Assembly: GCF_017744155.1 (NCBI RefSeq) | Contig: NZ_JAGHQT010000003.1 | Coordinates: forward strand, 1-64,000 | Source: Endozoicomonas sp. G2_1 | GTDB lineage: Bacteria > Pseudomonadota > Gammaproteobacteria > Enterobacterales > Alteromonadaceae | DNA: 64,000 nucleotides | Direction: 5' to 3' | Part shown: positions 1 through 64,000 of the stretch, piece after piece | How positions within the stretch are numbered: position 1 is the stretch's first letter | Layout: each line of letters begins with the position of its first letter | Notes under the pieces: generated by a model | Told to the model about the DNA's origin: nothing | The model's database searches: none | Seen by the model: only the letters and a program-made list of their open reading frames with translations | Translations under genes and position numbers: made by a program

Positions 1-98
1 CTAAAGGGTCGTTGGAGACTACGACGTTGATAGGTCAGGTGTGTAAGGGTTGTGAGGCCTTGAGCTAACTGATACTAATTGCCCGTGAGGCTTAACCA
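1..98 (+). rRNA. rrl: 23S rRNA, 3' terminal fragment (partial, runs off window start)
   Basis: Matches conserved 23S 3' end (…gatactaattgcccgtgaggcttaacc…), followed by 5S and a tRNA as at rrn operon distal ends. Confidence 0.75.
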
Positions 99-212
99 TA
101 CAACACCCAAGTGGTTTTGTGTGCTGACAAACAAATTGCAAAAGCACATCACGTACTCAACGTGATACTTGAATAAGATATATAAGACGTTTTCCAAGAT
201 TGTAACTGTTTA

Positions 213-328
213 TGCTTAGCGACAATAGCGTTGTGGTACCACCTGAATCCATGCCGAACTCAGAAGTGAAACGCAACTGCGCCGATGGTAGTGTGGGAGG
301 TCCCATGTGAGAGTAGGTCATCGCTAAG
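213..328 (+). rRNA. rrf: 5S ribosomal RNA
   Basis: tgcttagcgacaatagcg…ccgaactcagaagtgaaac…gagagtaggtcatcgctaagc is collinear with bacterial 5S consensus. Confidence 0.85.
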
Positions 329-374
329 CTTCTATTCTAAAGCCCAGTGTTATTACTGGGCTTTTCCCTGTTTT

Positions 375-459
375 GGAGGGGTTCCCGAGTGGCCAAAGGG
401 ATCAGACTGTAAATCTGACGGCTCCGCCTTCGGTGGTTCGAATCCACCTCCCTCCACCA
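375..459 (+). tRNA. tRNA-Tyr (anticodon GUA), long variable arm, encoded CCA
   Basis: Cloverleaf readable: GGAGGGG acceptor, anticodon loop gaCTGTAAAtc, long extra arm, T-arm GGTTCGAATCC, 3' CCA. Confidence 0.85.
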
Positions 460-467
460 TCATACTA

Positions 468-494
468 AAAGCCGCCTAATGGGCGGCTTTTTTG
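468..494 (+). terminator. Rho-independent terminator of rRNA operon
   Basis: GCCGCC-taatg-GGCGGC hairpin followed by TTTTTTG. Confidence 0.8.
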
Positions 495-576
495 TATCTA
501 AATCCAAGCAAAAAATCTTTAGCTAATGATCGACTGTTATGTATTATTGAGTCGTATTAGTGTGATGTACCACTAA

Positions 577-2205
577 TCAACTTTCTTCTTGTACTTCGTT
601 GAGGCTTATGTATTTGGTTTTTAGCTTTTGAAAGCGATCAAGAGAATAGTGCTTTGCGGATAGCTGTTCAAATTCGGTGATTAGAGATTTACTTTGAATC
701 AAGTCTTGGGCACGTGCTTGCGCTTGTTCTTGAGCTACAAGAAGCACTTGTAGCAGGTTCATTTTAATTCCATTGTGATCAGGGAACATTGACAATACTT
801 TGTTGAGTTCATCAATTGCTTGCTCATAGCGCTTACTTTGATAGTGAGCCATAGCAACTTTGACTGATTCTTGTGCTTGCGTGACCGCTGAGCTGATTTT
901 GTTACCAGCACATTGATCTATTTGTTCGAGAAGCTTTTTATCTTCTGGGTTATTTTGCGCTAAGGTGGTAAGTAGCTCAGTAGCCGTGTCTTTTCGATCT
1001 AAGTTTATCAGTGATTTAGATATTTCGATGGTACCGTTTGCCGAAAGGTCATGGCGTAGGGTCTCAAGTAACTTTTCGGCTCTACGGGTCGTGTTGTTGG
1101 CAGTAGTGTGCTCTTTAGTCTTTACCTGCAGAGAAGCGGTGAGCAAGTGACCTCGAATGATTAACTCTTCCTGATTGAACTCTTTTGCCATGATATGTAG
1201 TGCCTGATAGGCTTGATTGGCAAGTTTCTTGGCTTCTTGGCTTGGCAGTTTGTTAAACAGTTCTAATAATGAGGTCGCAAACAGTAAAGCGTTTTCAGGT
1301 TTGTGATGAACTGAGTTAAGTGCCAATTCATTAGTTTGTTTAAACGCATCAGTTGCTTTTTCGTAGTTTTCATTTTCTAAACACAGTAAGGCGTAGTTTT
1401 TTAGACGGCCGACTGACCTGGGAGAAACTACCAAGCCTTGTTCTAAGGTTTGTTCTGCTTTCTTTTTTTCACCTTTGAGTTGATATGCTTTTGCTAACCA
1501 GTCGTAGGCTTTAAGGTAACGTGGTGTCTTTTCAATGATACTGTCAAAATGTTCGATTGCCGACTGATAGTTTTCTTGTGCAAGCGCGATTTTTCCAAGA
1601 CCAATAGCAGCCCACTGACAGTTTGGCTTATCCTTATAACCTTGATAAATTTCCTCAGCTTTTTGATACTGCTTAAGCTCAAAATATTGCCTAGAGATAA
1701 TACCTAAACACTCGTTGCGATAATGTGGGTATTTCTCAATAACACTTTGACAAAGTTCAATCGCTTTATCGTGTTGTTCGTTGTCGAGCGCTCTGTAGAC
1801 GTTATTCATTGCCTGTTTTTTGGCAAGCGATCTATCTAGTCTTCGCTTTAAATCTTTTAGAGTAAAGGGTTTGGTTAAGTACTCATCAGGTTTGTGCTCT
1901 AACGCGGCTAATACCATCGCCTGCGATATCTCAGCGGTAATGATGATGACAATAGCTTGTTGCTTAACGAGGTTTTTTACTCGCAACTCTTCAAGCAATT
2001 GCTGACCGTTTTTCTGTTTTTCTCCGAGATCGTAGCCGAGTAAAATCACGTCATAACGAACATCTTGGCAGAAGGACAAGGCATCTCTTACATACGCCGT
2101 TATATCGACCCTGACATCGCCAAGGTTATAGGCAAACTGTTTGAGGCTGTCTCTGGACTGTTTGATAGTGTCGACAATCAGAAATCGGTAATTTGCGTAA
2201 TCCAT
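577..2205 (-). CDS. Response regulator receiver domain protein with C-terminal TPR repeats
   Basis: N-terminal REC-like segment (FLIVDT… D…YDVILLGYDLG… TKPF) followed by multiple TPR-like repeats (AxxYxxKG patterns). Confidence 0.6.
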   Translation of the reverse strand: MDYANYRFLIVDTIKQSRDSLKQFAYNLGDVRVDITAYVRDALSFCQDVRYDVILLGYDLGEKQKNGQQLLEELRVKNLVKQQAIVIIITAEISQAMVLAALEHKPDEYLTKPFTLKDLKRRLDRSLAKKQAMNNVYRALDNEQHDKAIELCQSVIEKYPHYRNECLGIISRQYFELKQYQKAEEIYQGYKDKPNCQWAAIGLGKIALAQENYQSAIEHFDSIIEKTPRYLKAYDWLAKAYQLKGEKKKAEQTLEQGLVVSPRSVGRLKNYALLCLENENYEKATDAFKQTNELALNSVHHKPENALLFATSLLELFNKLPSQEAKKLANQAYQALHIMAKEFNQEELIIRGHLLTASLQVKTKEHTTANNTTRRAEKLLETLRHDLSANGTIEISKSLINLDRKDTATELLTTLAQNNPEDKKLLEQIDQCAGNKISSAVTQAQESVKVAMAHYQSKRYEQAIDELNKVLSMFPDHNGIKMNLLQVLLVAQEQAQARAQDLIQSKSLITEFEQLSAKHYSLDRFQKLKTKYISLNEVQEES

Positions 2206-2457
2206 ACTCGCACTTGATTTGAGAAAATAACAGGCTAGCTTTGTTCTAGCATCGGTTTTAGCTGAGCTATCTTAGCAAGTTTAATGGTGAATAACAGTTT
2301 TAGACGATTAAATAACTGTAAGTTGAACCAGAAACAACTTACATGGTGTGGGTCGATTAAATTACGAAGATTGCGGTAGGCTGCACTTTTGCTCGCGCAC
2401 ATCTATGCGTATAATTACTTGGAATGACAATAAGGTTAAGTGAACAAAGGATCGATA

Positions 2458-4151
2458 TGACTGTACGTAAATACGTAGGAATAAGTGTATTAGCCTCAGT
2501 GCTAAGCGCTTGTGGTGGGGGCTCTTCAAGTCCAACGCCAACACCAACTCCGGCACCAACTCCGGCACCAACTCCGGCACCAACTCCGGCACCAACTCCG
2601 GCACCAACTCCGACACCGAGTACGGTAACCGTGTCTGGCGTCGTTAGTTATGACTTTGTTCCACACAACAGTTCAGTAGGCTTAAACTATAACGCGATTG
2701 AATCTAGAACATCTAAGGGTGTTACTGTTCAATTGCTCGACGCCAATCAAGCGGTTTTGGCAACATCAGAAACCAATGCGCAAGGTCAATATTCATTTGA
2801 TGTAAGTGCAAATACTAACGTTAGAGTGCGTATTGTCGCTGAATTAGCTGGCTTCGGCGAAGGTTGGCAAGCCCGTATTATTGATAATACCAGTAGCGAT
2901 GCGGTTTATGTTATTGATGGTGGGTTAGTCTCTAGCGGCACCAGTAACTCTCAGCGCAATATTCACGCGCCTTCAGGTTGGGGTGGCAGCTCATATACTA
3001 GTGCTCGAGTTGCTGCACCTTTAGCTATGCTTGATACTGTATATTCCGCGATGCAACTTGTCCGCTCTGTCGATGCATCAGCAAGCTTTGCTGAACTGAA
3101 TATTAACTGGAGTATTAATAACCGTCCGGTAGCTGGTAGTGATTTATCTACGGGTAACATTGGCACTTCTTTCTTTAGGCGAAGTAATAATCGAAACGAC
3201 TTATTCATTCTAGGTGCAGAAGGTACTGATACGGATGAATATGATCGCCACGTCATTGCCCATGAGTGGGGTCATTATTTTGAAGCTAATTTTTCTCGCT
3301 CTGATTCTACGGGGGGTCCTCACTCTATAGGTGATGTATTAGATATGAGGCTGGCATTCGGTGAAGGTTGGGGCAATGGCCTTGCGGGTATTATTCACCA
3401 AGATCCCGTCTATCACGATAGCCTGGGTGCTCGTCAAGCAAGCGGTTTTAACTTTGATGTAGATAGAAACAATAATCCAGCGGATAACCCTGGCTGGTAT
3501 AGTGAAGGTTCTGTGCAAGCGATTGTTTATGATCTTTTCGACACTGAAGAAGAAGCTGGTATTGATACTGTTGCACTTGGCTTTGGACCCATTTACCAAG
3601 TCATGACTAACGAGCAGAAAGATACGGAGTTAGTGACGAGTATTTTTAGTTTTGTTAGTGCATTAAAGGCTAATAATCCACAGAGTGCAGATGCTATAGA
3701 TACTTTGGTCTCGGGACAAAATATCGTCAGTAATACCATTGATGCTAGAGGTTCAACAGAGACTAATAATGCCGGTAATGCCAATTTGTTACCTATTTAT
3801 ACTGAAGTGAGTGCTAACGGTAACCCTGTGAATGTTTGTTTGACTGACGCACTAGGCACTAGAAATCGCTCTGGTAATCGACGTTTTCTTACCCTGAATA
3901 TTTCAAGCGCGGGTAATTATCAATTTAGCGCTGTGAGAAGTCCTTCAGGTTCAAATAACAGTGATCCTGATATCTCGATATTACAACAAGGCAATACCAT
4001 TAGAAACTTTGAAGGTACCGCAGCCAATACTGAAGTTGGCAGTGTTAACTTATCTGCGGGCAATTATGTCATTGTCTTGAGTGACTTTAATTTTGTCGGC
4101 AATCGCAGTCCACGCGATAGCGTAAGTTGTTTTAATGTTACTGTGCAATAA
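2458..4151 (+). CDS. Secreted zinc metalloprotease lipoprotein (HExxH) with Pro/Thr/Ala-rich linker; start likely at 2458 (ORF opens at 2424)
   Basis: Signal peptide with lipobox LSAC; (PTPA)n linker; HEWGHY zinc-binding motif; RBS aaagga before ATG at 2458. Confidence 0.6.
2532..2618. repeat. 12-bp tandem repeat (ccaactccggca x ~6, degenerate ends) encoding (PTPA)n linker
   Basis: Direct read of the sequence; perfect units at 2544-2603. Confidence 0.9.
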
Positions 4152-4168
4152 GGAATAAAAGGAAGACA

Positions 4169-4717
4169 ATGATGAAATATAGTATTTTATTCGCCAGTTT
4201 AATGACTATTGGCCTTAGTGCATGTAACCAAGAGCAAACAGAAGCGGTCGTTGAGCAAACAGCGGCAAAAGTGACTCACACAGTTTCTGGTTATACTAAA
4301 CCAAATGCCAGTATTGCTTTTGCATATACTTTACCTGAGCGAATCGAAGCGGGAGATAGCTTTACTGTTGAGTTATCGTTTTCTCCGACTCAAACAGAAG
4401 GCTCACTCAAGGTAGCTATTACTGCTCCTGAACTTGATATCATCTCAGGCACAGGTGCTAAACAATATACCTTAGGTCAATCGAACTATCAGGTACCTGT
4501 AACGCTTCACAGCGCTCAAGATGGTACTTACTACCTCAATGTGTTTACTGAGCTTACTACTAGCGCAGGTTTAACTCGTGGCCAGGTAAATTCAATTGAA
4601 TTGAAAATAGGTGATCAGTTCGCCAATAAAGCCGAAAAGCCGCGTATTGACCAAGATAGTAAAGGTAATAACATCAAGGTGTTAAACGCTGTAGAAGAGA
4701 TTGTTATTGAGCAGTAA
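4169..4717 (+). CDS. Hypothetical lipoprotein
   Basis: Signal peptide plus lipobox LSAC; co-directional, 17 bp after protease gene. Confidence 0.5.
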   Translation: MMKYSILFASLMTIGLSACNQEQTEAVVEQTAAKVTHTVSGYTKPNASIAFAYTLPERIEAGDSFTVELSFSPTQTEGSLKVAITAPELDIISGTGAKQYTLGQSNYQVPVTLHSAQDGTYYLNVFTELTTSAGLTRGQVNSIELKIGDQFANKAEKPRIDQDSKGNNIKVLNAVEEIVIEQ

Positions 4718-4742
4718 TGACGCTTTTAATTGATATCAAAAA

Positions 4743-4766
4743 GTAGGCTTCGGCCTGCTTTTTTTG
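4743..4766 (+). terminator. Rho-independent terminator
   Basis: GTAGGC-ttcg-GCCTGC hairpin followed by T7. Confidence 0.6.
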
Positions 4767-4856
4767 TTTTTACACCTGAAAAACTTAATTTTATTTAAAC
4801 CTTTTTTAACCTTTCTTCTACTTATCTTGTGATTGTTCAAATTTCAGGACCACAAG

Positions 4857-6155
4857 ATGAAGATTTCTGATACCAGTGCTCAGGATGTAGTACTGACTCC
4901 TAAAAATAACGGTAAGCGCCTTTGGTGGCTTGCACTGATAACGATTGTGTTAGTCGGTAGTTGGTTTTTACTTGCGCCGGCACTGAGCAATTGGTCGAGC
5001 TCTGATGCCAGTGTTGCAAGAGACCGCATTAGAGTTGCAACCGTTGCCCAAGGTGATTTTATTCGCGATTTGTCGGTACAGGGACAAGTGGTTGCTGCAG
5101 TTAGCCCAAAACTTTACAGCACCGCCCAAGGCACAATTACTTTTGAAGTAGCTGCCGGTGATACGGTGAGTTCTGGCCAAGTATTGGCGAGTATTGAAAG
5201 CCCTGAGCTCACTAACCAACTCGAGCAAGAACAAGCGAGCTTAGCACGGCAAAAGATAGCCATTGATCGCCAGCGCATTCAAGCCAAGAAGCAAGTGCTT
5301 GAAAACCAAAAGGCGGTTGATTTGGCAAAAGTCGCCTTAACCGCAGCTGATCGAGAAAAGCGCCGTGCCGATAAAGCCTATCAAAGTAAATCTATTAGCC
5401 AGATTGATTTTGAAAAAGCGCAAGACGATTTAGAAAACGCGCAACTGGTTCATCAACACGCGGTAAAAGACGCTGAACTCAACAAAGAAAGCTTAACCTT
5501 TGAAATTCAAACCATGCAGCTTGAACTGGACCGACAGGCATTACTCGTGGCTGAACTAAGCCGCAAAGTAGACGAGTTAGTATTGCGTTCACCCGTCGAT
5601 GGCATTGTCGGTAATTTAGCGGTTGAACAGAAAAATCAAGTGGCTAAAAACCAAGCGATATTGAGTGTCGTTGACTTATCTGAATTTGAATTAGAAGTCG
5701 ATATCCCAGAAAGCTACGCTGATGACCTGACCATCGGCATGTTAGCTGAAGTTACCCTTAATGGTGAAACGCACCTTGCGCAGCTCGTTACTATCTCACC
5801 TGAAATTGAGAACAATCAAGTAACGGGTTTGGTGCGTTTTGCCAGCCACGATCAAAACGGTCAGCCACTGGCCAAGCCTAGTGGTTTACGCCAAAACCAG
5901 CGCCTAACAACACGCATTTTAATGGAAAACAAACAAAACGTCCTTATGGTGCAACGGGGTCAGTTCCTCGAAAGTGGCAGCGGTCGCATAGCTTACGTGG
6001 TTAACAATGGCGTTGCTGAGCGCCGAACCATTACCACAGGCGCGAGAAGTTTATCCAATGTTGAAATTATCGCGGGCTTAAATGCCGGTGACACCATTAT
6101 CGTTTCAGGTACTGACCAATTTAACGGTGCCGAAAAAATACATATAACAAATTAA
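4857..6155 (+). CDS. Periplasmic adaptor / membrane fusion protein (HlyD/MacA family); start likely 4857
   Basis: Single N-terminal TM, long coiled-coil, C-terminal beta-barrel region; agga RBS before ATG 4857; followed by ABC components. Confidence 0.65.
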   Translation: MKISDTSAQDVVLTPKNNGKRLWWLALITIVLVGSWFLLAPALSNWSSSDASVARDRIRVATVAQGDFIRDLSVQGQVVAAVSPKLYSTAQGTITFEVAAGDTVSSGQVLASIESPELTNQLEQEQASLARQKIAIDRQRIQAKKQVLENQKAVDLAKVALTAADREKRRADKAYQSKSISQIDFEKAQDDLENAQLVHQHAVKDAELNKESLTFEIQTMQLELDRQALLVAELSRKVDELVLRSPVDGIVGNLAVEQKNQVAKNQAILSVVDLSEFELEVDIPESYADDLTIGMLAEVTLNGETHLAQLVTISPEIENNQVTGLVRFASHDQNGQPLAKPSGLRQNQRLTTRILMENKQNVLMVQRGQFLESGSGRIAYVVNNGVAERRTITTGARSLSNVEIIAGLNAGDTIIVSGTDQFNGAEKIHITN

Positions 6156-6188
6156 GCCGAGCAACTTGGCACCAACAGGAGAAATAGC

Positions 6189-6890
6189 ATGCTTAAAATG
6201 ATGGATGTAAAAAAGGTTTTTCGCACCGACACCGTTGAAACACATGCCCTACGCGATTTTAACTTAACCGTCGACGAAGGTGACTTTGTCGCCGTCACTG
6301 GCCCATCAGGCTCAGGCAAAACCACTTTTTTAAATATTGCCGGGTTGTTAGAAACCTTTGACGGCGGCCAATATCAACTCGACGGTATGGATGTTAGTCA
6401 TCTCAATGACAAGCAGCGCAGTCAGTTGCGCAACGAGAAAATAGGCTTTATTTTTCAAAGCTTTAATCTTATTCCTGATTTAGATCTGTTCGACAATGTC
6501 GATGTGCCATTACGTTATCGGGGCTTTAGCAGTGCTGAGCGTCGCCGCCGTATTGAACAGAGTTTGGAATTAGTCGGTTTAGCGAACCGAATGAAACATT
6601 TACCTGCCCAGCTTTCGGGTGGTCAGCAACAACGGGTGGCAATTGCCCGGGCACTGGCTGGTGAGCCGAGGTTTCTACTGGCGGATGAGCCAACCGGTAA
6701 TTTAGATTCGAAAATGGCGCAAAGCGTGATGGAGCTATTGCAAGAAATTAATCGCAACGGCACCACTATTGTTATGGTAACCCACGACAGTGAACTCGCC
6801 CAACAAGCAAAACGCAATATTTATGTTCGCGATGGCAAGGTCAGTGAGTTGCACTCGGTTGCCGATTTGGCTGCGGCAGCAAGCGCATAA
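6189..6890 (+). CDS. ABC transporter ATP-binding protein (MacB/LolD-type)
   Basis: Walker A GPSGSGKTT, signature LSGGQQQRVAIARAL, Walker B LLADEPTGNLD. Confidence 0.85.
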   Translation: MLKMMDVKKVFRTDTVETHALRDFNLTVDEGDFVAVTGPSGSGKTTFLNIAGLLETFDGGQYQLDGMDVSHLNDKQRSQLRNEKIGFIFQSFNLIPDLDLFDNVDVPLRYRGFSSAERRRRIEQSLELVGLANRMKHLPAQLSGGQQQRVAIARALAGEPRFLLADEPTGNLDSKMAQSVMELLQEINRNGTTIVMVTHDSELAQQAKRNIYVRDGKVSELHSVADLAAAASA

Positions 6891-6905
6891 GGGAAGGGAA
6901 CGCTT

Positions 6906-8222
6906 ATGTTTGGCTACTATTTAAAACTGGCGCTTAAAAGTATCAAGCGCAACCCAATACTGAGTGCGCTGATGGTTGCTGCCATTGCCTTGGGTATTGG
7001 TTCGAGCATGACCACGATTACTGTTAACTACTTAATGTCGGCTGACCCGATACCAGAAAAGAGTCAGCAACTTTTTTATGTTCAAGTCGACAGCTGGGAC
7101 CCAACGAGCCCTTACAACGACGACAATAATGATCCGCCCAATCAATTGACTTGGACTGAAGCGACCAATTTGATGGCCGCGAAAAAAGCAAAACGACAAA
7201 CTGCTATGGCAAAATCGGGTGCAGTTATTGAGCCATCTAACCCTGATGACAAACCTTTTGAAGCGTCAATTCGGTTAACTTTTGCTGACTTTTTCCCGAT
7301 GTTTAATACCCCATTTTTATACGGTAATGGTTGGGATCAGCAGTCTGATTTAGCTCGCGACTACGTGGTGGTGCTCACGCGGGAAATTAACGACAAAGTT
7401 TTTGGTGGTGAAAACTCTGTTGGTAAAAACATCGTGATCATGGGGCAAAACTTTCGCGTTGTTGGGGTGCTTGATCACTGGCAACCCGTACCTAAGTTCT
7501 ACGATGTTAACAACGGTGCTTTCGACGAAACCGAAGAACTGTTTATGCCATTTTACCTTAAGGAGGAGTTAGAGCTTCCGAATTGGGGTAATACTAACTG
7601 CTGGAAATCGCCAGAGGGTGAAGGTTTTAAGGCATTCTTGCGCTCTGAATGTGTCAACTTTCAAATGTGGGTTGAGCTAGAAAATAGTCAGCAAGAAGCT
7701 GAGTATCTCGACTTTCTCAATAGTTACGTTAGTGAACAAAAGGCGCTTGGTCGCTTTGCGCGGCCAATGAACAACCGCCTATCAGATGTCATGGAATGGA
7801 TGGAAAACCAACAAGTGGTCGCCGATGACGCGCAAATTATGTTGTGGCTATCGTTTATGTTCCTAGCGGTTTGTTTGCTCAATACCATAGGTTTGTTATT
7901 GGCAAAATTCACTGGCAAATCAGCAGAAATAGGTTTGCGTCGGGCACTGGGTGCTACCAAAAGCAACTTATTTATTCAGCACTTAGTTGAAACTGCCGTT
8001 ATCGGTTTGTGCGGTGGTGTTTTGGGCTTAGCGCTAGCACTACTTGGTTTGCAAGGCATAGGTGCACTTTATGGCAGCTTTGTTGAGCACTTAACTCAGT
8101 TAGATTTCACCTTAGTTGTTATCGGCCTTGGTTTGTCGCTGGTTGCCAGTATTGCCGCTGGGCTATACCCAACGTGGCGAGCGTGTAACATTGCACCAGC
8201 TAGTCAGTTAAAGAGCCAATAG
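6906..8222 (+). CDS. ABC transporter permease, FtsX/MacB-type with large periplasmic domain
   Basis: N-terminal TM, large extracytoplasmic domain, C-terminal three TM helices typical of FtsX-like permeases. Confidence 0.7.
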   Translation: MFGYYLKLALKSIKRNPILSALMVAAIALGIGSSMTTITVNYLMSADPIPEKSQQLFYVQVDSWDPTSPYNDDNNDPPNQLTWTEATNLMAAKKAKRQTAMAKSGAVIEPSNPDDKPFEASIRLTFADFFPMFNTPFLYGNGWDQQSDLARDYVVVLTREINDKVFGGENSVGKNIVIMGQNFRVVGVLDHWQPVPKFYDVNNGAFDETEELFMPFYLKEELELPNWGNTNCWKSPEGEGFKAFLRSECVNFQMWVELENSQQEAEYLDFLNSYVSEQKALGRFARPMNNRLSDVMEWMENQQVVADDAQIMLWLSFMFLAVCLLNTIGLLLAKFTGKSAEIGLRRALGATKSNLFIQHLVETAVIGLCGGVLGLALALLGLQGIGALYGSFVEHLTQLDFTLVVIGLGLSLVASIAAGLYPTWRACNIAPASQLKSQ

Positions 8223-8226
8223 GAGA

Positions 8227-9462
8227 ATGAATATGTCAGCTTCAAACTTGGAGATTGGCCCTATTTTTCGCGCGTTGATGCGCAATAAAGTTGGTGCCAT
8301 TTTGATTGCCATTCAAATTGCAATCACCATGACCATTATTGTTAATTCGGTTTTTATTATTGTCGAACGCAGCCAAAAAATGACCCGTGAAAGTGGTATT
8401 GATGAAGCCAATACCTTTCACATCGGCAGCTCAGCCTTTGCCCCTAACTTTAATCATCAAGTGAGTATTGAACAGGACTTGGCGTTGTTGAGAGCCTTGC
8501 CTGGCGTTGTTGATGCCATTCAAATTAATGCGGTACCAATTAGTGGCAGTGGTTGGTCGATGAGCTTGCAAACCCAAGCAGGTGCCGAATATGACGGTAT
8601 TGGTTCGGCGATTTATATGGTTGATGAAAATGGTTTGAATGCCCTCGACCTTGAATTAATCGCCGGTGAAGCTTTTGTTGCCAGTGATATTCGCTGGCGA
8701 CAACGAGGCCAAACCGATTGGCCCGAGCAAGCGATTATCACTAAAGCGTTTGCAGAAAAGTTATTTCCCGATAGCGAGTGGGCCAGTGTGGCCGGCAAAA
8801 CAATTTATATCAATGACAATGAGCCGATGATTATCAAAGGTATTGTCGATAAGCTGCAAGCGCCTTGGGTCGGTTGGGACAATGTCGAACACGCCTTATT
8901 ATCTCCTGAGCGTTTGGCGTTTCCTACGGTACGTTACTTGATTCGCACAGAGCCAGGTATGCGAGATAAATTGATGCCAGAAGTAGAACAGGCGTTAGCA
9001 ACCAGCAACAAAGGTCGTATTGTTCGCGGTTTGCGCACCAGTGCCGAAGATCGCGAGCGCAGCTATCGCGGCGACAGTGCTATGATCAAAATTTTAACCA
9101 CGGTCATGATAATTCTTACCGTGGTTACCGCACTTGGTATTGTTGGTTTGGCGAGCTTTAGCGTTAATCGTCGCAAAAAACAAATTGGTACACGCCGCGC
9201 TCTCGGTGCTAGCCAAGGGGCGATATTGCGCTACTTTATGCTGGAAAATTTTTTAATTAGCTCTGTTGGTGTCGCCTTTGGCGCAGCGTTAACTGTCGGA
9301 CTAAATGTCGTTTTAGTAAATGCCTTTAGCCTCAGTGCAATTGATTGGTTTTATATTCCAATAGGCATGATTACCCTATGGCTAGTTGGTCAGCTCGCCG
9401 TTTATGGCCCAGCTAAGAAAGCGGCCAATATTGCACCCGCGATTGCAACCAGAACGGTATAA
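8227..9462 (+). CDS. ABC transporter permease, FtsX/MacB-type (second paralog)
   Basis: Same architecture as preceding permease; 4-bp spacing suggests operon. Confidence 0.7.
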   Translation: MNMSASNLEIGPIFRALMRNKVGAILIAIQIAITMTIIVNSVFIIVERSQKMTRESGIDEANTFHIGSSAFAPNFNHQVSIEQDLALLRALPGVVDAIQINAVPISGSGWSMSLQTQAGAEYDGIGSAIYMVDENGLNALDLELIAGEAFVASDIRWRQRGQTDWPEQAIITKAFAEKLFPDSEWASVAGKTIYINDNEPMIIKGIVDKLQAPWVGWDNVEHALLSPERLAFPTVRYLIRTEPGMRDKLMPEVEQALATSNKGRIVRGLRTSAEDRERSYRGDSAMIKILTTVMIILTVVTALGIVGLASFSVNRRKKQIGTRRALGASQGAILRYFMLENFLISSVGVAFGAALTVGLNVVLVNAFSLSAIDWFYIPIGMITLWLVGQLAVYGPAKKAANIAPAIATRTV

Positions 9463-9475
9463 TTGACCATTTTGT

Positions 9476-9505
9476 CAGGCACTCGTGACAGATTGCGAGT
9501 GCCTG
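9476..9505 (+). terminator. Perfect 10-bp stem hairpin after exporter operon (weak T-tract)
   Basis: CAGGCACTCG-N10-CGAGTGCCTG. Confidence 0.4.
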
Positions 9506-9575
9506 TAGCCGCAAAAGTTGTATTTCATTGTGAAGTCACCGACAATAGCCACTCACTCCTCTTGCCTAGATTACT

Positions 9576-9971
9576 TTGATGAACCAGCCGTTAACCGCCG
9601 AACAACTGAAAACCATTAGCCAATACAATGTCGAGCAGCGCTATCAGTATTTGTTAAAAGAAGTGGTGAGTCAGCGTCAAGTGTGGATTTTAACTGACGA
9701 GCACGGTTGTGTGATGCTCAATACCGAAGACGAAGATTGTGTGCCAGTATGGCCAAGCCAAGCATTTGCCGAAAGCTGGGCAACAGGTGATTGGCAAGAC
9801 TGCAAACCCGAAGCTATTTCCCTCAACAAGTGGCACAGCCGCTGGACGCAAGGGCTACTCGATGACGAGTTAGCAATTGTTGCTTTTCCCAATGAAGCCG
9901 AAGAAGGTTTAGTAGTATTTCCCGACGAGTTTGACTTTGATTTGAATAAGCAGGCGCGCAAAACTAAGTAA
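9576..9971 (+). CDS. DUF2750-like small protein
   Basis: Family-like N-terminal pattern (LTAEQLKTISQYNVEQRYQYLLKEV… WILTDEHGCVML); recognition from memory. Confidence 0.45.
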   Translation: MMNQPLTAEQLKTISQYNVEQRYQYLLKEVVSQRQVWILTDEHGCVMLNTEDEDCVPVWPSQAFAESWATGDWQDCKPEAISLNKWHSRWTQGLLDDELAIVAFPNEAEEGLVVFPDEFDFDLNKQARKTK

Positions 9972-10177
9972 TGTTCGCTCTATTACTTTAGGTCATTAAG
10001 CCTAGCTCAAATCTATCTCCATTCCTTGTATAACCTATAACCGGTTTGCCCTTGAGTAGAGGGCAAAATACGGTTGCTGAAACAAGCATTTACATTTCGA
10101 TAATCGAAAAAATTTGTCACTAGTGTGTTGGTGATGTATAACACCATTGTTAGCCTGACTTTTTAGGAGTTTAATTA

Positions 10178-10552
10178 ATGGCACAGCAATGGCAATCCGA
10201 TACGCCAATATACTTGCAGCTATATCAACAAGTGGTGTCTCGGATCCTCGATGGCAATATTCAAGAGGGTGAAGCACTGCCCTCAGTACGCAAAGTTGCG
10301 GCTGAATATCAGCTTAACCCACTGACGATTTCAAAGGCGTATCAAATGCTACAAGAAGAGCAAATTGTTGAAAAACAGCGCGGCAAGGGCTTGTTTGTTA
10401 AGGCGGGTGTGCAAGGTCTAATTTTGGCACGAGAGCGCCAGCTATTTCTCGAACAACAATGGCCGAGTATCATCGAAAAAATTGAGCGCTTGCAGCTTTC
10501 ACCTGAGCAATTGCTGTTGAGTACCCGCGAAAAAGGTACTGAGGAGAAGTAA
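10178..10552 (+). CDS. GntR-family transcriptional regulator, YtrA-like (short effector domain)
   Basis: HTH: LPSVRKVAAEYQLNPLTISKAYQMLQEEQIVEKQRGKGLFV; followed by ABC ATPase plus permease as in ytrA-type operons. Confidence 0.8.
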   Translation: MAQQWQSDTPIYLQLYQQVVSRILDGNIQEGEALPSVRKVAAEYQLNPLTISKAYQMLQEEQIVEKQRGKGLFVKAGVQGLILARERQLFLEQQWPSIIEKIERLQLSPEQLLLSTREKGTEEK

Positions 10553-10554
10553 TC

Positions 10555-19060: not shown

Positions 19061-20230
19061 ATGATTAAAAAAAGTTTATTTAGAAAAATTGTGACAGTAG
19101 CAGAGTACGAGAGAGTACTCGTATTTAAAAATCAAGCCTTAGATAAGGTTCTATCTACAGGTAAGCACAAAGTTTGGGATACTCGCGATGAACTCGACTT
19201 TGTTTATTTTGATATTAACAAACTCTATTTTGCAGAAAAAAATGCAGAGCGTTTATATAAAAATAATGAGCAACTGCGCGAACACATTGGCCATTGGAAA
19301 ATGGCGAGCAACGAAGTGGGTATGCTGTATATCAATGATTTACTGCGAGGGGTTGTTGCGCCAAGCGAGAATTTATACTTGTGGAAAGACGCAGGTGATA
19401 TTCGGGTTGAGCGAGTCTCTATTGATGACAACATCGAACTTGATGAAAAGACCTTGGTTGAAATCAATCGCGCTGGTGCCAATACCGCATCACGGCTAAT
19501 CCGCAGTGAACGCACCGTTGCCATTAAGCCAGTAGCCGATATCAACATTGCCAAAGACCACATTGGTTTACTTTACGTCAATGGGCAATTGTCTAAGCGA
19601 CTAGCGCCGGGTAGCCATGGTTTCTGGCAGTTTAATCACGCGATTGAAGTAAAGTCGTTTGATTGTAGAACGCAAATGCTGGAAATTTCTGGCCAAGAAA
19701 TATTGAGTAAAGACCGCGTTAGTTTGCGAATTAACCTGAGCGCCAGTATTAAAATTCACGATGCAGAGCTTGCTGCGAGTAGTGTCGACAACGCTCAAGA
19801 GTACGTTTATAAAATGCTGCAATTGGCCTTGCGTGAAGCGGTTGGCACTAAGTCGCTTGACGATATTTTGCTCGACAAGCTTTACGTTAACGAAACCGTT
19901 CAAGAGTTAGTGACTGAGCGTTTAACAACTATGGGTATTAGCTTAGTCAGTGTCGGGGTCAAAGACATCATCTTACCGGGTGAAATGAAAGCGATTCTGA
20001 ACCAAGTTGTTGAAGCACAAAAAGCAGCTGAAGCCAACGTGATTAAAAGAAGAGAAGAAACCTCGGCGACTAGAAGTTTACACAACACCGCAAAAGTGAT
20101 GGAGAACAACCCAACACTAATGCGTTTGAAGGAGCTTGAAGCGCTCGAAAAAGTAGCGGGCAAAATTGAGAGCTTAACCGTTTACGGCGGGCTTGAAGGT
20201 TTGATGAATGGCGTGGTCAAAATCGCCTAG
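19061..20230 (+). CDS. SPFH/band-7 (slipin/flotillin-like) domain protein
   Basis: Band-7 core followed by coiled-coil EAQKAAEANVIKRREE; first ORF after tRNA-like array, upstream of rtcB. Confidence 0.6.
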   Translation: MIKKSLFRKIVTVAEYERVLVFKNQALDKVLSTGKHKVWDTRDELDFVYFDINKLYFAEKNAERLYKNNEQLREHIGHWKMASNEVGMLYINDLLRGVVAPSENLYLWKDAGDIRVERVSIDDNIELDEKTLVEINRAGANTASRLIRSERTVAIKPVADINIAKDHIGLLYVNGQLSKRLAPGSHGFWQFNHAIEVKSFDCRTQMLEISGQEILSKDRVSLRINLSASIKIHDAELAASSVDNAQEYVYKMLQLALREAVGTKSLDDILLDKLYVNETVQELVTERLTTMGISLVSVGVKDIILPGEMKAILNQVVEAQKAAEANVIKRREETSATRSLHNTAKVMENNPTLMRLKELEALEKVAGKIESLTVYGGLEGLMNGVVKIA

Positions 20231-20313
20231 TGCACTGCTACTAACGCGCAGTTAACAGAGCGCTAGTTCGCAGTAAGGACTAGCGCCAATCAATAAAGAA
20301 TTAAGGAAAACTT

Positions 20314-21543
20314 ATGTGTAATAAACACTATAACTTGATCGAAAATGAAGGCAAGGTGCCAATTAAGGCGTGGACTAAAGGTGTGCCATTTGAGCAACAA
20401 GCGCAAGATCAGCTAAATAACATTGCCAGTATGTCATTGGTGCATTCACATATTGCGGTAATGCCTGATGTTCACTTGGGAAAAGGTGCGACCATTGGCA
20501 GTGTAATTCCGTCGGTTGATGCCGTTATTCCAGCAGCCGTTGGTGTCGATATTGGTTGCGGTATGGTGGCGACGAAAACTACGTTAACGGCAAGCCAATT
20601 ACCGGATAATTTAGCGGGTATTCGTCACGCTTTTGAAGCGGCTGTGCCGCACGGACGCACAGGTGGAAAACGCGGAGCGCGCGATCGCGGCGCTTGGCAT
20701 AATATTCCAGAGGTAGTTGCTGGCGAGTGGAAAAAACTTGAAGCTCGCTTTGAAAGAATTTGTCAGAAACACCCAGCCATCAGCAAGAGTAACCACGTTA
20801 AACACTTGGGCACTATGGGAACAGGTAATCACTTTTTGGAGCTTTGTTTAGACGAAAACGACGCGGTTTGGATTATGCTGCACTCAGGCAGCCGCGGTGT
20901 TGGCAACCGTATTGGTACTTATTTTATTGAGTTAGCCAAAAAAGAAATGCAGCGTCATCAAATTAATTTGCCAGACGTTGATCTTGCTTACCTCGAAGAG
21001 GGCAGTGAGTACTTTGACGACTATGTTGAAGCGGTTGAATGGGCGCAAGATTTTGCGGCAAAAAATCGTGAAATCATGATGTTTAACGCAATCGCAGCGT
21101 TGAGAAAGCAAATACCAATTGAGTTTTCAACGGCAGAATTGGCAGTTAATTGTCACCATAATTATATTTCACGCGAGCGCCACTTTGGCAAAGATTGCTT
21201 TGTGACCCGTAAAGGAGCGGTGCGCGCAGAAAAAGGTGAAATGGGTATTATTCCAGGTAGTATGGGTGCTCGTTCGTTTATTGTTCGAGGCTTGGGAAAC
21301 CCTGATAGCTTTAACAGTTGTAGCCATGGTGCCGGTCGAGTGATGTCGAGAACCAAGGCGAAAAAGGTTTACACTATTGATGATCAAATTGCCGCAACCG
21401 AGGGCGTTGAGTGTCGTAAAGACGCTGCGGTAATCGACGAAATTCCTCATGCTTACAAGGATATTGACCAAGTTATGGCGGCGCAAAAAGACTTGGTTGA
21501 AGTGGTTTATACCTTAAAGCAAATTGTTTGTGTTAAAGGGTAA
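20314..21543 (+). CDS. rtcB: RNA-splicing ligase RtcB (3'-phosphate/5'-OH RNA ligase)
   Basis: 409 aa; conserved RtcB metal-binding Cys/His pattern (VMPDVHLGKG, GCGM, GTGNHF, HSGSRGVGN, HNY, CSHGAGR). Confidence 0.9.
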   Translation: MCNKHYNLIENEGKVPIKAWTKGVPFEQQAQDQLNNIASMSLVHSHIAVMPDVHLGKGATIGSVIPSVDAVIPAAVGVDIGCGMVATKTTLTASQLPDNLAGIRHAFEAAVPHGRTGGKRGARDRGAWHNIPEVVAGEWKKLEARFERICQKHPAISKSNHVKHLGTMGTGNHFLELCLDENDAVWIMLHSGSRGVGNRIGTYFIELAKKEMQRHQINLPDVDLAYLEEGSEYFDDYVEAVEWAQDFAAKNREIMMFNAIAALRKQIPIEFSTAELAVNCHHNYISRERHFGKDCFVTRKGAVRAEKGEMGIIPGSMGARSFIVRGLGNPDSFNSCSHGAGRVMSRTKAKKVYTIDDQIAATEGVECRKDAAVIDEIPHAYKDIDQVMAAQKDLVEVVYTLKQIVCVKG

Positions 21544-21552
21544 GGAGTACAA

Positions 21553-22593
21553 ATGAAATATATAACCATAGATGGTGCCCAAGGCGAAGGAGGCGGCCAA
21601 GTGCTAAGGACAGCACTGACACTGTCAATTTTAACCAAGCAGCCAATTGAGCTAGTAAATATTCGCGCCAATCGAGCAAAGCCCGGTTTATTGCGCCAGC
21701 ACTATATTTCAGTGATGGCAGCTAAAACAGTGTCAAATGCTGAGGTTGAAGGTGTTGAATTAGGTGCTACTAGCATTCGATTCTCGCCGGGTGAATTAAC
21801 TGGCGGTGATTACCATTTTTCTATTGGTACTGCTGGCAGCACGGTATTGGTTTGCCAAACCATATTACCGGTATTGGCCTTAGCTAATAGCGCTTCCACC
21901 GTTACCTTTGAAGGCGGCACTCACAACGGTATGTCGCCTTCACTTTGCTTTTTACAACACTCATATTTACCGCTGCTTCGCAAAATGGGAGTAGCGTGTC
22001 GAGTATGCATTGAGAAGCTAGGCTTTTATCCCGCTGGTGGTGGCAAATGGCAAATGCTGGTAGAGCCGACCGCTAGTTTACAGCCGATAGATGGTTTAGA
22101 TGCGCGTGCAGCTGACCCAAGTGTTGAACAGCAATGCCAGCTCAAAGCGTTGATAAGTTCTCTGCCCAAGCACATTGGTGACAGAGAAGTAGCAACTGCA
22201 GTAAAAATACTGGCTTGGCAACAAGCACCGCAAGACGTTGAGCTGGTTGAAAGTGCAGGCCCTGGAAACAGTTTTCAGGCGATGGTTTCGACTCACTCTC
22301 ATGCCAGCGTTTTTGAAACGGTTGGCGAACTTGGTGTTTCAGCTGAACGCGTTGCCAAGCGTTGTGCTGGGCGAGTAAAACAGTTTTTGAATGCACAAGC
22401 GACGGTAGAAGAGCACTTAGCCGATCAATTGTTGGTACCTATGGCCTTGGCTGGTTCAGGCAGTTTTACCACGACTAAACCAAGTTTACACACGCTGACC
22501 AATATCGACGTAATTAAACGCTTTTTACCTGTCAGAGTACGCATAGAGCAACAGACTAAACAGCGTTGGCGCATTGATTTAACAACAACTTAA
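21553..22593 (+). CDS. rtcA: RNA 3'-terminal phosphate cyclase RtcA
   Basis: 346 aa; N-terminal DGAQGEGGGQVLRTALTLS motif. Confidence 0.85.
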   Translation: MKYITIDGAQGEGGGQVLRTALTLSILTKQPIELVNIRANRAKPGLLRQHYISVMAAKTVSNAEVEGVELGATSIRFSPGELTGGDYHFSIGTAGSTVLVCQTILPVLALANSASTVTFEGGTHNGMSPSLCFLQHSYLPLLRKMGVACRVCIEKLGFYPAGGGKWQMLVEPTASLQPIDGLDARAADPSVEQQCQLKALISSLPKHIGDREVATAVKILAWQQAPQDVELVESAGPGNSFQAMVSTHSHASVFETVGELGVSAERVAKRCAGRVKQFLNAQATVEEHLADQLLVPMALAGSGSFTTTKPSLHTLTNIDVIKRFLPVRVRIEQQTKQRWRIDLTTT

Positions 22594-22610
22594 TTGATTG
22601 GATAGATAAA

Positions 22611-23414
22611 ATGGTGATGTTAACAGCAGAGCAAGTGATAGCACCTGACGTGTACTCAGAAATAATGCGCCGAATCAAAGCTGCGGAACAAGAGCACAAC
22701 GTAAAGGTGCTTTACGCGGTAGAGTCAGGCAGCCGTGCTTGGGGTTTTGCTAGCCCAAATAGCGATTACGATGTGCGCTTTATTTATGCGCACCCCAAAG
22801 ACTACTATCTAACGATAGACATTGAAGACAAGCGCGATGTAATTGAATACCCAATTGTTGATGAAATCGATATTAATGGTTGGGATATTCGCAAAGCATT
22901 AAAACTGTTTTGGAAATCAAATCCCGCGTTTATTGAGTGGTTACAGTCACCAATTGTTTATCTCGACGATGGCTTTTTCGCGCCAACGGCTCGTGATTTA
23001 ATGCCCAGTGTGGCATCGTCTCACAAAGGTATTTATCACTACTTGCACATGGCGCGCGGTAATTTTCGCGAGTACTTGAAAAAAGATGTGGTGCCGTTGA
23101 AAAAATACTTTTACGTGCTCAGGCCGCTGCTGGCAATAATGTGGCTAGAAAAATATGACAAACCAGCTCCGATAGAGTTTGATGTATTGCGTCAACTGGT
23201 TGCTGACAATGAAGCGTTAGATGAAGCTATTTCTGAATTGGTTGCTCGCAAAAAAGTGAGTTTAGAAAAGGAATATGCGCCAGCGGTGCCGATAATCAAT
23301 CAATTTATTGAATCTGAGCTTAGCCGACATCAAGAAAACCCTCCTAGTGCCGGAGACAGAGATGCCGATTTTGAGTTACTAAATCAGTTGTTTAAAAGGG
23401 TTTTGCTGGATTAG
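22611..23414 (+). CDS. Pol-beta-superfamily nucleotidyltransferase, RNA-ligase-associated (RlaP-like)
   Basis: GS-x-RAWGFASPNSDYDVRF NTase motif (GS…DxD); immediately follows rtcA. Confidence 0.55.
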   Translation: MVMLTAEQVIAPDVYSEIMRRIKAAEQEHNVKVLYAVESGSRAWGFASPNSDYDVRFIYAHPKDYYLTIDIEDKRDVIEYPIVDEIDINGWDIRKALKLFWKSNPAFIEWLQSPIVYLDDGFFAPTARDLMPSVASSHKGIYHYLHMARGNFREYLKKDVVPLKKYFYVLRPLLAIMWLEKYDKPAPIEFDVLRQLVADNEALDEAISELVARKKVSLEKEYAPAVPIINQFIESELSRHQENPPSAGDRDADFELLNQLFKRVLLD

Positions 23415-23556
23415 TTTTGATAGCATAAACACATAGTTGAAGGGCAATAACAAATCAACAAACTTGATCTGCGCTAGCCCTTCAACTATAGTCGAGTTAG
23501 TCACAAATCTGTGGCTATTACTTTTAACCATGACAGCCGGCTAGACCGGAAAGTTA

Positions 23557-24000
23557 TTGCGTAAATACTTATTAAATACCCTCCTTGATTTAGAATTTGT
23601 CGAACAAAATCCAACATATCACCCAGAAGGTAATGCGCTGTTTCACAGTTTGCAGGTGTTCCAACTTAGTCTTAAATTCTCCAATGATCCTGAAATATGG
23701 GCTGCAGCATTATTTCATGATATTGGAAAAGCGATCGATGGACCCACTCACGCAGAAATAGGAGCTGAGCTACTTAGTGGCATCTTTAACGAGAATATAT
23801 GTTGGCTAATTCGTCATCATTTGGACTTATTAACCCACCCAGCAAAAACAAAACGAGCTCTAAGAAATAGTTCCAGACTGAAGCAGTTGATTGTATTGCG
23901 TCATCTAGATTTAAATGGTCGCGATCCATATGGTGTGGTTTGTACGCCAGAATTTGCAGTCGACTACATATTACAGCATTTTTCTTCTATTAAAGCTTAA
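23557..24000 (+). CDS. Stand-alone HD phosphohydrolase resembling the HD domain of class II CCA-adding enzymes
   Basis: YHPEGN…H…FHDIGK…HH motifs. Confidence 0.55.
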   Translation: MRKYLLNTLLDLEFVEQNPTYHPEGNALFHSLQVFQLSLKFSNDPEIWAAALFHDIGKAIDGPTHAEIGAELLSGIFNENICWLIRHHLDLLTHPAKTKRALRNSSRLKQLIVLRHLDLNGRDPYGVVCTPEFAVDYILQHFSSIKA

Positions 24001-24027
24001 AACCCGACCTTAAATGGTCCATTTATC

Positions 24028-24639
24028 ATGAACAAACAACACATTAAAACACTAATGATTCAAGAGTGTGCGAAGCTTATGTACTTTGAAGGCGTTAGCC
24101 AGTATTTCGACGCTAAAAGGATAGCGGCTAAGCGCATTTGCAAAAGCAAAAATCAGTTTTTCCCTACTAATGGCGAAATTGTCAATGCGGTACATGAATT
24201 AAGTATGCAGGATCGGAGCTTTGATAGAGCCCATACACTTTTTAGAATGCGAATAAAAGCATTAGAAATTATGGAGCTATTAGACTGTTTTTCTCCCAGA
24301 TTAATTGGGTCTGTTAGTACAGGTAAAATAAAGCGAACTAGCGATATCGACTTGCACGTATTTTGTGATGACATTGAGTTGTTAACTACATTTTTAAACG
24401 ATGAGAAAATTTCTTTTGAGCAAAATGAAGTGCTTATCATGAAGAATAACAAGCCTAGAGTTTATCAACATATTTATATTGTAAACGAGTTCAATATAGA
24501 GCTATCTGTATATCCGTTTAATGAATTGAGGGTTACAAGTAGAAGTAGTACCGATGGTAAACCTATAGTGAGAATGTCAAAAGCTAAACTTGAAAGATTG
24601 ATTGAACAGGAACATTGGCGCGAAATAGTACAAGCTTAG
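24028..24639 (+). CDS. Minimal nucleotidyltransferase (MNT-type pol-beta fold)
   Basis: GSVSTGKIKRTSDIDLHVF (GS…DxD) motif. Confidence 0.55.
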   Translation: MNKQHIKTLMIQECAKLMYFEGVSQYFDAKRIAAKRICKSKNQFFPTNGEIVNAVHELSMQDRSFDRAHTLFRMRIKALEIMELLDCFSPRLIGSVSTGKIKRTSDIDLHVFCDDIELLTTFLNDEKISFEQNEVLIMKNNKPRVYQHIYIVNEFNIELSVYPFNELRVTSRSSTDGKPIVRMSKAKLERLIEQEHWREIVQA

Positions 24640-24656
24640 TACTCCTTGCTTTGACA

Positions 24657-24696
24657 TAAGAATAGTTACTTCGTTAACTGAAGTAACTATTCTCTA
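24657..24696. terminator. Bidirectional hairpin between convergent operons
   Basis: AGAATAGTTACTTC-gttaac-TGAAGTAACTATTCT 15-bp stem. Confidence 0.65.
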
Positions 24697-24712
24697 TAAA
24701 CAAACTAATAAT

Positions 24713-27316
24713 TTATAGCTGACTCAAAATCGTTGGATCTTTAATTTTATTATCTTCTGCGAGTAAAAACGCTTTCGAAAGTACAATCGATAGACCATTG
24801 TCACCTTCAAATGGTAAGAATACATTATTGAGGTTTTTATCTTTGCTCCGACTCGGGACAATACACAGGTAGCGATCATTAGGCATGATTAAAATGTTTC
24901 CGCTGCCAATGTGAATTTTATAAGTGTGTTTTGTACCTTTAACGATCAAAAACTTATTATCAATGTGCGCAACATCTCGCAATTTAAGGCGTGGTAATAG
25001 TTTTTCTAACACGTCTTTCCTAGTTTTTGCCACTTCACTTAAATCACCAAAAGAGTAGGAGTGCCAATAGTCACGGTATGCTGCTCTTCCGTCAGGCCCT
25101 CCATCTTGCCATTGAGGGTCGTTCCCCACACTGGCGACACCTACAAATAGATCAGCGTCTCTCATGATTTCGGAAAACAATAGAGGTGGGACATCAGCGA
25201 GTTCAACGGCTTCACCGGATTGATCACAAAACCTGAGTTGGTCAGTAGCAACATAATACCAAATACCGACATCAGTATATTGGCCGTCTTCATCTATCAA
25301 TTCGTTTATCCAGAATTGGGCGGTGAGCTGGTGTGCCGGTAGATACTTTTGTGCTAGTTCGCCGTCAGCTCCATTATCAAAGGCACCTTGTAGTGTATAT
25401 TTCCAACCTCTAGTTGCAGCTAGAGAGTTGAATTGGTGCTGTTTGATAATATGTGCAGCCATTCTATTGGAATAAATACGAGTATTAATTTCGGCATCCG
25501 TAAGTAAATAAATTTCACGAAAAGCTTGTTTAATCGGCTGTTTAATTCCTAGATAGTCCAGGCGTTCTCGCCATGCTAAAACCTCTTCTGCTTCAGAAAA
25601 TAGCGGATGCCACAGAGTAACTTTAGCATTTGGATCAATATTAACGGCGTTGCCTGATACGTCTTGCCATTGTTCGTTAATGTATAACAGAGGTTTTTCA
25701 TCAAATGACCAAATTAATTTTTGCGCGATAACACTAACTAAGCCGTGCTTTAAATAGTATTGTTCAAAATCTGTAATGGTCCATTCCATAACATCGGTAT
25801 ATATTCGGTCAATGCGATCTTTTTGTGTAGATAGGTTTTGCTTTATTTGTTTGACAGTGGCTCTTGCTTTTTTGAGATTGTCATTAAGTGCTTTATCATT
25901 TTTGACGAAAGCAGGCACTGACTTTTGTTGTACACCATCAGGCTTTAACCAAATTTGCTCTACTTGATTAACGCCTGATACCTTTATTTGTAAACTAAAA
26001 TCATTGAACGGTATGCTAATTTTTCCCTCTATCAGGTTGAAATCAGGGACAGATATTTCCTCGACCTGAGCTGGCTTTATACCAAGTTTTTCTGCCTGTT
26101 GATCTATGTATGTTTGGATCAGTTTTTGGGTACTATTTTGTTTTACTCTGAGCTTTAACCTAGATAAATGACCAATTCCTCCAAGCCCTTTTGATTGAGC
26201 TAAGGTATAAATTCCCGCATTGCCGACTGCTAAAGCAACAGGACCGTGATCAGGTATTTTCTCGAAGCACTTTTCCGTCAGTTTAGCGATATTTTGCACG
26301 CTTTCTTGATCATGAAAGCGACTCATCGACCAAATTAGCCCTTTTAACAACTGATAACAGCCTGACTCTATATATTCATAGTTGTGGTAAACATATTCTT
26401 GGCCATTATAGTTACTGGTTCTTTGCGTAATAATGACCTCTAACTCAACCAACTGCTTGAATAGCTGATTGACTAACTTTTTATATGGTTTAATGCCAAT
26501 TTGGTCGATTAGTTGGCTCGAGGTGGTTAAGAATTTTTTGCTCGGTTTGCCAGCTTTAGCAGTCGACAAGTGACGCAGTAAGCTATTCCAATTGTTATCG
26601 TTTGTCAGGTTACTTGTCTCGAAAGCTTGTCTTGCTATTTGACCAAAGCGACCACTGCTAAACTTGTAAGAAGGAACTTGTTGTTCGCCATTAGCGTTGG
26701 CACTAGTAAGAGCATTTTGGAGTTTTTGAATGGCTTTACCGATATCTGGCCCCCAATAGTAGTTGCCTTCATTGCCGTTTATATGAGGCTTAATTAGTTT
26801 ATTAGCCAAAAGCTCTTCAATATCTTCAGCAATGTGCGTTTGTGGGCCATGTCGTTTTACGTGTTTTTCAATTTGAGTGGCGAAATAACCAAAAGGACCA
26901 TCGTTCAATGCTAGTTTATTTTTGCGGCCTTGGTGATAAAGCAAAGAAAACAAATCGCTAAAACTGTAATCGATTGGAAAATCTATTCTCGTTTTAAGTA
27001 AAGCTTCGATTAATCTTGAGTAAATATAGTTTGCTTGCTTATTGGGGTTGTTGTAGTCACGTGTATCAAGATCATAGCTGTTAATTTTGTTCATCAAAGC
27101 TTCAAGCGCCGCAATTTTTTGTAATGCAGGTAATTTTTTTAGCTGCTGATATTCTTCACAGTCTTTAAAAGGCAAATGATGATAACTATAGAGGTACTCG
27201 GTCGAGTCTATGACTTGTGTTTGTATCGCGTTGAAGTAGTGATCAAATTCAGAAGTTTGTGGCTGTGCACCCGACGTTTTAGCGTTTCTAAGCCTTTGTA
27301 AAATTTTTTCTAGCAT
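24713..27316 (-). CDS. Large (867 aa) hypothetical protein, possibly DUF4132-like
   Basis: No catalytic motifs recognised by eye; co-oriented with upstream 131-aa ORF. Confidence 0.3.
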   Translation of the reverse strand: MLEKILQRLRNAKTSGAQPQTSEFDHYFNAIQTQVIDSTEYLYSYHHLPFKDCEEYQQLKKLPALQKIAALEALMNKINSYDLDTRDYNNPNKQANYIYSRLIEALLKTRIDFPIDYSFSDLFSLLYHQGRKNKLALNDGPFGYFATQIEKHVKRHGPQTHIAEDIEELLANKLIKPHINGNEGNYYWGPDIGKAIQKLQNALTSANANGEQQVPSYKFSSGRFGQIARQAFETSNLTNDNNWNSLLRHLSTAKAGKPSKKFLTTSSQLIDQIGIKPYKKLVNQLFKQLVELEVIITQRTSNYNGQEYVYHNYEYIESGCYQLLKGLIWSMSRFHDQESVQNIAKLTEKCFEKIPDHGPVALAVGNAGIYTLAQSKGLGGIGHLSRLKLRVKQNSTQKLIQTYIDQQAEKLGIKPAQVEEISVPDFNLIEGKISIPFNDFSLQIKVSGVNQVEQIWLKPDGVQQKSVPAFVKNDKALNDNLKKARATVKQIKQNLSTQKDRIDRIYTDVMEWTITDFEQYYLKHGLVSVIAQKLIWSFDEKPLLYINEQWQDVSGNAVNIDPNAKVTLWHPLFSEAEEVLAWRERLDYLGIKQPIKQAFREIYLLTDAEINTRIYSNRMAAHIIKQHQFNSLAATRGWKYTLQGAFDNGADGELAQKYLPAHQLTAQFWINELIDEDGQYTDVGIWYYVATDQLRFCDQSGEAVELADVPPLLFSEIMRDADLFVGVASVGNDPQWQDGGPDGRAAYRDYWHSYSFGDLSEVAKTRKDVLEKLLPRLKLRDVAHIDNKFLIVKGTKHTYKIHIGSGNILIMPNDRYLCIVPSRSKDKNLNNVFLPFEGDNGLSIVLSKAFLLAEDNKIKDPTILSQL

Positions 27317-27326
27317 ATCGGTCTTT

Positions 27327-27722
27327 TTAGCCTCCCACTAGTTGGGTTAGTTTGATAAAACTGATAGAGGTATTCGCGGTTATCTTGATGGTTTGGTCTA
27401 AGCTTTCTGCTTGCATGTCGTCTATGAGAATGAAAAAGCCGTTACTTTCAAATGCGTTAAATGCTATTTCAATTTGTTTTTCAGGATCTACTTGATGTTT
27501 TTTTTTCGGTGAGCCGTTGAGAGTGGTTTCTAGAGTTTTCGGTTTGACCAGAGAATGTCTACTAGATTGCTGCTTTTCATTGTATTGGACGACTTCTTGG
27601 TATACCCGCTCTACAATTAAGTCTTTAACAGTGATTTGGATGCGATCGAACGACAATTCTAATTCTTGATAAACTTGGCCAAAGCCATTTTCATCCTTAA
27701 TTTGTATTTTTGTGATCTGCAA
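27327..27722 (-). CDS. Hypothetical 131-aa protein, upstream partner of the 867-aa protein
   Basis: 10-bp spacing to downstream gene suggests operon. Confidence 0.35.
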   Translation of the reverse strand: MQITKIQIKDENGFGQVYQELELSFDRIQITVKDLIVERVYQEVVQYNEKQQSSRHSLVKPKTLETTLNGSPKKKHQVDPEKQIEIAFNAFESNGFFILIDDMQAESLDQTIKITANTSISFIKLTQLVGG

Positions 27723-27889
27723 GGTAAGTACTCCCTACTTGAATTGATAGTCTTGAAGGACATAAAGTTATCACAGTTAAACCAATAAGACTTCAAAATG
27801 TCTGAGCTATTGTCTTTAGCCAGGTTCATTGCACTATTATTTTTTGTTGTTAGGTTAATTGTTATAAACGCTATGGAGAGGTTTGTATA

Positions 27890-28588
27890 TTGAAACTAGT
27901 ATTACTACCCGGCATGGACGGTACAGGAGAGTTATTTGCTGACTTTGTTAAGTATTATCCAAGCGATTGCGTAGTTATTTCACTACCTCAATCTGGTGCA
28001 CAGGACTATGTATCTTTATCTAAGCGAGTTGCTAAACAGTTACCTGATGGAGACATTGTCTTACTAGCTGAGTCATTTTCCGGTGGCCTTGCGATCGAGC
28101 TTATCAAAAGTGATTTAAACATTTGTACGAGAGTCAAAGGTATCATCTTTGTTGCTAGCTTTCTAAGCAGCCCTAACAAAGTGATGATTAAGCTAGCGCT
28201 GAAGTTGCCCATTCACGTATTAGCTTCTGTATCATGTGGTAGCATTTTACATCAACATTTATTTTTTGATGGTAGAGCTTCGCGTGAGTTACTCTGTCAA
28301 TTTACAAGGCTGGTTAAGTCTGTACCTGAGACAACACTAAAGGCTCGATTAGAGGTCATGTTGCACCAGCGACTACCTCCTATACTATGTGATATACCAA
28401 TACTCTATCTAAGAGCCTCTAAAGATCGACTGGTTAGTGTGAAAAAAGGTAATGAGTTTTCAGCTGCTTTTAGTGACTTAACATACGAAGAATTGAAAGG
28501 GCCGCATTTTTTATTGCAAATAGAACCAAAAAAATCTGCGGAGATAGTTGTTAAATATGTCAATGTACTGAGTTGGAGTGAGGCCTAA
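27890..28588 (+). CDS. Alpha/beta hydrolase fold protein
   Basis: GxSxG nucleophile elbow (AESFSGG). Confidence 0.55.
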   Translation: MKLVLLPGMDGTGELFADFVKYYPSDCVVISLPQSGAQDYVSLSKRVAKQLPDGDIVLLAESFSGGLAIELIKSDLNICTRVKGIIFVASFLSSPNKVMIKLALKLPIHVLASVSCGSILHQHLFFDGRASRELLCQFTRLVKSVPETTLKARLEVMLHQRLPPILCDIPILYLRASKDRLVSVKKGNEFSAAFSDLTYEELKGPHFLLQIEPKKSAEIVVKYVNVLSWSEA

Positions 28589-28665
28589 TAATACGGCTGG
28601 CATTTTTCTTTTTGAGTACCAGCCAAGTTCGATATCACGTCAAACTTGGCTGGCGCGCTCAGACT

Positions 28666-29928
28666 TTACTCAAACGAACCATAGCGATAAAGCTCTTTGC
28701 CTTTTTCGCCAATGATCAACAAGCGATGCGCTTCGCTAAACCAAGGCCATTCCAGCTTATTCATCTGGTCAGTAATAACTTCGTCACTAACGGCAAACTT
28801 GCGATGTCGGTTGTTTGTTCGCAAGGCTTTTTCACTTTGTTGAAAAACAACCATAGTGATTAGCGCGTTGTAGCTTGTGCCTAAATCGCAAATGATTTTT
28901 CTAAAGTCTTTGCGAATATTGGTGGCGTCCCAAACTACATCACGCTTTTGTGCTAGTGCTTGCTTAAGCCTTGTTTTAGCTTGCTGCAATACTTGTCCTC
29001 GATTTTTTTGGCTCAAGCGTTTGCCATTAATTTCACGCCTTATTTCATCGAGCGAAATGACGTCAAAATTACTTAGGTTTTGCTCAATCCAAGTCGATTT
29101 TCCACTGCCACTTATGCCACACATAACGTATAAGTGACTGTATTGTTGGCACGCTTGGTAATGTTTAGCTATTGCTTCTTCAGCTGTGCTAATGTCTCCA
29201 CTGGCAAGTTGAGTGGTTGCATAGCTATTTAAAAACACTTGCTCAGCGGTGTTTTTCTTTACCTGGATTTGTGCCAAGTGAGCTAATGCTGGAGTAGCCA
29301 TTTGCCAGAGCTGATACTCTTCAGCATATAGCCGAAACTGTTCTAAAAAGTCGAGTTGTACTGATAAATCAGGACAAATTCGTCCCTTCATATCTGCAAT
29401 TTCGAGCCAGTAAAGCAGGGCTAAATCAACGTTTAACGACAACTTAAAGTAGTCTTTAAAGTCGCTATTTCTCAATACCAGTAATTTAGGCATTTGATGA
29501 AAACCAACCAAGCCCATAATAGTTAAAACACTTTGTTGATCAAGCGGTAAAGAAATTAAGCGAGTCGCTAAATAGCTAGTGCCAATCTGCTCGTGTTTGG
29601 GAGCAACTAGACGTATTTTTCCCGCAATTTCCTTGCGCCGAGTTGTTAACGGCTTTGCAATATCGTGGAGCAATGCCGCTAGTATCAAGCTTTGGCGAGC
29701 AACTCCCCGAATGTGTTTGGCCTCTGACTCTAGCTGGGTGTAAAGTGCTTGCAAGACCATCTCTGTGTGAATAGCAACATTACCTTCTGCATGCCAATCC
29801 GAGTCTTGTTCGGTATTCTCGAACTGGTGCAGCAAAGGGAAATATTGCCCTAAGTAGTCAACACATTCTGCAAAGTTGGGCGTATGGTTCTCTGCCAAGC
29901 TTTGTAGCCAAGTAGTTAGTTTGTTCAT
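28666..29928 (-). CDS. HD-Pnk bifunctional RNA end-healing enzyme (N-terminal HD 2',3'-phosphoesterase plus C-terminal P-loop 5'-OH polynucleotide kinase)
   Basis: N-terminal H…HD (LHDIAKP); C-terminal Walker A GISGSGKST and kinase-like DEIRRE. Confidence 0.65.
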   Translation of the reverse strand: MNKLTTWLQSLAENHTPNFAECVDYLGQYFPLLHQFENTEQDSDWHAEGNVAIHTEMVLQALYTQLESEAKHIRGVARQSLILAALLHDIAKPLTTRRKEIAGKIRLVAPKHEQIGTSYLATRLISLPLDQQSVLTIMGLVGFHQMPKLLVLRNSDFKDYFKLSLNVDLALLYWLEIADMKGRICPDLSVQLDFLEQFRLYAEEYQLWQMATPALAHLAQIQVKKNTAEQVFLNSYATTQLASGDISTAEEAIAKHYQACQQYSHLYVMCGISGSGKSTWIEQNLSNFDVISLDEIRREINGKRLSQKNRGQVLQQAKTRLKQALAQKRDVVWDATNIRKDFRKIICDLGTSYNALITMVVFQQSEKALRTNNRHRKFAVSDEVITDQMNKLEWPWFSEAHRLLIIGEKGKELYRYGSFE

Positions 29929-29937
29929 GGTAACCTC

Positions 29938-30567
29938 CTAGTTATCAGCGCCTTTTAAACCGTTGGCAATAACCTCAGCGTGCATCCAGTGTTTGTTGGT
30001 GCTGACGTGGTTGGGACGAACCCATTTGGCCACCGATTGAGCAAATTGATCAAAATGAAAACTGTCGGCAAGTCTAACCACGTAACCTTCTTGCTTGCTT
30101 TGATCTAGCGTGAGTTCGCGTATCGTTTTTTCACACCACAAACCAGTATAAAGTTCTTTTGGTGGTTCTAGCCCCAACTTAGCAAACAGCGTTTTACTGG
30201 CTTGCCAATCCAAACACATGTTGTTTTCATTCCATGCTGAAAAAGCGACAAAATAGCTCGGTAGATTGTCATAGGCGATAGAATGCTGTGCATAAAGGTT
30301 CTCACCGCAAATGCGCCAGCCTGCTGGAATGTTATAGCCAATACGAGCTTGCAGTGCTTTAACCCAAGTGCGAGATGGGTGAAAGCGACTGTCGATGGAT
30401 CGCGCGTGAATAAAGTCGGAATAAAGCGTTGTATTTTCGCCATCCATTTTTTCAGTAACGACAACCTTTTTGCCTTCAAAAGGGCTGGCATTGCCTTGGT
30501 GTATGTCGTCTGACGTAGCTCCTGGTGACCAAGGCAAATGTGGGGTACGCGGGTATTTAACTCTCAT
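29938..30567 (-). CDS. Rnl2-like ATP-dependent RNA ligase (adenylyltransferase domain); start likely M at 30567 (track ORF opens at 30681)
   Basis: N-terminus KYPRTPHL resembles T4 Rnl2 KYSSLENH; motif I KMDGEN (KxDGxN type); GGAG RBS before 30567. Confidence 0.65.
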   Translation of the reverse strand: MRVKYPRTPHLPWSPGATSDDIHQGNASPFEGKKVVVTEKMDGENTTLYSDFIHARSIDSRFHPSRTWVKALQARIGYNIPAGWRICGENLYAQHSIAYDNLPSYFVAFSAWNENNMCLDWQASKTLFAKLGLEPPKELYTGLWCEKTIRELTLDQSKQEGYVVRLADSFHFDQFAQSVAKWVRPNHVSTNKHWMHAEVIANGLKGADN

Positions 30568-30758
30568 TTTTGTAACTCCAATTGTAACGACTATTTTTAC
30601 AGCGGGTATGTTCTGCAATGCAGATAATTCGGCGCTGTAAATTTGCGGTGCAACAACACGCTTTGCCAGCGCTGCTGACAAAGTTAGTGTGTGCGGTATT
30701 AATCGCGGAATTACATTGTTCTATCCTCACTTTAGTTATGCCTATCGCAACTACCTAG

Positions 30759-31106
30759 TTACTGTGAGCATGTATTAATCTTCAAACTACCACTGACTGA
30801 TTGAGTAATAAGCTCAACTAGTTCTGGATCCATGTACTGGTACTCGTCGGGAATATCGAGTACCTGAATATTTGTATGATGTAACAGTCGAGTAAATTGC
30901 GCCTTTAATCGACATTTGTGTTTATTTTCCATCACAAAAATAATATCTGCCCATTGTATGTCGCTGGCATTTACCGTTCGTTTTGCTTTTGGGCTAGTAC
31001 CTGCTGAGCGTACGGCAAGAGCAGGGTAGTTTTTCCAGACCTGCTCTGCTGTTGGGCTGCGCCATTTATTGCGACTACAAATAAATAAAACGCGTTGTTT
31101 ACTCAT
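30759..31106 (-). CDS. Low-molecular-weight phosphatase-like protein (LMW-PTP/ArsC fold)
   Basis: P-loop CSRNKWRS (Cx5R-S) and downstream DIPD(EY) general-acid-like motif. Confidence 0.5.
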   Translation of the reverse strand: MSKQRVLFICSRNKWRSPTAEQVWKNYPALAVRSAGTSPKAKRTVNASDIQWADIIFVMENKHKCRLKAQFTRLLHHTNIQVLDIPDEYQYMDPELVELITQSVSGSLKINTCSQ

Positions 31107-31686
31107 TACCAGTATTTTTCTCCATGTCTAAGACTATGCTATGGCAAGGTAGGTTACAGCCATCGTCAAATTCAGCGGCAGCATGAACACCTGTTTCAGC
31201 GATTTGTTGTGCCGTTGCTCCAGACTCATAAAGAGCATGCATAGCACCCAATGCAAAACGTCTGCCTGAGCCGAGCGCCCAAAACTGCTCATACTGATGT
31301 ACTTCGCGATAACTACCAAATTGAAAAATGCCAGAGGAATTAATGATCAAGCCGTCGAGTTGGTTTGACTCAACCGGCTGGTCACTGTCTTCATTGGTTT
31401 CAATAAAATATTCATTTTTCAACTTGTCTTGAATCGCCAATAAGGTTTCGAATATTTGCCACCTCGTTTTTAGGTTAAATAGTTTCGGCTCCGTTTCTAT
31501 TAAGTGCTCGAGGATTTGACTGGTTGCCGACCAGCCAGTCATGCCTATAACACTGTCTTGTACCGGAAAAAGTTTTTTGCGATCGTTAACGTATTTTGCG
31601 TGTACTTTTAACGAGCCAAAATTTAATTGCGTGTCGGCAGAGATACATACTTTGCCATCTTTTATTGCTGCTGTAATAACAGTCAT
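31099..31686 (-). CDS. HslV-like Ntn-hydrolase (proteasome beta-type) without HslU
   Basis: N-terminal Thr after Met (MTVITAAIKDGKVCISADTQ vs HslV TTIVSVRRNGHVVIAGDGQ); GSG motif; 8-bp overlap with downstream phosphatase gene. Confidence 0.5.
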   Translation of the reverse strand: MTVITAAIKDGKVCISADTQLNFGSLKVHAKYVNDRKKLFPVQDSVIGMTGWSATSQILEHLIETEPKLFNLKTRWQIFETLLAIQDKLKNEYFIETNEDSDQPVESNQLDGLIINSSGIFQFGSYREVHQYEQFWALGSGRRFALGAMHALYESGATAQQIAETGVHAAAEFDDGCNLPCHSIVLDMEKNTGNE

Positions 31687-31846
31687 TATATTCTCCTTGA
31701 GTAGCTGTATTATTGTGGTTAGTAGCTACTCTTTTGTTGATTTCTAATGTAGTTTTTCATTTTGCTCTCCACTAGAATTGAATCTAGAAGAGAGCACCTT
31801 TTAGTTGTGAAATTAACATTGTTACTCTCCTTAAATTGGTTATGTA

Positions 31847-32473
31847 CTATTGACTTAACACGAACTTTTCACCTTTAAATATTTTTACTGGATTACCTCG
31901 TTGCAATTGCCAATGTTGTTGCCAGCGCGCTTGTTCTTGTTGACTCATTTTTTGCTGCTGAGCCATTTGCAGTTTTTGAAACAGCAACGCTTTTGCTAAA
32001 CGCTTGTTGGCGTGTTGGCTGCGTTCACTTTCAACGCGCACTGAAACTCCTGAACTAGTGTGAGTGGCTCGCACAGCCGAGTCTGTTGTGTTGACATGTT
32101 GCCCGCCAGCACCAGATGATCGACAAGTTTGGTAAACAATCTCGCGATCAAATGTCATTTCGTCTACTTGGTATACTTGGCCGCTAAAAAACCAGTTTTT
32201 GCGTTTGTGTTGTGGGCGGTATTTACTTTGGCAAACCCAAAGCATTGCTCCTTGCCACGTTTGTGCAAACGCTAAAGCTGTTGCTTTTTGATTGCTTTCT
32301 ATCTGCAGTAAGGCCGACTTAAAACCTAACTTGTTTTCACCCTGACTCGCGTCAATTACCGTGCAATTTAGATCGCTCGTTTTACATTGCTTTTCAATGG
32401 CTTTAACGGCGAGTGCAACCGCTTGGCAGCACTCAACTGGCCCTTGGCCGGCGGAAAATTGAAGTAAAATCAT
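31847..32473 (-). CDS. prfH: Peptide chain release factor homolog PrfH
   Basis: GGQ motif [17 protein letters not shown]; N-terminus [16 protein letters not shown] like E. coli PrfH; 4-bp overlap with upstream rtcB2. Confidence 0.8.
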
Positions 32474-33657
32474 TTGCTACAACTCCCGTTAGTTTTAAAT
32501 GTGAGTACCGGGCGCAACCTCGCGATAATCTCGATTAAACCTGCCGCTGCCATATCTAAAATAATACTTTCACATTTTTTGTAGGCTTGCGGCGCCTCGT
32601 CGTATAACAATTCTTTGTTGCCACAAACGACTCGGCTACCCAATGCTGTTCGGTATAAGTCTTCGCGTTTGTACTTGTGACTTAATCGGCTTTGGCAGTC
32701 GCCGCGCTTCCACTTTCGGCCCGCACCATGAGCAAGAGAACACAAGTTGTGGTTTAGCTCCTGCTGCTGGTTTAATAGCGGTTTCACCAAATAGCTGTAA
32801 TCACCGCGTGAACCCGGAATCACAACATAACCAGCGTCGCTAGGCGTCGCCCCTTTGCGGTGAAGCCAGCCTTTAACACCATCGATTGTTTTGGGTGAAA
32901 CGAGGTTGTGGTTAACATCAAGTACGCAATCACCTTGTGCTTTTATCGCTGCTAAAAAGCGCTTGGCTATAAGTGAACGGTTAAGCTCAGCCCAGCGCAC
33001 CGCATGGTTGTGCTCAGCAATATACTGATTAAATGGCTCACTATTTGTCGCCAAACCATCATGGTTAAATTCACTAATGTGCTTAACCAAAATCGACTGC
33101 CCTAAACCGCGAGATCCCGAGTGCACTAAAAGCTGCAACTGCTTCTTGTTTATGCCCAGTTGATCTAATTGGCTTTGGTCGTAAACTTGGTCAATCGCCT
33201 GAAACTCTGCAAAGTGGTTACCACCACCTATAGTGCCAAGCGCATGATCATAATTGCTGTTAGTAATATTTTTCTCGCGTTTGCCTTGAGCAATGTCATC
33301 AGCCCAGTTGTCGTCAAGTGGCTGTTCAATCGTTTTGAATTGTTTAGCCATTTTGTCTAGATTGACTTTGGCAACTTTGCTCGATGTTTGCCACAACGCC
33401 ATGCCACAACCAATGTCATTACCGACTAAGGCCGGATAAATTTTACTGCGCGTGAAAAATGCCGCACCAATCGGATAACCTCGGCCCGGATGCAAATCAG
33501 GCATACCCGCGACGCGTTCCATACCGGTTAATTCGGCTGTTTTAATTAATTGTTGTATTGCTAGCCCTTCAATCCACGTATTTTTTGAGGCAATAAGGCT
33601 AACTTTGTCAGTAATTTGTTGGACGGATTTGTCCATAACACCAATTCCTTTGTTCAT
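32470..33657 (-). CDS. rtcB2: RtcB-family RNA ligase paralog (RtcB2) paired with PrfH
   Basis: 395 aa with RtcB metal-site motifs (HPGRGYP, GCGM, GGGNHF, HSGSRG, HNH, AHGAGR). Confidence 0.8.
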
Positions 33658-34039
33658 TTGAAAATTTGGTTTTTTAAAACGAATACGGTTTGGCAGATCT
33701 TTTTAGCGTTGAACAAAAACCATAGGCAAACAAACAGGCTCTAGCGACGAAGTGCTAAAGTGAGTTGCTTTAGTTCAGCTTAAAAAGAATTACAGAATGT
33801 TGGCGTAGCTTGTTGCTAGCTAAAAAGATCTGCAAAGGGTAATAATGTATTTTTCATGTTTTTTACTCCTCTACAGTTAGTTGAAAAATGATAGTTGCTC
33901 ACTAAATAAGCGAGCGCATAATAATCAGTTTAATTTGTGAAAGCAAACTTAAAATTAATAAATTGCTAAAATTTCCTATATTTCGACTCATTTTCACCGC
34001 AAAAAAAGTGAACCATATTGGCATTCATTGCGGTGTCTG

Positions 34040-34681
34040 TTACATACACAGATTATTCTGAATTTCTTTTGAGACCGAAAACACTCGCTCTTTCGGCGTC
34101 AGTAATTTTGTTAAATCACCAGCTTCGACAAATTTTCTTTGCTCGGCAACAAAGGGTGAAATATCTTCAATGCGAAAAATGCCATCACCTTTAAACGGCG
34201 CTAAATAGTTGTTTCTCAAGCCTAGCTGAATTGCCTTGCGGTCGAGCTTTTCACCATAGGGGTTATGATCGGGATCCCACTGAAGGCGGACATCAGTAGT
34301 GGCTATTTTTTCTTTCCACTCTTGTTGTGCTAAGCCAAATACGTTAGTTGACGGAAAAGCATTTTGTAGTAAATATTCGAAATATTCAGGTTTGAGAAAT
34401 ATGGCTAATGTGGTCTCTTGACCTTCTTTGGTGCCCCAGCCTGATCGATACATCATCCAGAGAAAGTTGGGTTTAATCCAGCTCATTCTCGAATAACTGA
34501 AGTCACCGCCAAAGTACTGTTGTTTTGCTGCAAAGTTGCCAATACTAGGGCGATAAGCTTGGTAAACTATTACGTAATCTTGGCAACTTTGAGCCATGAT
34601 ATGTTTGCCACTATCCGGCCAAAATGCTTGCTGTTGGTAGTATGGCTCAACCTCAAGCCACGACTCTTGATCAATTTTCAA
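34040..34681 (-). CDS. DUF4291-like protein
   Basis: Family recalled from memory; co-oriented downstream of kptA and NADAR. Confidence 0.35.
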   Translation of the reverse strand: MKIDQESWLEVEPYYQQQAFWPDSGKHIMAQSCQDYVIVYQAYRPSIGNFAAKQQYFGGDFSYSRMSWIKPNFLWMMYRSGWGTKEGQETTLAIFLKPEYFEYLLQNAFPSTNVFGLAQQEWKEKIATTDVRLQWDPDHNPYGEKLDRKAIQLGLRNNYLAPFKGDGIFRIEDISPFVAEQRKFVEAGDLTKLLTPKERVFSVSKEIQNNLCM

Positions 34682-34713
34682 TGTATTATTCCTTTGTTGT
34701 GTTTCTGTTTTGG

Positions 34714-35280
34714 TTAGCTAATGTGCCAGTGAATAAATTCAGTTGGTACATTGTCAACGAGCCAAACATTGTTTGCTGAGCGATAAAAGATAAAACCTTG
34801 CTCATGCATTTTTTTGCTATCGATTTCGAGCACTTTAAGTTTTCCATATCGACTGCCAACCGACGCCGCCACCGTTTTTGATTCGGTAAGGTGAACATGG
34901 TGTCTGTTTCCTTTACTGAGTCCTTGTTCCTGAATACTTGCGCAGAAGCGTTCAGCGGTTCCGTGTAACAGTTTCTCAGGTGGTATAAGTGGTGTTAATG
35001 CCAGATCAACATCGATAGAGTGACCTTGGTTCGCTCTGATTTTTGTTCTGTTTGAGTTTATTGCAAAACGCTGTTTGTCATTCGTTTCAGCGACTAAATC
35101 AACAAGTTCAGCTGTCAGTGGATGTTCAGTAGTTTTATCGACAAGCTCATCGATTGAGGCCCAGCCACAGCTGTCTAGCTTTAAACCAATAGCATCGGGT
35201 TTGTGTCGTAAAACAAAGCTCAAATATTTGGATATTGCGGTGAGCTGCTTTTCTGTGATGCCTACTATTGGGTTAGTCAT
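34714..35280 (-). CDS. kptA: RNA 2'-phosphotransferase KptA/Tpt1
   Basis: LSFVLRHKPDAIGLKLDSCGWASIDELV … HGT … RHHVHL motifs. Confidence 0.8.
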   Translation of the reverse strand: MTNPIVGITEKQLTAISKYLSFVLRHKPDAIGLKLDSCGWASIDELVDKTTEHPLTAELVDLVAETNDKQRFAINSNRTKIRANQGHSIDVDLALTPLIPPEKLLHGTAERFCASIQEQGLSKGNRHHVHLTESKTVAASVGSRYGKLKVLEIDSKKMHEQGFIFYRSANNVWLVDNVPTEFIHWHIS

Positions 35281-35836
35281 TGATCAGTCGCTCTCTTACT
35301 TCCATTAAGGCATAGCCCAACAAATTCAAACCACGCCAGTGTTCAGGTTGCTCTATTTTCGGATTGTCTTGGGCCATGCCTATTCCCCATATCGAATCAA
35401 CAGGGCTCGCCTCAACGATTACTCTGTCATTGGTGTTAATAAGAAAATTGGCAAGCTCATTATGAGCCCTGAATTTAGCCAAATTGGCGTTTATCACAAT
35501 ATCAAACCTATGTTGTTGCCAAACTTGGTCATTGAAGTTGGCGACAGTTCTACCTATGGCTTTTGCTTCGCCGGGCGATTGGGCGGCAAGCACTTTGTTC
35601 GCTGATTTTTTATCATCGAATAACATGGCTTTAGCAAACATCATATAGTGCTCTGCAGTTTGAAAGTGGCAGTTATCGCTGGTAAAAGGAGCGTGATACC
35701 ACTGACTAAAACAGCTTTTGGTGACAACAGGTGCACTACTAGTCATTTTGCTTTGGTGCCCCCAGAAAAAAAGGTATTTAACCGCAACACCATTTGCAAG
35801 TGCTTGCAGCAATTCTTGATTATTTCTTATATTCAT
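35273..35836 (-). CDS. NADAR (YbiA-like, DUF1768) domain protein
   Basis: FFWGH…FSQWY…AEHYMMFAKA…WGIG…LG.ALMEVR pattern; 8-bp overlap with kptA. Confidence 0.7.
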   Translation of the reverse strand: MNIRNNQELLQALANGVAVKYLFFWGHQSKMTSSAPVVTKSCFSQWYHAPFTSDNCHFQTAEHYMMFAKAMLFDDKKSANKVLAAQSPGEAKAIGRTVANFNDQVWQQHRFDIVINANLAKFRAHNELANFLINTNDRVIVEASPVDSIWGIGMAQDNPKIEQPEHWRGLNLLGYALMEVRERLIND

Positions 35837-35872
35837 TTTGTTTTATCTCTCAATCCTTGCGCGCTAATCGCT

Positions 35873-37468
35873 TTATATTTGTTCATTGATTAGCGCTCTA
35901 ATCTCAGCTAGTGTTGTTTCTTTTATCAATTTGCCATCTTGAAAAACAATGTCGAGTAGACCTTCTTTTTCTTCTTGCTCGCTTACGTTGTCGAACAAGG
36001 TGAGCTCACCGTTGACGTTATCGACCTTTAACAACCCTTTGGCTGATTTTTTCTTGGTGTCAGTTTTGGGATCTTTAAAAATAGCGACTCGTTCGCCATT
36101 TTTTACCACGCTAGTTGCTTTAACCGCTGAGCCATGAGTATCGCGAGTAACGTATTGATAGCTGTACGAACCTATGCCAAGTACAACTTTAGAGGCAAAA
36201 CCTTTGTCCATCAGTCTTTGTAGTATTTGGCGTTGGCGTTCTAGGGTGATAGCGTCACCGTAAATAGCACCAATGTGTTCGTCTAGCAATTTAAAGCCTT
36301 TGTCGGTTGTCGTACCGCCAAAAATGTCCCATAAACACTCTATCAACCCTTTTATTTCACATAGCATTAGTGGCTTGTTGCTTTGCTCATTGCTAGCGAA
36401 GTATTCGCCGCACCAACGGTAAGCTTCGTAGCCACTACTAACTGCGTCGAGCTGAGCTTGTTTTTGGTCTGTGAACAGTTCACTGTATTCGGATACTGGT
36501 GATAATTTATATCCGGTTAGTATTTTGACGGGATCGCCTGAATCAGGACGAATCACCAAAGTACCATCGCGAGTCAGTATTTCATTTTTAAGTTGTGGTA
36601 AATATTCGGTCACTAGGGTCCAAAAGTCCCAAGTATCAGAAACCACACTTAAAATGCCGGTTGGTGACTGCTCTCGCATCAAGTATTTAAAAAACTCAAT
36701 TTCACCTTCTAAAATCCATGAACAAGTCACTGAGTGCTCGGTGGCATCAACTGAACAGCCAACTAACTCTTGGTCAACATTAGCGCCATAGTATTTCTCA
36801 GCGAATAATACCGCGGGAATAGTGTCGGTACCGACTAGGCCAGAGGCTAAGTGCCCAAAACCACTCATCGCAGCTGCTTGCTTGCCAAACATCCCCCGAA
36901 AACTGAAGTCATGACCTTGAAAGGGGACAAATTCCATCGGTAATCCTGTTTTTTCAGCGAACTCTTTAAATACCTTGAAATAAGCGACAGAGGTGGTTGC
37001 GCTAGTTTGGATTGGCCAATTTTCACAACTTAAAACCGTTTCGATCATGTTGGTTAGCCACTGAAAACCCGTTTTGGTATTCACTACGGTAATTGGCGGT
37101 ACTGAATAAGGTACAAGAGTACCTTCAGGCAGTGCCTTAATTTTCAGTGGTAGATATCCCAGATCGTGTAAATCTTCTAAATACTTAACATTTACTGGGT
37201 AACCTAGCATGGCACTCATAATGCGTTTGTGCTCAGCAACGGCAATAGTTTTGTCACGACTAAAAAAGTCTGCCCACTCTTCTTGTAAATAACTTTTGAT
37301 GAAGTACTGCAAACCAACAAACGCCACTTTATCGTTATTTTCAACATTACTTAGCTTGCCGTTGCGTGAGGTAAAGTTAGCATAAACCTCGGTTACGTCA
37401 GGATGGTATGCACGACTGTGAAACTCTTTATAAACATCTTTTTGCATGCTTGCTGCGGTAATTGTCAT
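35873..37468 (-). CDS. nadV: Nicotinamide phosphoribosyltransferase NadV (NAMPT); start ATG at 37468 (track ORF opens at TTG 37489)
   Basis: NAMPT-like FQGHDFSFRGM, GTDT motifs; aaggagag RBS before ATG 37468. Confidence 0.75.
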   Translation of the reverse strand: MTITAASMQKDVYKEFHSRAYHPDVTEVYANFTSRNGKLSNVENNDKVAFVGLQYFIKSYLQEEWADFFSRDKTIAVAEHKRIMSAMLGYPVNVKYLEDLHDLGYLPLKIKALPEGTLVPYSVPPITVVNTKTGFQWLTNMIETVLSCENWPIQTSATTSVAYFKVFKEFAEKTGLPMEFVPFQGHDFSFRGMFGKQAAAMSGFGHLASGLVGTDTIPAVLFAEKYYGANVDQELVGCSVDATEHSVTCSWILEGEIEFFKYLMREQSPTGILSVVSDTWDFWTLVTEYLPQLKNEILTRDGTLVIRPDSGDPVKILTGYKLSPVSEYSELFTDQKQAQLDAVSSGYEAYRWCGEYFASNEQSNKPLMLCEIKGLIECLWDIFGGTTTDKGFKLLDEHIGAIYGDAITLERQRQILQRLMDKGFASKVVLGIGSYSYQYVTRDTHGSAVKATSVVKNGERVAIFKDPKTDTKKKSAKGLLKVDNVNGELTLFDNVSEQEEKEGLLDIVFQDGKLIKETTLAEIRALINEQI

Positions 37469-37478
37469 TTTGCTCTCC

Positions 37479-38327
37479 TTACCCTTCAATAATGTTAAGT
37501 GTTACTTTTTGAGTCGTTTGAAACTCGTTGGCTGCTCTAAATGAGTCGGTGGTATATATGTGGTCGATTAAGCCTTCAAATACTTCTAAACCTTGCGAAA
37601 AAATACCGTGGGTAACAAATAGTGATATTTCGTTTGCGCCTTGGGCCTTTAATACTTTGGCTAACTCAATAAAAGTTCTGCCACCGTCACAAATATCGTC
37701 GGCTATGATTAGGTTCTTGCCCGTAACGTTACCAATAATTTCTGTTTTGACGATAGCACCTGTACGCAAGTCTCTTAGTTTCTGCGCCTGTATAACTTCG
37801 CTGCCAAATTGTTCCGCAATTTTTAACGTTTTTTTACTTGCTCCCGCATCAGGTGCAATTAGCGTTAGTTCACCGCTGCGGAGCTTAGTCGTGAGCTCTT
37901 GATTTTTTTTAAGCAACTCTAGTTGAGGGATATTAGTTACTCGGTTTAACAGTGCTGGTGTTACATCGCTGTGAGCATCCCAAATTGTTACTTTGGCAAA
38001 ATTCAGGCTATTGATTATGTTTGCCATAACTGCAGCGCTTAATGCTTCACCCGTGACACAAACACGATCTTGTCGAGCATATGGAAAATAGGGCGCGATT
38101 AATTCAATAGGAACGCTGTCATTGAATAGTCTGTTTAGTGCATCAACGGCCATCATGAGTCGAACAATTTTGCTCGAGTTGGTTAAGCGTTCAATAATTT
38201 CTATTTTTTTGCAGTTCGCCAAATCTTCGAGAGCAAAGCGAATGTGCTCTTCACCACCTGAAAAACTAAAGCTCTCATAGTTAACAATTGTTTTTTTACC
38301 TGCAGAGTTGTGACTAAATATTTTCAT
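37479..38327 (-). CDS. prs: Ribose-phosphate pyrophosphokinase (PRPP synthetase), NadV-associated type
   Basis: PRPP-binding loop NLIIADDICDGGRT; upstream of nadV in same operon. Confidence 0.75.
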   Translation of the reverse strand: MKIFSHNSAGKKTIVNYESFSFSGGEEHIRFALEDLANCKKIEIIERLTNSSKIVRLMMAVDALNRLFNDSVPIELIAPYFPYARQDRVCVTGEALSAAVMANIINSLNFAKVTIWDAHSDVTPALLNRVTNIPQLELLKKNQELTTKLRSGELTLIAPDAGASKKTLKIAEQFGSEVIQAQKLRDLRTGAIVKTEIIGNVTGKNLIIADDICDGGRTFIELAKVLKAQGANEISLFVTHGIFSQGLEVFEGLIDHIYTTDSFRAANEFQTTQKVTLNIIEG

Positions 38328-38345
38328 GATGCTCTCTTTATTGTT

Positions 38346-38504
38346 TGTGTCCCTATGACATTATTTAATTTAGCAGGGTGATAATATTTATGCAATACAA
38401 ATTTGTGTCTTTATGACACTTTCCTGTTTATTGCCATTTTTAGTGGTGTTAACAAGCTGAGCAATTGCAATTTTTCGCATATTTCTATATTGTGTCTTAT
38501 AGAC
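38346..38504. promoter_or_regulatory. Three copies of inverted repeat GTGTC-N5-GACA(C/T) (38346-38361, 38404-38419, 38489-38504) in the prs-nadV / nrtR divergent region; candidate NrtR operators
   Basis: tgtgtccctatgacat, tgtgtctttatgacac, tgtgtcttatagacat read directly. Confidence 0.45.
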
Positions 38505-38522
38505 ATAATTGAGTTGAGCAGC

Positions 38523-39221
38523 ATGACTAAGCCATACAATATTAATGATTTCAAAAATCCACTATTCACTGTTGATAGTGTGTTATTCACTGTAAAAGAA
38601 GGGCGGCTTCAGGTGTTGATGGTAAGAAGGGCAAATGAACCTTTTATTCATCAATGGGGTTTGCCGGGAGGTTTTGTTGACGTTGATATAGACCAATCAA
38701 CAGATGAGACAGCATTGAGAAAACTCAAGGAAAAAACCAGTGTTGCACCACAGTATTTAGAGCAGTTACAAGCTTTTTCTAGCGCTTACAGAGACCCCAG
38801 AGGATTTAGCGTTACGTTGGTTTACTACGCACTAGTCGCTGAGCAAGAGGTTAGCTGTCACATTGATACTGTGGATGATGCAAAGTGGGTTGATCTTGAA
38901 GAATTAGATGACCTTGCCGTTGCTTTCGATCACCGTTTTATTATTGAGCAAGCACAACATCGTTTACAACAAAAAGCGCTGTATTCAATGGTGCCCGTTT
39001 ATTGTTTGCCTGAGCTATTTACTATTGCACAGCTCAAGTCTGTGATCGAAGTGATTATTGGCAAAGAGATTCAGCGCAAGAGCTTAATCCGCAGGATAGA
39101 TGCATCAGAAATGTTTGAAGCTCTTGATGAAAAAGTGAAATCAGGAGGTCGTTTAGCCCAGGTGTATAAAGTTAAGCCTGATGTTGATATTGCCCACTTT
39201 GAACGAAACTTGAGTATGTAG
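38523..39221 (+). CDS. nrtR: NrtR-type regulator (Nudix domain plus C-terminal winged helix); start probably 38523 (track ORF opens at 38403 inside operator repeat)
   Basis: Nudix box GLPGGFVDVDIDQSTDETALRKLKEKT; ~100-aa C-terminal domain; divergent to prs-nadV. Confidence 0.6.
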   Translation: MTKPYNINDFKNPLFTVDSVLFTVKEGRLQVLMVRRANEPFIHQWGLPGGFVDVDIDQSTDETALRKLKEKTSVAPQYLEQLQAFSSAYRDPRGFSVTLVYYALVAEQEVSCHIDTVDDAKWVDLEELDDLAVAFDHRFIIEQAQHRLQQKALYSMVPVYCLPELFTIAQLKSVIEVIIGKEIQRKSLIRRIDASEMFEALDEKVKSGGRLAQVYKVKPDVDIAHFERNLSM

Positions 39222-39231
39222 TGGCTAATTT

Positions 39232-39675
39232 ATGATTGTATATATTGATATGGATGATGTTTTGTGTGATTTCTCTGGGGCGTTTGATAGCGCACTTAGC
39301 GTTAATCCAGAGATCACTTATCCGCAATCTCAATATGGTTTTTACGCTAACTTAACACCTCTGACAGGGGCAATTGAAGCACTTATCGACTTACTGAGTT
39401 CTGAAAAATTCACCCCTTACATTCTTACAGCACCTTCAATATTAAACCCTTTATGCTATACCGAAAAACGTATTTGGGTAGAGAAGCACTTGGGTTTAGC
39501 GTTTGTTGAACGACTGATTATCAGCCCAGACAAAAGCCTACTTTGCGGCGATGTCTTAATTGATGACCGAACTCATGGTCATGGTCAGGATTGTTTTCAG
39601 GGCGAATTAATACAGTTTGGCTCAACTGAGTATCCTGACTGGGAGAGTGTTTTGAACTACCTCAAATCAAAATAA
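39232..39675 (+). CDS. HAD-family 5'(3')-deoxyribonucleotidase-like protein
   Basis: DMDDVLCDF (DxDxV) HAD motif I; small size. Confidence 0.55.
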   Translation: MIVYIDMDDVLCDFSGAFDSALSVNPEITYPQSQYGFYANLTPLTGAIEALIDLLSSEKFTPYILTAPSILNPLCYTEKRIWVEKHLGLAFVERLIISPDKSLLCGDVLIDDRTHGHGQDCFQGELIQFGSTEYPDWESVLNYLKSK

Positions 39676-39701
39676 CCTGACTTGAGGCAGCGTGATGATG
39701 T

Positions 39702-42533
39702 CTAATTTATTGGGTTTCTCAGTGTGTGATCTATTTTTTCCCAAGTACCATTGTTGTATTTCATTTCAAAAAATGGCCAATAGTGATTGTCTACCTTTAA
39801 CGTTGTCACTGTTGGCGTGTTGTTGAAGCTTATGGTTTTTATCAACACTGACTCTTGATGTTTCTTGCCTTTAACCGCCTCGATAAAGTCTTGGGTGGTA
39901 GTTATTTCTTTACCATCTATTTCAACAATGCGTTGCATTGCATAAATGCCATAGCGAGTTGCCGGAGAGCCATAGGTATAGCTGGCAACATACACGCCTT
40001 CTGAACTAACATTACCTTGCAGTTGTGCGGCTCGATGAGGCGCGTGTAGGTATAAACCAGACCAATAAATGACTTGTTCAATATCGACGCCATGTAGGGC
40101 CGTTGTCTCAATATCAGCCTCTTTTATTTGCCCCTCGCTAAAATAAGTGACTTTAACGCTTGGCTGTTGGCTAAGTGACTCTACTTGTTTGAAGGTCGAC
40201 ACGGGGATGTCATTGATGGCAAGCAATAGGTCGCCTCGTTTTAAGTGGATAGCGCTTTTAGAGCTTGTCGAAACGTTGTAAATTGCCAAGAGCTTATTGG
40301 CATCTGTGCCCGGTTGAACAATCTTGTTAATCCACTGTTCACTTAGTCCCATTTGTACGGCATTAACCGGCGGAATCATGGTTAAGTTAATATCCAAAGA
40401 ATAGGTTGTTTTCTGGTTGGCAAAAGTATCAAGCAGCTCTGTTACGTACTGAGCTGACAAGCCAGAAATAGCGTTATTTTGCTCGTTACCTTCGGAATTA
40501 CTGGCGTCAAAGACAATCCATAAACCAGCAACTTCATTGGCGGTATTCACAAGCACCCCGTCTATAGCACTATTTGGGTTAACTAAAGAAGTACCTTTAA
40601 TGTTTTTGTCAATAAACTGTGGCACTTTGTAATTGTATAGCCAAAGTTCTTCGGTGTTATTAACAATGGTTTCTCTGTATTCAACAACGCCGTCGTAGTT
40701 GAGGCCAACTTGTAAAATAGGGTCACCTCGTCTCATTGCTTTATCACTGAAGGTGGCTTGCGAGACCTTGGCATTGGCTAAATCTGAAGGTGTATAGGAA
40801 ACTAAAGCAAGGTTGTGTAATGGGTGTATGTATTCGACTTTCCCATTGATTTCATAGCGATTGTTAAAGGTGATTTTGACATCGCCTAGCATGCTAAATA
40901 CTACGGTGCGAGCCACGACAACCCAGCCTTTTTCGATATCTACGATAACACCTGTGCCATAGTGATTTTTGTCACCATTACGCCCTTGGACTGAATATGG
41001 ACTAGAAAATGACACGTTAACCAAGGCATTTTCAATATTTTCGCTATCGACAGGAGTGAAGTTTGTCGTTGAACTTTCACTTGTTTGTGTCAGGCTCGCT
41101 TGGGCTTTAAATTTTTGACAAGGCCAGTAGCTTTGGTCTGCAGTTTTTTCGCAATAGCTGTGCTCAAACCATTGTCGATTTATTTCGACAAGGGCGTAGT
41201 TGGTCGTATTTGGTGTAGAAAAATCAAAGTAGCGCAAATTGACTTTACGCGTGCTTTTTATGTTTTTTAGTTGCTGGTTAAATTCTTCAACGGTATTCAC
41301 TTTAACGCCATTGAATTCAGTAATCACGCCGTGACTTGGTACCCCCGCTTTGCTAAATGAACTGCTGGATCTTGCAACGTAAACCCCTTGTATGGGTTTG
41401 TTAAAGTGACGCGCCTGTTGATATGACAAAGTGTGAAAAGTACTACCGTCAAATCGCACGATTGACTGTGGGCTGAGCGTTTGTAAATCATCAACTGCAA
41501 TATTGAACGAGTGTTGCTCATTTTGTCTGATCACAGTTACTTCAATGTTTTGTCCAACGTTAACGTTTAGGTTGTGTTCGAGTTGTGAAAAATTAATAAC
41601 ATTTTGCTGGTTTATACTCAGTAGAATATCACCCACTTTGAGTTTTTCGTCAGCGTTGCTCTGAGGGATGATATGCCTGACAACAAGTAAACCTTTCAAG
41701 TCAGGATATTGCTCTCGATAGCGTTGTTCGAGCTCAGACGTTAACCCCAAGCGAGTTAGTTCAGTATATGAGGTTGATTGAAAGGTAGTTTTTATGGTTC
41801 CACGAGGAATCGCTTGCTGGTTTTGTAATTGAACCAAGGCAATTTTTATTTGTTCTAGTGGTAAGTAAAACGCGGTTGCTGACTTAGAACGGCTGCCTGC
41901 ATTTAGAGCGACGGCTTCGCCTTTTATATTGATGACCGGAGAGCCAGATGAGCCACCGGTAGAAGATGTCGCCGCTTGGATGTAGAAGGTATTAAAGTCA
42001 TTGTATTTACCTTTGCCATAGTTCGGCGCATCGCGATCTAAACGCGAGATAGTCCCATCTAAAATAGATATTTTTTGGCCAGCGTCATTACCTATAATGC
42101 GAATTGCTTCACCCACTTCTGGGTCTGAGTCGCTCAGGGTAAATTGATGAGGAGTGAGGTGTTTAATTTGACTAGGGTCATACTTAAAGAAGCCAAAATC
42201 GTGAACGGGGTCGAAATAAAGTGGCGTTAAGTCAATTTCTTCGTTATTCACTAAAATCGCTTTGGCGGTGACTGGCCCCGGGTTAATCACATGCCTATTG
42301 GTTAAAATAATGCCGTTTTTAGCATCGACAATAAATCCGGTGGCATAGCTACTTCGATTCGACTTACCATCGAATGCTACAGGTATATCTGTTTGAATAC
42401 TAACGACACCAGAAGAGACTTTTTGAACCGTTTTATTCCAGTTTTCTGCGTCGTTGCTTTGGTTACACGAGGTTAAAAATAGTGTCGTTAATACACTGAT
42501 AACGTAAACCGCGTATTTTTGTAGCATTTGCAT
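39702..42533 (-). CDS. Large secreted trypsin-like serine protease (S1C/DegP-like) with multiple PDZ domains, lipoprotein signal
   Basis: Signal plus lipobox LTSCNQ; protease core GFIVD…ILTNRHV…GGSSGSPV; 943 aa. Confidence 0.6.
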   Translation of the reverse strand: MQMLQKYAVYVISVLTTLFLTSCNQSNDAENWNKTVQKVSSGVVSIQTDIPVAFDGKSNRSSYATGFIVDAKNGIILTNRHVINPGPVTAKAILVNNEEIDLTPLYFDPVHDFGFFKYDPSQIKHLTPHQFTLSDSDPEVGEAIRIIGNDAGQKISILDGTISRLDRDAPNYGKGKYNDFNTFYIQAATSSTGGSSGSPVINIKGEAVALNAGSRSKSATAFYLPLEQIKIALVQLQNQQAIPRGTIKTTFQSTSYTELTRLGLTSELEQRYREQYPDLKGLLVVRHIIPQSNADEKLKVGDILLSINQQNVINFSQLEHNLNVNVGQNIEVTVIRQNEQHSFNIAVDDLQTLSPQSIVRFDGSTFHTLSYQQARHFNKPIQGVYVARSSSSFSKAGVPSHGVITEFNGVKVNTVEEFNQQLKNIKSTRKVNLRYFDFSTPNTTNYALVEINRQWFEHSYCEKTADQSYWPCQKFKAQASLTQTSESSTTNFTPVDSENIENALVNVSFSSPYSVQGRNGDKNHYGTGVIVDIEKGWVVVARTVVFSMLGDVKITFNNRYEINGKVEYIHPLHNLALVSYTPSDLANAKVSQATFSDKAMRRGDPILQVGLNYDGVVEYRETIVNNTEELWLYNYKVPQFIDKNIKGTSLVNPNSAIDGVLVNTANEVAGLWIVFDASNSEGNEQNNAISGLSAQYVTELLDTFANQKTTYSLDINLTMIPPVNAVQMGLSEQWINKIVQPGTDANKLLAIYNVSTSSKSAIHLKRGDLLLAINDIPVSTFKQVESLSQQPSVKVTYFSEGQIKEADIETTALHGVDIEQVIYWSGLYLHAPHRAAQLQGNVSSEGVYVASYTYGSPATRYGIYAMQRIVEIDGKEITTTQDFIEAVKGKKHQESVLIKTISFNNTPTVTTLKVDNHYWPFFEMKYNNGTWEKIDHTLRNPIN

Positions 42534-42697
42534 AAATGTCCTTTTTAGAGGCTGTTATGCGTTTGCACAGCCAATCAGTAGTTCTGTTCACTTTAAGTCA
42601 AATTTAATTTGTTGTGAACCTCTTGTACTATCATAATGTAGTTTGCACTTGTTGTAATAATGATCTTTGCATTTTAATGATGAGTTATTCTACTATG

Positions 42698-43771
42698 CTA
42701 CTCAAATTTTTTGATACATTCATTCTTAGGTATCTTGCATTTATCGCATTCTCTGTTTTTATCGACAAATACTTTTCTTTTAATGCCTTGATTAGGTTGT
42801 TGGAAAGGCCAGTTTAGAGCTTCAATTTTACTTTTCCTGAAAGCTTTCCATTCTAAGGAAAAGTTTTCTTTAAAGTATACATATCTATGACACCACTCTA
42901 AAATTGTAATTGGAATACGTCTCCCATTTCTGTAGTGCGTTTCAGGAAAGTTCTCTAAATGGGGTAATAAACTTCGAATCCTATTTGGTGGAAAGTTAAA
43001 ATTATTTGGAGTATATAATGTTTTCATTGCTTTTATCGCGGCTTTACTATGTAACTTATCCTCAACGTTTTTTTTGAATTCCACTGATAAGCGGGCCTTA
43101 TGTAGCTCTCGTCTGATCAACTCTAGGTATTCGTTAAATGACCAGTAATAGCATGGCGTAACATAGTAATTGAAATCAAGATGACAATTATTAATTACTT
43201 TTTGTGTTGTTACCGGTTTATTCCAAATATCAAAACCGCACACATTACAAGTTCCAGTTACGATAGACTTTAATTTTTGATAATTATTTAGTTTGTTTGA
43301 ATCGCAGTGACATCCATGTTTAAACAGGCTGATATGATGCACTTCACAGACATCGTGATGGCACCAACTTAACTTAAACCAGGTAAATCCATCAGTGTTT
43401 ATTTGTTCTTTAAAGCAAATAGGGCAAAATTGGATTTCTAGATTAAGAAATGCCAATGTCTTCGGCATTTCTATAGTGATGTATTTATCAGTGTTATTAA
43501 ATATATTCGATGCTTTTTTTAGAAAAATATCGGGTGTATTGACTAGTTTAAAAAACTTTAGTATAGAATGTTCTTCGACTAATGTAAGTAGCTCTGTCAT
43601 ATCATACGTTTGAAAGTGCAGAAATGTACTTTCCGTTAAGCCAAAGTTGAATCTCCAGCAAAACTTTTTGTTTATTAACAACTCTACAATTATGCTTTTG
43701 TTGAGTTCATTTAATAGTAATGACTTTCGAAAGATAAAGCTTTGTAACAATTCACCTGGCTTAATCCACAT
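42698..43771 (-). CDS. Cys-rich hypothetical protein in AT-rich DNA
   Basis: CPICF…CHHDVCEVHH…CHC…C..C clusters; low GC. Confidence 0.3.
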   Translation of the reverse strand: MWIKPGELLQSFIFRKSLLLNELNKSIIVELLINKKFCWRFNFGLTESTFLHFQTYDMTELLTLVEEHSILKFFKLVNTPDIFLKKASNIFNNTDKYITIEMPKTLAFLNLEIQFCPICFKEQINTDGFTWFKLSWCHHDVCEVHHISLFKHGCHCDSNKLNNYQKLKSIVTGTCNVCGFDIWNKPVTTQKVINNCHLDFNYYVTPCYYWSFNEYLELIRRELHKARLSVEFKKNVEDKLHSKAAIKAMKTLYTPNNFNFPPNRIRSLLPHLENFPETHYRNGRRIPITILEWCHRYVYFKENFSLEWKAFRKSKIEALNWPFQQPNQGIKRKVFVDKNRECDKCKIPKNECIKKFE

Positions 43772-44886
43772 AGTGTAATAATTTCCTTACCTGATTGATG
43801 AATAAAAGTAATTTATCGACTTTGGAGACTTATTTACAGGGTGACATGATATACTTTACTACCATCGGAACTTAACTAAGTATATGTTGACCAATACTTG
43901 CCAGATCATCAAAATTCATTGCACTATGTTCTTTGTTTTTGATGGAAGTGACGGCACTTAACGATTGACTTGTTCACTGGTTAAGCCAAAGTTAATCGCG
44001 CTGATAAACTCAAAACTGGATTTGCGTGATTTATGTTGTCCGAGCATATGGCAACACTCTATAATGATTTTCTTCATATCTTTCTGGTAGAATATCACCA
44101 ACTGAATTTAAGAGTCGTTTATTGTTAAACCAATCAACCTAATCTAATATCGCTAGTTTAACTCGCTTAAGCCTAATTTTTGTGAATGACTACCTTTTTT
44201 TACAAGCTATTAATCGACTTAGTTAGAACGTTATCGTATGAGTCGACAGCGCTGTCAGCTGAGGTTGTAAAACTAGCATTGCTAAGTATTTCGGTATAGC
44301 GTATTGAGTCATATTGACTAGCGTTAAAAATGTAATGAATAGGGCTTTTAGGCTTGGCTCTTGCCCAAAATGCTTGCTTTAAAGCACTAAGTATAAGCTG
44401 AATCTTTCATTAATTTTATGTCCCTACAGTCAATAGTTTTTCGTGAATAAACATTGAGTAACAACGCCACATAGATGAAGCTTGGCCATGTCGCAAAGTA
44501 GGTAATATCGACCACCCAAAGCTGACTAGGCTTTGACAAGTAAAGTCTTGATTCACATAACTTAAGAGCTTAACTGGGTTGGTCATATGGTATCGTCGTG
44601 ATACCGGGTAAACCTATATTAATGCTTTGAAGGCCGAGCTCTCAAGTGCGAACTAACTTTTCTAGAGATGGACTGAATGGCTGTCCAATGAGACGAATGC
44701 TTATTTTTAAATGCAAAAGCCATGTGTATTACACCTTCACGTACTTCTGGTGAGTATGTAATTCTATTTTTATTGACTCATTCTCTTAAGCAAGTTAGCT
44801 TGCAAATTCATGTGTCACTCTTGTTTTATTAATATTACTGAAATGACACAGATTTCTAGGCACTACCATAAGAAATGAATCGATGA

Positions 44887-45609
44887 TCATATTTCTATGC
44901 TTTCATGTCTTACTTTTTCAAAAAAGTCAGGATATATGTTTTCGTTGACTTTGAGGTACTCATATAATTCAGGCAGTTTAATCGAAATAGAACCGTCTGA
45001 GCGATGTTTCAATAGTCCCGAATTAGATAACTTTTTAATGAAAAACCCTATTCGAGATCTTGTTGTCCCAACATAGTCGGAGAGATCTTGAATAAGCAAC
45101 TTAGTTCTTATAGTCAATTGTTGCTCACTGAACTCGCCGTATTTCTCTGCTATTTTAAGTAAGAAAAATAATAATCTCTCTTCACTACTACTGGTAATAA
45201 AACTGGTGATTTTATCATTTTTCTCAGAGATTAAAGTTGCCATGTAGCGTATATAAGCATGTCTGAGCTCAGAAGAATCAAGTGTTTCAATAAACCGCTC
45301 CGTACTTACACGTTTAAGTTTGGTTTTAGTATCAGTTTCTAAGTAATAACAACAATTAGAGTTAGATAGACTGAATTCACATAAGATACTTCCGGAGTAA
45401 TGAATACCCAGTACACATCGTTTTCCACTGAATGTGTACCTGACAATTTTTACAAACCCTTCTTCTACTTTATATACGGAATCGTGTTTGTCATCTATGT
45501 GTATAGAAGAGTCTTTATCAAGAACAAGGGTTTGCTGAAACCCCTCAAATAAATCGTTTAGTAGTTTTACATTTTTATTATTTTGATCAAAAACTGCTAT
45601 GTTTTCCAT
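44887..45609 (-). CDS. Crp/Fnr-family transcriptional regulator
   Basis: N-terminal cNMP-binding-like beta region; C-terminal HTH (LSDYVGTTRSRIGFFIKKL). Confidence 0.55.
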   Translation of the reverse strand: MENIAVFDQNNKNVKLLNDLFEGFQQTLVLDKDSSIHIDDKHDSVYKVEEGFVKIVRYTFSGKRCVLGIHYSGSILCEFSLSNSNCCYYLETDTKTKLKRVSTERFIETLDSSELRHAYIRYMATLISEKNDKITSFITSSSEERLLFFLLKIAEKYGEFSEQQLTIRTKLLIQDLSDYVGTTRSRIGFFIKKLSNSGLLKHRSDGSISIKLPELYEYLKVNENIYPDFFEKVRHESIEI

Positions 45610-45737
45610 GTCATTTTGTCCATTTATATGTCTTGTAAATAATTTAATTTCTATTAAGCTGAATAATTTTATGTGTTTATTAAATATATATAATTAGCGT
45701 TAACAGAACTTTTCTGTAGGTGTTAAAAATTCCCTTA

Positions 45738-47903
45738 TTACTTAGGTTTGTTTAATGACTGAATTAGTTTTATTGCCGCAGTTGGCAAGTGGGTATTAGG
45801 ACCGAAAATATGGTTAACGCCAAGGGATGCTAATTTTTTATAATCTTGCGATGGAATGACACCACCAAGGCAGATAGTAATATTCAAATTTTCGTGCTTA
45901 TTGATTTCTTCCAGTAACAATGAAACTAATTTAAGGTGACTTCCCGCGAGTGATGAAATGCCAATAATATCTACATTCTCTGCTATAGCTTGATCAACTA
46001 CTTCCTTTGGAGTACTGAATAAAGGGGAAAGTGTGACGACAAATCCGAAGTCTGAAAAAGCTGAAGCAACGACTTTTGCTCCCCTGTCATGACCGTCTTG
46101 CCCCAACTTACTTACTAAAATGGTTGGCTTTTTCGATTTTCTTTCTGTGAATTTTTTAACACATAACAGGACCTCCTGTAAATCATCATTCTTTTGATAA
46201 ACATTTTGGTAAGTATTGGCTGTTTCATTATAATTGGGGCTGTATCTCCCCCAAACTTTTGCTAGTGTTTCTGATACTTCCCCAACTGTTGCTCTGCACC
46301 TCATAGCTTCTATACTGATGGCAAGTAAATTTCCGTGCCCTGTTTTGGCGCAATGTTTCAGCTTTTGCAATGCACATTTGAGTTTGTTTTTATCTCTATT
46401 TCTTTTTATATAAGTCAATCTATCAATTTGATTAGATCTGACTTGATCTGTATTTATGTTTAATGTTTCTAGTGGAGTTTCTTTATCAGTGCGGTATTTA
46501 TTGACACCGATTATTACCTTTTCTCCACTATCGATTTTTGCTTGTGTGATCGCAGCTCTTTGCTCTATTTGTTTTTTTGTTATTCCTTTTTCAACAGCCT
46601 CAGTCATACCTCCTGAAACTTCAACTTCGCGAATTAACTCTCTAGCCTTATTAGCTATGTCATTTGTTAAGCTTTCCATAAAGTAAGATCCTCCCCAAGG
46701 ATCAATAGTGCTGCAAATTCCGGTTTCTTCTTGTAATATCAGTTGTGTATTTTTAGCGATTTTAGCTGCATCTATAGTTGGAAGAGAGACAGCTTCATCA
46801 TATGAGTTTGTATGTAAAGATTGAGTTCCACCAAAGACTGCCGCTATTGATTCAATTGTTGTTCTTACAATATTGTTTAGTGGCTCTTTTTCGGTCAATG
46901 TCCAGCCAGAGGTCTGACAATGCATTCTAAGTAAGTACGATTTTTCATCTTTGGCGCCAAAACCTCTAATTATTTCAGACCAAAGTAATCTAGCGGCTCT
47001 CAACTTGGCTATTTCAGAATAGAAGTCCATGCCTACTCCAAAGAAAAAGGAAAGCCTAGGTGCAAATTCGTCAATGGTCAATCCTGATTCTAAGGCTGTC
47101 TCAATATACTCTTTACCATCTGCAAGCGTATATGCCAACTCCATTGCTGGTGATGCACCCGCCTCCTGCATATGGTAACCCGAAATCGAAATCGAATTAA
47201 ACTTGGGCATGTTTTGTGAGAGAAACACAATAACATCACCAATGATTTTCATTGACTCTTTTGGAGGGTAAATAAATGTATTCCTTACCATGAACTCTTT
47301 TAGAATGTCATTTTGAATTGTTCCTCGAAGTTCCTGAAGATCTGCACCTTGTTCAATTGCTGCTACAATATAAGCTGCCAATATTGGAAGTACCGCACCA
47401 TTCATAGTCATCGATACACTGACTTCGTTCAAAGGAATACCTGAAAACAGAACTTTCATGTCTTCTACACTATCAATTGCAACGCCAGCTTTACCAACGT
47501 CGCCGATTACTCGCTCATGGTCAGAGTCGTACCCTCTATGAGTAGCCAAATCAAAAGCAACTGAGATACCTTGTGCGCCTTCTTTTAAAAGTGTTTTATA
47601 GAATTGGTTTGATTTTTCTGCTGTAGAAAAACCCGCATACTGTCTTATGGTCCATGGCCTATTACAATACATCGTTGGATAAGGGCCCCTTATGTAAGGA
47701 GCCAGACCTGGCATTGAATTTTGATGGGGTAAACCGGCCACATCGTTTTGTGTATATAGTGGCTTAATTTTTATTCCGTCTTCAGTGACATTCCCTGATT
47801 CACTAAAAGCTGGATTTTTCGACTTTTCCTGTGCAAGTTTTTTCCACTTACTAAAATCTGACTCAATAGGTGCAAACTTTTTAATCTTTTGAAAGGCGGG
47901 CAT
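45738..47903 (-). CDS. Coenzyme-B12-dependent acyl-CoA mutase (methylmalonyl-CoA mutase-like, substrate plus B12 domains fused)
   Basis: C-terminal B12-binding motif DGHDRG; N-terminal mutase TIM-barrel region; 721 aa. Confidence 0.7.
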   Translation of the reverse strand: MPAFQKIKKFAPIESDFSKWKKLAQEKSKNPAFSESGNVTEDGIKIKPLYTQNDVAGLPHQNSMPGLAPYIRGPYPTMYCNRPWTIRQYAGFSTAEKSNQFYKTLLKEGAQGISVAFDLATHRGYDSDHERVIGDVGKAGVAIDSVEDMKVLFSGIPLNEVSVSMTMNGAVLPILAAYIVAAIEQGADLQELRGTIQNDILKEFMVRNTFIYPPKESMKIIGDVIVFLSQNMPKFNSISISGYHMQEAGASPAMELAYTLADGKEYIETALESGLTIDEFAPRLSFFFGVGMDFYSEIAKLRAARLLWSEIIRGFGAKDEKSYLLRMHCQTSGWTLTEKEPLNNIVRTTIESIAAVFGGTQSLHTNSYDEAVSLPTIDAAKIAKNTQLILQEETGICSTIDPWGGSYFMESLTNDIANKARELIREVEVSGGMTEAVEKGITKKQIEQRAAITQAKIDSGEKVIIGVNKYRTDKETPLETLNINTDQVRSNQIDRLTYIKRNRDKNKLKCALQKLKHCAKTGHGNLLAISIEAMRCRATVGEVSETLAKVWGRYSPNYNETANTYQNVYQKNDDLQEVLLCVKKFTERKSKKPTILVSKLGQDGHDRGAKVVASAFSDFGFVVTLSPLFSTPKEVVDQAIAENVDIIGISSLAGSHLKLVSLLLEEINKHENLNITICLGGVIPSQDYKKLASLGVNHIFGPNTHLPTAAIKLIQSLNKPK

Positions 47904-47944
47904 TAGGCGAATTCTCTGAACATAATTATAAAACTGGCCTTGTG

Positions 47945-48700
47945 TTAGTTGAGTCCAAGAGTTGCGGTCATTCCACCATCAACAATTAACTCTGAACCAT
48001 TGATGAAGCTTGCGTTGGGTGATAGTAAAAAATCTACTAATGTAGCTATATCATTGGGTTTACCTAATCGTTGAACTGGAATGCGATTTAGCATGCTATC
48101 TGCCCAATTTGCTCGCCCCTGAGTCAACTCTGTGTCTATAAACCCGGGTAAAATAGCGTTCATGGTTAGACCTCTTCTGGAAAACTCTTCGATCACGCTG
48201 CGCATGTAACTTTGTATTGCGCCTTTAGTTGCACTGTATATCGAATTTCCACGGTTACCATGCTTTGAAGCGACAGAGCTTATGAAGATGATGCGACTTG
48301 AGTCCATACGGCTCATTGGCATTATTAGTTTTGAAACAAGCTGCATTGTCGAAAAAAGGTTCACTTGAAATATTTTTTTTACGCTATCTGAATTAAACTG
48401 GAAGCTCAGGCTATCTGAACTCATGCCTGCACAACATACGATGCCATATGGGATTCTATTTTCTGCTAATAAAGTCTCGGTTGTTGAATCCACATCGTGT
48501 GAGTTAGCTAGATCACATTTGATAGGAAAAACATTCGCTCCAGCTAGATTACACTCATTTAATAGCTCACTTAAACTTTCGTCGTTGTTCCTGTAAGTGA
48601 GGATGAGATCAAAATTATTTTTTGCTAAGTATGTGGCTACGGCTCGACCAATTCCCCTTGTTCCTCCCGTGAGAAGAACGCTTTTCCTTTCCCTGTGCAT
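47945..48700 (-). CDS. SDR-family oxidoreductase (FabG-like ketoreductase)
   Basis: TGGTRGIGRAVA Rossmann motif; NAILPGFIDT; catalytic YxxxK region. Confidence 0.7.
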   Translation of the reverse strand: MHRERKSVLLTGGTRGIGRAVATYLAKNNFDLILTYRNNDESLSELLNECNLAGANVFPIKCDLANSHDVDSTTETLLAENRIPYGIVCCAGMSSDSLSFQFNSDSVKKIFQVNLFSTMQLVSKLIMPMSRMDSSRIIFISSVASKHGNRGNSIYSATKGAIQSYMRSVIEEFSRRGLTMNAILPGFIDTELTQGRANWADSMLNRIPVQRLGKPNDIATLVDFLLSPNASFINGSELIVDGGMTATLGLN

Positions 48701-48903
48701 AACAACCCTTACGTAAGATATAGATAGTACGTTTTGCTAAAAATATAGCGAAGGGTACTAAATGGGAATGCTCAATTGTGAGCATACAAACTCAGAAAAA
48801 AGACTCTATGATGTTTAAAAACTGCATATATATCGTGACCTGCTTCTGAATAATTTGACGTCAGTGCAATCGAAAATATATATGTTAAACAGCATAGGGA
48901 AAC

Positions 48904-49821
48904 ATGATGAAGACGGAAAATATGAGCGAAGATAAACTAGATTTATTGAGTTATCTTCCACCGGCAACTAAACAAACTAGTGTCAGCAAAGAGGAGCTTT
49001 TAAACTCAGGAAATGCTGGAGTAATTATTATGCGTAGTGGCCAAGTAACGAATCTCTACCGTAATGAAGCAAGAGAGTGCGCATTGGAAGTGTGTGAGCA
49101 CACCAATAAAACTCAAAAGGGGTTTATCTCTAGTTATATTTACGAAGAGACCTACGGCCAGCAAGACAGGATATATTGGTTTATTCATCTGAAATCATTA
49201 TCTGATTATATGCGATTCCATCGGCTTGCCAATCAGGATCCTGCATTTGGTGAAATATTCATGCGTAATCGTTCTCATTTCGAGGGAGAATATGCCAGTT
49301 GGATAAACATGTTCCCTGAAGCGACTTTTAATGAAACAGTGATAGTACCACATCGTTGGGGAAGCAGCGGAACCAACATTCCTCATGATGCTGATTCTAG
49401 TCAAATAATTGCAAATCAACAGGTCGAGAATCAACGGTCGCAGGTATTCCATTCCGCGAATTCTCGCATGGTATTGATGCGCTCAGCTGATGTAAAAGTA
49501 AAACACCGTTCAGCTGCTAGGCTCTTTGGCAGACAATATGCTGATTACATAAATAGTCATTGCCCTAGCAATGTAACGTGCTTCATGTTTGAAGAACACT
49601 TTGGTAATGTCGATCGTATTCATTGGCACTTAAATTTTGAGAAGTATGAAGATTATGAAGAGTTCATCGAGTTTTGTGCTTTGGATGTTGGCTTAAAAGC
49701 GTTGATGGTTGAAAGAATTCGAATGGATGGTGAAGTTTCAACTGCCGGTTTTGGGCACTTTAAACAAAGTAGTATTAAAGACTTACTAGTTTGCCCTCAA
49801 CATCCGACTAAAGACTTTTGA
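48904..49821 (+). CDS. Tandem-domain hypothetical protein (two ~140-aa ferredoxin-fold/ABM-like repeats), putative tailoring enzyme
   Basis: Internal duplication; paralogous to next gene. Confidence 0.3.
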   Translation: MMKTENMSEDKLDLLSYLPPATKQTSVSKEELLNSGNAGVIIMRSGQVTNLYRNEARECALEVCEHTNKTQKGFISSYIYEETYGQQDRIYWFIHLKSLSDYMRFHRLANQDPAFGEIFMRNRSHFEGEYASWINMFPEATFNETVIVPHRWGSSGTNIPHDADSSQIIANQQVENQRSQVFHSANSRMVLMRSADVKVKHRSAARLFGRQYADYINSHCPSNVTCFMFEEHFGNVDRIHWHLNFEKYEDYEEFIEFCALDVGLKALMVERIRMDGEVSTAGFGHFKQSSIKDLLVCPQHPTKDF

Positions 49822-49825
49822 GGGA

Positions 49826-50716
49826 GTGTTTGAGTTAATGAATATGAAAGAAAATTATAGAGCTCAACAACAGATTGCATTGTCTCCTGAAGACACGTTG
49901 ACAACAACAAGCGCTGGTGCAGTAATAAAATTGAAAGGGTTGGTGAAACAAAGCTTAGTTTCAGAAACTCGCAAAGTTTTACAATCGATATCTAATTATA
50001 TTAATGACATTTATAAAGGTAGAGCTTCTTTATTTGTATTTGAAGAATTATTCGGTACTAAAAATACAATTTATTTATTATTTCAAGTGGAGACTCTTCA
50101 GGATTACTACGATATTATGCAAATTGATATGAATTGTGGTCCGCTGCGTACGATTATCAATGATAAGATTTCTGGTATTGTTAACGATTGGAGTGAACTA
50201 TTTGAGTCAGGAACCTTAGCTTCGCAGACATTGTTACCGCAGTTTAGAAGAATGTATGGTGCGAATGATTCAGGAACTGAAATGACGTTCCAAAAGCCGT
50301 TGACAGGGCTACCACCAGCGTTTCACCAGTTTACTTTACCATTAGAAAATATTATTCACAGTGGTAATGCCGGATTAATGATACATCGAGAAGCGCAATT
50401 GAAATATGAGTTTCGCTCTGAGGGAAGACAATTTGCTCGAGATGTTGTTGATTCTATCAACACAAAAGCACGCGGAGAGGCTACTGCATTCTTGTATGAA
50501 GAAGCTTTTGGAAATGCAGATAAGATTCATTGGTTGATTCATATGGATAAGATTGATTCTTATTATCCATTAATACAAATTCATGCAGCTGACCCTGAAG
50601 TTAGAGAACTCTACTTCAAAGAGACATTGCCGAAAGAAAAAGGTGGTGGAAATTGGAGTAAAATGTTTGTGGAAGGCTCAATGAAAGATAATAGTTTTGT
50701 TCCGCAAATTTGGTAA
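49826..50716 (+). CDS. Paralog of the preceding tandem-domain protein
   Basis: Same two-repeat layout (IHWLIHMDKIDSYY vs IHWHLNFEKYEDYEEF). Confidence 0.3.
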   Translation: MFELMNMKENYRAQQQIALSPEDTLTTTSAGAVIKLKGLVKQSLVSETRKVLQSISNYINDIYKGRASLFVFEELFGTKNTIYLLFQVETLQDYYDIMQIDMNCGPLRTIINDKISGIVNDWSELFESGTLASQTLLPQFRRMYGANDSGTEMTFQKPLTGLPPAFHQFTLPLENIIHSGNAGLMIHREAQLKYEFRSEGRQFARDVVDSINTKARGEATAFLYEEAFGNADKIHWLIHMDKIDSYYPLIQIHAADPEVRELYFKETLPKEKGGGNWSKMFVEGSMKDNSFVPQIW

Positions 50717-50739
50717 AGAAATGATTAAAAGGAAATGCA

Positions 50740-51174
50740 ATGGCTCAAATCAGTAAAGAGTTCATGATAGATGCATCTTCTGATGCAGTATACAAAGCGT
50801 TGACGGAAGCATCGGAGTTCGAGAAGTTTACCGGTATGCCTGTAAAAATAGACCTATCACCAGGTGGCGAAGCTTCCTTATTCAATGGCTATATAAAGGG
50901 GTACTTTATCGAATTTAAGAAAAGTGAACGTCTCATTATGGCTTGGAAAGACTGTTACAACTGGGAAGACGGCGAGTATTCTATTTTAAATTTAACTTTT
51001 ACACAGATCAATTCAAAAACTAGATTGTGTTGGTATCAGGAAGGTATTCCAGAAAGGGAGGTTGCGCATTTGGAAGATGGGTTAGAAAGGAAATACATTA
51101 ATCCGTTACAAGAGTATCTGAGTTCAGGGCAAGTGATATCTTCGCCTGTTCCCGACACTTGTCAAATAACTTAA
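50740..51174 (+). CDS. SRPBCC (AHSA1/polyketide-cyclase-like) domain protein
   Basis: Size and pattern of activator-of-Hsp90-ATPase/START-like small proteins. Confidence 0.45.
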   Translation: MAQISKEFMIDASSDAVYKALTEASEFEKFTGMPVKIDLSPGGEASLFNGYIKGYFIEFKKSERLIMAWKDCYNWEDGEYSILNLTFTQINSKTRLCWYQEGIPEREVAHLEDGLERKYINPLQEYLSSGQVISSPVPDTCQIT

Positions 51175-51239
51175 TTGATGTATAGAAGTGTCGAACTGAA
51201 ATACTACTTTCAAAATCGAGTTACCTGGTTAGTTTAAAG

Positions 51240-52256
51240 TGTGTGATTCATAGAGATCCTTTCTATAATTGGTTGTCATGAACAATGACATTCAGCAACG
51301 ATTAAAGTGGATCAAGCTTAACCAAGAAACTAACAATGCGGGCTTAGTTTGCCTTCGTTGTGGAATATCTAGGCCAATGCTCAGGAAGTGGTGGCCTAGA
51401 TTCCAAAAATACGGTTTAGATGGCCTTAAAAGCCTAAGCAAAAGGCCTCACCACTCGCCAAACCAGAAAACCACACCAGAAGTTGAGTCTCTAATTCTGA
51501 CCTTAAGGAAATCAAGAAATCTAGGTGCTTGACGCATTCAAAGTGGGCTACTCAGGAATGAGCAAATCAAACTGGGTCTGGCTACCATTCACAAAGTACT
51601 TAAAAATAATAACGTTGAGCCAATAGTCATTTACCATAGAAAGCCTGACTTTAAACGTTATTCAAAACCAATTCCGGGTGAGCGGGTTCAAATGGACACT
51701 TGTAAAATTGCTCCTAGCTTATACCAGTACACCGCTATTGATGACTGCACTCGCTATCGGGTTTTAAGGCTCTATAAGAACCGTACAGCGGCTAATACCA
51801 TTCACTTTGTAGAGTCTGTAATTGAAGAAATGCCATTCCTTATACAGCGGTTTCAGACTGACCGAGGAACAGAGTTTTTTCTGAAAAAGTGCAAAAATTA
51901 TTGATGAAATACAAGATAAAACTCCGACCAAATAAGCCAGCATCACCTCACTTAAATGGCAAAGTTGAACGCTCACAAAAAACTGATAAAGCTGAGTTTT
52001 ATGTCACTGTTGATTTGAGTTCTAAAGATATTCACATGCAACTTGCTGAGTGGCAGCACTATTACAATTGGGAGCGGCCACATAGCGCTCACAATGGAAA
52101 AACACCGATAGAAAGATATTTTGAAGTTAGTGAACAAACGCCATTTTCAGATGAAGTTGAGGAATTTTATCAAGCCCATAATGAGCGTGTTCAATTATCC
52201 AATTACCGAAGAGATTTAGAGATCGCAAAATTGAAACGATCTCTATGAATCACACA
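51240..52256 (+). mobile_element. IS481-family-like insertion sequence with perfect 19-bp terminal inverted repeats (TGTGTGATTCATAGAGATC) and a disrupted transposase
   Basis: IRL 51240-51258, IRR 52238-52256; internal HTH plus rve/DDE integrase-core ORF broken into three pieces. Confidence 0.75.
51269..52248 (+). pseudogene. Transposase (HTH plus integrase core), interrupted by in-frame stop near 51532 and frameshift near 51900
   Basis: Three collinear ORF fragments (87, 70, 119 aa) whose translations continue across stops. Confidence 0.7.
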
Positions 52257-52946
52257 GATTAAGCAAGTTATCTGCAACTGCATGGTTATGCTTTCACATT
52301 GCCGTGACTTTATAAGCCACGCGCTGCTTGACAATTAAGTCAAGCTTTTTCATCAAGGCTTTCATTCGACAAAGAGCAATATCAAAGCCTTATTTGCGTA
52401 GCAGCTTCATCAGTATTCTAGCACCAGCATTACCTCTGCTATCATCAAATATCCTTTTCATATGACGAAAAAGCATTAGCTCATCGGCTGTAACGATTTT
52501 AGCTGGTCTTATTAACTATGCGTAATAAGCAGAGCGACTTATCTTTAACACCTCACGTGGCGCACAAATTGGAAAGCGTCACTACTGCTCTTGGATGTAC
52601 TCGAACTTTACTTCATTTCTTTTACAAAGAGGGCGTCGTTTTTAAGATTTCACGCTACATCCGTAAGCGCTTATTTTCTTTTTTGAGCATCACTAGTTCA
52701 GCTCTTTCATTTTTGCCTAGTGCTTCACCTGCAGCTTGTTTAGCTAATTTGTTTTTCCAGTTATAAAGCCGCTTAGTGGTAATATCTAAAGATTTAGCCG
52801 ATTCTGCAATGGTATGTCATTGTTTTGAAGGATTTTAACGGCTTTTTTCTTTAAGCTAGTGTGTATACTTTCTCGGTTTTCTTCTTTGAGTCATTTTCGC
52901 ATCTTTGTTATGGATTTATTACCCGCTACAAAAGTGTGCGGATCCA
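52257..52946 (-). mobile_element. IS3-family remnant (OrfA HTH plus N-terminal piece of OrfB with stops), truncated at the IS481-like element
   Basis: Minus-strand translation MTQRRKPRKYTH… then OrfB-like …GNAGARILMKLLRK*…KQRVAYKVTAM*. Confidence 0.55.
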
Positions 52947-52975
52947 TTAAACTAGGTTAGAAATTAGAAACACTG

Positions 52976-54508
52976 CTAAACGCTACTGCTTGGTAGCATA
53001 GCTAACAGGGCCTTTTTATCAACCTTCCCTGATGTATTAAGAGGTAATTGATCTAAGATAGTGACATTCTTGGGGTGCATATATAGAGGCAGTGATGACT
53101 GTATTATTGCATGGACATCACTTAACTTTAGATTAACTTTATGTGCAGGGACAATGAATGCATGCAGACTATTTTCTAAAAATTTATCTGGCAATGAGAC
53201 TATCGATGCTAAGCTGATTTCTGATTGCTTGCTTAGCGTCATCTCAATATCACCCAAGTCAATTCTGTACCCTCCACTTTTGATGGTTTCATTTGCTCTG
53301 CCCACATAGTAAAGCTCGTCATTTTGTCCTTTTTTAACTATGTCGCCGGTTTTATAGCCATAGATACCTTCTTGCTCAGAAAATAATTTGACACTCTCTG
53401 TTCTTTTGCTGTCACCCCAGTATGAATGCATTACTTGAGGCCCATAGATAACGAGTTCTTCAGCGCCTTCCTCGTTTTTTTGTGTTCGATAAAAGTGATT
53501 TTGTAACGGCTTTCCAAGTGGAATTTCATTTACTTCCGTCGTCAATTCGTGTTTTGAAAATTCATGAAACATACAATAAACAGTCACTTCGGTAGGTCCA
53601 TACATGTTGAAAACTCTAGCTTGTGGTATTCTTACCCCTATTTGATTGATATACTTAGCAGGGCAAGCAGCCCCTCCAATAAATAGATGTGAAATTGTTA
53701 CAAAATCATCGAGTTTAACTTGAAACCTTTCATCCAATATCAATCCAAACGTTGTTGGAACACTTGAAATAACCGTAATTTTATTTAAGCTAACGTAAGT
53801 TGCAATCGCATTCGGGTGTTTTGGTTTCGAGTAAAGATGTAATTCACATCCAACTCCTAGCCAAAACGCGATATCCATAACGGATTGATCAAATGACAAT
53901 TCTGCGATATTGAGAACCTTAGCTTTACCATCTAAATTGAAAGCGCTTCGACACCAGGTAATAAAATGGCATAGGCTATGATTTAAAATTGTTACACCTT
54001 TGGGAATGCCTGTTGAACCAGAAGTAAAAATACAATAAGCAACATCATGTTCTCGTAACATACTATCTTCTTTGATATCAATGTTGCTCTTCATTTTTTT
54101 GATATCATGTTGCTCTATACATATACAACCCTCGATATTGTGATTTTCATTAACAATTGCAAAACGGGTTTTCGTTATTTGTAGAATGCTATTTAAACGA
54201 GTTTTCGGTGTAGATGCATCAATAGGTATGTAGAATCCCCCAGCTTTCCATGCTGCCAGCATTGCTACAATTGAATAAACGTTTTTATCGCATGCCAATA
54301 AAAGGCTTTCACCTTTTAGAAAGCCTCTATCTTTGAGTTTAGTGCTTAATGCAGCAGACAAACGGTCCATCTCAGAGAATGTGATAGATACATTATCATT
54401 AACAATTGCGATTTTATTAGGTTGCGTTTTAGCCCAATAATGGAACCATTGTAAAGGGGAAAGGTATTGATCTTCATAATTGATGCTTTGAAATTTTGAC
54501 AATTGCAC
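52976..54508 (-). CDS. Free-standing adenylation (AMP-binding/ANL) enzyme, DltA-like
   Basis: A3 YCIFTSGSTGIPKGV, A5 NMYGPTEVT, A7 YKTGDIV, A8 GRANETIKSGGYRIDLGDIE. Confidence 0.75.
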   Translation of the reverse strand: MQLSKFQSINYEDQYLSPLQWFHYWAKTQPNKIAIVNDNVSITFSEMDRLSAALSTKLKDRGFLKGESLLLACDKNVYSIVAMLAAWKAGGFYIPIDASTPKTRLNSILQITKTRFAIVNENHNIEGCICIEQHDIKKMKSNIDIKEDSMLREHDVAYCIFTSGSTGIPKGVTILNHSLCHFITWCRSAFNLDGKAKVLNIAELSFDQSVMDIAFWLGVGCELHLYSKPKHPNAIATYVSLNKITVISSVPTTFGLILDERFQVKLDDFVTISHLFIGGAACPAKYINQIGVRIPQARVFNMYGPTEVTVYCMFHEFSKHELTTEVNEIPLGKPLQNHFYRTQKNEEGAEELVIYGPQVMHSYWGDSKRTESVKLFSEQEGIYGYKTGDIVKKGQNDELYYVGRANETIKSGGYRIDLGDIEMTLSKQSEISLASIVSLPDKFLENSLHAFIVPAHKVNLKLSDVHAIIQSSLPLYMHPKNVTILDQLPLNTSGKVDKKALLAMLPSSSV

Positions 54509-54653
54509 TAGTTTGGATACCTAATGTAAATAAGTTATAACTCTCCAATAAATACTGTATCCAGAATTTTCTAGATTTGACGCTCAAACTTGAGCGCTAA
54601 ATTATCTTTCATTGTTTTAATTTTTTAGTACGGCATACAGCAGAGCATTCTTT

Positions 54654-55430
54654 GTGGTAGAAGATCAAATAATCGAAGTTCGTTTTGATAAAAATATAAC
54701 AGAAGTATTACTAAATAATACCAAACAGCGAAATTGTATAAATAGTCAATTCATCGAAAGATTAAATGAAGAGTTGACAATAGCAGAGCAAAACCCAGCT
54801 TGTCGGGTTATGAGTATCTCAGCAAAAGGGGATACTTTTTGTATTGGGATGGACTTTAGTATTGTACACCAAATAAGCAATATGTCTGAGGAAGAAATAA
54901 AGAAGCAAGGTAAGCAGTTTTATGAATTACTATCTCGCCTTTGCCAGAGTCGTCTCATAATTGTTGCGACAGTAAATGGTATTGTTTCTGCTGGCGGGGT
55001 TGGTTTAATCTCTGCTTGTGATTTTGTTATTGCTGGAACCAATAGTAAGTTTTCATTGCCAGAGGCATTGTGGGATTTGGTTCCTTATTGTATTGCACCT
55101 TTTATAGTAAAACGGATGGGACTACAAAATGCCAAAACACTCGCTTTAAGTACTCAACAAATTAGTGCAAAAGAAGCATATACAAAACAATTGGTTGATG
55201 AAGTTGTCGACAACCCTAATTTTGCAACTCGAAAATTGACCAATCGAATAAGCAGACTTCAAATCAACTCCCTTCACAAAATTAAGAGTTTATTTAATTC
55301 TTTTAATGAATCCTACATCACCAGAGAGTCTGAAATCATAGATCAATATACAACAGTCATGTCTAAAGAAACTGTTCTGAATAATATTACTAGGTTTATA
55401 CAGGAAGGTAAATTTTCATGGGAAACATAA
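54654..55430 (+). CDS. Enoyl-CoA hydratase/isomerase (crotonase) family protein, GTG start
   Basis: Crotonase-like pattern (IIVATVNGIVSAGGVGLISACDFVIA). Confidence 0.6.
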   Translation: MVEDQIIEVRFDKNITEVLLNNTKQRNCINSQFIERLNEELTIAEQNPACRVMSISAKGDTFCIGMDFSIVHQISNMSEEEIKKQGKQFYELLSRLCQSRLIIVATVNGIVSAGGVGLISACDFVIAGTNSKFSLPEALWDLVPYCIAPFIVKRMGLQNAKTLALSTQQISAKEAYTKQLVDEVVDNPNFATRKLTNRISRLQINSLHKIKSLFNSFNESYITRESEIIDQYTTVMSKETVLNNITRFIQEGKFSWET

Positions 55431-57793
55431 CTAACCTAAATCATTCTATAGATTCTAGTGAATCAGCAATTGTCTTTCCGGGACAAGGCATTCAACGAAG
55501 AGGTATGGGCAAAACACTTTTTTCCCGCTTTCCTCGCTTAACTGAAGAGGCTTCTAGTGTATTGGGCTATTGTATAAAAAATCTTTGTCTCAACGATACA
55601 GACAATAGGTTGAAGGATACACGTTATACACAACCTGCTATTTTTGTGGTCAATGCCCTTTCCCACGCTGAATTAATAGAGCGAGGAGAAACTCCAAGGT
55701 TTTATGCTGGCCACTCACTAGGTGAGTATAACGCTTTGCATGCAGCTGGTATTTTAGATTTCAATTCTTGCTTAAAATTAGTCATAAAGAGAGGCGAACT
55801 TCTAAGCCAGGCTAACGGTGGTGGCATGTATGCAATTATTGGCACCAATAAGAAAAAATTGCAGAGCTTAATATGTGAACTTAGCTTAGACCGAGTAGAT
55901 ATTGCAAATATTAATAGTACTCATCAGATTGTATTATCTGGTGACAAACTTCAATTGGCCGCTCTTTCAGCCCAATTGTTAGAGCAGGGTCTTGGAAAGT
56001 CAATTCCCTTAAATGTGAGTGCTGCATTTCATTCTCGCTTCATGCAGGAGCCTGCAAGACAATTTTCGAACTATCTCAACCTCTTTACTTTCAAACAACC
56101 TCATACGCCCGTCATTTCAAACGTCGAAGCTAAGCCTATTGAAGATGCCTCTAAAGTTTCTCAACTCATTACCAAGCAAATATACTCTCCAGTTAACTGG
56201 AAAGGTACAATGAGCTTTTTACACGACCATCAAATCACTAAGGTGATTGAGACATCTAATAGTGATGTGCTGACGAAACTATGGAATGAATTTCGGGATG
56301 AACGTTCAAAAAAAGGCCTGTTAATTGATAAAAAAAAATTGGTTAGGGGGAGGGGAGATGTGTCTTATGAAAATAGCTACAACCGAGTCCATTTGAATAA
56401 AGATGCTCAGCTAAAAAATGTTATGGCATTAGGCAGTCCAAGTTTTAAAGCTAAGTTTGGTATTAAATACAATGTGGTATCTGGAGCGATGTTTCGAGGG
56501 ATATCTTCTACCGAAATAGTGAGCAAAATGGCAAATGCAGGAATGATTGGGTTCTTTGGTTCTGGGGGGCTTGCTTTACAGGATCTTAAAGTGGCAATTC
56601 ATAAAATAAAAGCTAACTCTAGACAAGATGCTAAGTGGGGGGCGAATCTTTTACACCTCCCAAATGACAACGATCAGGAAGTTAAAGTAGTTGAATTGTA
56701 TTTGAAGGAAAATGTCAATTTAGTCGAAGCTGCTGGATTTATTAGTGTTACAAGTGCTGTGGTGCAATTTCGATTTCATGGTGCGTATATTGACCCTAGT
56801 GGGGATACCATTATTCCAAATTCTGTTTTTGCTAAAATATCTCGTCCAGATATTGCAAAATCGTTTATAGCCCCTCCTTCTGAAAAGATTCTTTCTCAGC
56901 TTTTATCTGAAGGAAGATTGACACAATCAGAAGTTCAAATAGCCCGTACTAATCCAACTGCAAATGTGATTACCGTCGAAGCTGATTCTGGAGGCCACAC
57001 TGATGGTGGAAATATCTCAGCGTTATTGCCTGTTATCAAAAAACAGGTTGAAAGCGCTAAAGCACAATTTAACTATACTAGAGATATCTTTGTGGGCGCT
57101 GCTGGAGGTATTGGCACCGCTGAAAGTATCGCTGCAGCTTTCATCCTCGGGGCTGATTATATAGTAACAGGTTCGATCAACCAGTGTAGTGTAGAGTCGG
57201 GGACGTCCGACAAGGTCAAGCAGATGCTTTCTCAAGCAAGTGTATATGATACTACTTATGCACCAGCAGGAGATATGTTTGAATTGGGCGCTAAAGTACA
57301 GGTATTGAATAAAGGAACACTTTTTGCTCCTAGAGCAAACAAGCTGTATCAGTTGTACCGACAATATAATGGAATTGACGAAATCCCTATAACTGTTAGG
57401 GAAAGTATTGAAAAATTGTACTTTAAGAAAAGTATCGATGATGTCTGGAACGAAACAAGTCAATACTTTAGAAAGGTAGGAAAAGGCTTTGAAATCGAAA
57501 AAGCTCAGTGTACACCAAAACACAAGATGGCATTGATATTTCGTTGGTACTTCGCCCATTCTATCAAAAGTGCTATGTCGGGCGATGAAACTCAGGTTGC
57601 AAACTTTCAGATTCACTGTGGACCTGCCATGGGAGCATTTAACGACGCTGTAAAAGACACGATATTTGCTTCATGGCAAAACCGAAATGTGGATAAAATA
57701 GCTCTTTACTTGATGCAGGAGGCTTACGAACTTTTACAATATTCGTTAAATAATATAATTACACCGCAATCAGGTATGCCTAAAGTTAGTTAA
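55418..57793 (+). CDS. Trans-acting acyltransferase plus enoyl reductase didomain (PksE/PfaD-like)
   Basis: AT GHSLGEY motif; C-terminal FMN-dependent TIM-barrel ER (GAAGGIGTAESIAAAFILGADYIVTGS). Confidence 0.75.
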   Translation: MGNITNLNHSIDSSESAIVFPGQGIQRRGMGKTLFSRFPRLTEEASSVLGYCIKNLCLNDTDNRLKDTRYTQPAIFVVNALSHAELIERGETPRFYAGHSLGEYNALHAAGILDFNSCLKLVIKRGELLSQANGGGMYAIIGTNKKKLQSLICELSLDRVDIANINSTHQIVLSGDKLQLAALSAQLLEQGLGKSIPLNVSAAFHSRFMQEPARQFSNYLNLFTFKQPHTPVISNVEAKPIEDASKVSQLITKQIYSPVNWKGTMSFLHDHQITKVIETSNSDVLTKLWNEFRDERSKKGLLIDKKKLVRGRGDVSYENSYNRVHLNKDAQLKNVMALGSPSFKAKFGIKYNVVSGAMFRGISSTEIVSKMANAGMIGFFGSGGLALQDLKVAIHKIKANSRQDAKWGANLLHLPNDNDQEVKVVELYLKENVNLVEAAGFISVTSAVVQFRFHGAYIDPSGDTIIPNSVFAKISRPDIAKSFIAPPSEKILSQLLSEGRLTQSEVQIARTNPTANVITVEADSGGHTDGGNISALLPVIKKQVESAKAQFNYTRDIFVGAAGGIGTAESIAAAFILGADYIVTGSINQCSVESGTSDKVKQMLSQASVYDTTYAPAGDMFELGAKVQVLNKGTLFAPRANKLYQLYRQYNGIDEIPITVRESIEKLYFKKSIDDVWNETSQYFRKVGKGFEIEKAQCTPKHKMALIFRWYFAHSIKSAMSGDETQVANFQIHCGPAMGAFNDAVKDTIFASWQNRNVDKIALYLMQEAYELLQYSLNNIITPQSGMPKVS

Positions 57794-57816
57794 AAAATGG
57801 TTGATTTGAGTAAATA

Positions 57817-58557
57817 ATGAGTACGAGAAATCTTCGGACTAAGAAATATATGCGTTCATCTGAAGGGTTTATCAGGGAAGTAACTTATTGGTTCGATTTC
57901 GTCCACCAGACTCATTTTGCGCAATGTATATTTGACGTGCAGAAATATCGCCGTACTTTGTACACAAAATATAATATCCAATTACCAGTTAATATTCACG
58001 ATGCTGTAATTAAAAGACAATCGGAATTTTTAGCTGGCCGTTTGACTGCCTCAATCATATTTCAACAAATGGGGGAGACATCCGCACAAGTAATGGTAGG
58101 CGACCATAGAGAACCTATATGGCCTCATCACCTTATAGGTTCTCTTTCTCATACCGATGATACTGCTGTGTGTTCCATTACTGAACGTGCTAATCAGCGC
58201 TTTATTGGAATAGACATTGAAAATATAATCGCAACACATACAGCTGAGAAGATAGGTCGACAAATAATTAACCTACAGGAAAAAAAATTACTTTTAAGTT
58301 TGAACTTTCCTTATGAGATACTGTTAACTATTGTGTTTTCCGCGAAAGAATCCTTGTTCAAGGCTATTTATCCCATCGTAAGACATTATTTAGACTTTAA
58401 TACTTCTATGGTCAGCGATTTTTCCATTTCAAATAACTGCATAACACTGAAGTTAAACGAATACCTGCTGAAAAGGTATGATCTGAATAAGTTTTATTGC
58501 ATTAGTTGGAAAGTTCAATTTGGGAAGGTTTTTACTTTTCTGGAAGGCTGGCACTAG
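57817..58557 (+). CDS. Sfp-type 4'-phosphopantetheinyl transferase
   Basis: FIGIDIE and FSAKESLFKA motifs. Confidence 0.75.
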   Translation: MSTRNLRTKKYMRSSEGFIREVTYWFDFVHQTHFAQCIFDVQKYRRTLYTKYNIQLPVNIHDAVIKRQSEFLAGRLTASIIFQQMGETSAQVMVGDHREPIWPHHLIGSLSHTDDTAVCSITERANQRFIGIDIENIIATHTAEKIGRQIINLQEKKLLLSLNFPYEILLTIVFSAKESLFKAIYPIVRHYLDFNTSMVSDFSISNNCITLKLNEYLLKRYDLNKFYCISWKVQFGKVFTFLEGWH

Positions 58558-58820
58558 TGAATGCTTTAGTAGTCTTCTTGCTATTTTTATGTAATAAATT
58601 AATGAATAGTTCTTTGTTAACTTTTAGACAATAAGCAGGTGAACTAAAATAATACTACTATTTGAAACTGTTGAAGAGTTTTTTGAAATTTTCGCCCCTA
58701 TAAAAGTGTATGTACATCTCTGGTAACGATTCAGGGACATGTATCTTGAAACAAATTAGCAATCAATCTGATTTTGGTTATCGAGGGGAAAAGCCTGGAA
58801 AAATCCAGGCTAACATCTAA

Positions 58821-58964
58821 TTAACGTGGCGGGATATGCACATCTGAGTGATGACTTAGAACTACATCCTTCGCTGACGAAAAACTATTAGAAGCGAAAG
58901 TTGCGGTTGCGCCGAACATCATTGTAACAGCAAAAAGAGCTGCGACTTTTTTACTTAATTTCAT
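58821..58964 (-). CDS. Small secreted peptide (48 aa, cleavable signal, ~24-aa mature His-rich peptide)
   Basis: MKLSKKVAALFAVTMMFGATATFA|SNSFSSAKDVVLSHHSDVHIPPR read from minus strand; below ORF-track size cutoff. Confidence 0.35.
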   Translation of the reverse strand: MKLSKKVAALFAVTMMFGATATFASNSFSSAKDVVLSHHSDVHIPPR

Positions 58965-59320
58965 TTTATATATCCTATAAAAGTAATTTCATTTATTTAA
59001 TTAACGAATAGAAAGACTTGGTGTCTCTTCTATTCGCTTTTAAATATATCCTCGTGCGAATCTAGAAAAGCTCAAAATTGAGCGTGAATGTAATGATGTG
59101 AGCAAAATATTGGGTTTTGATTGAGTAGAAAAGTGCCGAATCTTTGATATTTACTGACTACGATAGAATGTTCGTTTTTAAAGCTTTTATTTTTTTATCT
59201 CAGACTCCAGTTCTTTATAAGGAATAAATACAAATTATCAATATTGAGCATGTTGTTTTTACTTGCTTTTGTAGTATGTGCATTTGGTAAAAATTTATCG
59301 TTCAGCGTGGAAATGATATT

Positions 59321-64000: not shown

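Follow-up and report, generated by a model that had tools for sequence, protein, structure and literature searches.

The rtcA gene of Endozoicomonas sp. G2_1 is followed by three co-directional open reading frames (ORFs), which raises the question of whether they extend the rtc RNA-repair operon or constitute something else. A sequence-only reading of the 64,000-nucleotide contig stretch analyzed here (the window) had called them a nucleotidyltransferase (NTase), an HD-domain protein, and a second NTase, all appended to rtcBA. These are real, conserved genes, and the domain calls were right; the idea of an appendage holds for the first gene (rlaP) but not for the other two (HD147 and NT203). 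We consider it about an even chance (probability, about 0.5) that these 2 kb contain two separate things, i.e., rlaP, which ends the rtc operon, and an autonomous split NTase-HD module for RNA 3'-end healing and tailing.

The rtc operon lies next to the divergent rtcR (16815..18413, minus strand), which encodes its sigma-54 activator (NCBIfam RNA_repair_RtcR, 767.8 bits against a cutoff of 650; Pfam RtcR and Sigma54_activat). The sole match in the window to the pattern TGGCAC-N5-TTGA (18565..18579, plus strand) marks a putative sigma-54-type promoter-like site. The operon leader contains three tandem tRNA-like elements of the band-7-associated type (18668..18882, plus strand; ARAGORN, n = 3), with Rfam tRNA scores of 50.3 and 66 bits and a weak match to YrlA; the same elements occur upstream of the Band-7 gene in loci L039, L091, and L093. 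The plus-strand genes that follow encode an SPFH/Band-7 protein (19061..20230; PF01145, E = 3.9e-28), the RNA ligase RtcB (20314..21543; PF01139, E = 1.8e-126), the RNA 3'-phosphate cyclase RtcA (21553..22593; NCBIfam NF003246, 402 bits against 352), and the RNA-ligase-associated Pol-beta NTase RlaP (ORF1; 22611..23414; 267 amino acids). Under RtcR/sigma-54 control, the operon would be read in the order b7a-tRNA-like RNAs, band7, rtcB, rtcA, and rlaP.

RlaP matches PF10127 over profile positions 3 to 248 of 249 (E = 4.4e-87; 292.3 bits against a cutoff of 23), and its translation contains the Pol-beta catalytic motifs G40-S41 and D52-Y-D54; a PDB sequence search with the copy searched gave zero matches. 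The gene starts 18 nt after rtcA, with rtcB in the same operon, and this placement is repeated in the relatives L091 and L093. Thus, rlaP is the final gene of the RtcR/sigma-54-controlled operon and a genuine rtc member. Already known as an accessory of rtc operons, RlaP was recently shown to extend RNA 3'-OH ends by one or two nucleotides before ligation, and the P. fluorescens and P. aeruginosa proteins are characterized enzymes (PMC12776372). RlaP requires a 3'-OH, and its product is incompatible with RtcB, which requires a 3'-phosphate end (PMC12776372). NMP addition, demonstrated for the Pseudomonas enzymes only, is a putative activity of the RlaP encoded here. The locus had also been presented as a more elaborate rtc operon than E. 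coli rtcBA; two reports already describe this larger architecture, with RlaP, Band-7, and tRNA-like RNAs (PMC12776372; bioRxiv 10.1101/312249, citing Burroughs & Aravind 2016).

The remaining two genes are separated from rlaP by a 142-nt gap that holds a promoter-like site and a leader. The putative sigma-70-type site, TTGATC-17-TATAGT (23464..23492, plus strand), was found by consensus scan and conservation, and its -35, spacer, and -10 are conserved in place in stand-alone and rtc-linked relatives alike. It is followed on the same strand by leader hairpin 1 (23498..23517), which is kept among relatives with differing stem sequences, and by a conserved motif, GACAGCCRG-N5-7-CYGG (23532..23549), with exactly 7 nt separating its end from the TTG start codon of HD147. 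This motif has one match in the window (0.01 expected). Of 93 loci, 30 contain it, each as a single copy; in the 21 distinct sequences analyzed, it immediately precedes the HD gene at an unvarying distance of 7 nt. The CCGG/CCGG stem of the motif is changed to CCAG/CTGG in Microbulbifer. The leader has no Rfam match and folds weakly better than shuffled sequences (z, -0.1 to -2.2); the case for the predicted leader hairpin is made by conservation and one compensatory change rather than by folding energy. The TTG start is conserved, and a Shine-Dalgarno sequence is absent. Two other readings of the leader were dropped: a Pho box, since CTGTCAT (the strand opposite GACAG) has no second half-site, and a leaderless transcript, since the 7-nt spacer has no conserved -10. 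Between the convergent genes at the other end of the pair, a perfect 13-bp inverted repeat read from the sequence, GAATAGTTACTTC-gttaact-GAAGTAACTATTC (24660..24692, assigned to neither strand), is likely a bidirectional terminator.

Of 80 genome loci, 76 have the HD147 gene directly upstream of the NT203 gene, and a contig edge interrupts most of the remainder. Clustering of the neighborhoods of these loci did not reveal a third conserved gene (clusters 2 to 5 consist of spurious, overlapping ORFs from high-GC genomes). In approximately 90% of the loci, including those of relatives at 73 to 82% identity, the pair occurs by itself. Given its separate, conserved promoter-like site and leader and its mostly solitary occurrence, the pair is not an extension of rtcBA. 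By these comparisons, the two genes make up an autonomous module, with a predicted sigma-70-type promoter and a conserved leader of its own, and NT203 is the predicted obligate partner of HD147.

The same two parts are found in one chain of 370 amino acids in Planctomycetota. In the NTase-HD protein P0257 of Rosistilla, residues 1 to 205 match NT203 (34% identity; E = 7e-36) and residues 227 to 362 match HD147 (40% identity; E = 1e-23). With P0257 as the query, >7,500 proteins were retrieved at E <= 1e-20, a total to which split-form proteins would contribute, and the top matches listed were Planctomycetota fusions of approximately 370 amino acids. The existence of single-chain fusions establishes that the NTase and HD proteins are coupled as one functional unit, in the manner of E. 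coli-type CCA enzymes, which supports the sequence-only reading on this point. Judging from these alignments, HD147 and NT203 are the split form of a widespread bifunctional NTase-HD enzyme that is a single chain in Planctomycetota. Automated annotation mislabels members of this family as "Multifunctional CCA protein" or just as "HD domain-containing protein."

HD147 (ORF2; 23557..24000, plus strand; 147 amino acids) is a small HD-domain protein (PF01966, E = 5.8e-13) that combines six ligands for a dinuclear metal center with a YxxE loop. Its sequence is that of the NCBI entry "HD domain-containing protein [Endozoicomonas sp. G2_1]" (100% identity), and it has 504 homologs at E <= 1e-3. Its motif residues are Y21-H-P-E-G25, followed by H30, H54-D55, H65, H88, and D118, the latter six being invariant or nearly so among 104 family sequences. 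In whole-fold comparisons, HD147 groups with the PhnZ/TmpB/MIOX oxygenases, not with CCA-type HD domains, and the family profile matches PhnZ (E = 7e-11) and TmpB (E = 7.6e-5). The six ligands align with PhnZ H34, H58-D59, H80, H104, and D161; Y21-H-P-E24 aligns with PhnZ Y24-I-G-E27 and R115 with R158. Across the N-terminal 72 columns only, hhalign matched HD147 to the HD domain of a CCA-like protein (probability, 93.8%; E = 1.7e-7), and the HD domain of HD-Pnk was matched with a probability of 93.1%; a W/H-H-P/A-E motif resembling the YxxE loop is present in both. The earlier assignment of the YHPEG region to CCA-like HD domains is supported by these matches; the grouping of the whole fold with the oxygenases is in part the outcome by which that reading itself was to be refuted. 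Model scores on HD147 lay far below the cutoffs for the multifunctional CCA protein (PRK10885, 22.1 bits against 451) and for Phn-HD (TIGR03276, 23.5 bits against 214.6), and matches to GlnD HD regions were weak.

NT203 (ORF3; 24028..24639, plus strand; 203 amino acids) was recognized from conserved motifs and its predicted structure. Given the family-invariant residues G94-S95, D106-x-D108, and E158 and a confident model with an NTase-fold core (pLDDT, 92.5), NT203 is a Pol-beta-type NTase, with a basic N-terminal four-helix domain. A reading as an RSH/alarmone synthetase was dropped because GS...DxD is classical Pol-beta rather than RSH. NT203 has 457 homologs at E <= 1e-3, and its family comprises 1,150 clusters at 50% identity (E <= 1e-10). 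All of its Pfam matches (i.e., DUF4269, Polbeta, and NTP_transf_2) are subthreshold, with DUF4269 scoring 24.6 bits against 28.9; this model is matched by all 98 family members at E <= 0.01 (best, 1.3e-7). NT203 is thus related to but distinct from DUF4269. Profile and structure comparisons detected neither a PolyA_pol head (PF01743) nor an RNA-binding neck/body (PF12627) in NT203; among the profiles proposed earlier for these ORFs, PF10127 and HD were matched, NTP_transf_2 only below threshold, and PolyA_pol not. A metagenome scan with NT203 retrieved only four loci, each of them a small fragment or nearly a duplicate of L082.

The proposed association with RNA repair is supported, as the pair recurs in RNA-repair islands of unrelated taxa. 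It is located near RNA-repair genes in L087, L088, L089, L091, L093, and L039, where the order is zf-rtcB-?-rtcA-band7-HD-NT-CCA-like-RlaP-like-RlaP-RtcB2-PrfH; L039, L091, and L093 carry it in rtc operons. Elsewhere, the pair is near an RNA ligase and HD-Pnk (L008), RtcB (L009 and L016), two RlaP genes (L017), or a CCA-like gene (L049). The window also contains a complete HD-Pnk/RNA ligase operon, 4 kb from the pair; such an operon adjoins the pair in L008, L087, and L091 to L093. RNA-repair linkage was counted in 6 of 80 species-level loci, against a chance expectation of 1 to 2% that is a rough estimate with no computed null; approximately 90% of the split-form loci have no RNA-repair neighbor. 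None of the three Planctomycetota loci examined for the fused form had such a neighbor, and their contexts were uninformative. RNase Z was rejected as a recurrent neighbor, being confined to one lineage (L001, L084, and L085); the MBL gene of L095 is PhnP-like. Since canonical CCA-like genes adjoin the pair in L039 and L093, the pair is not a replacement for the CCA enzyme.

With moderate confidence, these comparisons suggest that HD147 and NT203 are the two subunits of an enzyme for RNA 3'-end healing and tailing, by which damaged RNA ends are probably trimmed and extended. We infer its substrates, its chemistry, and its cooperation with the Rtc proteins as follows. The dinuclear metal center of HD147 (H30, H54, D55, H65, H88, and D118) would strip 2',3'-cyclic, 3'-, or 2'-phosphates from RNA ends; NT203 would grip the RNA via its basic N-terminal helical domain and, using G94-S95, D106, D108, and E158, add one or more nucleotides to the freed 3'-OH. 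At this locus, the module could also provide the 3'-OH ends required by RlaP. A general activity of this kind would explain why the module has been captured repeatedly in RNA-repair islands.

The sequence-only reading had instead joined RlaP, the HD protein, and the second NTase into an integrated rtcBA extension, a split CCA-adding/repair enzyme that would restore tRNA CCA after removal of 2',3'-cyclic phosphates. The co-directional arrangement after rtcA, the retention of the pair in three rtc operons, the YHPEG region, and the NTase-plus-HD architecture are all compatible with this model, but the conserved promoter-like site and leader in the 142-nt gap, which are present in stand-alone loci too, the solitary occurrence of the pair in most genomes, even in its relatives at 73 to 82% identity, and the missing head, neck, and body domains of NT203 make it unlikely. 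CCA restoration itself is unsupported, since two loci encode CCA-like enzymes next to the pair and nothing points to CCA specificity. A reversible switch of the GlnD type, in which NT203 would put NMP on a protein or small molecule and HD147 would take it off, with RNA not being a substrate, fits the strict co-inheritance, the fused order of NTase then HD (as in GlnD), and the weak GlnD matches. The many loci without an RNA-repair context and the wide occurrence of the fused form in Pirellulales-type Planctomycetota would likewise suggest a housekeeping regulatory role. However, no conserved neighbor could be the target, the pair has been captured recurrently in RNA-repair islands, and the homology of HD147 to RNA-end phosphoesterase HD domains exceeds that to GlnD, which leaves such a switch improbable.

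The fold of HD147 also allows a PhnZ/TmpB/MIOX-type mixed-valent diiron oxygenase, cleaving C-P or C-C bonds, with NT203 activating or modifying the same substrate, which would be a small molecule or, in a more exotic version, a moiety at an RNA end. The profile matches, the aligned Y21/E24, R115, and D118, and the similarity to solved PhnZ/TmpB-type members agree with this, and a review gives the H..HD..H..H..D motif with a substrate-gating YxxE loop before the first His as descriptors of HD-domain oxygenases (PMC8177086). The same six ligands, however, serve dinuclear HD hydrolases (PMC8177086), and the aromatic-x-x-E motif is shared with the HD domains of CCA-like proteins and of HD-Pnk, the latter an established 2',3'-phosphoesterase (PMC6097658). 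Together with the low Phn-HD score and the lack of a PhnY/TmpA-like 2OG hydroxylase, transporter, or other phosphonate gene conserved nearby, this renders an oxygenase quite doubtful. We are equally doubtful of a composite in which the family, including the fused planctomycete form, is a new RNA-end-processing one that couples an NTase to a PhnZ-like O2-dependent diiron oxygenase, its synthesis being gated by the previously undescribed 5'-leader hairpin. A toxin-antitoxin or antiphage defense pair, with the NTase as an MNT-like antitoxin or a MenT-like toxin, is very improbable. NT203's sequence matches in the PDB are limited to minimal NTases and one MNT antitoxin (E = 0.18 to 0.74), and PADLOC returned a weak PDC-S09 match (E = 4e-4) and otherwise nothing meaningful. 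Against these hints, the earlier label of MNT did not hold, as NT203 matched neither the MntA model nor any other NCBIfam model and has no HEPN partner, its partner being the HD protein (76 of 80 loci); tblastn searches of plasmids and phages with NT203 were negative, and the fused form, unlike a defense gene, is widespread across a whole Planctomycetota lineage.

RlaP and large rtc operons were both known and add little here; the useful result is that HD147 and NT203 define a large, unstudied family of two-component or fused NTase-HD enzymes. The conserved leader motif is a candidate translational control element. If HD147 were an oxygenase, HD-domain oxygenase chemistry would gain a new partner and substrate class. 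If the healing and tailing reading is true, the module would be a second, independently evolved NTase-plus-HD solution besides the CCA enzyme. Ribotoxin cuts leave 2',3'-cyclic phosphate ends. On RNA cut in this way, the module would then generate the 3'-OH on which RlaP depends, a step left unaddressed in the RlaP study (PMC12776372).

In comparison with known systems, RlaP resembles its Pseudomonas counterparts as a full-length, high-scoring family member in an RtcR-controlled operon beside rtcA and rtcB; the operons differ in gene order, with rlaP located between rtcB and rtcA in Pseudomonas but downstream of both here (rtcB-rtcA-rlaP). NT203 shares its GS...DxD core, of similar size, with the minimal NTases of MNT-HEPN type VII toxin-antitoxin systems and differs from MNT, beyond the missing HEPN partner and MntA match, in having an additional, conserved N-terminal helical domain of 85 residues and the motif RSSTDGKPI at its C terminus. 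Compared with PhnZ/TmpB-type oxygenases, which have PhnY/TmpA partner genes and a phosphonate context, HD147 is 30 to 110 residues shorter than the matched chains (180 to 258 residues) and has K58 at the position of PhnZ H62. HD-Pnk, an end-healing enzyme of Runella slithyformis, combines an HD 2',3'-phosphoesterase with a 5'-OH kinase; the N-terminal half of HD147 is homologous to its HD domain, which in HD147 is coupled to an NTase instead of a kinase domain. The E. coli-type CCA-adding/repair enzyme consists of a class II NTase and a C-terminal HD domain that is a phosphoesterase. Unlike that enzyme, the pair has an NTase with no PolyA_pol head and no neck, body, or tail domains and a separate 147-amino-acid HD protein encoded upstream of the NTase gene, and it shares operons with CCA-like genes. 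Nevertheless, the two have in common an NTase and HD domain acting as one unit, fused forms in the order NTase then HD, and the HD N-terminal motif G-V-x-Q-x-P-x-(Y/W/H)-H-P-E.

Directly 3' of rtcA, the region at 22611-24639 contains three ORFs in the same direction, as the sequence-only reading had proposed; the ORF coordinates, Pfam matches, and the motifs and structural model of the third product confirm this arrangement. ORF1 (22611-23414, plus strand; 267 aa) is assigned unambiguously to RlaP by its sequence (PF10127 at full-length coverage, E = 4.4e-87; motifs G40-S41 and D52-x-D54), and its start lies 18 nt past rtcA; the relatives L091 and L093 retain rlaP at this place in the operon. 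[quoted passage not shown] What the finding says on RlaP was thus known before. ORF2 (HD147; 23557-24000, plus strand; 147 aa, TTG start) carries an HD domain (PF01966, E = 5.8e-13) with the motif Y21-H-P-E-G25, and its sequence agrees at 100% identity with that of an NCBI protein from 'Endozoicomonas sp. G2_1'. ORF3 (NT203; 24028-24639, plus strand; 203 aa) has Pfam matches that are all subthreshold (i.e., DUF4269 at 24.6 bits against a threshold of 28.9, Polbeta, and NTP_transf_2).

The surrounding genes include rtcR (16815-18413, minus strand; NCBIfam RtcR, 768 bits), a sigma-54-type site upstream of the rtc genes (18565-18579), three tandem tRNA-like elements (18668-18882), and then an SPFH/Band-7 gene, rtcB, and rtcA. 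The 'anticodon' of one tRNA-like element is 2 nt long, and a second element has an unusual anticodon loop; such elements always lie 5' of the Band-7 gene (three copies in L091, two in L093, and one in L039, a distant locus). They correspond to the 'band 7-associated tRNA', which a passage of bioRxiv 10.1101/312249 credits as a prediction to Burroughs & Aravind 2016. Downstream of the HD-NTase pair, a second RNA-repair operon (28666-38327, minus strand) has the gene order PRPP-synthetase-like, NAMPT, NADAR, Tpt1/KptA, DUF4291, RtcB2, PrfH, proteasome-like (195 aa), LMWPc-like (115 aa, truncated), RNA ligase (PF09414), and HD-Pnk. Both the proteasome-like and the LMWPc-like gene recur at this place, flanked by PrfH and the ligase, in L088, L089, L091, and L093. 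With rtc genes upstream and this operon downstream, the HD-NTase finding falls within an RNA-repair island of ~21 kb, which fits the modular pattern of such islands reportedly described by Burroughs and Aravind in 2016. Two reading frames converge on the NTase gene (24713-27722, minus strand), one for a DUF4132/DUF7737 protein of 867 aa and one, of 131 aa, without annotation; a DUF7737 gene fragment also adjoins the pair in L090.

Fused homologs indicate that HD147 and NT203 make up a single enzyme in two halves. The NT203 profile, run in a full HMMER scan (E <= 1e-10; clusters at 50% identity), yielded 1,150 clusters with many members of 360-500 aa, and several long matches possess a C-terminal HD domain. 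Both window proteins match the 370-aa protein P0257 of Rosistilla carotiformis in an end-to-end alignment, NT203 over residues 1-205 of P0257 (34% identity, E = 7e-36) and HD147 over its residues 227-362, KYHPEGDALYHSLQVF included (40% identity, E = 1e-23). Used as a query, P0257 matched >7,500 proteins at E <= 1e-20, and the top matches listed are Planctomycetota proteins of ~370 aa, some with the automatic annotation 'Multifunctional CCA protein'. In a second fusion class (P0277, P0284, and P0296), the same NTase is joined to a different, CCA/PAP-type HD domain. Four Planctomycetota fusions (P0257, P0417, P0456, and P0464) are publicly labelled 'Multifunctional CCA protein' and lack a PolyA_pol head domain; this label on fused NTase-HD proteins is likely a systematic misannotation.

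The HD gene starts 142 nt after rlaP, and this gap contains a sigma-70-type promoter (TTGATC-17-TATAGT; 23464-23492, plus strand), whose -35, spacer, and -10 are kept in stand-alone and rtc-linked relatives alike. Next in order are a hairpin whose sequence varies and an invariant motif, GACAGCCRG-N5-7-CYGG (23532-23549, plus strand), which ends exactly 7 nt 5' of a start codon conserved as TTG or GTG; a Shine-Dalgarno sequence is absent. The motif occurs in 30 of 93 loci, once per locus, lies just 5' of the HD gene in the 21 distinct sequences analysed, is found once in the window (0.01 expected), and has no match in Rfam; in Microbulbifer, a single compensatory change turns the CCGG/CCGG stem into CCAG/CTGG. 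The leader (23464-23556) is a candidate translational control element or, possibly, a palindromic operator. The gammaproteobacterial motif is absent from the Myxococcota copies (L022-L080), which have another conserved element, GGTGGGTGT(G/A)(A/G)C-N7-9-(T/A)(G/T)GGGT(G/A)GA(G/T), ~60-100 nt 5' of the HD start, resembling a direct repeat.

A scan of 185,579 species genomes for NT203 relatives gave 540 stretches, mainly from Gammaproteobacteria and Myxococcota. Among 80 loci fetched, 76 have an HD147 homolog immediately 5' of NT203 on the same strand, and most of the remainder are cut by a contig end; no other gene family was found conserved in these neighbourhoods. In four relatives of 73-82% identity (L001, L081, L082, and L084), the pair occurs by itself and the neighbourhoods are unrelated. 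Its own promoter and leader, these stand-alone loci, and the conservation of the pair argue that it is an autonomous transcription unit rather than an extension of the sigma-54 rtc operon, from which transcription may still read through.

A link to RNA repair is visible in the close relatives L091 and L093, where the pair ends the rtc operon and faces an HD-Pnk/ligase/PrfH/RtcB2 operon. In L093, rtcA and rlaP are separated by a CCA-like gene, and the distant L039 (45% identity) has the order zf-rtcB-?-rtcA-[tRNA-like]-band7-HD-NT-CCA-like-RlaP-like-RlaP-RtcB2-PrfH. RtcB, RlaP, HD-Pnk/RNA ligase, or CCA-like genes occur <=10 kb from the pair in 6 of the 80 species-level loci (L008, L009, L016, L017, L039, and L049), suggesting several-fold enrichment over a chance expectation of 1-2%, a rough estimate rather than a computed null. 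Three fused-form loci examined showed no RNA-repair context. Two genes stand between rlaP and the pair in L091 (83% identity; 7236-8880): an ORF of 337 aa that matches nothing in Pfam or NCBIfam, and one for a SpoU-type methyltransferase, which may protect RNA ends by methylation. An RNase Z gene (TIGR02651, E = 6.5e-74, 248.7 bits, under the 292.95 cut-off) lies divergently and immediately 5' of the stand-alone pair in L001 (8368-9339), L084 (6854-7825), and L085 (306-1277), an adjacency limited to one Alteromonadaceae lineage and an anecdotal link to tRNA 3'-end processing.

The HD147 signals diverge between phosphoesterase and oxygenase. Its N-terminal half (GVEQxPxYHPEGDALFHSLQV ... HDVGK ... 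H) is homologous to the HD domain of a CCA-like enzyme (hhalign 93.8%, E = 1.7e-7), and Yakunin and colleagues reportedly found in 2004 that the HD domain of the E. coli CCA enzyme acts both as a 2',3'-cyclic phosphodiesterase and as a phosphatase. Homology of the same half extends to the HD domain of the HD-Pnk encoded in the window (93.1%, E = 3.1e-7); in HD-Pnk, this domain acts as a 2',3'-phosphoesterase (PMC6097658). The best PDB matches of the family profile are PhnZ (E = 7e-11) and TmpB, and HD147 combines the six ligands H..HD..H..H..D with a YxxE loop that aligns to Y24/E27 of PhnZ, both HD-oxygenase descriptors according to a review (PMC8177086). A PhnZ-like oxygenase working with the NTase is rather improbable. 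To our knowledge, no structure of an E. coli-type CCA HD or HD-Pnk HD has been solved, and fold ranking is therefore no arbiter of hydrolase versus oxygenase.

NT203 has the invariant set G94-S95 ... D106-x-D108 ... E158, and its model (pLDDT 92.5) places an NTase-fold core behind a basic (pI 9.5), 85-residue helical N-terminal domain. The proposal that this second NTase is an MNT is not upheld, as it has no MntA match in NCBIfam and no HEPN partner in the neighbourhoods of the loci fetched; no copies were found on plasmids or phages, and defence models gave no meaningful match. A toxin-antitoxin or defence pair is thus very improbable. The interpretation first proposed is upheld in part. An integrated CCA-restoration toolkit appended to rtcBA, its central idea, is unlikely: the fusions bear out an NTase/HD couple resembling CCA enzyme logic, but the pair is separated from the rtc operon by its promoter and stand-alone loci, and NT203 has no PolyA_pol domain in Pfam. 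A GlnD-like reversible nucleotidylation switch, which shares with the fused form and the E. coli CCA enzyme the order NTase then HD, is equally doubtful.

We give a probability of about 0.5 to the reading that the pair is a housekeeping-type enzyme for RNA 3'-end healing and tailing, in which HD147 would strip cyclic or monoester phosphates from RNA termini, leaving a 3'-OH for NT203 to extend by one or more nucleotides. Ribotoxin cleavage generates 2',3'-cyclic phosphate ends. Because RlaP requires 3'-OH ends (PMC12776372), activity on such cuts would be useful in repair islands. The elaborate rtc operon noted earlier is present in the window, but RlaP and such operons are already known, whereas the HD-NTase module is an undescribed family, one that resembles CCA enzymes in its NTase-plus-HD logic but lies outside the CCA enzyme family.

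Follow-up and report, generated by a model that had tools for sequence, protein, structure and literature searches.

The window analysed here (the whole 64,000-nt stretch of DNA) holds four minus-strand genes, all confirmed in the ORF list, that encode HD-Pnk, a ligase, a phosphatase and a proteasome-beta-like protein. Pfam searches bore out the four domain calls of the preliminary description (HD plus AAA_33, RNA_ligase, LMWPc and proteasome, PF00227), and the 8-10 bp junctions described at two of the three boundaries correspond to an 8-nt overlap of bph and ptp (31099-31106) and a 9-nt gap between the lig stop and the HD-Pnk start. The gene string does not start at position 31686: rtcB2 and prfH lie immediately upstream on the same strand, giving the six-gene order rtcB2-prfH-bph-ptp-lig-HD-Pnk. 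The features of the region are as follows.

38403-39221, plus strand: nrtR, divergent from the NAD-salvage genes (NUDIX and NrtR_WHD, Pfam)
35273-38327, minus strand: NAD-salvage genes upstream of kptA, namely NADAR, nicotinamide phosphoribosyltransferase and PRPP synthetase (Pfam NADAR, 185 bits; NAPRTase/NAMPT_N; Pribosyl_synth)
34714-35280, minus strand: kptA, KptA/Tpt1 RNA 2'-phosphotransferase (Pfam PTS_2-RNA, 156 bits; NF002014, 230 bits)
34040-34681, minus strand: DUF4291 gene (PF14124, 198 bits), 32 nt downstream of kptA
32470-33657, minus strand: rtcB2, PrfH-coupled RtcB-family RNA ligase (NCBIfam and Pfam)
31847-32473, minus strand: prfH, release factor H (TIGR03072; GGQ motif)
31099-31686, minus strand: bph, BPH-family protein with a Thr1 nucleophile (PF00227 and PDB profile) and an AAGGAG ribosome-binding site
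30759-31106, minus strand: ptp, minimal LMW-PTP-fold CX5R phosphatase of 115 aa (Pfam LMWPc)
30650-30728, minus strand: conserved spacer element, a Shine-Dalgarno and ATG-TAA block (30728-30707) and a two-tier hairpin (about 30694-30650)
29938-30570, minus strand: lig, stand-alone ATP-dependent polynucleotide ligase with the nucleotidyltransferase domain only, LIG partner of HD-Pnk
28666-29928, minus strand: HD-Pnk, N-terminal HD phosphoesterase and C-terminal P-loop 5'-OH polynucleotide kinase (Pfam)

An identical six-gene order was found on an independent metagenome contig (L039, 69-80% protein identity), so that the genes have not been brought together by chance; the gene-neighbourhood check put forward in the preliminary description thus found the four genes together elsewhere. 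The 160 nt between prfH and bph in the window contain no minus-strand promoter-like or terminator-like site according to a site scan, and the same gap measures 4 nt in L037 and 9 nt in L039, while BPH and PTP genes overlap by 8-19 nt across loci. The 22 kb around the locus form a mosaic island of many modules.

The rtcB2 product exceeded the NCBIfam cut-offs of NF007153 (560 bits, cut-off 407) and TIGR03073 (539 bits, cut-off 271.8) and matched Pfam RtcB at 250 bits, and PrfH, in which the GGQ motif lies within SGAGGQHVN, reached 259.5 bits against TIGR03072 (cut-off 166.65). The two adjacent, co-oriented genes overlap by 4 nt, which identifies them as an RtcB2-PrfH module, and rtcB2 orthologues of 68-78% identity stand at the head of every related operon. 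When the 16S rRNA of a ribosome has suffered a cut in the decoding centre, PrfH frees the peptide and RtcB2 rejoins the 30S RNA (PMC9304027; PMC9223846; PMC13166195); homology predicts RtcB2 of the window to be the 16S rRNA sealing enzyme of such a rescue and repair module. Families, gene order and overlapping stop/start are the same as in the E. coli RtcB2-PrfH system (Tian et al. 2022, PMC9304027), and the proteins have the GGQ motif and the catalytic His motif of RtcB. However, the E. coli system is described as a two-gene operon, whereas the window and related marine gammaproteobacteria add a BPH peptidase and a mini LMW-PTP, and the relatives also carry small basic proteins (sB and sZn, neither found in the window) and, in some, lig-HD-Pnk. 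Accessory genes on record for rtcB2-prfH comprise only a TPR protein, a Pol-beta nucleotidyltransferase, a Zn-ribbon protein and charged-helix proteins (PMC9304027, PMC6514570). Extension by BPH, the mini LMW-PTP, sB, sZn or lig-HD-Pnk is unreported in the literature searched, where no paper connects RtcB2-PrfH or lig/HD-Pnk-type systems with a proteasome homologue or an LMW-PTP, in agreement with the earlier remark that the protease/phosphatase arrangement was uncharacterised.

The first of the four genes had been taken to encode an HslV-like, proteasome-beta protein. Its Ntn fold and proteasome-beta character were upheld by homology (PF00227, 30.1 bits; N-terminus MTVITAA, with Thr at position 2), but the protein belongs to the BPH family and not to HslV. 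A BPH profile retrieved the crystallised BPHs 5OVU (243 bits, E 1.4e-71) and 5OVS (198 bits, E 1.4e-57) from the PDB and HslV at only about E 1e-9 (39 bits or less), and HslV identity was rejected on TIGR03692 (27.8 bits, cut-off 157.75) and NF003964 (27.6, cut-off 137). In pairwise alignment the window protein is 41% identical end to end to Cupriavidus BPH (5OVU; 188 aa, E 3e-48), a representative of the "Betaproteobacteria proteasome homologue" (Fuchs et al. 2018, PMC5777263; PDB 5OVS, 5OVT, 5OVU), and its catalytic residues are all intact, with equivalents of the published Thr1, Asp17, Lys37, Gly50 and Ser139; D18, K38, G51 and G139-S140-G141 (precursor numbering) are invariant in 22 family members. 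The elongated acidic pore loop is also shared (EDSDQPVES in the window; ETNEDSDQPVESNQ aligned with NTKEDEDDPYESSQ of Cm-BPH), and its E106, S107 and Q109 vary little or not at all in the family alignment. Further marks of BPH are a tetradecameric double ring and covalent epoxomicin binding. As in published BPHs, no AAA+ unfoldase gene adjoins bph (window ORFs and Pfam), so the reported absence of an HslU partner holds. The window BPH is gammaproteobacterial with Thr1, whereas all non-betaproteobacterial BPHs are stated to have Ser1, and it lies in the setting of RtcB-type RNA repair operons rather than in the published contexts of argG, pyruvate dehydrogenase and Hsp33, which are heterogeneous and "stress-linked" (PMC5777263). 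BPH did not proteolyse model substrates in vitro (PMC5777263), and the RtcB-linked neighbourhood is the first genomic context to suggest a function for this orphan.

The ptp product, described beforehand as a 115-aa Cx5R phosphatase, is one by its LMWPc match (34.1 bits, aligned to residues 6-39 only) and its P-loop, C10-SRNKW-R16-S17. C10, N13, R16, S17, D84 and D87 are invariant among 28 homologues, which thus keep the CX5R motif, the Asn and the D-loop Asp, and the AF2 model (pLDDT 90.2) has an LMW-PTP fold in Foldseek, with probability 1.00 to TT1001, YwlE, Wzb and human LMW-PTP (TMq 0.66-0.75 for the top matches, targets of 130-164 aa). We propose that it is a catalytically competent CX5R enzyme. 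With Wzb, YwlE and TT1001 it shares a Rossmann-like fold, the CX5R(S) P-loop with Asn, a conserved SAG motif and the D-loop Asp; it differs in being about 20% identical, 30-45 residues shorter with helix 1 and the variable loop truncated, basic (pI about 9-9.5), and paired or fused with a novel sB domain. The family spans 107-116 aa against about 140-160 aa for canonical LMW-PTPs and has neither their length nor their variable aromatic loop. Thioredoxin-coupled ArsC was rejected because the triad Cys10, Cys82, Cys89 is absent, Cys10 alone being invariant; Cys65 and Cys113 of the window phosphatase are not conserved. No BY-kinase gene lies next to the phosphatase, and the loci examined showed no McsB-type kinase.

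In relatives, sB is a basic 70-aa domain that precedes the phosphatase or is fused to it, adjoining PTP in six loci and occurring in the sB-PTP fusions P0144, P0109, P0153, P0179, P0392 and P0393; in L081 the operon itself includes sB-PTP, whose annotated product is an sB-PTP fusion protein. It is fused once to a PP2C phosphatase (P0346, one cluster representative, whose Pfam score is a modest 26.1 against a cut-off of 24). Since sB is thus also joined to a protein phosphatase, a protein substrate is favoured over RNA ends. This speaks against the earlier suggestion that the phosphatase removes 2'/3'-phosphates, an activity that HD-Pnk supplies; loss of a 3'-phosphate would moreover oppose RtcB.

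The ligase (PF09414 RNA_ligase, 106 bits) carries the KYPRTPHL and KMDGEN (motif I) sequences on which it had been called Rnl2-type. The motifs stand, but the class does not: the 210-aa protein has motifs I to V at residues 41-185 and lacks a C-terminal domain, which in Rnl2 ligases is a hallmark and is required to seal nicks, and no NCBIfam model matched it, Rnl2 included. In Foldseek its model (pLDDT 87) resembled the adenylyltransferase domains of Trl1, Rnl5, Rnl2 and Rnl3 equally weakly (TM about 0.5, 12-17% identity), the T4 Rnl2 match spanning the N-terminal domain only and being no better than those to Trl1, NgrRnl and Rnl3. The motifs of a covalent nucleotidyltransferase, K41-M-D-G-E-N, G89-E-N, E161-G-Y-V-V-R and K182-W-V-R, are invariant, with K41, D43, G44, N46, E161-G162 and K182 among the invariant residues. 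Translation almost certainly starts at the ATG at 30570 rather than the TTG at 30681, because the 100% identical NCBI "RNA ligase family protein" (P0210, Endozoicomonas sp. G2_1) has 209 aa. HD-Pnk comprises an HD domain (26.3 bits, residues 52-136; LLHDIAKP) and an AAA_33 kinase (83.2 bits, residues 266-393; GISGSGKST), the latter similar to the Clostridium thermocellum Pnkp kinase domain (PDB 4GP6, E 2e-8), and it matched the bacterial Pnkp kinase region of TIGR04075.

That HD-Pnk and ligase form a known healing-and-sealing pair agrees with the Runella slithyformis LIG/HD-Pnk/Tpt1/MTase-HIT cluster (Munir et al. 2018, PMC6097658), to which the window was compared by published description. 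Both have a ligase ORF directly before HD-Pnk, with no more than 10 nt at the junction (an overlap of 4-8 nt in L039 and L083), the same HD plus P-loop kinase architecture and a same-strand Tpt1/KptA nearby. By homology the window pair is a Runella-type cassette, predicted to heal breaks with 2',3'-cyclic-phosphate/5'-OH ends and to use ATP for sealing them. It differs from the Runella cluster in having no methyltransferase-HIT gene, in its Tpt1, which lies about 4 kb off on the far side of rtcB2-prfH and has DUF4291, NADAR and NAD-salvage genes as its partners, and in its position behind a start-stop/hairpin element. This element occupies the 188-nt spacer between PTP and ligase (ligase start at 30570) and was scored terminator-like in the site scan. 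Its block GAGGATAGAACAATGTAATTCC is unique in the window (0 expected by chance) and is also kept in L039, L083 and L084; the spacer hairpins have folding z-scores of -2.0 to -5.0, a U-run follows the hairpin in the L083 copy, and a conserved hairpin lies between PTP and lig in all four loci that have both. Recurrent gene order suggests that the element is the boundary between an rtcB2-prfH-bph-ptp unit and lig-HD-Pnk, the latter being a separable known cassette.

Related loci show which parts of the string travel together. The order rtcB2-prfH-BPH-PTP-lig-HDPnk is found in the window and L039; rtcB2-prfH is followed by BPH-PTP in L047, by a small ORF and BPH-PTP in L040/41, by a small ORF and BPH in L003, by BPH in L078, where the contig ends, by BPH-p133-RtcB3 in L037/38 and L048, by PTP in L079/80 and L082, by sB-PTP in L081, and by sB-PTP-lig-HDPnk, with BPH absent, in L083 and L084. 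BPH also follows an RtcB1-type ligase and an HNH protein behind a tRNA array (L011, L057/58, L062-64; the ligase is 54% identical to the window RtcB1), and in L037 it precedes a third RtcB type, making three RtcB paralogue types in all among its neighbours. In a sample biased to the nearest homologues, in which many loci are orthologous and independent events few (about 3-5), rtcB2-prfH lies upstream in 8 of the 12 loci with enough context in the closest BPH clade, and RtcB is nearby in 0 of 20 loci in the most distant band. The distant loci show housekeeping synteny (gpmI-envC-ctpA-yibQ, or fumarylacetoacetase-purF), and four close BPH homologues stand alone (L001, L002, L004, L050). The phosphatase family has >4,900 members and is solitary in Amphritea, Vibrio aerogenes, Shewanella psychrophila, Pantoea, Ruminococcus, Bernardetia and Pseudomonas. 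Because these remoter BPH and phosphatase homologues occur in unrelated contexts, the link of BPH and PTP with rtcB2-prfH, as judged by gene neighbourhood, is confined to one group of marine gammaproteobacteria.

Within that group, the recurrent gene order points to bph and the mini-phosphatase as add-on genes of the rtcB2-prfH transcription unit, which would end at the start-stop/hairpin element with lig-HD-Pnk behind it as a second module, and we see roughly even chances that the four genes make up the downstream two-thirds of a composite translation-apparatus repair locus. By analogy with its crystallised relatives, BPH may be an unfoldase-independent double-ring Thr-peptidase with an acidic pore, and it could clear basic, unfolded polypeptides that accompany ribotoxin damage; its pI is 5.0, against 9.1-10.0 for PrfH, RtcB2, PTP, sZn and HNH. 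Candidate substrates would be an imported RNase toxin domain, truncated nascent chains released by PrfH or strongly basic rescue factors, the toxin domain being the first choice because BPH neighbours share RtcB and not PrfH. In relatives, sB may recruit the phosphatase, whose most likely target would be a phosphorylated protein of the damaged ribosome or of the translation machinery, and not an RNA end.

We offer only tentatively, and with considerable doubt, the fuller scheme in which BPH would be a dedicated protease arm of the response to RtcB-repairable RNA or ribosome damage, the sB-targeted mini-phosphatase a third catalytic component of RtcB2-PrfH that reverses phosphorylation on damaged translation machinery, and the start-stop/hairpin a device coupling expression of the ATP-dependent lig-HD-Pnk back-up to ribosome status. 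If true, BPH would gain its first physiological role and the phosphatase would be a previously unrecognised component of RtcB2-PrfH. The genetic coupling of a ribosome-freeing rescue factor to a compartmentalised protease would be a functional analogy only to tmRNA tagging with ClpXP and to eukaryotic RQC with the proteasome; unlike these, the window system has neither tagging system nor unfoldase, and its coupling is deduced solely from gene order.

It is possible, though somewhat unlikely, that BPH and the mini-phosphatase are instead passengers, general stress or housekeeping genes in an accretion hot spot beside rtcB2-prfH with no specific tie to repair. Both families mostly occur elsewhere, the published BPH contexts are varied and stress-linked (PMC5777263), the 22-kb island around the locus is mosaic and none of the four proteins matched a PADLOC defence family. 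Nonetheless, their order is fixed and their junctions tight or overlapping in loci with different flanks, BPH stands beside three different RtcB paralogue types, and sB-PTP lies within the operon in L081 as an annotated fusion protein, all of which speaks against passengers.

RtcB requires a 5'-OH, and the phosphatase might condition RNA ends for RtcB2 by removing a blocking 5'- or 2'-phosphate, for example after the action of a kinase such as HD-Pnk, with sB as a tether to rRNA. Its place directly after rtcB2-prfH is as this predicts, a basic phosphatase and a very basic sB would suit RNA or ribosome binding, and a classical phosphotyrosine pocket is hard to reconcile with the truncated substrate-recognition loops (109-115 aa). 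We nevertheless judge this improbable: we know of no LMW-PTP-fold enzyme that acts on nucleic acids, the PP2C to which sB is fused has the fold of a protein Ser/Thr phosphatase, and the phosphatase family turns up commonly in genomes and at loci that lack RtcB2.

RNA 5' ends are substrates of Cys-phosphatases with another fold, and the preliminary description had attached protease and phosphatase to lig/HD-Pnk, as auxiliaries of heal-and-seal repair in which the CX5R enzyme strips 2'- or 3'-phosphates from RNA ends. Although the genes are adjacent on one strand in the window and L039, PTP immediately precedes lig in L083 and L084, the phosphatase is basic and the inactivity of the Runella ligase on plain 3'-OH/5'-PO4 substrates leaves unusual end chemistry possible (PMC6097658), we regard this as very unlikely, given that HD-Pnk already has a 2',3'-phosphoesterase domain, that sB is also found on PP2C, that the hairpin splits PTP from lig in 4/4 loci with both, and that protease and phosphatase track rtcB2-prfH instead, PTP following it without lig-HD-Pnk in L040, L047, L079, L081 and L082 and BPH in L003, L037, L040 and L047, and lig-HD-Pnk conversely occurring without BPH in L083 and L084.

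The preliminary description had grouped four minus-strand genes, and all four open reading frames are present, with domain matches confirmed by Pfam. The tight junctions it reported also hold, with an 8-nt overlap between the genes for the proteasome-like protein (bph) and the phosphatase (ptp), and 9 nt between those for the ligase (lig) and HD-Pnk. Two genes absent from that account, prfH and rtcB2, are found immediately upstream, likewise on the minus strand:

28666-29928 (-), HD-Pnk, HD domain plus AAA_33 P-loop kinase domain
start probably 30570 (-), RNA ligase, PF09414 at 106 bits, with KYPRTPHL and the motif-I sequence KMDGEN
between ligase and bph (-), phosphatase, 115 aa, LMWPc match, P-loop C10-x5-R16-S17
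31099-31686 (-), proteasome-like protein, 195 aa, Proteasome (PF00227) match, N-terminus MTVITAA
31847-32473 (-), prfH, above the NCBIfam curated cut-off for release factor H
32470-33657 (-), rtcB2, above the NCBIfam curated cut-off for PrfH-coupled RtcB

The ligase start is probably 30570 because a 100%-identical NCBI protein ("Endozoicomonas sp. G2_1") has 209 aa, and this start therefore leaves a 188-nt spacer downstream of the phosphatase gene. The kinase half of HD-Pnk is similar to the kinase domain of Clostridium thermocellum Pnkp.

The proteasome homologue BPH has been an orphan in its family since 2008; crystal structures exist for it, but no substrate, partner or telling genomic setting is on record (PMC5777263, PMC8665760). 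BPHs form tetradecamers that bind epoxomicin, have no known unfoldase or activity on model substrates, and have been described in argG, pyruvate dehydrogenase and Hsp33 operons (Fuchs et al., PMC5777263); a later survey described new proteasome homologues without informative contexts (PMC8665760). The window protein had been labelled HslV-like, which was not borne out: the profile of its family matched two crystallised BPH proteins in the PDB at E 1.4e-71 and 1.4e-57, versus about 1e-9 for HslV. It is 41% identical to Cupriavidus BPH across 188 residues, and both the active-site residues and the long acidic pore loop are retained in its family. All BPHs outside Betaproteobacteria have been stated to carry Ser1 (Fuchs et al. 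2018, PMC5777263). The BPH clade linked to RtcB1 and an HNH protein agrees with this; however, the rtcB2-linked gammaproteobacterial clade, including the window protein, carries Thr1.

To place BPH in its genomic context, window proteins were mapped onto 68 BPH loci from two pattern-based scans. In the closest clade (65%-98% identity), rtcB2-prfH was immediately upstream in 8 of the 12 loci with enough context, and the shortest prfH-to-bph gaps were 4 and 9 nt. One locus (L039) repeats all six of the window's genes in the window's order; the string stops after ptp in Psychrobium (L040/41) and L047 and after bph in L003, while L037/38 and L048 continue past bph with a gene for a 133-aa protein and then a third RtcB type. 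In several loci of the 50%-52% identity group (L011, L057/58, L062-64), a tRNA array precedes genes for an RtcB1-type ligase, an HNH protein and BPH, in that order. BPH thus adjoins three different RtcB paralogue types, which is hard to explain by chance, few as the independent events are. A four-gene cluster general around BPH was rejected, as tblastn and phmmer with all window proteins found ptp, lig and HD-Pnk in none of 36 genome loci and RtcB in two. Neighbour clustering revealed housekeeping synteny in the distant clade, and BPH is therefore no general RNA repair gene. RtcB was nearby in 0 of 20 loci of the most distant band, and the sole tblastn match of BPH among plasmids was a Ralstonia megaplasmid copy.

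Several features of these loci were observed in passing. The conserved protein directly 3' of BPH (129-146 aa; L037 8806-9195, L048 5461-5862) has no Pfam match, and the third RtcB type after it (L037 9188-10309) is 28%-31% identical to RtcB1 and RtcB2. On the metagenome contig L048, prfH is split into two open reading frames (3731-4643), a probable pseudogene, with BPH and the downstream RtcB retained. On high-GC gammaproteobacterial contigs, tRNA arrays of up to nine genes lie directly upstream of the RtcB1-type ligase, HNH protein and BPH:

L057 5071-5948, tRNA array
L062 3459-4764, tRNA array
L064 127-371, tRNA array
L011 2104-2316, tRNA array

The phosphatase family has >4,900 members of about 109 aa; strict invariance is limited to Cys10, the P-loop and two D-loop aspartates. 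The predicted structure of the window protein is a confident model of the low-molecular-weight PTP fold; arsenate reductase was rejected as its identity because the Cys triad is absent. Among the close homologues sampled, the gene is directly 3' of rtcB2-prfH in a Colwellia MAG and Pseudoalteromonas obscura, and it follows rtcB2-prfH in C. psychrerythraea with a small basic protein, sB, in between. Flocculibacter collagenilyticus and locus L084 have rtcB2-prfH, a small ORF, the phosphatase and lig-HD-Pnk. In Amphritea, Vibrio aerogenes and Shewanella psychrophila the gene stands alone, as do more distant plasmid and megaplasmid members. Within this bacterial group ptp therefore recurs as the third gene of rtcB2-prfH, with bph optional between prfH and ptp and lig-HD-Pnk optional at the end.

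The 70-aa sB lies immediately 5' of the phosphatase in six loci, including a Pantoea plasmid, and carries the motif PEKNWKLMYIRSEKLKRAKQLGIxYP (further proteins: P0144, P0109, P0346). A distinct small protein, sZn (motif ...GCxxCFPHGY...QRNWK...), contains Cys, has a very basic tail and is encoded between prfH and bph:

L083 7785-8000, sB
L084 7779-7997, sB
L081 6001-6216, sB
L042 5782-5991, sB
L085 4772-5017, sB
L040 7757-7975, sZn
L003 9741-10004, sZn

Searches found no match for sB in Pfam or the PDB and none for sZn in Pfam. Neither protein is encoded in the window, whose 160-nt prfH-bph gap holds no remnant of them. Among 1.8 billion cluster representatives, sB has 76 relatives, mostly stand-alone; several are fused to LMWPc (sB-phosphatase fusions of 177-188 aa) and one to a PP2C-type protein phosphatase. 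Fusion to two unrelated protein-phosphatase folds, with PP2C represented once, tentatively favours a phosphoprotein as the phosphatase substrate. "Charged helix" and Zn-ribbon genes have been mentioned as accessories of PrfH operons (PMC6514570), and sB and sZn may be these genes.

The ligase consists of a nucleotidyltransferase domain only, in a family of >7,900 members. Its description as Rnl2-like did not survive, since the Rnl2 C-terminal domain is absent and the predicted structure matches T4 Rnl2 no better than the adenylyltransferase domains of fungal Trl1, Naegleria Rnl5 and archaeal Rnl3, all about equally; a sequence search of the PDB gave no match. It is the functional counterpart of LIG, the partner of HD-Pnk in Runella, an enzyme that adenylylates itself but left ordinary 3'-OH/5'-PO4 substrates unsealed (PMC6097658).

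The ptp-lig spacer, about 170-200 nt, carries two elements in all four loci having both genes, namely a conserved Shine-Dalgarno/ATG-TAA start-stop block (a mini-ORF) and, 9-16 nt 3' of it, a long two-tier hairpin with conserved outer arms and inner stems that vary in sequence yet still pair (folding z-scores -2.0 to -5.0):

window 30650-30728 (-), start-stop/hairpin element
L039 8948-9030, start-stop/hairpin element
L083 about 8406-8490, start-stop/hairpin element
L084 about 8376-8460, start-stop/hairpin element

A U-run follows the hairpin in Flocculibacter, some copies have a U-rich tail, and a scanner called the window copy terminator-like. As a lead from four sequences, this conserved arrangement speaks for rtcB2-prfH-bph-ptp and lig-HD-Pnk as separate units; read-through from the former into the latter may be regulated, and the element could be a translation-sensing attenuator or a terminator. 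A sigma-54 promoter in the spacer was dropped, its spacing being unsuitable by eye. Also by eye, a possible 8-9-bp hairpin (GAGTAGCT...CAGCTACTC) lies at 31699-31731 (-), just 5' of the bph ribosome-binding site within the prfH-bph gap. Rfam found no RNA family in window positions 27000-40000.

By homology, rtcB2-prfH is a ribosome rescue and resealing pair and lig-HD-Pnk an ATP-dependent heal-and-seal pair; we infer that BPH and the phosphatase serve the first of these pairs. With a pI of 5.0, BPH is acidic, whereas all other products of these operons are strongly basic, which, with the published acidic cavity and no known unfoldase, suggests that BPH would take in basic, unfolded polypeptides. 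RNase toxin domains are the tentatively favoured substrate, ranked above released nascent chains, a possible second candidate, because the common neighbour of BPH is RtcB and not PrfH; other or unrelated substrates make up the remainder. For the phosphatase, a phosphoprotein on damaged translation machinery is favoured at somewhat short of an even chance, and an RNA-end phosphate would be an improbable target.

The component families have been described before, and each of the two core modules is a known system. Within the literature searched, three features seem new: BPH, a minimal low-molecular-weight PTP and sB have accreted onto rtcB2-prfH, lig-HD-Pnk is placed in series behind a conserved hairpin, and BPH is associated with RtcB ligases. 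Earlier mention is possible in Burroughs & Aravind 2016 (NAR), Munir & Shuman 2017 (J Bacteriol) or the supplement of PMC6514570. With BPH beside three kinds of RtcB, and directly after a release factor for damaged ribosomes, its degradation target becomes testable, candidates being ribotoxin domains, released nascent chains and basic rescue factors. Only two proteins are currently credited to RtcB2-PrfH; a peptidase, and a conserved phosphatase with its own basic targeting domain, suggest extra steps in ribosome repair and also that phosphorylation of the translation machinery is among the damage being reversed. The mutually incompatible chemistries of RtcB (3'-P/5'-OH) and the ATP ligase (3'-OH/5'-P) would stand in series behind one regulatory hairpin.

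Upstream of rtcB2 are DUF4291, kptA/Tpt1, NADAR, NAMPT and PRPP synthetase genes with a divergent nrtR, and on the other side is an RtcR-controlled operon that also adjoins rtcB2-prfH in Psychrobium (L040) and Flocculibacter (L083):

16815-24639, second RNA repair operon: rtcR (-), then (+) Band_7, RtcB1, RtcA, RlaP, an HD protein and a Pol-beta-like nucleotidyltransferase

The studied genes are therefore a segment of a roughly 22-kb RNA repair island. Between the two RNA repair operons, 24713-27722 (-) encodes two proteins, one of 867 aa (DUF4132/DUF7737) and one of 131 aa without a family match. The leader between the divergent rtcR and Band_7-rtcB1-rtcA holds three tRNA-like elements (18668-18882, (+); ARAGORN: Ser-aga, one undetermined and Thr-agt), two of them scoring high enough for the Rfam tRNA family, together with a YrlA (Y-RNA-like) match that falls below threshold. 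A known defence system was rejected for the four genes, rtcB2, prfH, kptA and DUF4291, none of whose products matched in PADLOC. The NADAR protein upstream of kptA (35273-35836, (-)) matched the PADLOC candidate defence family PDC-M42C at E 1.7e-43.

Follow-up and report, generated by a model that had tools for sequence, protein, structure and literature searches.

The rtcB2-prfH operon in the window, the stretch of 64,000 nucleotides analysed here, is probably controlled by a leader of ~275 nt that senses ribosome occupancy and turns on ribosome repair. This was considered the best reading because the leader resembles PA5471.1 of Pseudomonas aeruginosa, which has been published as stalling-induced. 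We identified both genes of the operon, and found that its promoter and leader are conserved and that the leader RNA has the potential to form mutually exclusive pairings.

Identification of the rtcB2-prfH pair

The two genes are as follows.
31847..32473, minus strand: prfH, release-factor homologue without domain 1, 208 aa, GGQ in SGAGGQHVN
32470..33636, minus strand: rtcB2, PrfH-associated RNA ligase, 388 aa counted from the conserved start

An earlier note on this DNA had described an rtcB2-prfH pair with a 4-bp coupled junction. Indeed, both ORFs were found on the minus strand, their families were confirmed by profile scores, and the sequence reads ATGA at 32470-32473, where the prfH start overlaps the rtcB2 stop. 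The note had also considered that the GGQ protein might align with RF2 or ArfB instead of PrfH. The PrfH match was far better: the protein scored 259.5 bits against the NCBIfam equivalog TIGR03072 (cut-off 166.65), compared with 101 bits against the RF2 model (cut-off 370) and 33 bits against ArfB. The top match among solved structures was E. coli PrfH (PDB 7sa4_8, E 3e-55), to which residues 1-205 align over the full length (1-202 of 204) with 46% identity, whereas the RF2 structure was matched only at E 1e-16 and the RF2 profile alignment was restricted to positions 119-310. On these scores, the product of 31847-32473(-) is PrfH and neither RF2 nor ArfB.

RtcB2 scored 560 bits against NF007153 (cut-off 407), 539 bits against TIGR03073 'release_rtcB' (cut-off 271.8), and 250 bits against Pfam RtcB, and was 54% identical over the full length to the intact E. 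coli RtcB2 (E 1e-149). In this alignment, the catalytic His is kept, with LAHGAGRKW opposite LAHGAGRKW of E. coli (EcRtcB2 H294, replaced in the H294N mutant used in PMC9304027), and the RtcB metal/GTP motifs including HRKGATP are conserved. The canonical RtcB1 of the same window (20314-21543) was ~27% identical to RtcB2. As judged from these results, the protein is a member of the PrfH-linked RtcB2 family distinct from canonical RtcB1, and neither of the refuting conditions set by the note was borne out.

The rtcB2 ORF holds a further ATG upstream at 33657 (ORF span 32470-33657, minus strand), and the note had accordingly counted the upstream region from 33658. That coordinate needs correction: the conserved start is the ATG at 33636, which is preceded by an AAGGA Shine-Dalgarno (SD) sequence, the NCBIfam model aligns from residue 8 onward, and the equivalent MG/DK is where the protein begins in E. 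coli and in every relative. RtcB2 probably starts at 33636 rather than 33657, and with the start placed there the untranslated stretch becomes 33637-34039.

E. coli PrfH releases peptide specifically from ribosomes whose 16S rRNA is cleaved at A1493 (PMC9304027). By homology, PrfH of the window would release peptide from ribosomes cut in the 16S rRNA decoding centre, RtcB2 would re-ligate the cut 16S rRNA within the 30S subunit, and the organism may be protected against colicin-E3-type toxins. Taken by itself, the gene pair is a typical representative of a known family and can be annotated without difficulty.

Neighbourhood of the pair

For comparison we used 80 related rtcB2 loci, the best 80 of 303 matches. 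Within these best 80 of 303, prfH adjoins rtcB2 in 79, an LMW-phosphatase-like gene comes after prfH in 39, both Rnl and HD-Pnk were found in 19, canonical rtcB1 operon genes lie within 10 kb in 14-16, and RtcR itself was detected in 8. The co-location with other RNA-repair genes pointed out in the note is thus real and recurrent among related loci.

The stop codon of a DUF4291 gene at 34040 bounds the region upstream of rtcB2. The GC content from there to rtcB2 was 0.33-0.36 and that of the flanks 0.42-0.50, in agreement with the AT-rich leader that had been described. The same leader had been called ORF-less. This holds for ORFs of at least 60 aa, none of which was found on the coding strand between the DUF4291 stop and rtcB2, and the single 40-aa ORF seen on that strand (33902-34024) is probably spurious; it does not hold for a conserved 13-codon ORF at 33857-33816.

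Predicted promoter and leader ORF

The following elements were located in the upstream region.
33941..33946, minus strand: predicted -35, TTGCTT, from the comparative alignment of 81 upstream regions
33918..33923, minus strand: predicted -10, TATTAT, 17-nt spacer, conserved TgaTTAnnATgcgC block
33816..33857, minus strand: leader ORF (uORF), 13 sense codons and TAG, peptide MKNTLLPFADLFS

The TTGCtTT column block was kept in most of the 81 upstream regions (TTGCAA in E. coli, TTGCGC in P. aeruginosa), and the -10 is followed by a GC-rich discriminator read from the sequence, GCGCTCG (33917-33911). A conserved promoter of the sigma-70 type is predicted to precede the leader, with transcription presumably starting near 33911. 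The -35 and -10 were found only by comparative alignment; a generic promoter scan gave no minus-strand site at its stringency. A sigma-54 (RtcR-type) promoter was also sought by eye and rejected for unsuitable spacing.

The uORF has the SD sequence GAGGAG (33871-33866), and its ATG lies 221 nt from that of rtcB2 (254 nt for the P. aeruginosa counterpart). It was present in nearly all of the 80 loci (best 80 of 303), and in 65 of these 80 it is exactly 13 sense codons long. Almost no change, synonymous change included, was seen in codons 8-10 (TTT GCA GGT), as a constraint on the RNA would predict. The stop codon also keeps its place, 11-13 nt past GCAG. Since the strong SD, the ATG, the fixed ORF length, and the stop placement are all conserved, translation appears to be integral to the leader.

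Alternative pairings of the leader RNA

Three pairings, P0, P1, and P2, were recognised.
33867..33876, minus strand: P0 5' arm CUGUAGAGGA, holds the uORF SD GAGGAG and pairs with 33839-33830
33830..33839, minus strand: P0 3' arm CCCUUUGCAG, uORF codons 7-10
33819..33833, minus strand: P1 5' arm GCAGAUCUUUUUAGC, uORF codons 9-13, GCAG common to P0
33693..33707, minus strand: P1 3' arm GCUAAAAAGAUCUGC, perfect 15-nt complement of 33833-33819
33641..33693, minus strand: P2, CCAAA, spacer, and AAGGAAUUGG, embedding the rtcB2 SD AAGGA (33650-33646) just before the start codon

Over the 10 bp of P0, 95.6% of cells in alignment A1 were paired, A-to-G changes retaining G-U pairs. The 3' arm is part of the 12-nt TACCCTTTGCAG, which is identical in the P. 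aeruginosa leader. P0 reads CUGUAAGGAG:CUCUUUGCAG in the intact E. coli strain ECO21, CUGCAAGGAG in K-12, and GCAAAGG:CCUUUGC in P. aeruginosa. P1 is GCAGGUC:GACCUGC in the relatives (99% of cells paired), and in the GAUC/GAUC variant of the window a G-to-A change is offset by C-to-U in the opposite arm. In place of the P1 3' arm, E. coli has GUCUGC and P. aeruginosa has GGUCUGC. The 156-nt P1 domain of the window gave a folding z of -4.16. In P2, the cells were paired at 93-94% for P2a (CCAAU:AUUGG, with the compensatory variants CCUA:UAGG and CCCA:UGGG) and at 80% for P2b (UCCU:AGGA); the E. coli form is CCAUUUCC:GGAAUGG. When the partners of P0, P1, and P2a were slid as a control, at most 58% of cells were paired. 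Since the core hardly varies, covariation was modest, with 5 pairs contributing 10 double-change cells.

P0 and P1 compete for GCAG, whereas P1 and P2 are neighbours with one C in common. In folding predictions of the naked RNA, P0 was dominant (median probability 0.95 vs 0.005 for P1). When the uORF SD was blocked, P1 became the MFE structure in E. coli and P. aeruginosa, and the same behaviour, P0 in the naked RNA and P1 with the SD blocked, was predicted in three lineages. The P1 of the window is unusually long (15 bp) and was predicted to coexist with a shortened P0; hence, the toggle may be biased here. The SD and AUG of rtcB2 were predicted to be only ~29% unpaired.

The interior of P1 varies from 37 to 139 nt across leaders. 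A four-segment alternation built on AGCU-type repeats in this interior was limited to some clades; given this limitation and the varying length, it was placed outside the conserved core. C outnumbers G in 70 of 71 leader interiors. Mimicry of the 16S rRNA 3' end (h45/anti-SD) by the distal arm was also considered and abandoned, the similarity being just the 6-mer ACCUGC. The minus strand of the leader contained no intrinsic terminator with a canonical hairpin and U-tract. Nor does a canonical one follow P1 in the window or the marine relatives (median of 5 U in the next 12 nt), and a terminator scan gave one weak terminator-like 7-bp hairpin within the P1 interior.

Conservation of the leader

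A 60-nt core of the leader was 85-92% identical across genera by blastn and nhmmer, whereas the RtcB2 proteins there were only 70-78% identical. Covariance model R1, built without the window, matched the window at 72.9 bits (E 6e-17), the sole match in 64 kb. In the comparison loci (best 80 of 303) it gave one match per locus in 80/80, in each case immediately before rtcB2, and no further match in 1.5 Mb. The model also found the E. coli leader at 29.8 bits; the P. aeruginosa leader reached only 13.8 bits (E 0.007) against this marine-built model in a targeted search of 701 nt. Rfam contained no family for the leader, either over the whole window at gathering thresholds or over 31500-34300 at permissive thresholds.

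The guess in the note that the upstream region holds a regulatory RNA or a promoter was right. What the note had not seen is that a conserved promoter is followed by a leader-peptide ORF with alternative RNA pairings, resembling the experimentally studied PA5471.1 leader. We lean towards the view that the PA5471.1-type leader is the ancestral RNA-level sensor of ribosome health for rtcB2-prfH across Gammaproteobacteria (Escherichia, Pseudomonas, Vibrio, Pseudoalteromonas, Colwellia, Marinomonas, and others), and not a peculiarity of Pseudomonas and MexXY. If so, expression of the operon would be triggered by the very ribosomes, slow or damaged, on which its products act.

Proposed mechanism and alternatives

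The operon would be transcribed from its own sigma-70-type promoter through the ~275-nt leader. The 3' half of the strongly initiated uORF, with the core CCUUUGCAG, would be a toggle that pairs either backwards with the uORF SD region (P0) or forwards with the distal arm (P1, then P2), the distal P1 arm being placed just ahead of the hairpin expected to mask the rtcB2 SD. Healthy ribosomes would open P0, complete the uORF, and depart, and the freed toggle would then form P1, the presumed repressing conformation, leading to premature termination, possibly assisted by Rho, and/or to poor initiation at rtcB2. A slow, drug-bound, or rRNA-damaged ribosome dwelling on the uORF would cover the toggle, so that P1 could not form and rtcB2-prfH would be expressed. 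As the uORF SD is half of the P0 switch, expression could also be turned on when SD-dependent initiation is lost, for example after a cut close to the 16S 3' end.

The direction of the switch and its output step were inferred from the PA5471.1 leader of armZ-PA5470. This operon is induced in a PA5471.1-dependent manner by every class of translation inhibitor, and likewise by stalling mutants (PMC3516279, PMC12057347, PMC13041342, bioRxiv 10.1101/2024.11.08.622684), through an attenuation mechanism described as proposed, not proven (PMC12057347). This status of the P. aeruginosa mechanism counts against the reading given here, as do the failure to find a canonical terminator, the predicted accessibility of the rtcB2 SD (which a ribosome on the uORF did not raise), the modest covariation, the low score of the P. 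aeruginosa leader, and the long P1 of the window. In E. coli, ykfJ was inducible by 4-azaleucine (PMC3516279), pointing indirectly to induction by ribosome stalling.

A purely translational attenuation of the erm/cat type, in which transcription always runs to the end of the leader and a stalled ribosome frees the rtcB2 SD buried in P2, seems rather unlikely. The rtcB2 SD and start do lie within a conserved hairpin with compensatory variants, and the canonical terminator was not found in the leader; furthermore, the term used for P. aeruginosa in one review is 'translational attenuation' (PMC3884212), and armZ translation is affected by PNPase (PMC12057347). However, this model failed a thermodynamic test: a ribosome footprint on the uORF left the predicted accessibility of the rtcB2 SD unchanged in 76 leaders (median 0.29 both ways), and enforced P1 slightly raised the accessibility (0.38 vs 0.29), opposite to the expected direction. 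P1 and P2 are also adjacent, with a single shared C, and not alternative. In P. aeruginosa, expression was high after deletion of nt 1-226 with the SD hairpin kept, and induction is accompanied by an increase in mRNA (PMC13041342).

We consider it improbable that the small ORF encodes a functional arrest peptide or small protein and that the peptide, not the RNA, is what is conserved. The ORF length is strongly conserved, and Leu11 (CTT/CTA/CTG) and Arg13 (CGA/CGC/CGT) vary synonymously within the marine clade, as this explanation would have it; on the other hand, synonymous change is almost absent in codons 8-10, and E. coli and P. aeruginosa read the CUUUGCAG core in another frame (L-C-R vs F-A-G) within unrelated peptides (MTNPLSMTLCRPFQD, MIQFSTLCRLRLA). 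The Q3K and F4L substitutions in P. aeruginosa caused no induction (PMC13041342).

A site for a trans-acting factor (autoregulation by RtcB2/PrfH, an sRNA, or a riboswitch-like ligand), with the uORF being incidental, is likewise improbable. The 14-nt core is nearly invariant, more so than pairing alone would call for, and the P. aeruginosa leader is influenced by SuhB, PNPase, and Cca, but these effects have been ascribed to altered ribosome stalling, no Rfam family matches, and the conserved SD, ATG, ORF length, and stop placement point to integral translation. Finally, a mere promoter with an unstructured AT-rich 5' UTR, its small ORF and hairpins being due to chance, is hardly credible: short ORFs and weak hairpins are common in AT-rich intergenic DNA and the generic scan gave no minus-strand promoter, but the covariance model matched once per locus in 80/80 (best 80 of 303) and nowhere else, with held-out matches in the window and E. 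coli, and the P1 domain combines its low z with a compensatory change in the window's own P1. Given protein identities of 63-78%, the loci are not recent horizontal copies of a single sequence.

Discussion

The RtcB2-PrfH repair papers surveyed do not mention native regulation or the leader and used plasmid promoters, and no paper in the literature searched contained 'ArmZ' and 'colicin E3' together. In work on Pseudomonas, the leader is viewed as part of MexXY control, and it is described as apparently unique in a 2025 review. Apparently, the PA5471.1-type stalling sensor has not been connected in the literature to the rtcB2-prfH repair system, and how widely the leader is conserved seems to have gone unnoticed. 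The presence of the same leader before rtcB2 in all 80 sampled genomes (best 80 of 303) and in E. coli joins the repair literature with that on Pseudomonas. Taken together, these findings suggest that a sensor of stalled ribosomes is built into the operon and induces ribosome repair, and the alignment and covariance model are ready for tests of the switch in tractable hosts.

Comparison with known systems

The closest system is PA5471.1-armZ (PA5471)-PA5470 (prfH) of P. aeruginosa, whose leader sequence was taken from published primers and a metagenome contig. As in the window, a gene of the RtcB2 family is followed by prfH, and the ligase gene is preceded, at a distance of ~220-250 nt, by a 13-codon ORF that has a strong SD. 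The two leaders have in common the nucleotide core AAAGGAG...ATG...TACCCTTTGCAG, the distal arm (G)GUCUGCC/GAUCUGCC (GGUCUGCC in P. aeruginosa), and the conserved promoter block; before the ligase gene, both have GGAWTTGG-N3-4-ATGG, which is GGAUUGG-AUU-AUGGGCAA at armZ. They differ in the uORF peptide and the reading frame over the core, and the P. aeruginosa leader is GC-rich with another interior and scores only weakly against the marine-built covariance model. Induction has been shown for the P. aeruginosa leader and is a prediction for that of the window. ArmZ has gained an anti-repressor role towards MexZ, of which there is no sign here. The published PA5471.1 model includes an intrinsic terminator, reportedly segments 3:4 in the stretch that separates the leader ORF from the ligase gene, whereas the window leader has no canonical one. 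A start-codon mutant of PA5471.1 is said to have been constitutively on in the work of Morita et al. 2009.

The RtcB2-PrfH module of E. coli ATCC 25922, which acts on colicin E3 and CdiA-CT damage, shows the same ATGA-type coupling, and PrfH of the window, which lacks a C-terminal tail, belongs to the short E. coli type. The E. coli rtcB2 leader, carried by strains ATCC 25922 and CFT073, has the same architecture as that of the window (29.8 bits), but its uORF has 15 codons in another frame, and its P1 forms a compact hairpin with a U-rich run behind it, which resembles a terminator and is unlike the P1 of the window.

As in the leader-peptide attenuators (trp-type; ermC/cat; tnaC/Rho), a short translated leader is present whose occupancy would select the RNA pairings. 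The window leader differs from them in having neither regulatory codon runs nor a conserved arrest peptide, and in that its own SD takes part in the alternative helix P0.

Identity of the RtcB2-PrfH pair

The earlier note had placed an rtcB2-prfH pair with a 4-bp coupled junction on the minus strand, and both ORFs were found there.

31847-32473, minus strand: prfH ORF, 208 aa
32470-33657, minus strand: rtcB2 ORF, 395 aa

The junction was read as AGC AAA TGA / ATG ATT, that is, a 4-bp ATGA overlap. The 208-aa protein scored 259.5 bits against the NCBIfam release factor H equivalog (cut-off 166.65) and was far under the cut-offs of the RF2, RF1, and ArfB models. Its top match among solved structures was E. 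coli PrfH (7sa4 chain 8; E 3e-55, residues 1-205 on 1-202 of 204), whereas RF2 chains reached 1e-16 at most. Like E. coli PrfH, it is of the short type and lacks the C-terminal tail found in the Capnocytophaga subfamily (9mor, 231 aa). For the 395-aa protein, both PrfH-linked RtcB models were passed: NF007153 (560 bits) and TIGR03073 'release_rtcB' (539 bits). When the intact operon of E. coli strain ECO21 was used as the reference, RtcB2 showed 54% identity over its full length (E 1e-149) and PrfH 46%, and the LAHGAGRKW motif of RtcB2 fell on the E. coli catalytic H294. RtcB2 was only ~27% identical to the canonical RtcB1 of the window (20314-21543). These model, structure, and identity results thus gave PrfH and RtcB2 rather than the outcomes by which the earlier note proposed to refute its naming. 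Judged from sequence, the naming is right, and the pair itself is ordinary and of a known family. Translation of rtcB2 probably starts at the conserved ATG at 33636 rather than at 33657, since an AAGGA Shine-Dalgarno (SD) sequence lies 9 nt 5' of it, residue 8 is where the family model sets in, and all relatives and E. coli start equivalently.

Gene neighbourhood

Neighbours were counted by tblastn of the window's neighbouring proteins on 80 related loci, the best 80 of 303 hits of a genome scan. All were from marine Gammaproteobacteria, and the closest among them was Colwellia psychrerythraea (78% protein identity).

Genes accompanying rtcB2 in the 80 loci
prfH adjoining rtcB2: 79/80
115-aa LMW-phosphatase-like gene directly 3' of prfH: 39/80
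Rnl ligase and HD-Pnk near rtcB2: 19/80
canonical rtcB1 operon genes (RtcB1, RtcA, RlaP) within 10 kb of rtcB2: 14-16 of 80
RtcR within 10 kb of rtcB2: 8/80
Ntn/proteasome-like gene near rtcB2: 0/80
DUF4291 near rtcB2: 0/80

The co-location with RtcR-RtcBA and Rnl/HD-Pnk that had been pointed out for the window therefore recurs, although these counts indicate that clustering with RNA-repair genes is not obligatory. The RtcR-regulated operon of the window comprises RtcR, SPFH, RtcB1, RtcA, and RlaP. Three tandem tRNA-like genes (18668-18882, plus strand) lie between rtcR (16815-18413, minus strand) and the SPFH-rtcB1-rtcA-rlaP operon (19061-23414, plus strand); ARAGORN gave Ser-aga, an element with a 2-nt 'cc' anticodon, and Thr-agt, and Rfam gave tRNA for two.

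The phosphatase-like gene (30759-31106, minus strand; CX5R loop FICSRNKWRS) had only weak database matches and, from its frequency after prfH, is often present as the third gene of the cluster. In the window, a 195-aa Ntn-hydrolase/proteasome-beta-like gene (31099-31686, minus strand) stands between it and prfH, overlapping it by 8 bp. The spacer 3' of prfH (31687-31846, minus strand) contains two strong hairpins (z = -4.0), one of 13 bp (GCUCUCUUCUAGA.../...UCUAGUGGAGAGC) and one of 8 bp (GAGUAGCU/AGCUACUC), and two mini-ORFs (11 and 13 codons), each with an SD in front; Rfam gave only sub-threshold matches on it. Directly upstream (34040-37489, minus strand) are genes for a nicotinate/nicotinamide phosphoribosyltransferase-like protein ('NAMPT'), NADAR, KptA/Tpt1 (RNA 2'-phosphotransferase), and DUF4291. 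NAMPT-NADAR also lies 5' of rtcB2 in a Marinomonas locus (L004) and, with KptA, in Pseudoalteromonas denitrificans (L018).

A conserved leader upstream of rtcB2

Between the DUF4291 gene (stop 34040) and the ligase ORF, GC was 0.33-0.36 compared with 0.42-0.50 in the flanks, and the coding strand had no ORF of at least 60 aa and one of 40 aa, probably spurious. Together with the ORF coordinates and the overlap, these results show that the observation in the earlier note was correct. Its description of the leader as AT-rich stood, while "ORF-less" has to be amended by a 13-codon, SD-preceded leader ORF (uORF). The promoter or regulatory RNA suggested there was also found, as a conserved predicted promoter and a leader with the uORF and pairings.

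33946-33941, minus strand: predicted -35, TTGCTT, conserved in the alignment 5' of the uORF SD
33923-33918, minus strand: predicted -10, TATTAT, after a 17-nt spacer
33917-33911, minus strand: GC-rich discriminator, GCGCTCG, directly after the predicted -10
33857-33816, minus strand: uORF, ATG at 33857 (preceded by GAGGAG and 8 nt), stop 33818-33816, encoding MKNTLLPFADLFS*

Counterparts of the predicted promoter were recognisable in E. coli and P. aeruginosa when the upstream regions were aligned. The discriminator resembles that of ppGpp/DksA-sensitive promoters in sequence. Its form GCGC[TC]CG was kept across the aligned columns of 81 loci, AT-rich genomes included. Just 3' of the DUF4291 stop, a hairpin CACCGCA...(25-nt loop)...UGCGGUG without a U-tract (33995-34035, minus strand) was seen in both the MFE and centroid folds of the entire intergenic region.

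The leader core, a strong SD followed by the short ORF, is ~60 nt long and 85-92% identical across genera in which the RtcB2 proteins are 63-78% identical (blastn and nhmmer, 80 loci). The uORF had exactly 13 sense codons in 65 of the 80 leaders, and codons 8-10 (TTT GCA GGT) were almost invariant, essentially without synonymous change, which points to constraint at the RNA level. A variable spacer of 37-139 nt separates the uORF from a conserved block, GACCTGCCAATACGTWTTWCGTTTTAAATCCT, after which AAAGGAATTGGTAYT-ATG forms the SD and start of rtcB2.

Three pairings were predicted. P0 joins the SD region CUGUAAAGGA to UCCUUUGCAG within the uORF. P1 joins the uORF 3' half to a distal arm (GCAGGUC : GACCUGC of the GACCTGCCAATACGTWTTWCGTTTTAAATCCT block in relatives) and shares GCAG, hereafter the toggle, with P0. 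P2 (CCAAU...UCCU : AGGAAUUGG) is predicted to bury the rtcB2 SD.

Cells in standard pairs in the leader alignment A1 (71 sequences)
P0: 95.6%
P1: 99%
P2a: 93-94%
P2b: 80%

Sliding the 3' partner by 1-3 columns lowered paired cells of the whole structure from 92-93% to at most 58%, a control that is partly circular because the structure was derived from the same sequences. Compensatory double changes occurred in 10 cells at 5 pairs, a number reached in 0/500 shuffles; as there is little variation in the core, covariation stays modest. The window leader is intact yet idiosyncratic: its peptide carries G10D and R13S, and P1 is GCAGAUC:GAUCUGC, a compensatory pair, lengthened to a perfect 15-bp stem (33833-33819 : 33707-33693). 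This unusually long P1 encloses a 156-nt domain folding at z = -4.16 and, by prediction, forms alongside a shortened P0.

Specificity of the leader was examined with R1, a covariance model of its 5' module with P0, built from 69 marine leaders with the window, E. coli, P. aeruginosa, and four held-out loci left out. R1 matched the window at 33799-33884 (minus strand; 72.9 bits, E 6e-17) and nowhere else in the 64 kb. It also detected both E. coli leaders (~29-30 bits) and all four held-out loci. On both strands of the 80 loci (1.5 Mb) it gave 80 matches, one per locus, all directly 5' of rtcB2 on the same strand. No Rfam family matched the leader. By these sequence comparisons, the region 5' of rtcB2 holds a genuine regulatory leader that is specific and conserved, probably of the kind of PA5471.1 of P. 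aeruginosa.

Proposed switch

In naked RNA, median pair probability was 0.95 for P0 and 0.005 for P1, and P0 exceeded P1 in 65 of 68 leaders. When the SD region was blocked, as by an initiating ribosome, P1 entered the MFE structure in E. coli, P. aeruginosa, and the window. In each of the three lineages, 11-13 nt separate the end of the toggle from the uORF stop codon, so that, from footprint size, a ribosome between ~codon 4 and the stop would cover it. Translation of the uORF would open P0; fast completion would free the toggle for P1, the putative repressing state, and a dwelling ribosome would block P1 and allow the operon to be expressed.

For the output step, we give termination control, intrinsic or Rho-dependent, an even chance. 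No canonical terminator was found 3' of P1 in the AT-rich marine leaders, whereas a U-rich run comes after P1 in E. coli. C exceeded G in 70 of 71 leader interiors and G exceeded C in the CDS, a bias that would be compatible with a Rho loading site. Purely translational control would agree with the location of the rtcB2 SD in P2, but folding under a footprint constraint did not raise the accessibility of this SD, and we consider such control unlikely.

Comparison with the Pseudomonas and E. coli leaders

In P. aeruginosa, PA5471 (armZ) is an RtcB-family protein (cluster PRK09588) and PA5470 corresponds to prfH. Control of the operon lies with PA5471.1, a leader peptide of 13 aa located ~250 bp 5', and the operon is induced via ribosomes stalling on the leader by all translation-inhibitor classes and likewise by suhB and cca mutations (PMC3516279, PMC12057347, PMC13041342, bioRxiv 10.1101/2024.11.08.622684). 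Relief of transcription attenuation has been proposed as the mechanism, for which a review still asks for confirmation (PMC12057347). 4-Azaleucine was reported to induce E. coli ykfJ, the K-12 rtcB2 remnant (PMC3516279). The accessible papers on E. coli RtcB2-PrfH and the PrfH subfamily mention no leader, uORF, or native promoter, and no connection between the Pseudomonas leader work and the ribosome-repair work was found in the searchable literature. What the analysis adds is that the leader goes with rtcB2-prfH across Gammaproteobacteria. This association would tie a studied stalling sensor to a ribosome-repair function, and native induction of ribosome repair thereby becomes directly testable.

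The Pseudomonas leader, taken from primers in PMC13041342 and from a metagenome contig resembling P. aeruginosa, begins GCAAAGGAGGTTACATCG-ATG ATT CAG TTC TCT ACC CTT TGC AGG CTG CGC CTG GCC TAA and continues 3' of the TAA with ... GGTCTGCC ... GGATTGGATT-ATGGGCAAC. It is like the window leader in its SD, 13-codon length, distal arm, and start-region motif, and both have the identical 12-mer TACCCTTTGCAG at the corresponding ORF position. The match of the marine-built covariance model to this GC-rich leader was weak (a targeted search of 701 nt gave 13.8 bits, E 0.007). On these scores, homology with the P. aeruginosa leader is tentative, although chance would hardly account for the positional identities.

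The E. coli leader has ACTGTAAGGAGG (ACTGCAAGGAGG in K-12), then a 15-codon uORF, a GCAGAC:GTCTGC pairing followed by CATTTCCTGATTTTTATT, and CCATTTCC : GGAATGG immediately 5' of ATGGGCAAA. Compared with ECO21 (L086 2340-2395), K-12 (L081 3340-3480) has an extra insertion of ~125 nt between P1 and the rtcB2 remnant, absent from strains with the intact operon; it is probably a repeated element, since a segment of the K-12 query is also found elsewhere in E. coli genomes, with a median of 6 matches per genome.

The core CUUUGCAG is read as L-C-R in E. coli and P. aeruginosa and as F-A-G in the marine loci, and the leader peptides are otherwise unrelated. By these differences, what is conserved is the RNA and its being translated, not the peptide.

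Follow-up and report, generated by a model that had tools for sequence, protein, structure and literature searches.

Repressors of NAD synthesis and salvage such as enterobacterial NadR (TGTTTA-N6-TAAACA) and NiaR act at palindromic operators that overlap promoters. For the NrtR family, most motifs are palindromic over 21 bp and have GT-N7-AC at the core, and the positions of the sites imply repression (Rodionov et al. 2008, PMC2330246). The Shewanella oneidensis NrtR regulon is a single operon, prs-nadV, with two tandem sites before it; the S. oneidensis protein (soNrtR, SO1979), which has no hydrolase activity, shifts both of these sites in EMSA and is released by ADP-ribose (ADPR), which had the strongest releasing effect of all ligands on each of the two NrtRs tested (PMC2330246). 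Structures of soNrtR are available for the apo form (3GZ5), the DNA complex (3GZ6), and the ADPR complex (3GZ8), and its ADPR contacts are Tyr10, Phe15, Arg41, Asn43, Lys76, and Arg98 (PMC4666351). The co-regulation of a Prs paralogue with NadV was called unexpected in 2008 and was left unexplained (Rodionov et al., PMC2330246). Phage “prs-nampt” operons were later described as NARP1, in which Adps converts ADPR and ATP to ADPR-PP, and Namat joins ADPR-PP and nicotinamide to give NAD+; some bacteria carry NARP1 outside prophages, where its role was reported as unknown (Osterman et al. 2024, 10.1101/2024.02.11.579819).

We studied a divergent prs-nadV/nrtR locus within a 64,000-nucleotide stretch of DNA (the window) from a marine gammaproteobacterium labelled Endozoicomonas. 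The spacer between the prs ATG (38327, minus strand) and the first ATG of the regulator (38523, plus strand) spans positions 38328–38522, i.e., 195 bp. A reading made earlier from the sequence alone had described three 16-bp palindromes in this spacer as candidate NrtR operators. Three palindromic sites are indeed present there, but their length had to be revised: each consists of a 15-bp core within a 21-bp palindrome (Table 1). The core of O2 is a perfect palindrome. The sites read gtGTc-N5-gACac, and thus fit the published GT-N7-AC core of 21-bp NrtR palindromes (PMC2330246). We consider it very probable, judging from sequence, conservation, and position, that the three palindromes are operators of the adjacent NrtR, through which the protein would repress both prs-nadV and its own gene until ADPR relieves the repression.

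Table 1. Features of the prs-nadV/nrtR region, in window coordinates.
Feature	Coordinates	Strand	Description
DUF4291	34040–34681	−	Pfam
KptA/Tpt1	34714–35280	−	Pfam
NADAR	35273–35836	−	Pfam
“nadV”, Nampt family, Namat type	35873–37489	−	Pfam NAPRTase/NAMPT_N; signature at aa 440–450
“prs”, Prs family, candidate ADP-ribose pyrophosphokinase (phage Adps type)	37479–38327	−	Pfam and motif comparison
Putative operator O1 (prs-proximal)	38344–38364	.	Core GTGTCCCTATGACAT (38347–38361); matrix score 25.7 bits
Predicted prs (adps) promoter	38367–38395	−	Conserved blocks between O2 and O1, 13 loci
Putative operator O2 (prs-distal)	38402–38422	.	Core GTGTCTTTATGACAC (38405–38419); matrix score 25.4 bits
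Predicted nrtR promoter	38465–38493	+	Conserved TTGAyr-17 nt-TAwTGT abutting O3 in orthologues
Putative operator O3 (nrtR-proximal)	38489–38509	.	Core GTGTCTTATAGACAT (38492–38506); matrix score 24.2 bits
nrtR	38523–39221	+	232 aa; Nudix-like effector domain and NrtR winged-helix DNA-binding domain (Pfam)
NT5C-like 5′-nucleotidase	39232–39675	+	Pfam; 10 nt after nrtR

The sites are non-random. The pattern GTGTC-N5-GACAY occurs at three sites in the 64-kb window, all of them in the spacer, which amounts to four strand-matches where 0.18 would be expected; in 100 dinucleotide-preserving shuffles, this count was never reached. When one mismatch to GTGTC-N5-GACAC was allowed, six matches were found in the window (0.89 expected). 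The additional ones, at 21411, 42482, and 49882, were dropped, being located within coding ORFs, with matrix scores not above 7.5 bits and in a number that chance would give. A 21-bp weight matrix trained on sites from orthologous loci alone, with the window excluded, gave the scores listed in Table 1 for O1–O3, while the next-best position in the window scored 7.5 bits; the maximum for the shuffled window averaged 7.8 bits. The symmetric 21-bp consensus derived from 48 unique sites was wTTrTGTC-nyWrn-GACAyAAw. Its positions ±8 to ±10 and its centre are almost exclusively A/T, though they lie outside the search pattern.

The sites are also conserved. Our comparison set comprised 16 related loci from genome collections; prs-nadV is present in 13, where nrtR is its immediate divergent neighbour or lies beyond a 2.3-kb insert. 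The divergent arrangement and the motif are kept together in loci from Colwellia, Pseudoalteromonas, Shewanella, Grimontia, Marinicellulosiphila, and Oceanospirillales, and in the orthologous intergenic regions the motif was found at the same positions as in the window. The sequence-only reading thus passed the refuting test that it had set itself, absence of the motif from such regions. On the prs side, every one of the 13 loci has two sites 55–58 bp apart (58 bp between O1 and O2), of which the nearer is some 20 nt away from the prs start codon ATG. On the nrtR side, a site is located 29–38 nt before the ATG in 15 loci, those with the 2.3-kb insert included. Directly divergent spacers, when aligned, had a mean column identity of 50%, and invariant columns were grouped in the O1/O2 half-sites TGTC/GACA and in short promoter-like blocks.

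These data bear on two explanations that dispense with NrtR. That the palindromes are a chance repeat, or the functionless remnant of a local duplication, could draw on the similarity of the O1 and O3 flanks, which share 37 nt at 70% identity (direct-repeat family D1). This possibility is close to negligible, given the result of the shuffles, and is refuted by the comparison of loci: the sites are retained, in both position and sequence, across 13–15 independent loci in which the rest of the spacer aligns with about 50% identity or not at all. Only slightly less remote is the idea that another transcription factor binds the palindromes, or that they work as RNA or DNA hairpins, for instance as terminator-like elements. 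A terminator scan flagged O2 on both strands, with a stem of 5 bp and a T-rich tail after it; we dropped the terminator reading of these matches as an artefact of the palindrome. Against hairpins, the stems are only 5 bp long, the half-sites are invariant while the letters of the central loop vary, no compensatory changes were seen in the alignment or in the 48-site consensus, and the sites are found upstream of both genes and not after any gene. Against a different factor, motif and nrtR are found together in different gammaproteobacterial families, the motif is the same as the NrtR type of site in Shewanella, and a matrix scan of phage Adps-Namat (NARP1) loci, which lack nrtR, found no NrtR-type sites there. 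Recognition by the adjacent NrtR thus accounts best for the three palindromes.

The regulator belongs to the NrtR family, as the sequence-only reading had suggested from its Nudix-wHTH architecture. Pfam matches were obtained with PF00293 (7.4e-15, aa 20–138) and with the NrtR_WHD domain PF21906 (1.4e-14, aa 159–216), and the top PDB match, over the full length, was S. oneidensis NrtR (3GZ5/3GZ6, E = 1.6e-59). The two proteins are 47% identical over 226 ungapped residues. With NCBIfam, the top match was NF050029, “ADPR responsive transcriptional repressor”, at 208.7 bits; the cut-off for this model is 400 bits. By Pfam the regulator thus belongs to the family, but it does not rank as an equivalog of the proteins from which the model was seeded.

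The analysis fixes the start codon of nrtR. The long ORF delimited mechanically for the regulator begins at a TTG (38403) that belongs to the TTGTGTC of O2; the proposed overlap of one site with a spurious upstream start was thus correct. ATG 38523 is the start, because the 232-aa product matches an NCBI protein of “Endozoicomonas sp. G2_1” with 100% identity over all 232 residues, and because 232 aa is also the length of most close homologues. The NT5C-like gene that follows is probably co-transcribed with nrtR; an NT5C-like neighbour is found after nrtR at loci L001, L003, L004, and L016 as well.

All six ADPR-contact residues of soNrtR (Y10, F15, R41, N43, K76, and R98) are identical in the window regulator. 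Its Nudix box, in contrast to the signature GX5EX7REUXEEXGU, is degenerate (...ALRKLKEKTSV): RKLKEK stands in place of REUXEE, with two of the three glutamates changed to lysine. The box of the inactive soNrtR, RKLAEK, is degenerate in the same way. Since the signature is not intact, binding of a ligand without its hydrolysis is implied. It is nevertheless conceivable that the sites are NrtR operators whose physiological effector is not free ADPR but NAD, 2′-phospho-ADPR, or ADPR-PP. With only 47% identity to soNrtR, effector specificity could differ, and the NCBIfam score of the regulator is under the equivalog cut-off. At 100 µM, other compounds also released soNrtR in vitro, namely pADPR, NaAD, NaADP, NADH, NADPH, and NADP (PMC2330246), and the NrtR-family protein NdnR responds to NAD (PMC4666351). 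The full identity of the contact residues and the finding that, on each of the two NrtRs tested, no ligand acted as strongly as ADPR (PMC2330246) argue against such an effector, which we regard as unlikely, though it is the most serious of the alternatives; ADPR remains the preferred candidate.

To relate the motif to a validated one at the level of DNA, we used Shewanella sp. W3-18-1 as a stand-in for S. oneidensis MR-1; the NrtR proteins of the two share 96% identity. In W3-18-1, GTGTCTAAAGGACAC and ATGTCTTTAAGACAC are located in the nrtR-prs spacer at a distance of 86 bp. A matrix from which the W3-18-1 locus had been excluded ranked them as the top two positions in 6.7 kb (24.6 and 23.4 bits, respectively). 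Because the matrix picks the tandem sites of W3-18-1, the motif of the window is the recognition sequence of the validated Shewanella type.

A σ70 consensus scan found no promoter in the spacer at a threshold of 9/12, and both promoters were therefore predicted from conserved blocks, with 8/12 matches. The prs promoter would consist of a −35 element TTGCAT (38395→38390), a 17-nt spacer, and an extended −10 element TGcTAAATT (38375→38367); the corresponding sequence in the relatives (13 loci) is cTTGAyc-17/18 nt-TGcTAAATT. The nrtR promoter would consist of a −35 element TTGCAA (38465–38470), a 17-nt spacer, and a −10 element TATTGT (38488–38493), which shares its last two bases with the beginning of the O3 core. 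In the relatives, the junction of this promoter with O3 reads TTGAyr-17 nt-TAATGT followed directly by GTC.

The positions of the sites relative to these elements are established. Read on the prs strand, the order is O2, 9 nt, the −35 element, 17 nt, the extended −10 element, 5 nt, O1, a Shine-Dalgarno sequence, and the ATG. This order places O1 over the prs transcription start, predicted near 38360 on the minus strand, with the centre of O1 near +6. O2 would be centred near −52 relative to the same predicted start, in the position of an UP element. The O1–O2 distance of 55–58 bp corresponds to a non-integral number of helical turns, and so does not imply cooperative looping. O3 overlaps the −10 hexamer of nrtR and is 31 nt before the ATG; the nrtR transcription start, predicted near 38500 on the plus strand, would be covered by it. 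This geometry would be one of classical promoter occlusion, by two operators on prs-nadV and by one on nrtR. Judged against the conserved −35/−10 elements, the positions thus speak for repression of prs-nadV together with autorepression, and lend support to the interpretation given in the sequence-only reading.

Whether O3 takes part in this scheme can be questioned. If O1 and O2 were the only functional operators, acting on prs-nadV, O3 would be a decayed or incidental site, and nrtR would be constitutive or regulated otherwise. No site is listed before nrtR in Shewanella (Rodionov et al. 2008, Table 1, PMC2330246), and one half-site of O3 is always imperfect (GACAT). We nevertheless find a non-functional O3 quite improbable. 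It is the site most conserved in position, 29–38 nt before the ATG in 15 loci even where the insert is present; it abuts a conserved −35/17 nt/−10 element and scores 24.2 bits. The nrtR promoter spacer of W3-18-1, moreover, has a site of 15.9 bits. We therefore keep all three palindromes in the proposed switch.

The mechanism that we infer, from NrtR binding and the mode of repression to the transcription starts and the effector, is as follows. An NrtR dimer would occupy each of the 21-bp sites (wTTrTGTC-N5-GACAyAAw). With O1 over the prs start region and O2 just upstream of the −35 element, the core promoter would be bracketed and the leftward operon repressed; the repressed set would include prs/adps, nadV/namat, and possibly NADAR-kptA-DUF4291. 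At the rightward promoter, that of nrtR(-NT5C), O3 overlaps the −10 element and the predicted start, and would provide negative autoregulation. Upon breakdown of NAD, ADPR would bind to the Nudix domain, which is predicted to be catalytically dead, NrtR would leave the DNA, and both promoters would fire. The induced enzymes would most likely rebuild NAD from nicotinamide, and the likely route would start directly from ADPR and pass through ADPR-PP, as in the NARP1-like Adps-Namat pathway. By such a route from ADPR, the inducer would also be a substrate.

The first gene of the leftward operon, which NrtR would repress, is “prs”. Its stop codon (37479) overlaps the nadV ORF, and the true start of nadV is likely ATG 37468. 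On the strand of prs-nadV there are also the NADAR, KptA/Tpt1, and DUF4291 genes, which overlap or are separated by short gaps and may form the distal part of the operon; locus L006 shares the order prs-nadV-NADAR-KptA. A terminator scan of 33.4–40 kb did not define the ends of the operon.

The two genes next to the regulator probably form an Adps-Namat (NARP1-like) pair rather than a plain PRPP synthetase and NamPRT, as judged by sequence comparison. A Prs-like gene directly beside a Nampt-like gene is the operational definition of NARP1 (10.1101/2024.02.11.579819), and prs and nadV of the window are adjacent in this way. The Namat of SPbetaL1 has been solved (9W5X/9W5W), and an adenine-clamp motif specific to Namat, GS-X-Phi-X-Phi-X-Phi-TRD, has been defined; a chromosomal Adps-Namat pair from Paenibacillus is active (Lan et al. 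2026, PMC12774641). The NadV of the window has the clamp signature, GSYSYQYVTRD, at aa 440–450, where it aligns with GSFTYQYNTRD of SPbetaL1 Namat. It scores 440 bits against 9W5X/9W5W versus ca. 190 bits against the Nampt proteins of Xanthomonas (Xcc) and human, with 46% identity to SPbetaL1 Namat and an insertion of about 50 aa in NadV. In the selectivity-clamp loop, which is variable (PMC12774641), Arg40 of the SPbetaL1 protein, the residue that stacks on adenine, corresponds to Asn in the window NadV, and the loop is 3 aa longer. The W3-18-1 NadV is 54% identical to Namat and carries GSFTYQHVTRD. Another PDB entry, 9KE8, matches the window NadV at 371 bits; it is not among the phage proteins of the collection, and was left out as evidence.

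For the Prs protein, the evidence points both ways. With phrog_619 it scores 290.7 bits, compared to 246–248 bits for the Adps proteins of SPbetaL1 and FADO and 174–184 bits for cellular Prs, and it is far below every NCBIfam Prs equivalog cut-off. Prs-like genes that neighbour a Namat homologue in phages of E. coli and Klebsiella share 45–50% identity with it. Its identity to the biochemically tested Adps (SPbetaL1) is only 33–37%, hardly more than the 26–30% to cellular Prs. Three motifs are shared between the window protein and the validated SPbetaL1 and FADO Adps, and differ from those of cellular Prs: HSDVTpAL versus HAxQIQGFF, PDAGAxKK versus PDxGGVxRAR, and KxRxxxTGxI versus KRRPxxNVxEV. 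In a small NJ tree, cellular Prs was split from the remaining proteins with a bipartition support of 100/100, a split that in an unrooted tree does not by itself prove membership of the Adps clade. Since Namat retains PRPP-dependent NMN synthesis (PMC12774641), older assays of NadV do not discriminate between the two functions.

The same may hold beyond the window. Acinetobacter is a genus with the order prs-nadV-nrtR, with sites marked before prs (Rodionov et al. 2008, PMC2330246), and AntiDefenseFinder flags NARP1 as abundant in Acinetobacter chromosomes. We give an even chance to the broader proposition that the gammaproteobacterial prs-nadV operons under NrtR control, namely, that of the window and the classical ones of Shewanella and Acinetobacter, are chromosomal NARP1, with ADPR as both inducer and substrate. 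Among the papers searched, a single one mentions both NrtR and NARP1, and it draws no functional connection between them. If the proposition is true, the operators would constitute a substrate-induction switch, in which ADPR released by NAD consumption lifts NrtR and is turned back to NAD; KptA and NADAR, encoded nearby, might be among the activities that consume NAD. Both the puzzle of 2008, a dedicated Prs paralogue co-regulated with NadV, and the question raised in 2024–2026 about the role and control of chromosomal NARP1 would then be answered.

The switch is of a known type, and the locus adds one well-supported member to the collection of NrtR regulons. What the analysis exposes is a connection between a predicted ADPR-sensing repressor and an operon with the hallmarks of the ADPR-using Adps-Namat pathway of phages. 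If this is confirmed, chromosomal NARP1 would gain a housekeeping role and a regulator, and salvage operons long annotated as “prs-nadV” would have to be re-read. The two-gene Prs-like/Nampt-like operon of the window is like that of phage NARP1, but the pair is chromosomal, non-phage, and adjacent to the predicted repressor.

Among NAD-related and Nudix-type regulators, NadR and NiaR differ from the system of the window, since they belong to unrelated protein families, recognize other motifs, and respond to NAD and niacin as effectors. MsNrtR (GTTTTCGA-N7-TCGAAAAC), BtAraR, and Streptococcus NrtR share with the window regulator the Nudix plus wHTH fold and binding of a dimer to a palindrome, and MsNrtR represses its own gene (PMC6800001). 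Their operators are different, as are their regulons, which include de novo nadABC and sugar utilisation genes; BtAraR, in addition, responds to arabinose, an effector unlike that proposed here. The closest relative is the S. oneidensis system, which is similar in protein architecture, in its degenerate Nudix box, in the identical ADPR-contact residues, in the half-sites (r)TGTC-N5-GACA(y) within a 21-bp palindrome, and in its target, prs-nadV, with two sites before prs. The differences lie in gene order, which is divergent for nrtR and prs-nadV in the window and co-directional in Shewanella, with nrtR followed by the sites and prs-nadV, and in the spacing of the prs sites, which in loci of the window type are 55–58 bp apart and bracket the promoter, and in W3-18-1 are 86 bp apart. 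Compared to S. oneidensis, the window also has a third strong site, predicted to be autoregulatory, a regulator that is only 47% identical, an operon apparently extended by NADAR-KptA-DUF4291, and an NT5C-like gene after nrtR.

Downstream of the divergent prs-nadV operon, the window holds genes for NADAR, KptA/Tpt1, DUF4291 and RtcB proteins (see the table), which together make up an NAD/ADP-ribose and RNA-repair gene cluster (32470-35836). The gene order prs-nadV-NADAR-KptA is also present in Pseudoalteromonas denitrificans (L006). On the other side of the spacer, nrtR, which codes for the Nudix and winged-helix repressor, is closely followed by an NT5C-like 5'-nucleotidase gene. Since this neighbour is common to four related loci (L001, L003, L004 and L016), the NT5C-like gene probably belongs to the autoregulated nrtR operon. 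One possibility for the substrate of its product is NMN.

Genes of the window around prs-nadV and nrtR, and the insert found in related loci
Feature	Coordinates	Strand	Remarks
RtcB RNA ligase	32470-33657	-	~380-nt gap separates it from DUF4291
DUF4291	34040-34681	-	same strand as prs-nadV, downstream
KptA/Tpt1 RNA 2'-phosphotransferase	34714-35280	-	8-nt overlap with NADAR
NADAR	35273-35836	-	same strand as prs-nadV, downstream
NT5C-like 5'-nucleotidase	39232-39675	+	10 nt after nrtR
Trypsin_2 protein	39702-42533	-	943 aa, multiple PDZ domains, lipoprotein-like signal peptide
Neighbour of Trypsin_2/PDZ gene	42698-43771	-	sub-threshold TniQ match, 24.8 bits vs cut-off 27
prs/nrtR insert	L003 1884-3829		likewise L004, L005, L008, L015, L016; partly L001

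Several loci from Colwellia, Pseudoalteromonas and Shewanella carry a 2.3-kb insert between prs and nrtR. Its products are an SPFH/Band_7 protein of 335 aa and one of 308 aa for which a Pfam search gave no match. The insert has its own upstream pair of NrtR-type sites, spaced by only 24-25 bp (3849 and 3874 in L004, for example), and its genes are candidate extra members of the NrtR regulon.

Three NrtR-type sites were also found ahead of nrtR in two Alteromonas-type loci (L012 3850-3976 and L013 1197-1323), where a NADAR gene comes after nrtR and prs-nadV is absent within reach of it. In a relative from Enterobacillus tribolii, whose NrtR is 54% identical, the variant motif TTGTC-N5-GACAT occurs twice, 23 bp apart (L014 3785-3831); no prs or nadV homologue was found in the 4-kb flanks fetched. 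A weaker NrtR-like site, TTAGTGACGCTAAGACATAAT (15.9 bits; L017 2921-2941), is located upstream of nrtR in Shewanella sp. W3-18-1. Its position exactly between TTGACT and TAATAT hexamers suggests that nrtR is autoregulated in this strain too, a regulation not listed in the 2008 regulon table (Rodionov et al. 2008, PMC2330246).

Within the window spacer, a perfect 8-bp palindrome, TGTTAACA, lies at 38447-38454, between predicted operators O2 and O3; its conservation was looked for in orthologous spacers and was not found. A one-mismatch match to the operator motif at 42482, inside signal-peptide codons of the Trypsin_2 gene, was judged to be due to chance. The source protein label is Endozoicomonas sp. 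G2_1; given the window G+C content of 40.6% and the closest relatives of NrtR, Prs and NadV, which come from Colwellia, Pseudoalteromonas, Shewanella and Oleiphilus, this label may deserve checking.

The nadV ORF (35873-37489) has a TTG start at 37489 that overlaps the prs end, and the ATG at 37468 is the more likely start. Compared with SPbetaL1 Namat and Shewanella NadV (490 aa), the NadV/Namat-like protein of the window contains an insertion of ~50 residues (aa ~320-372); a homologue in phage Av-05 is likewise long, at 571 aa.
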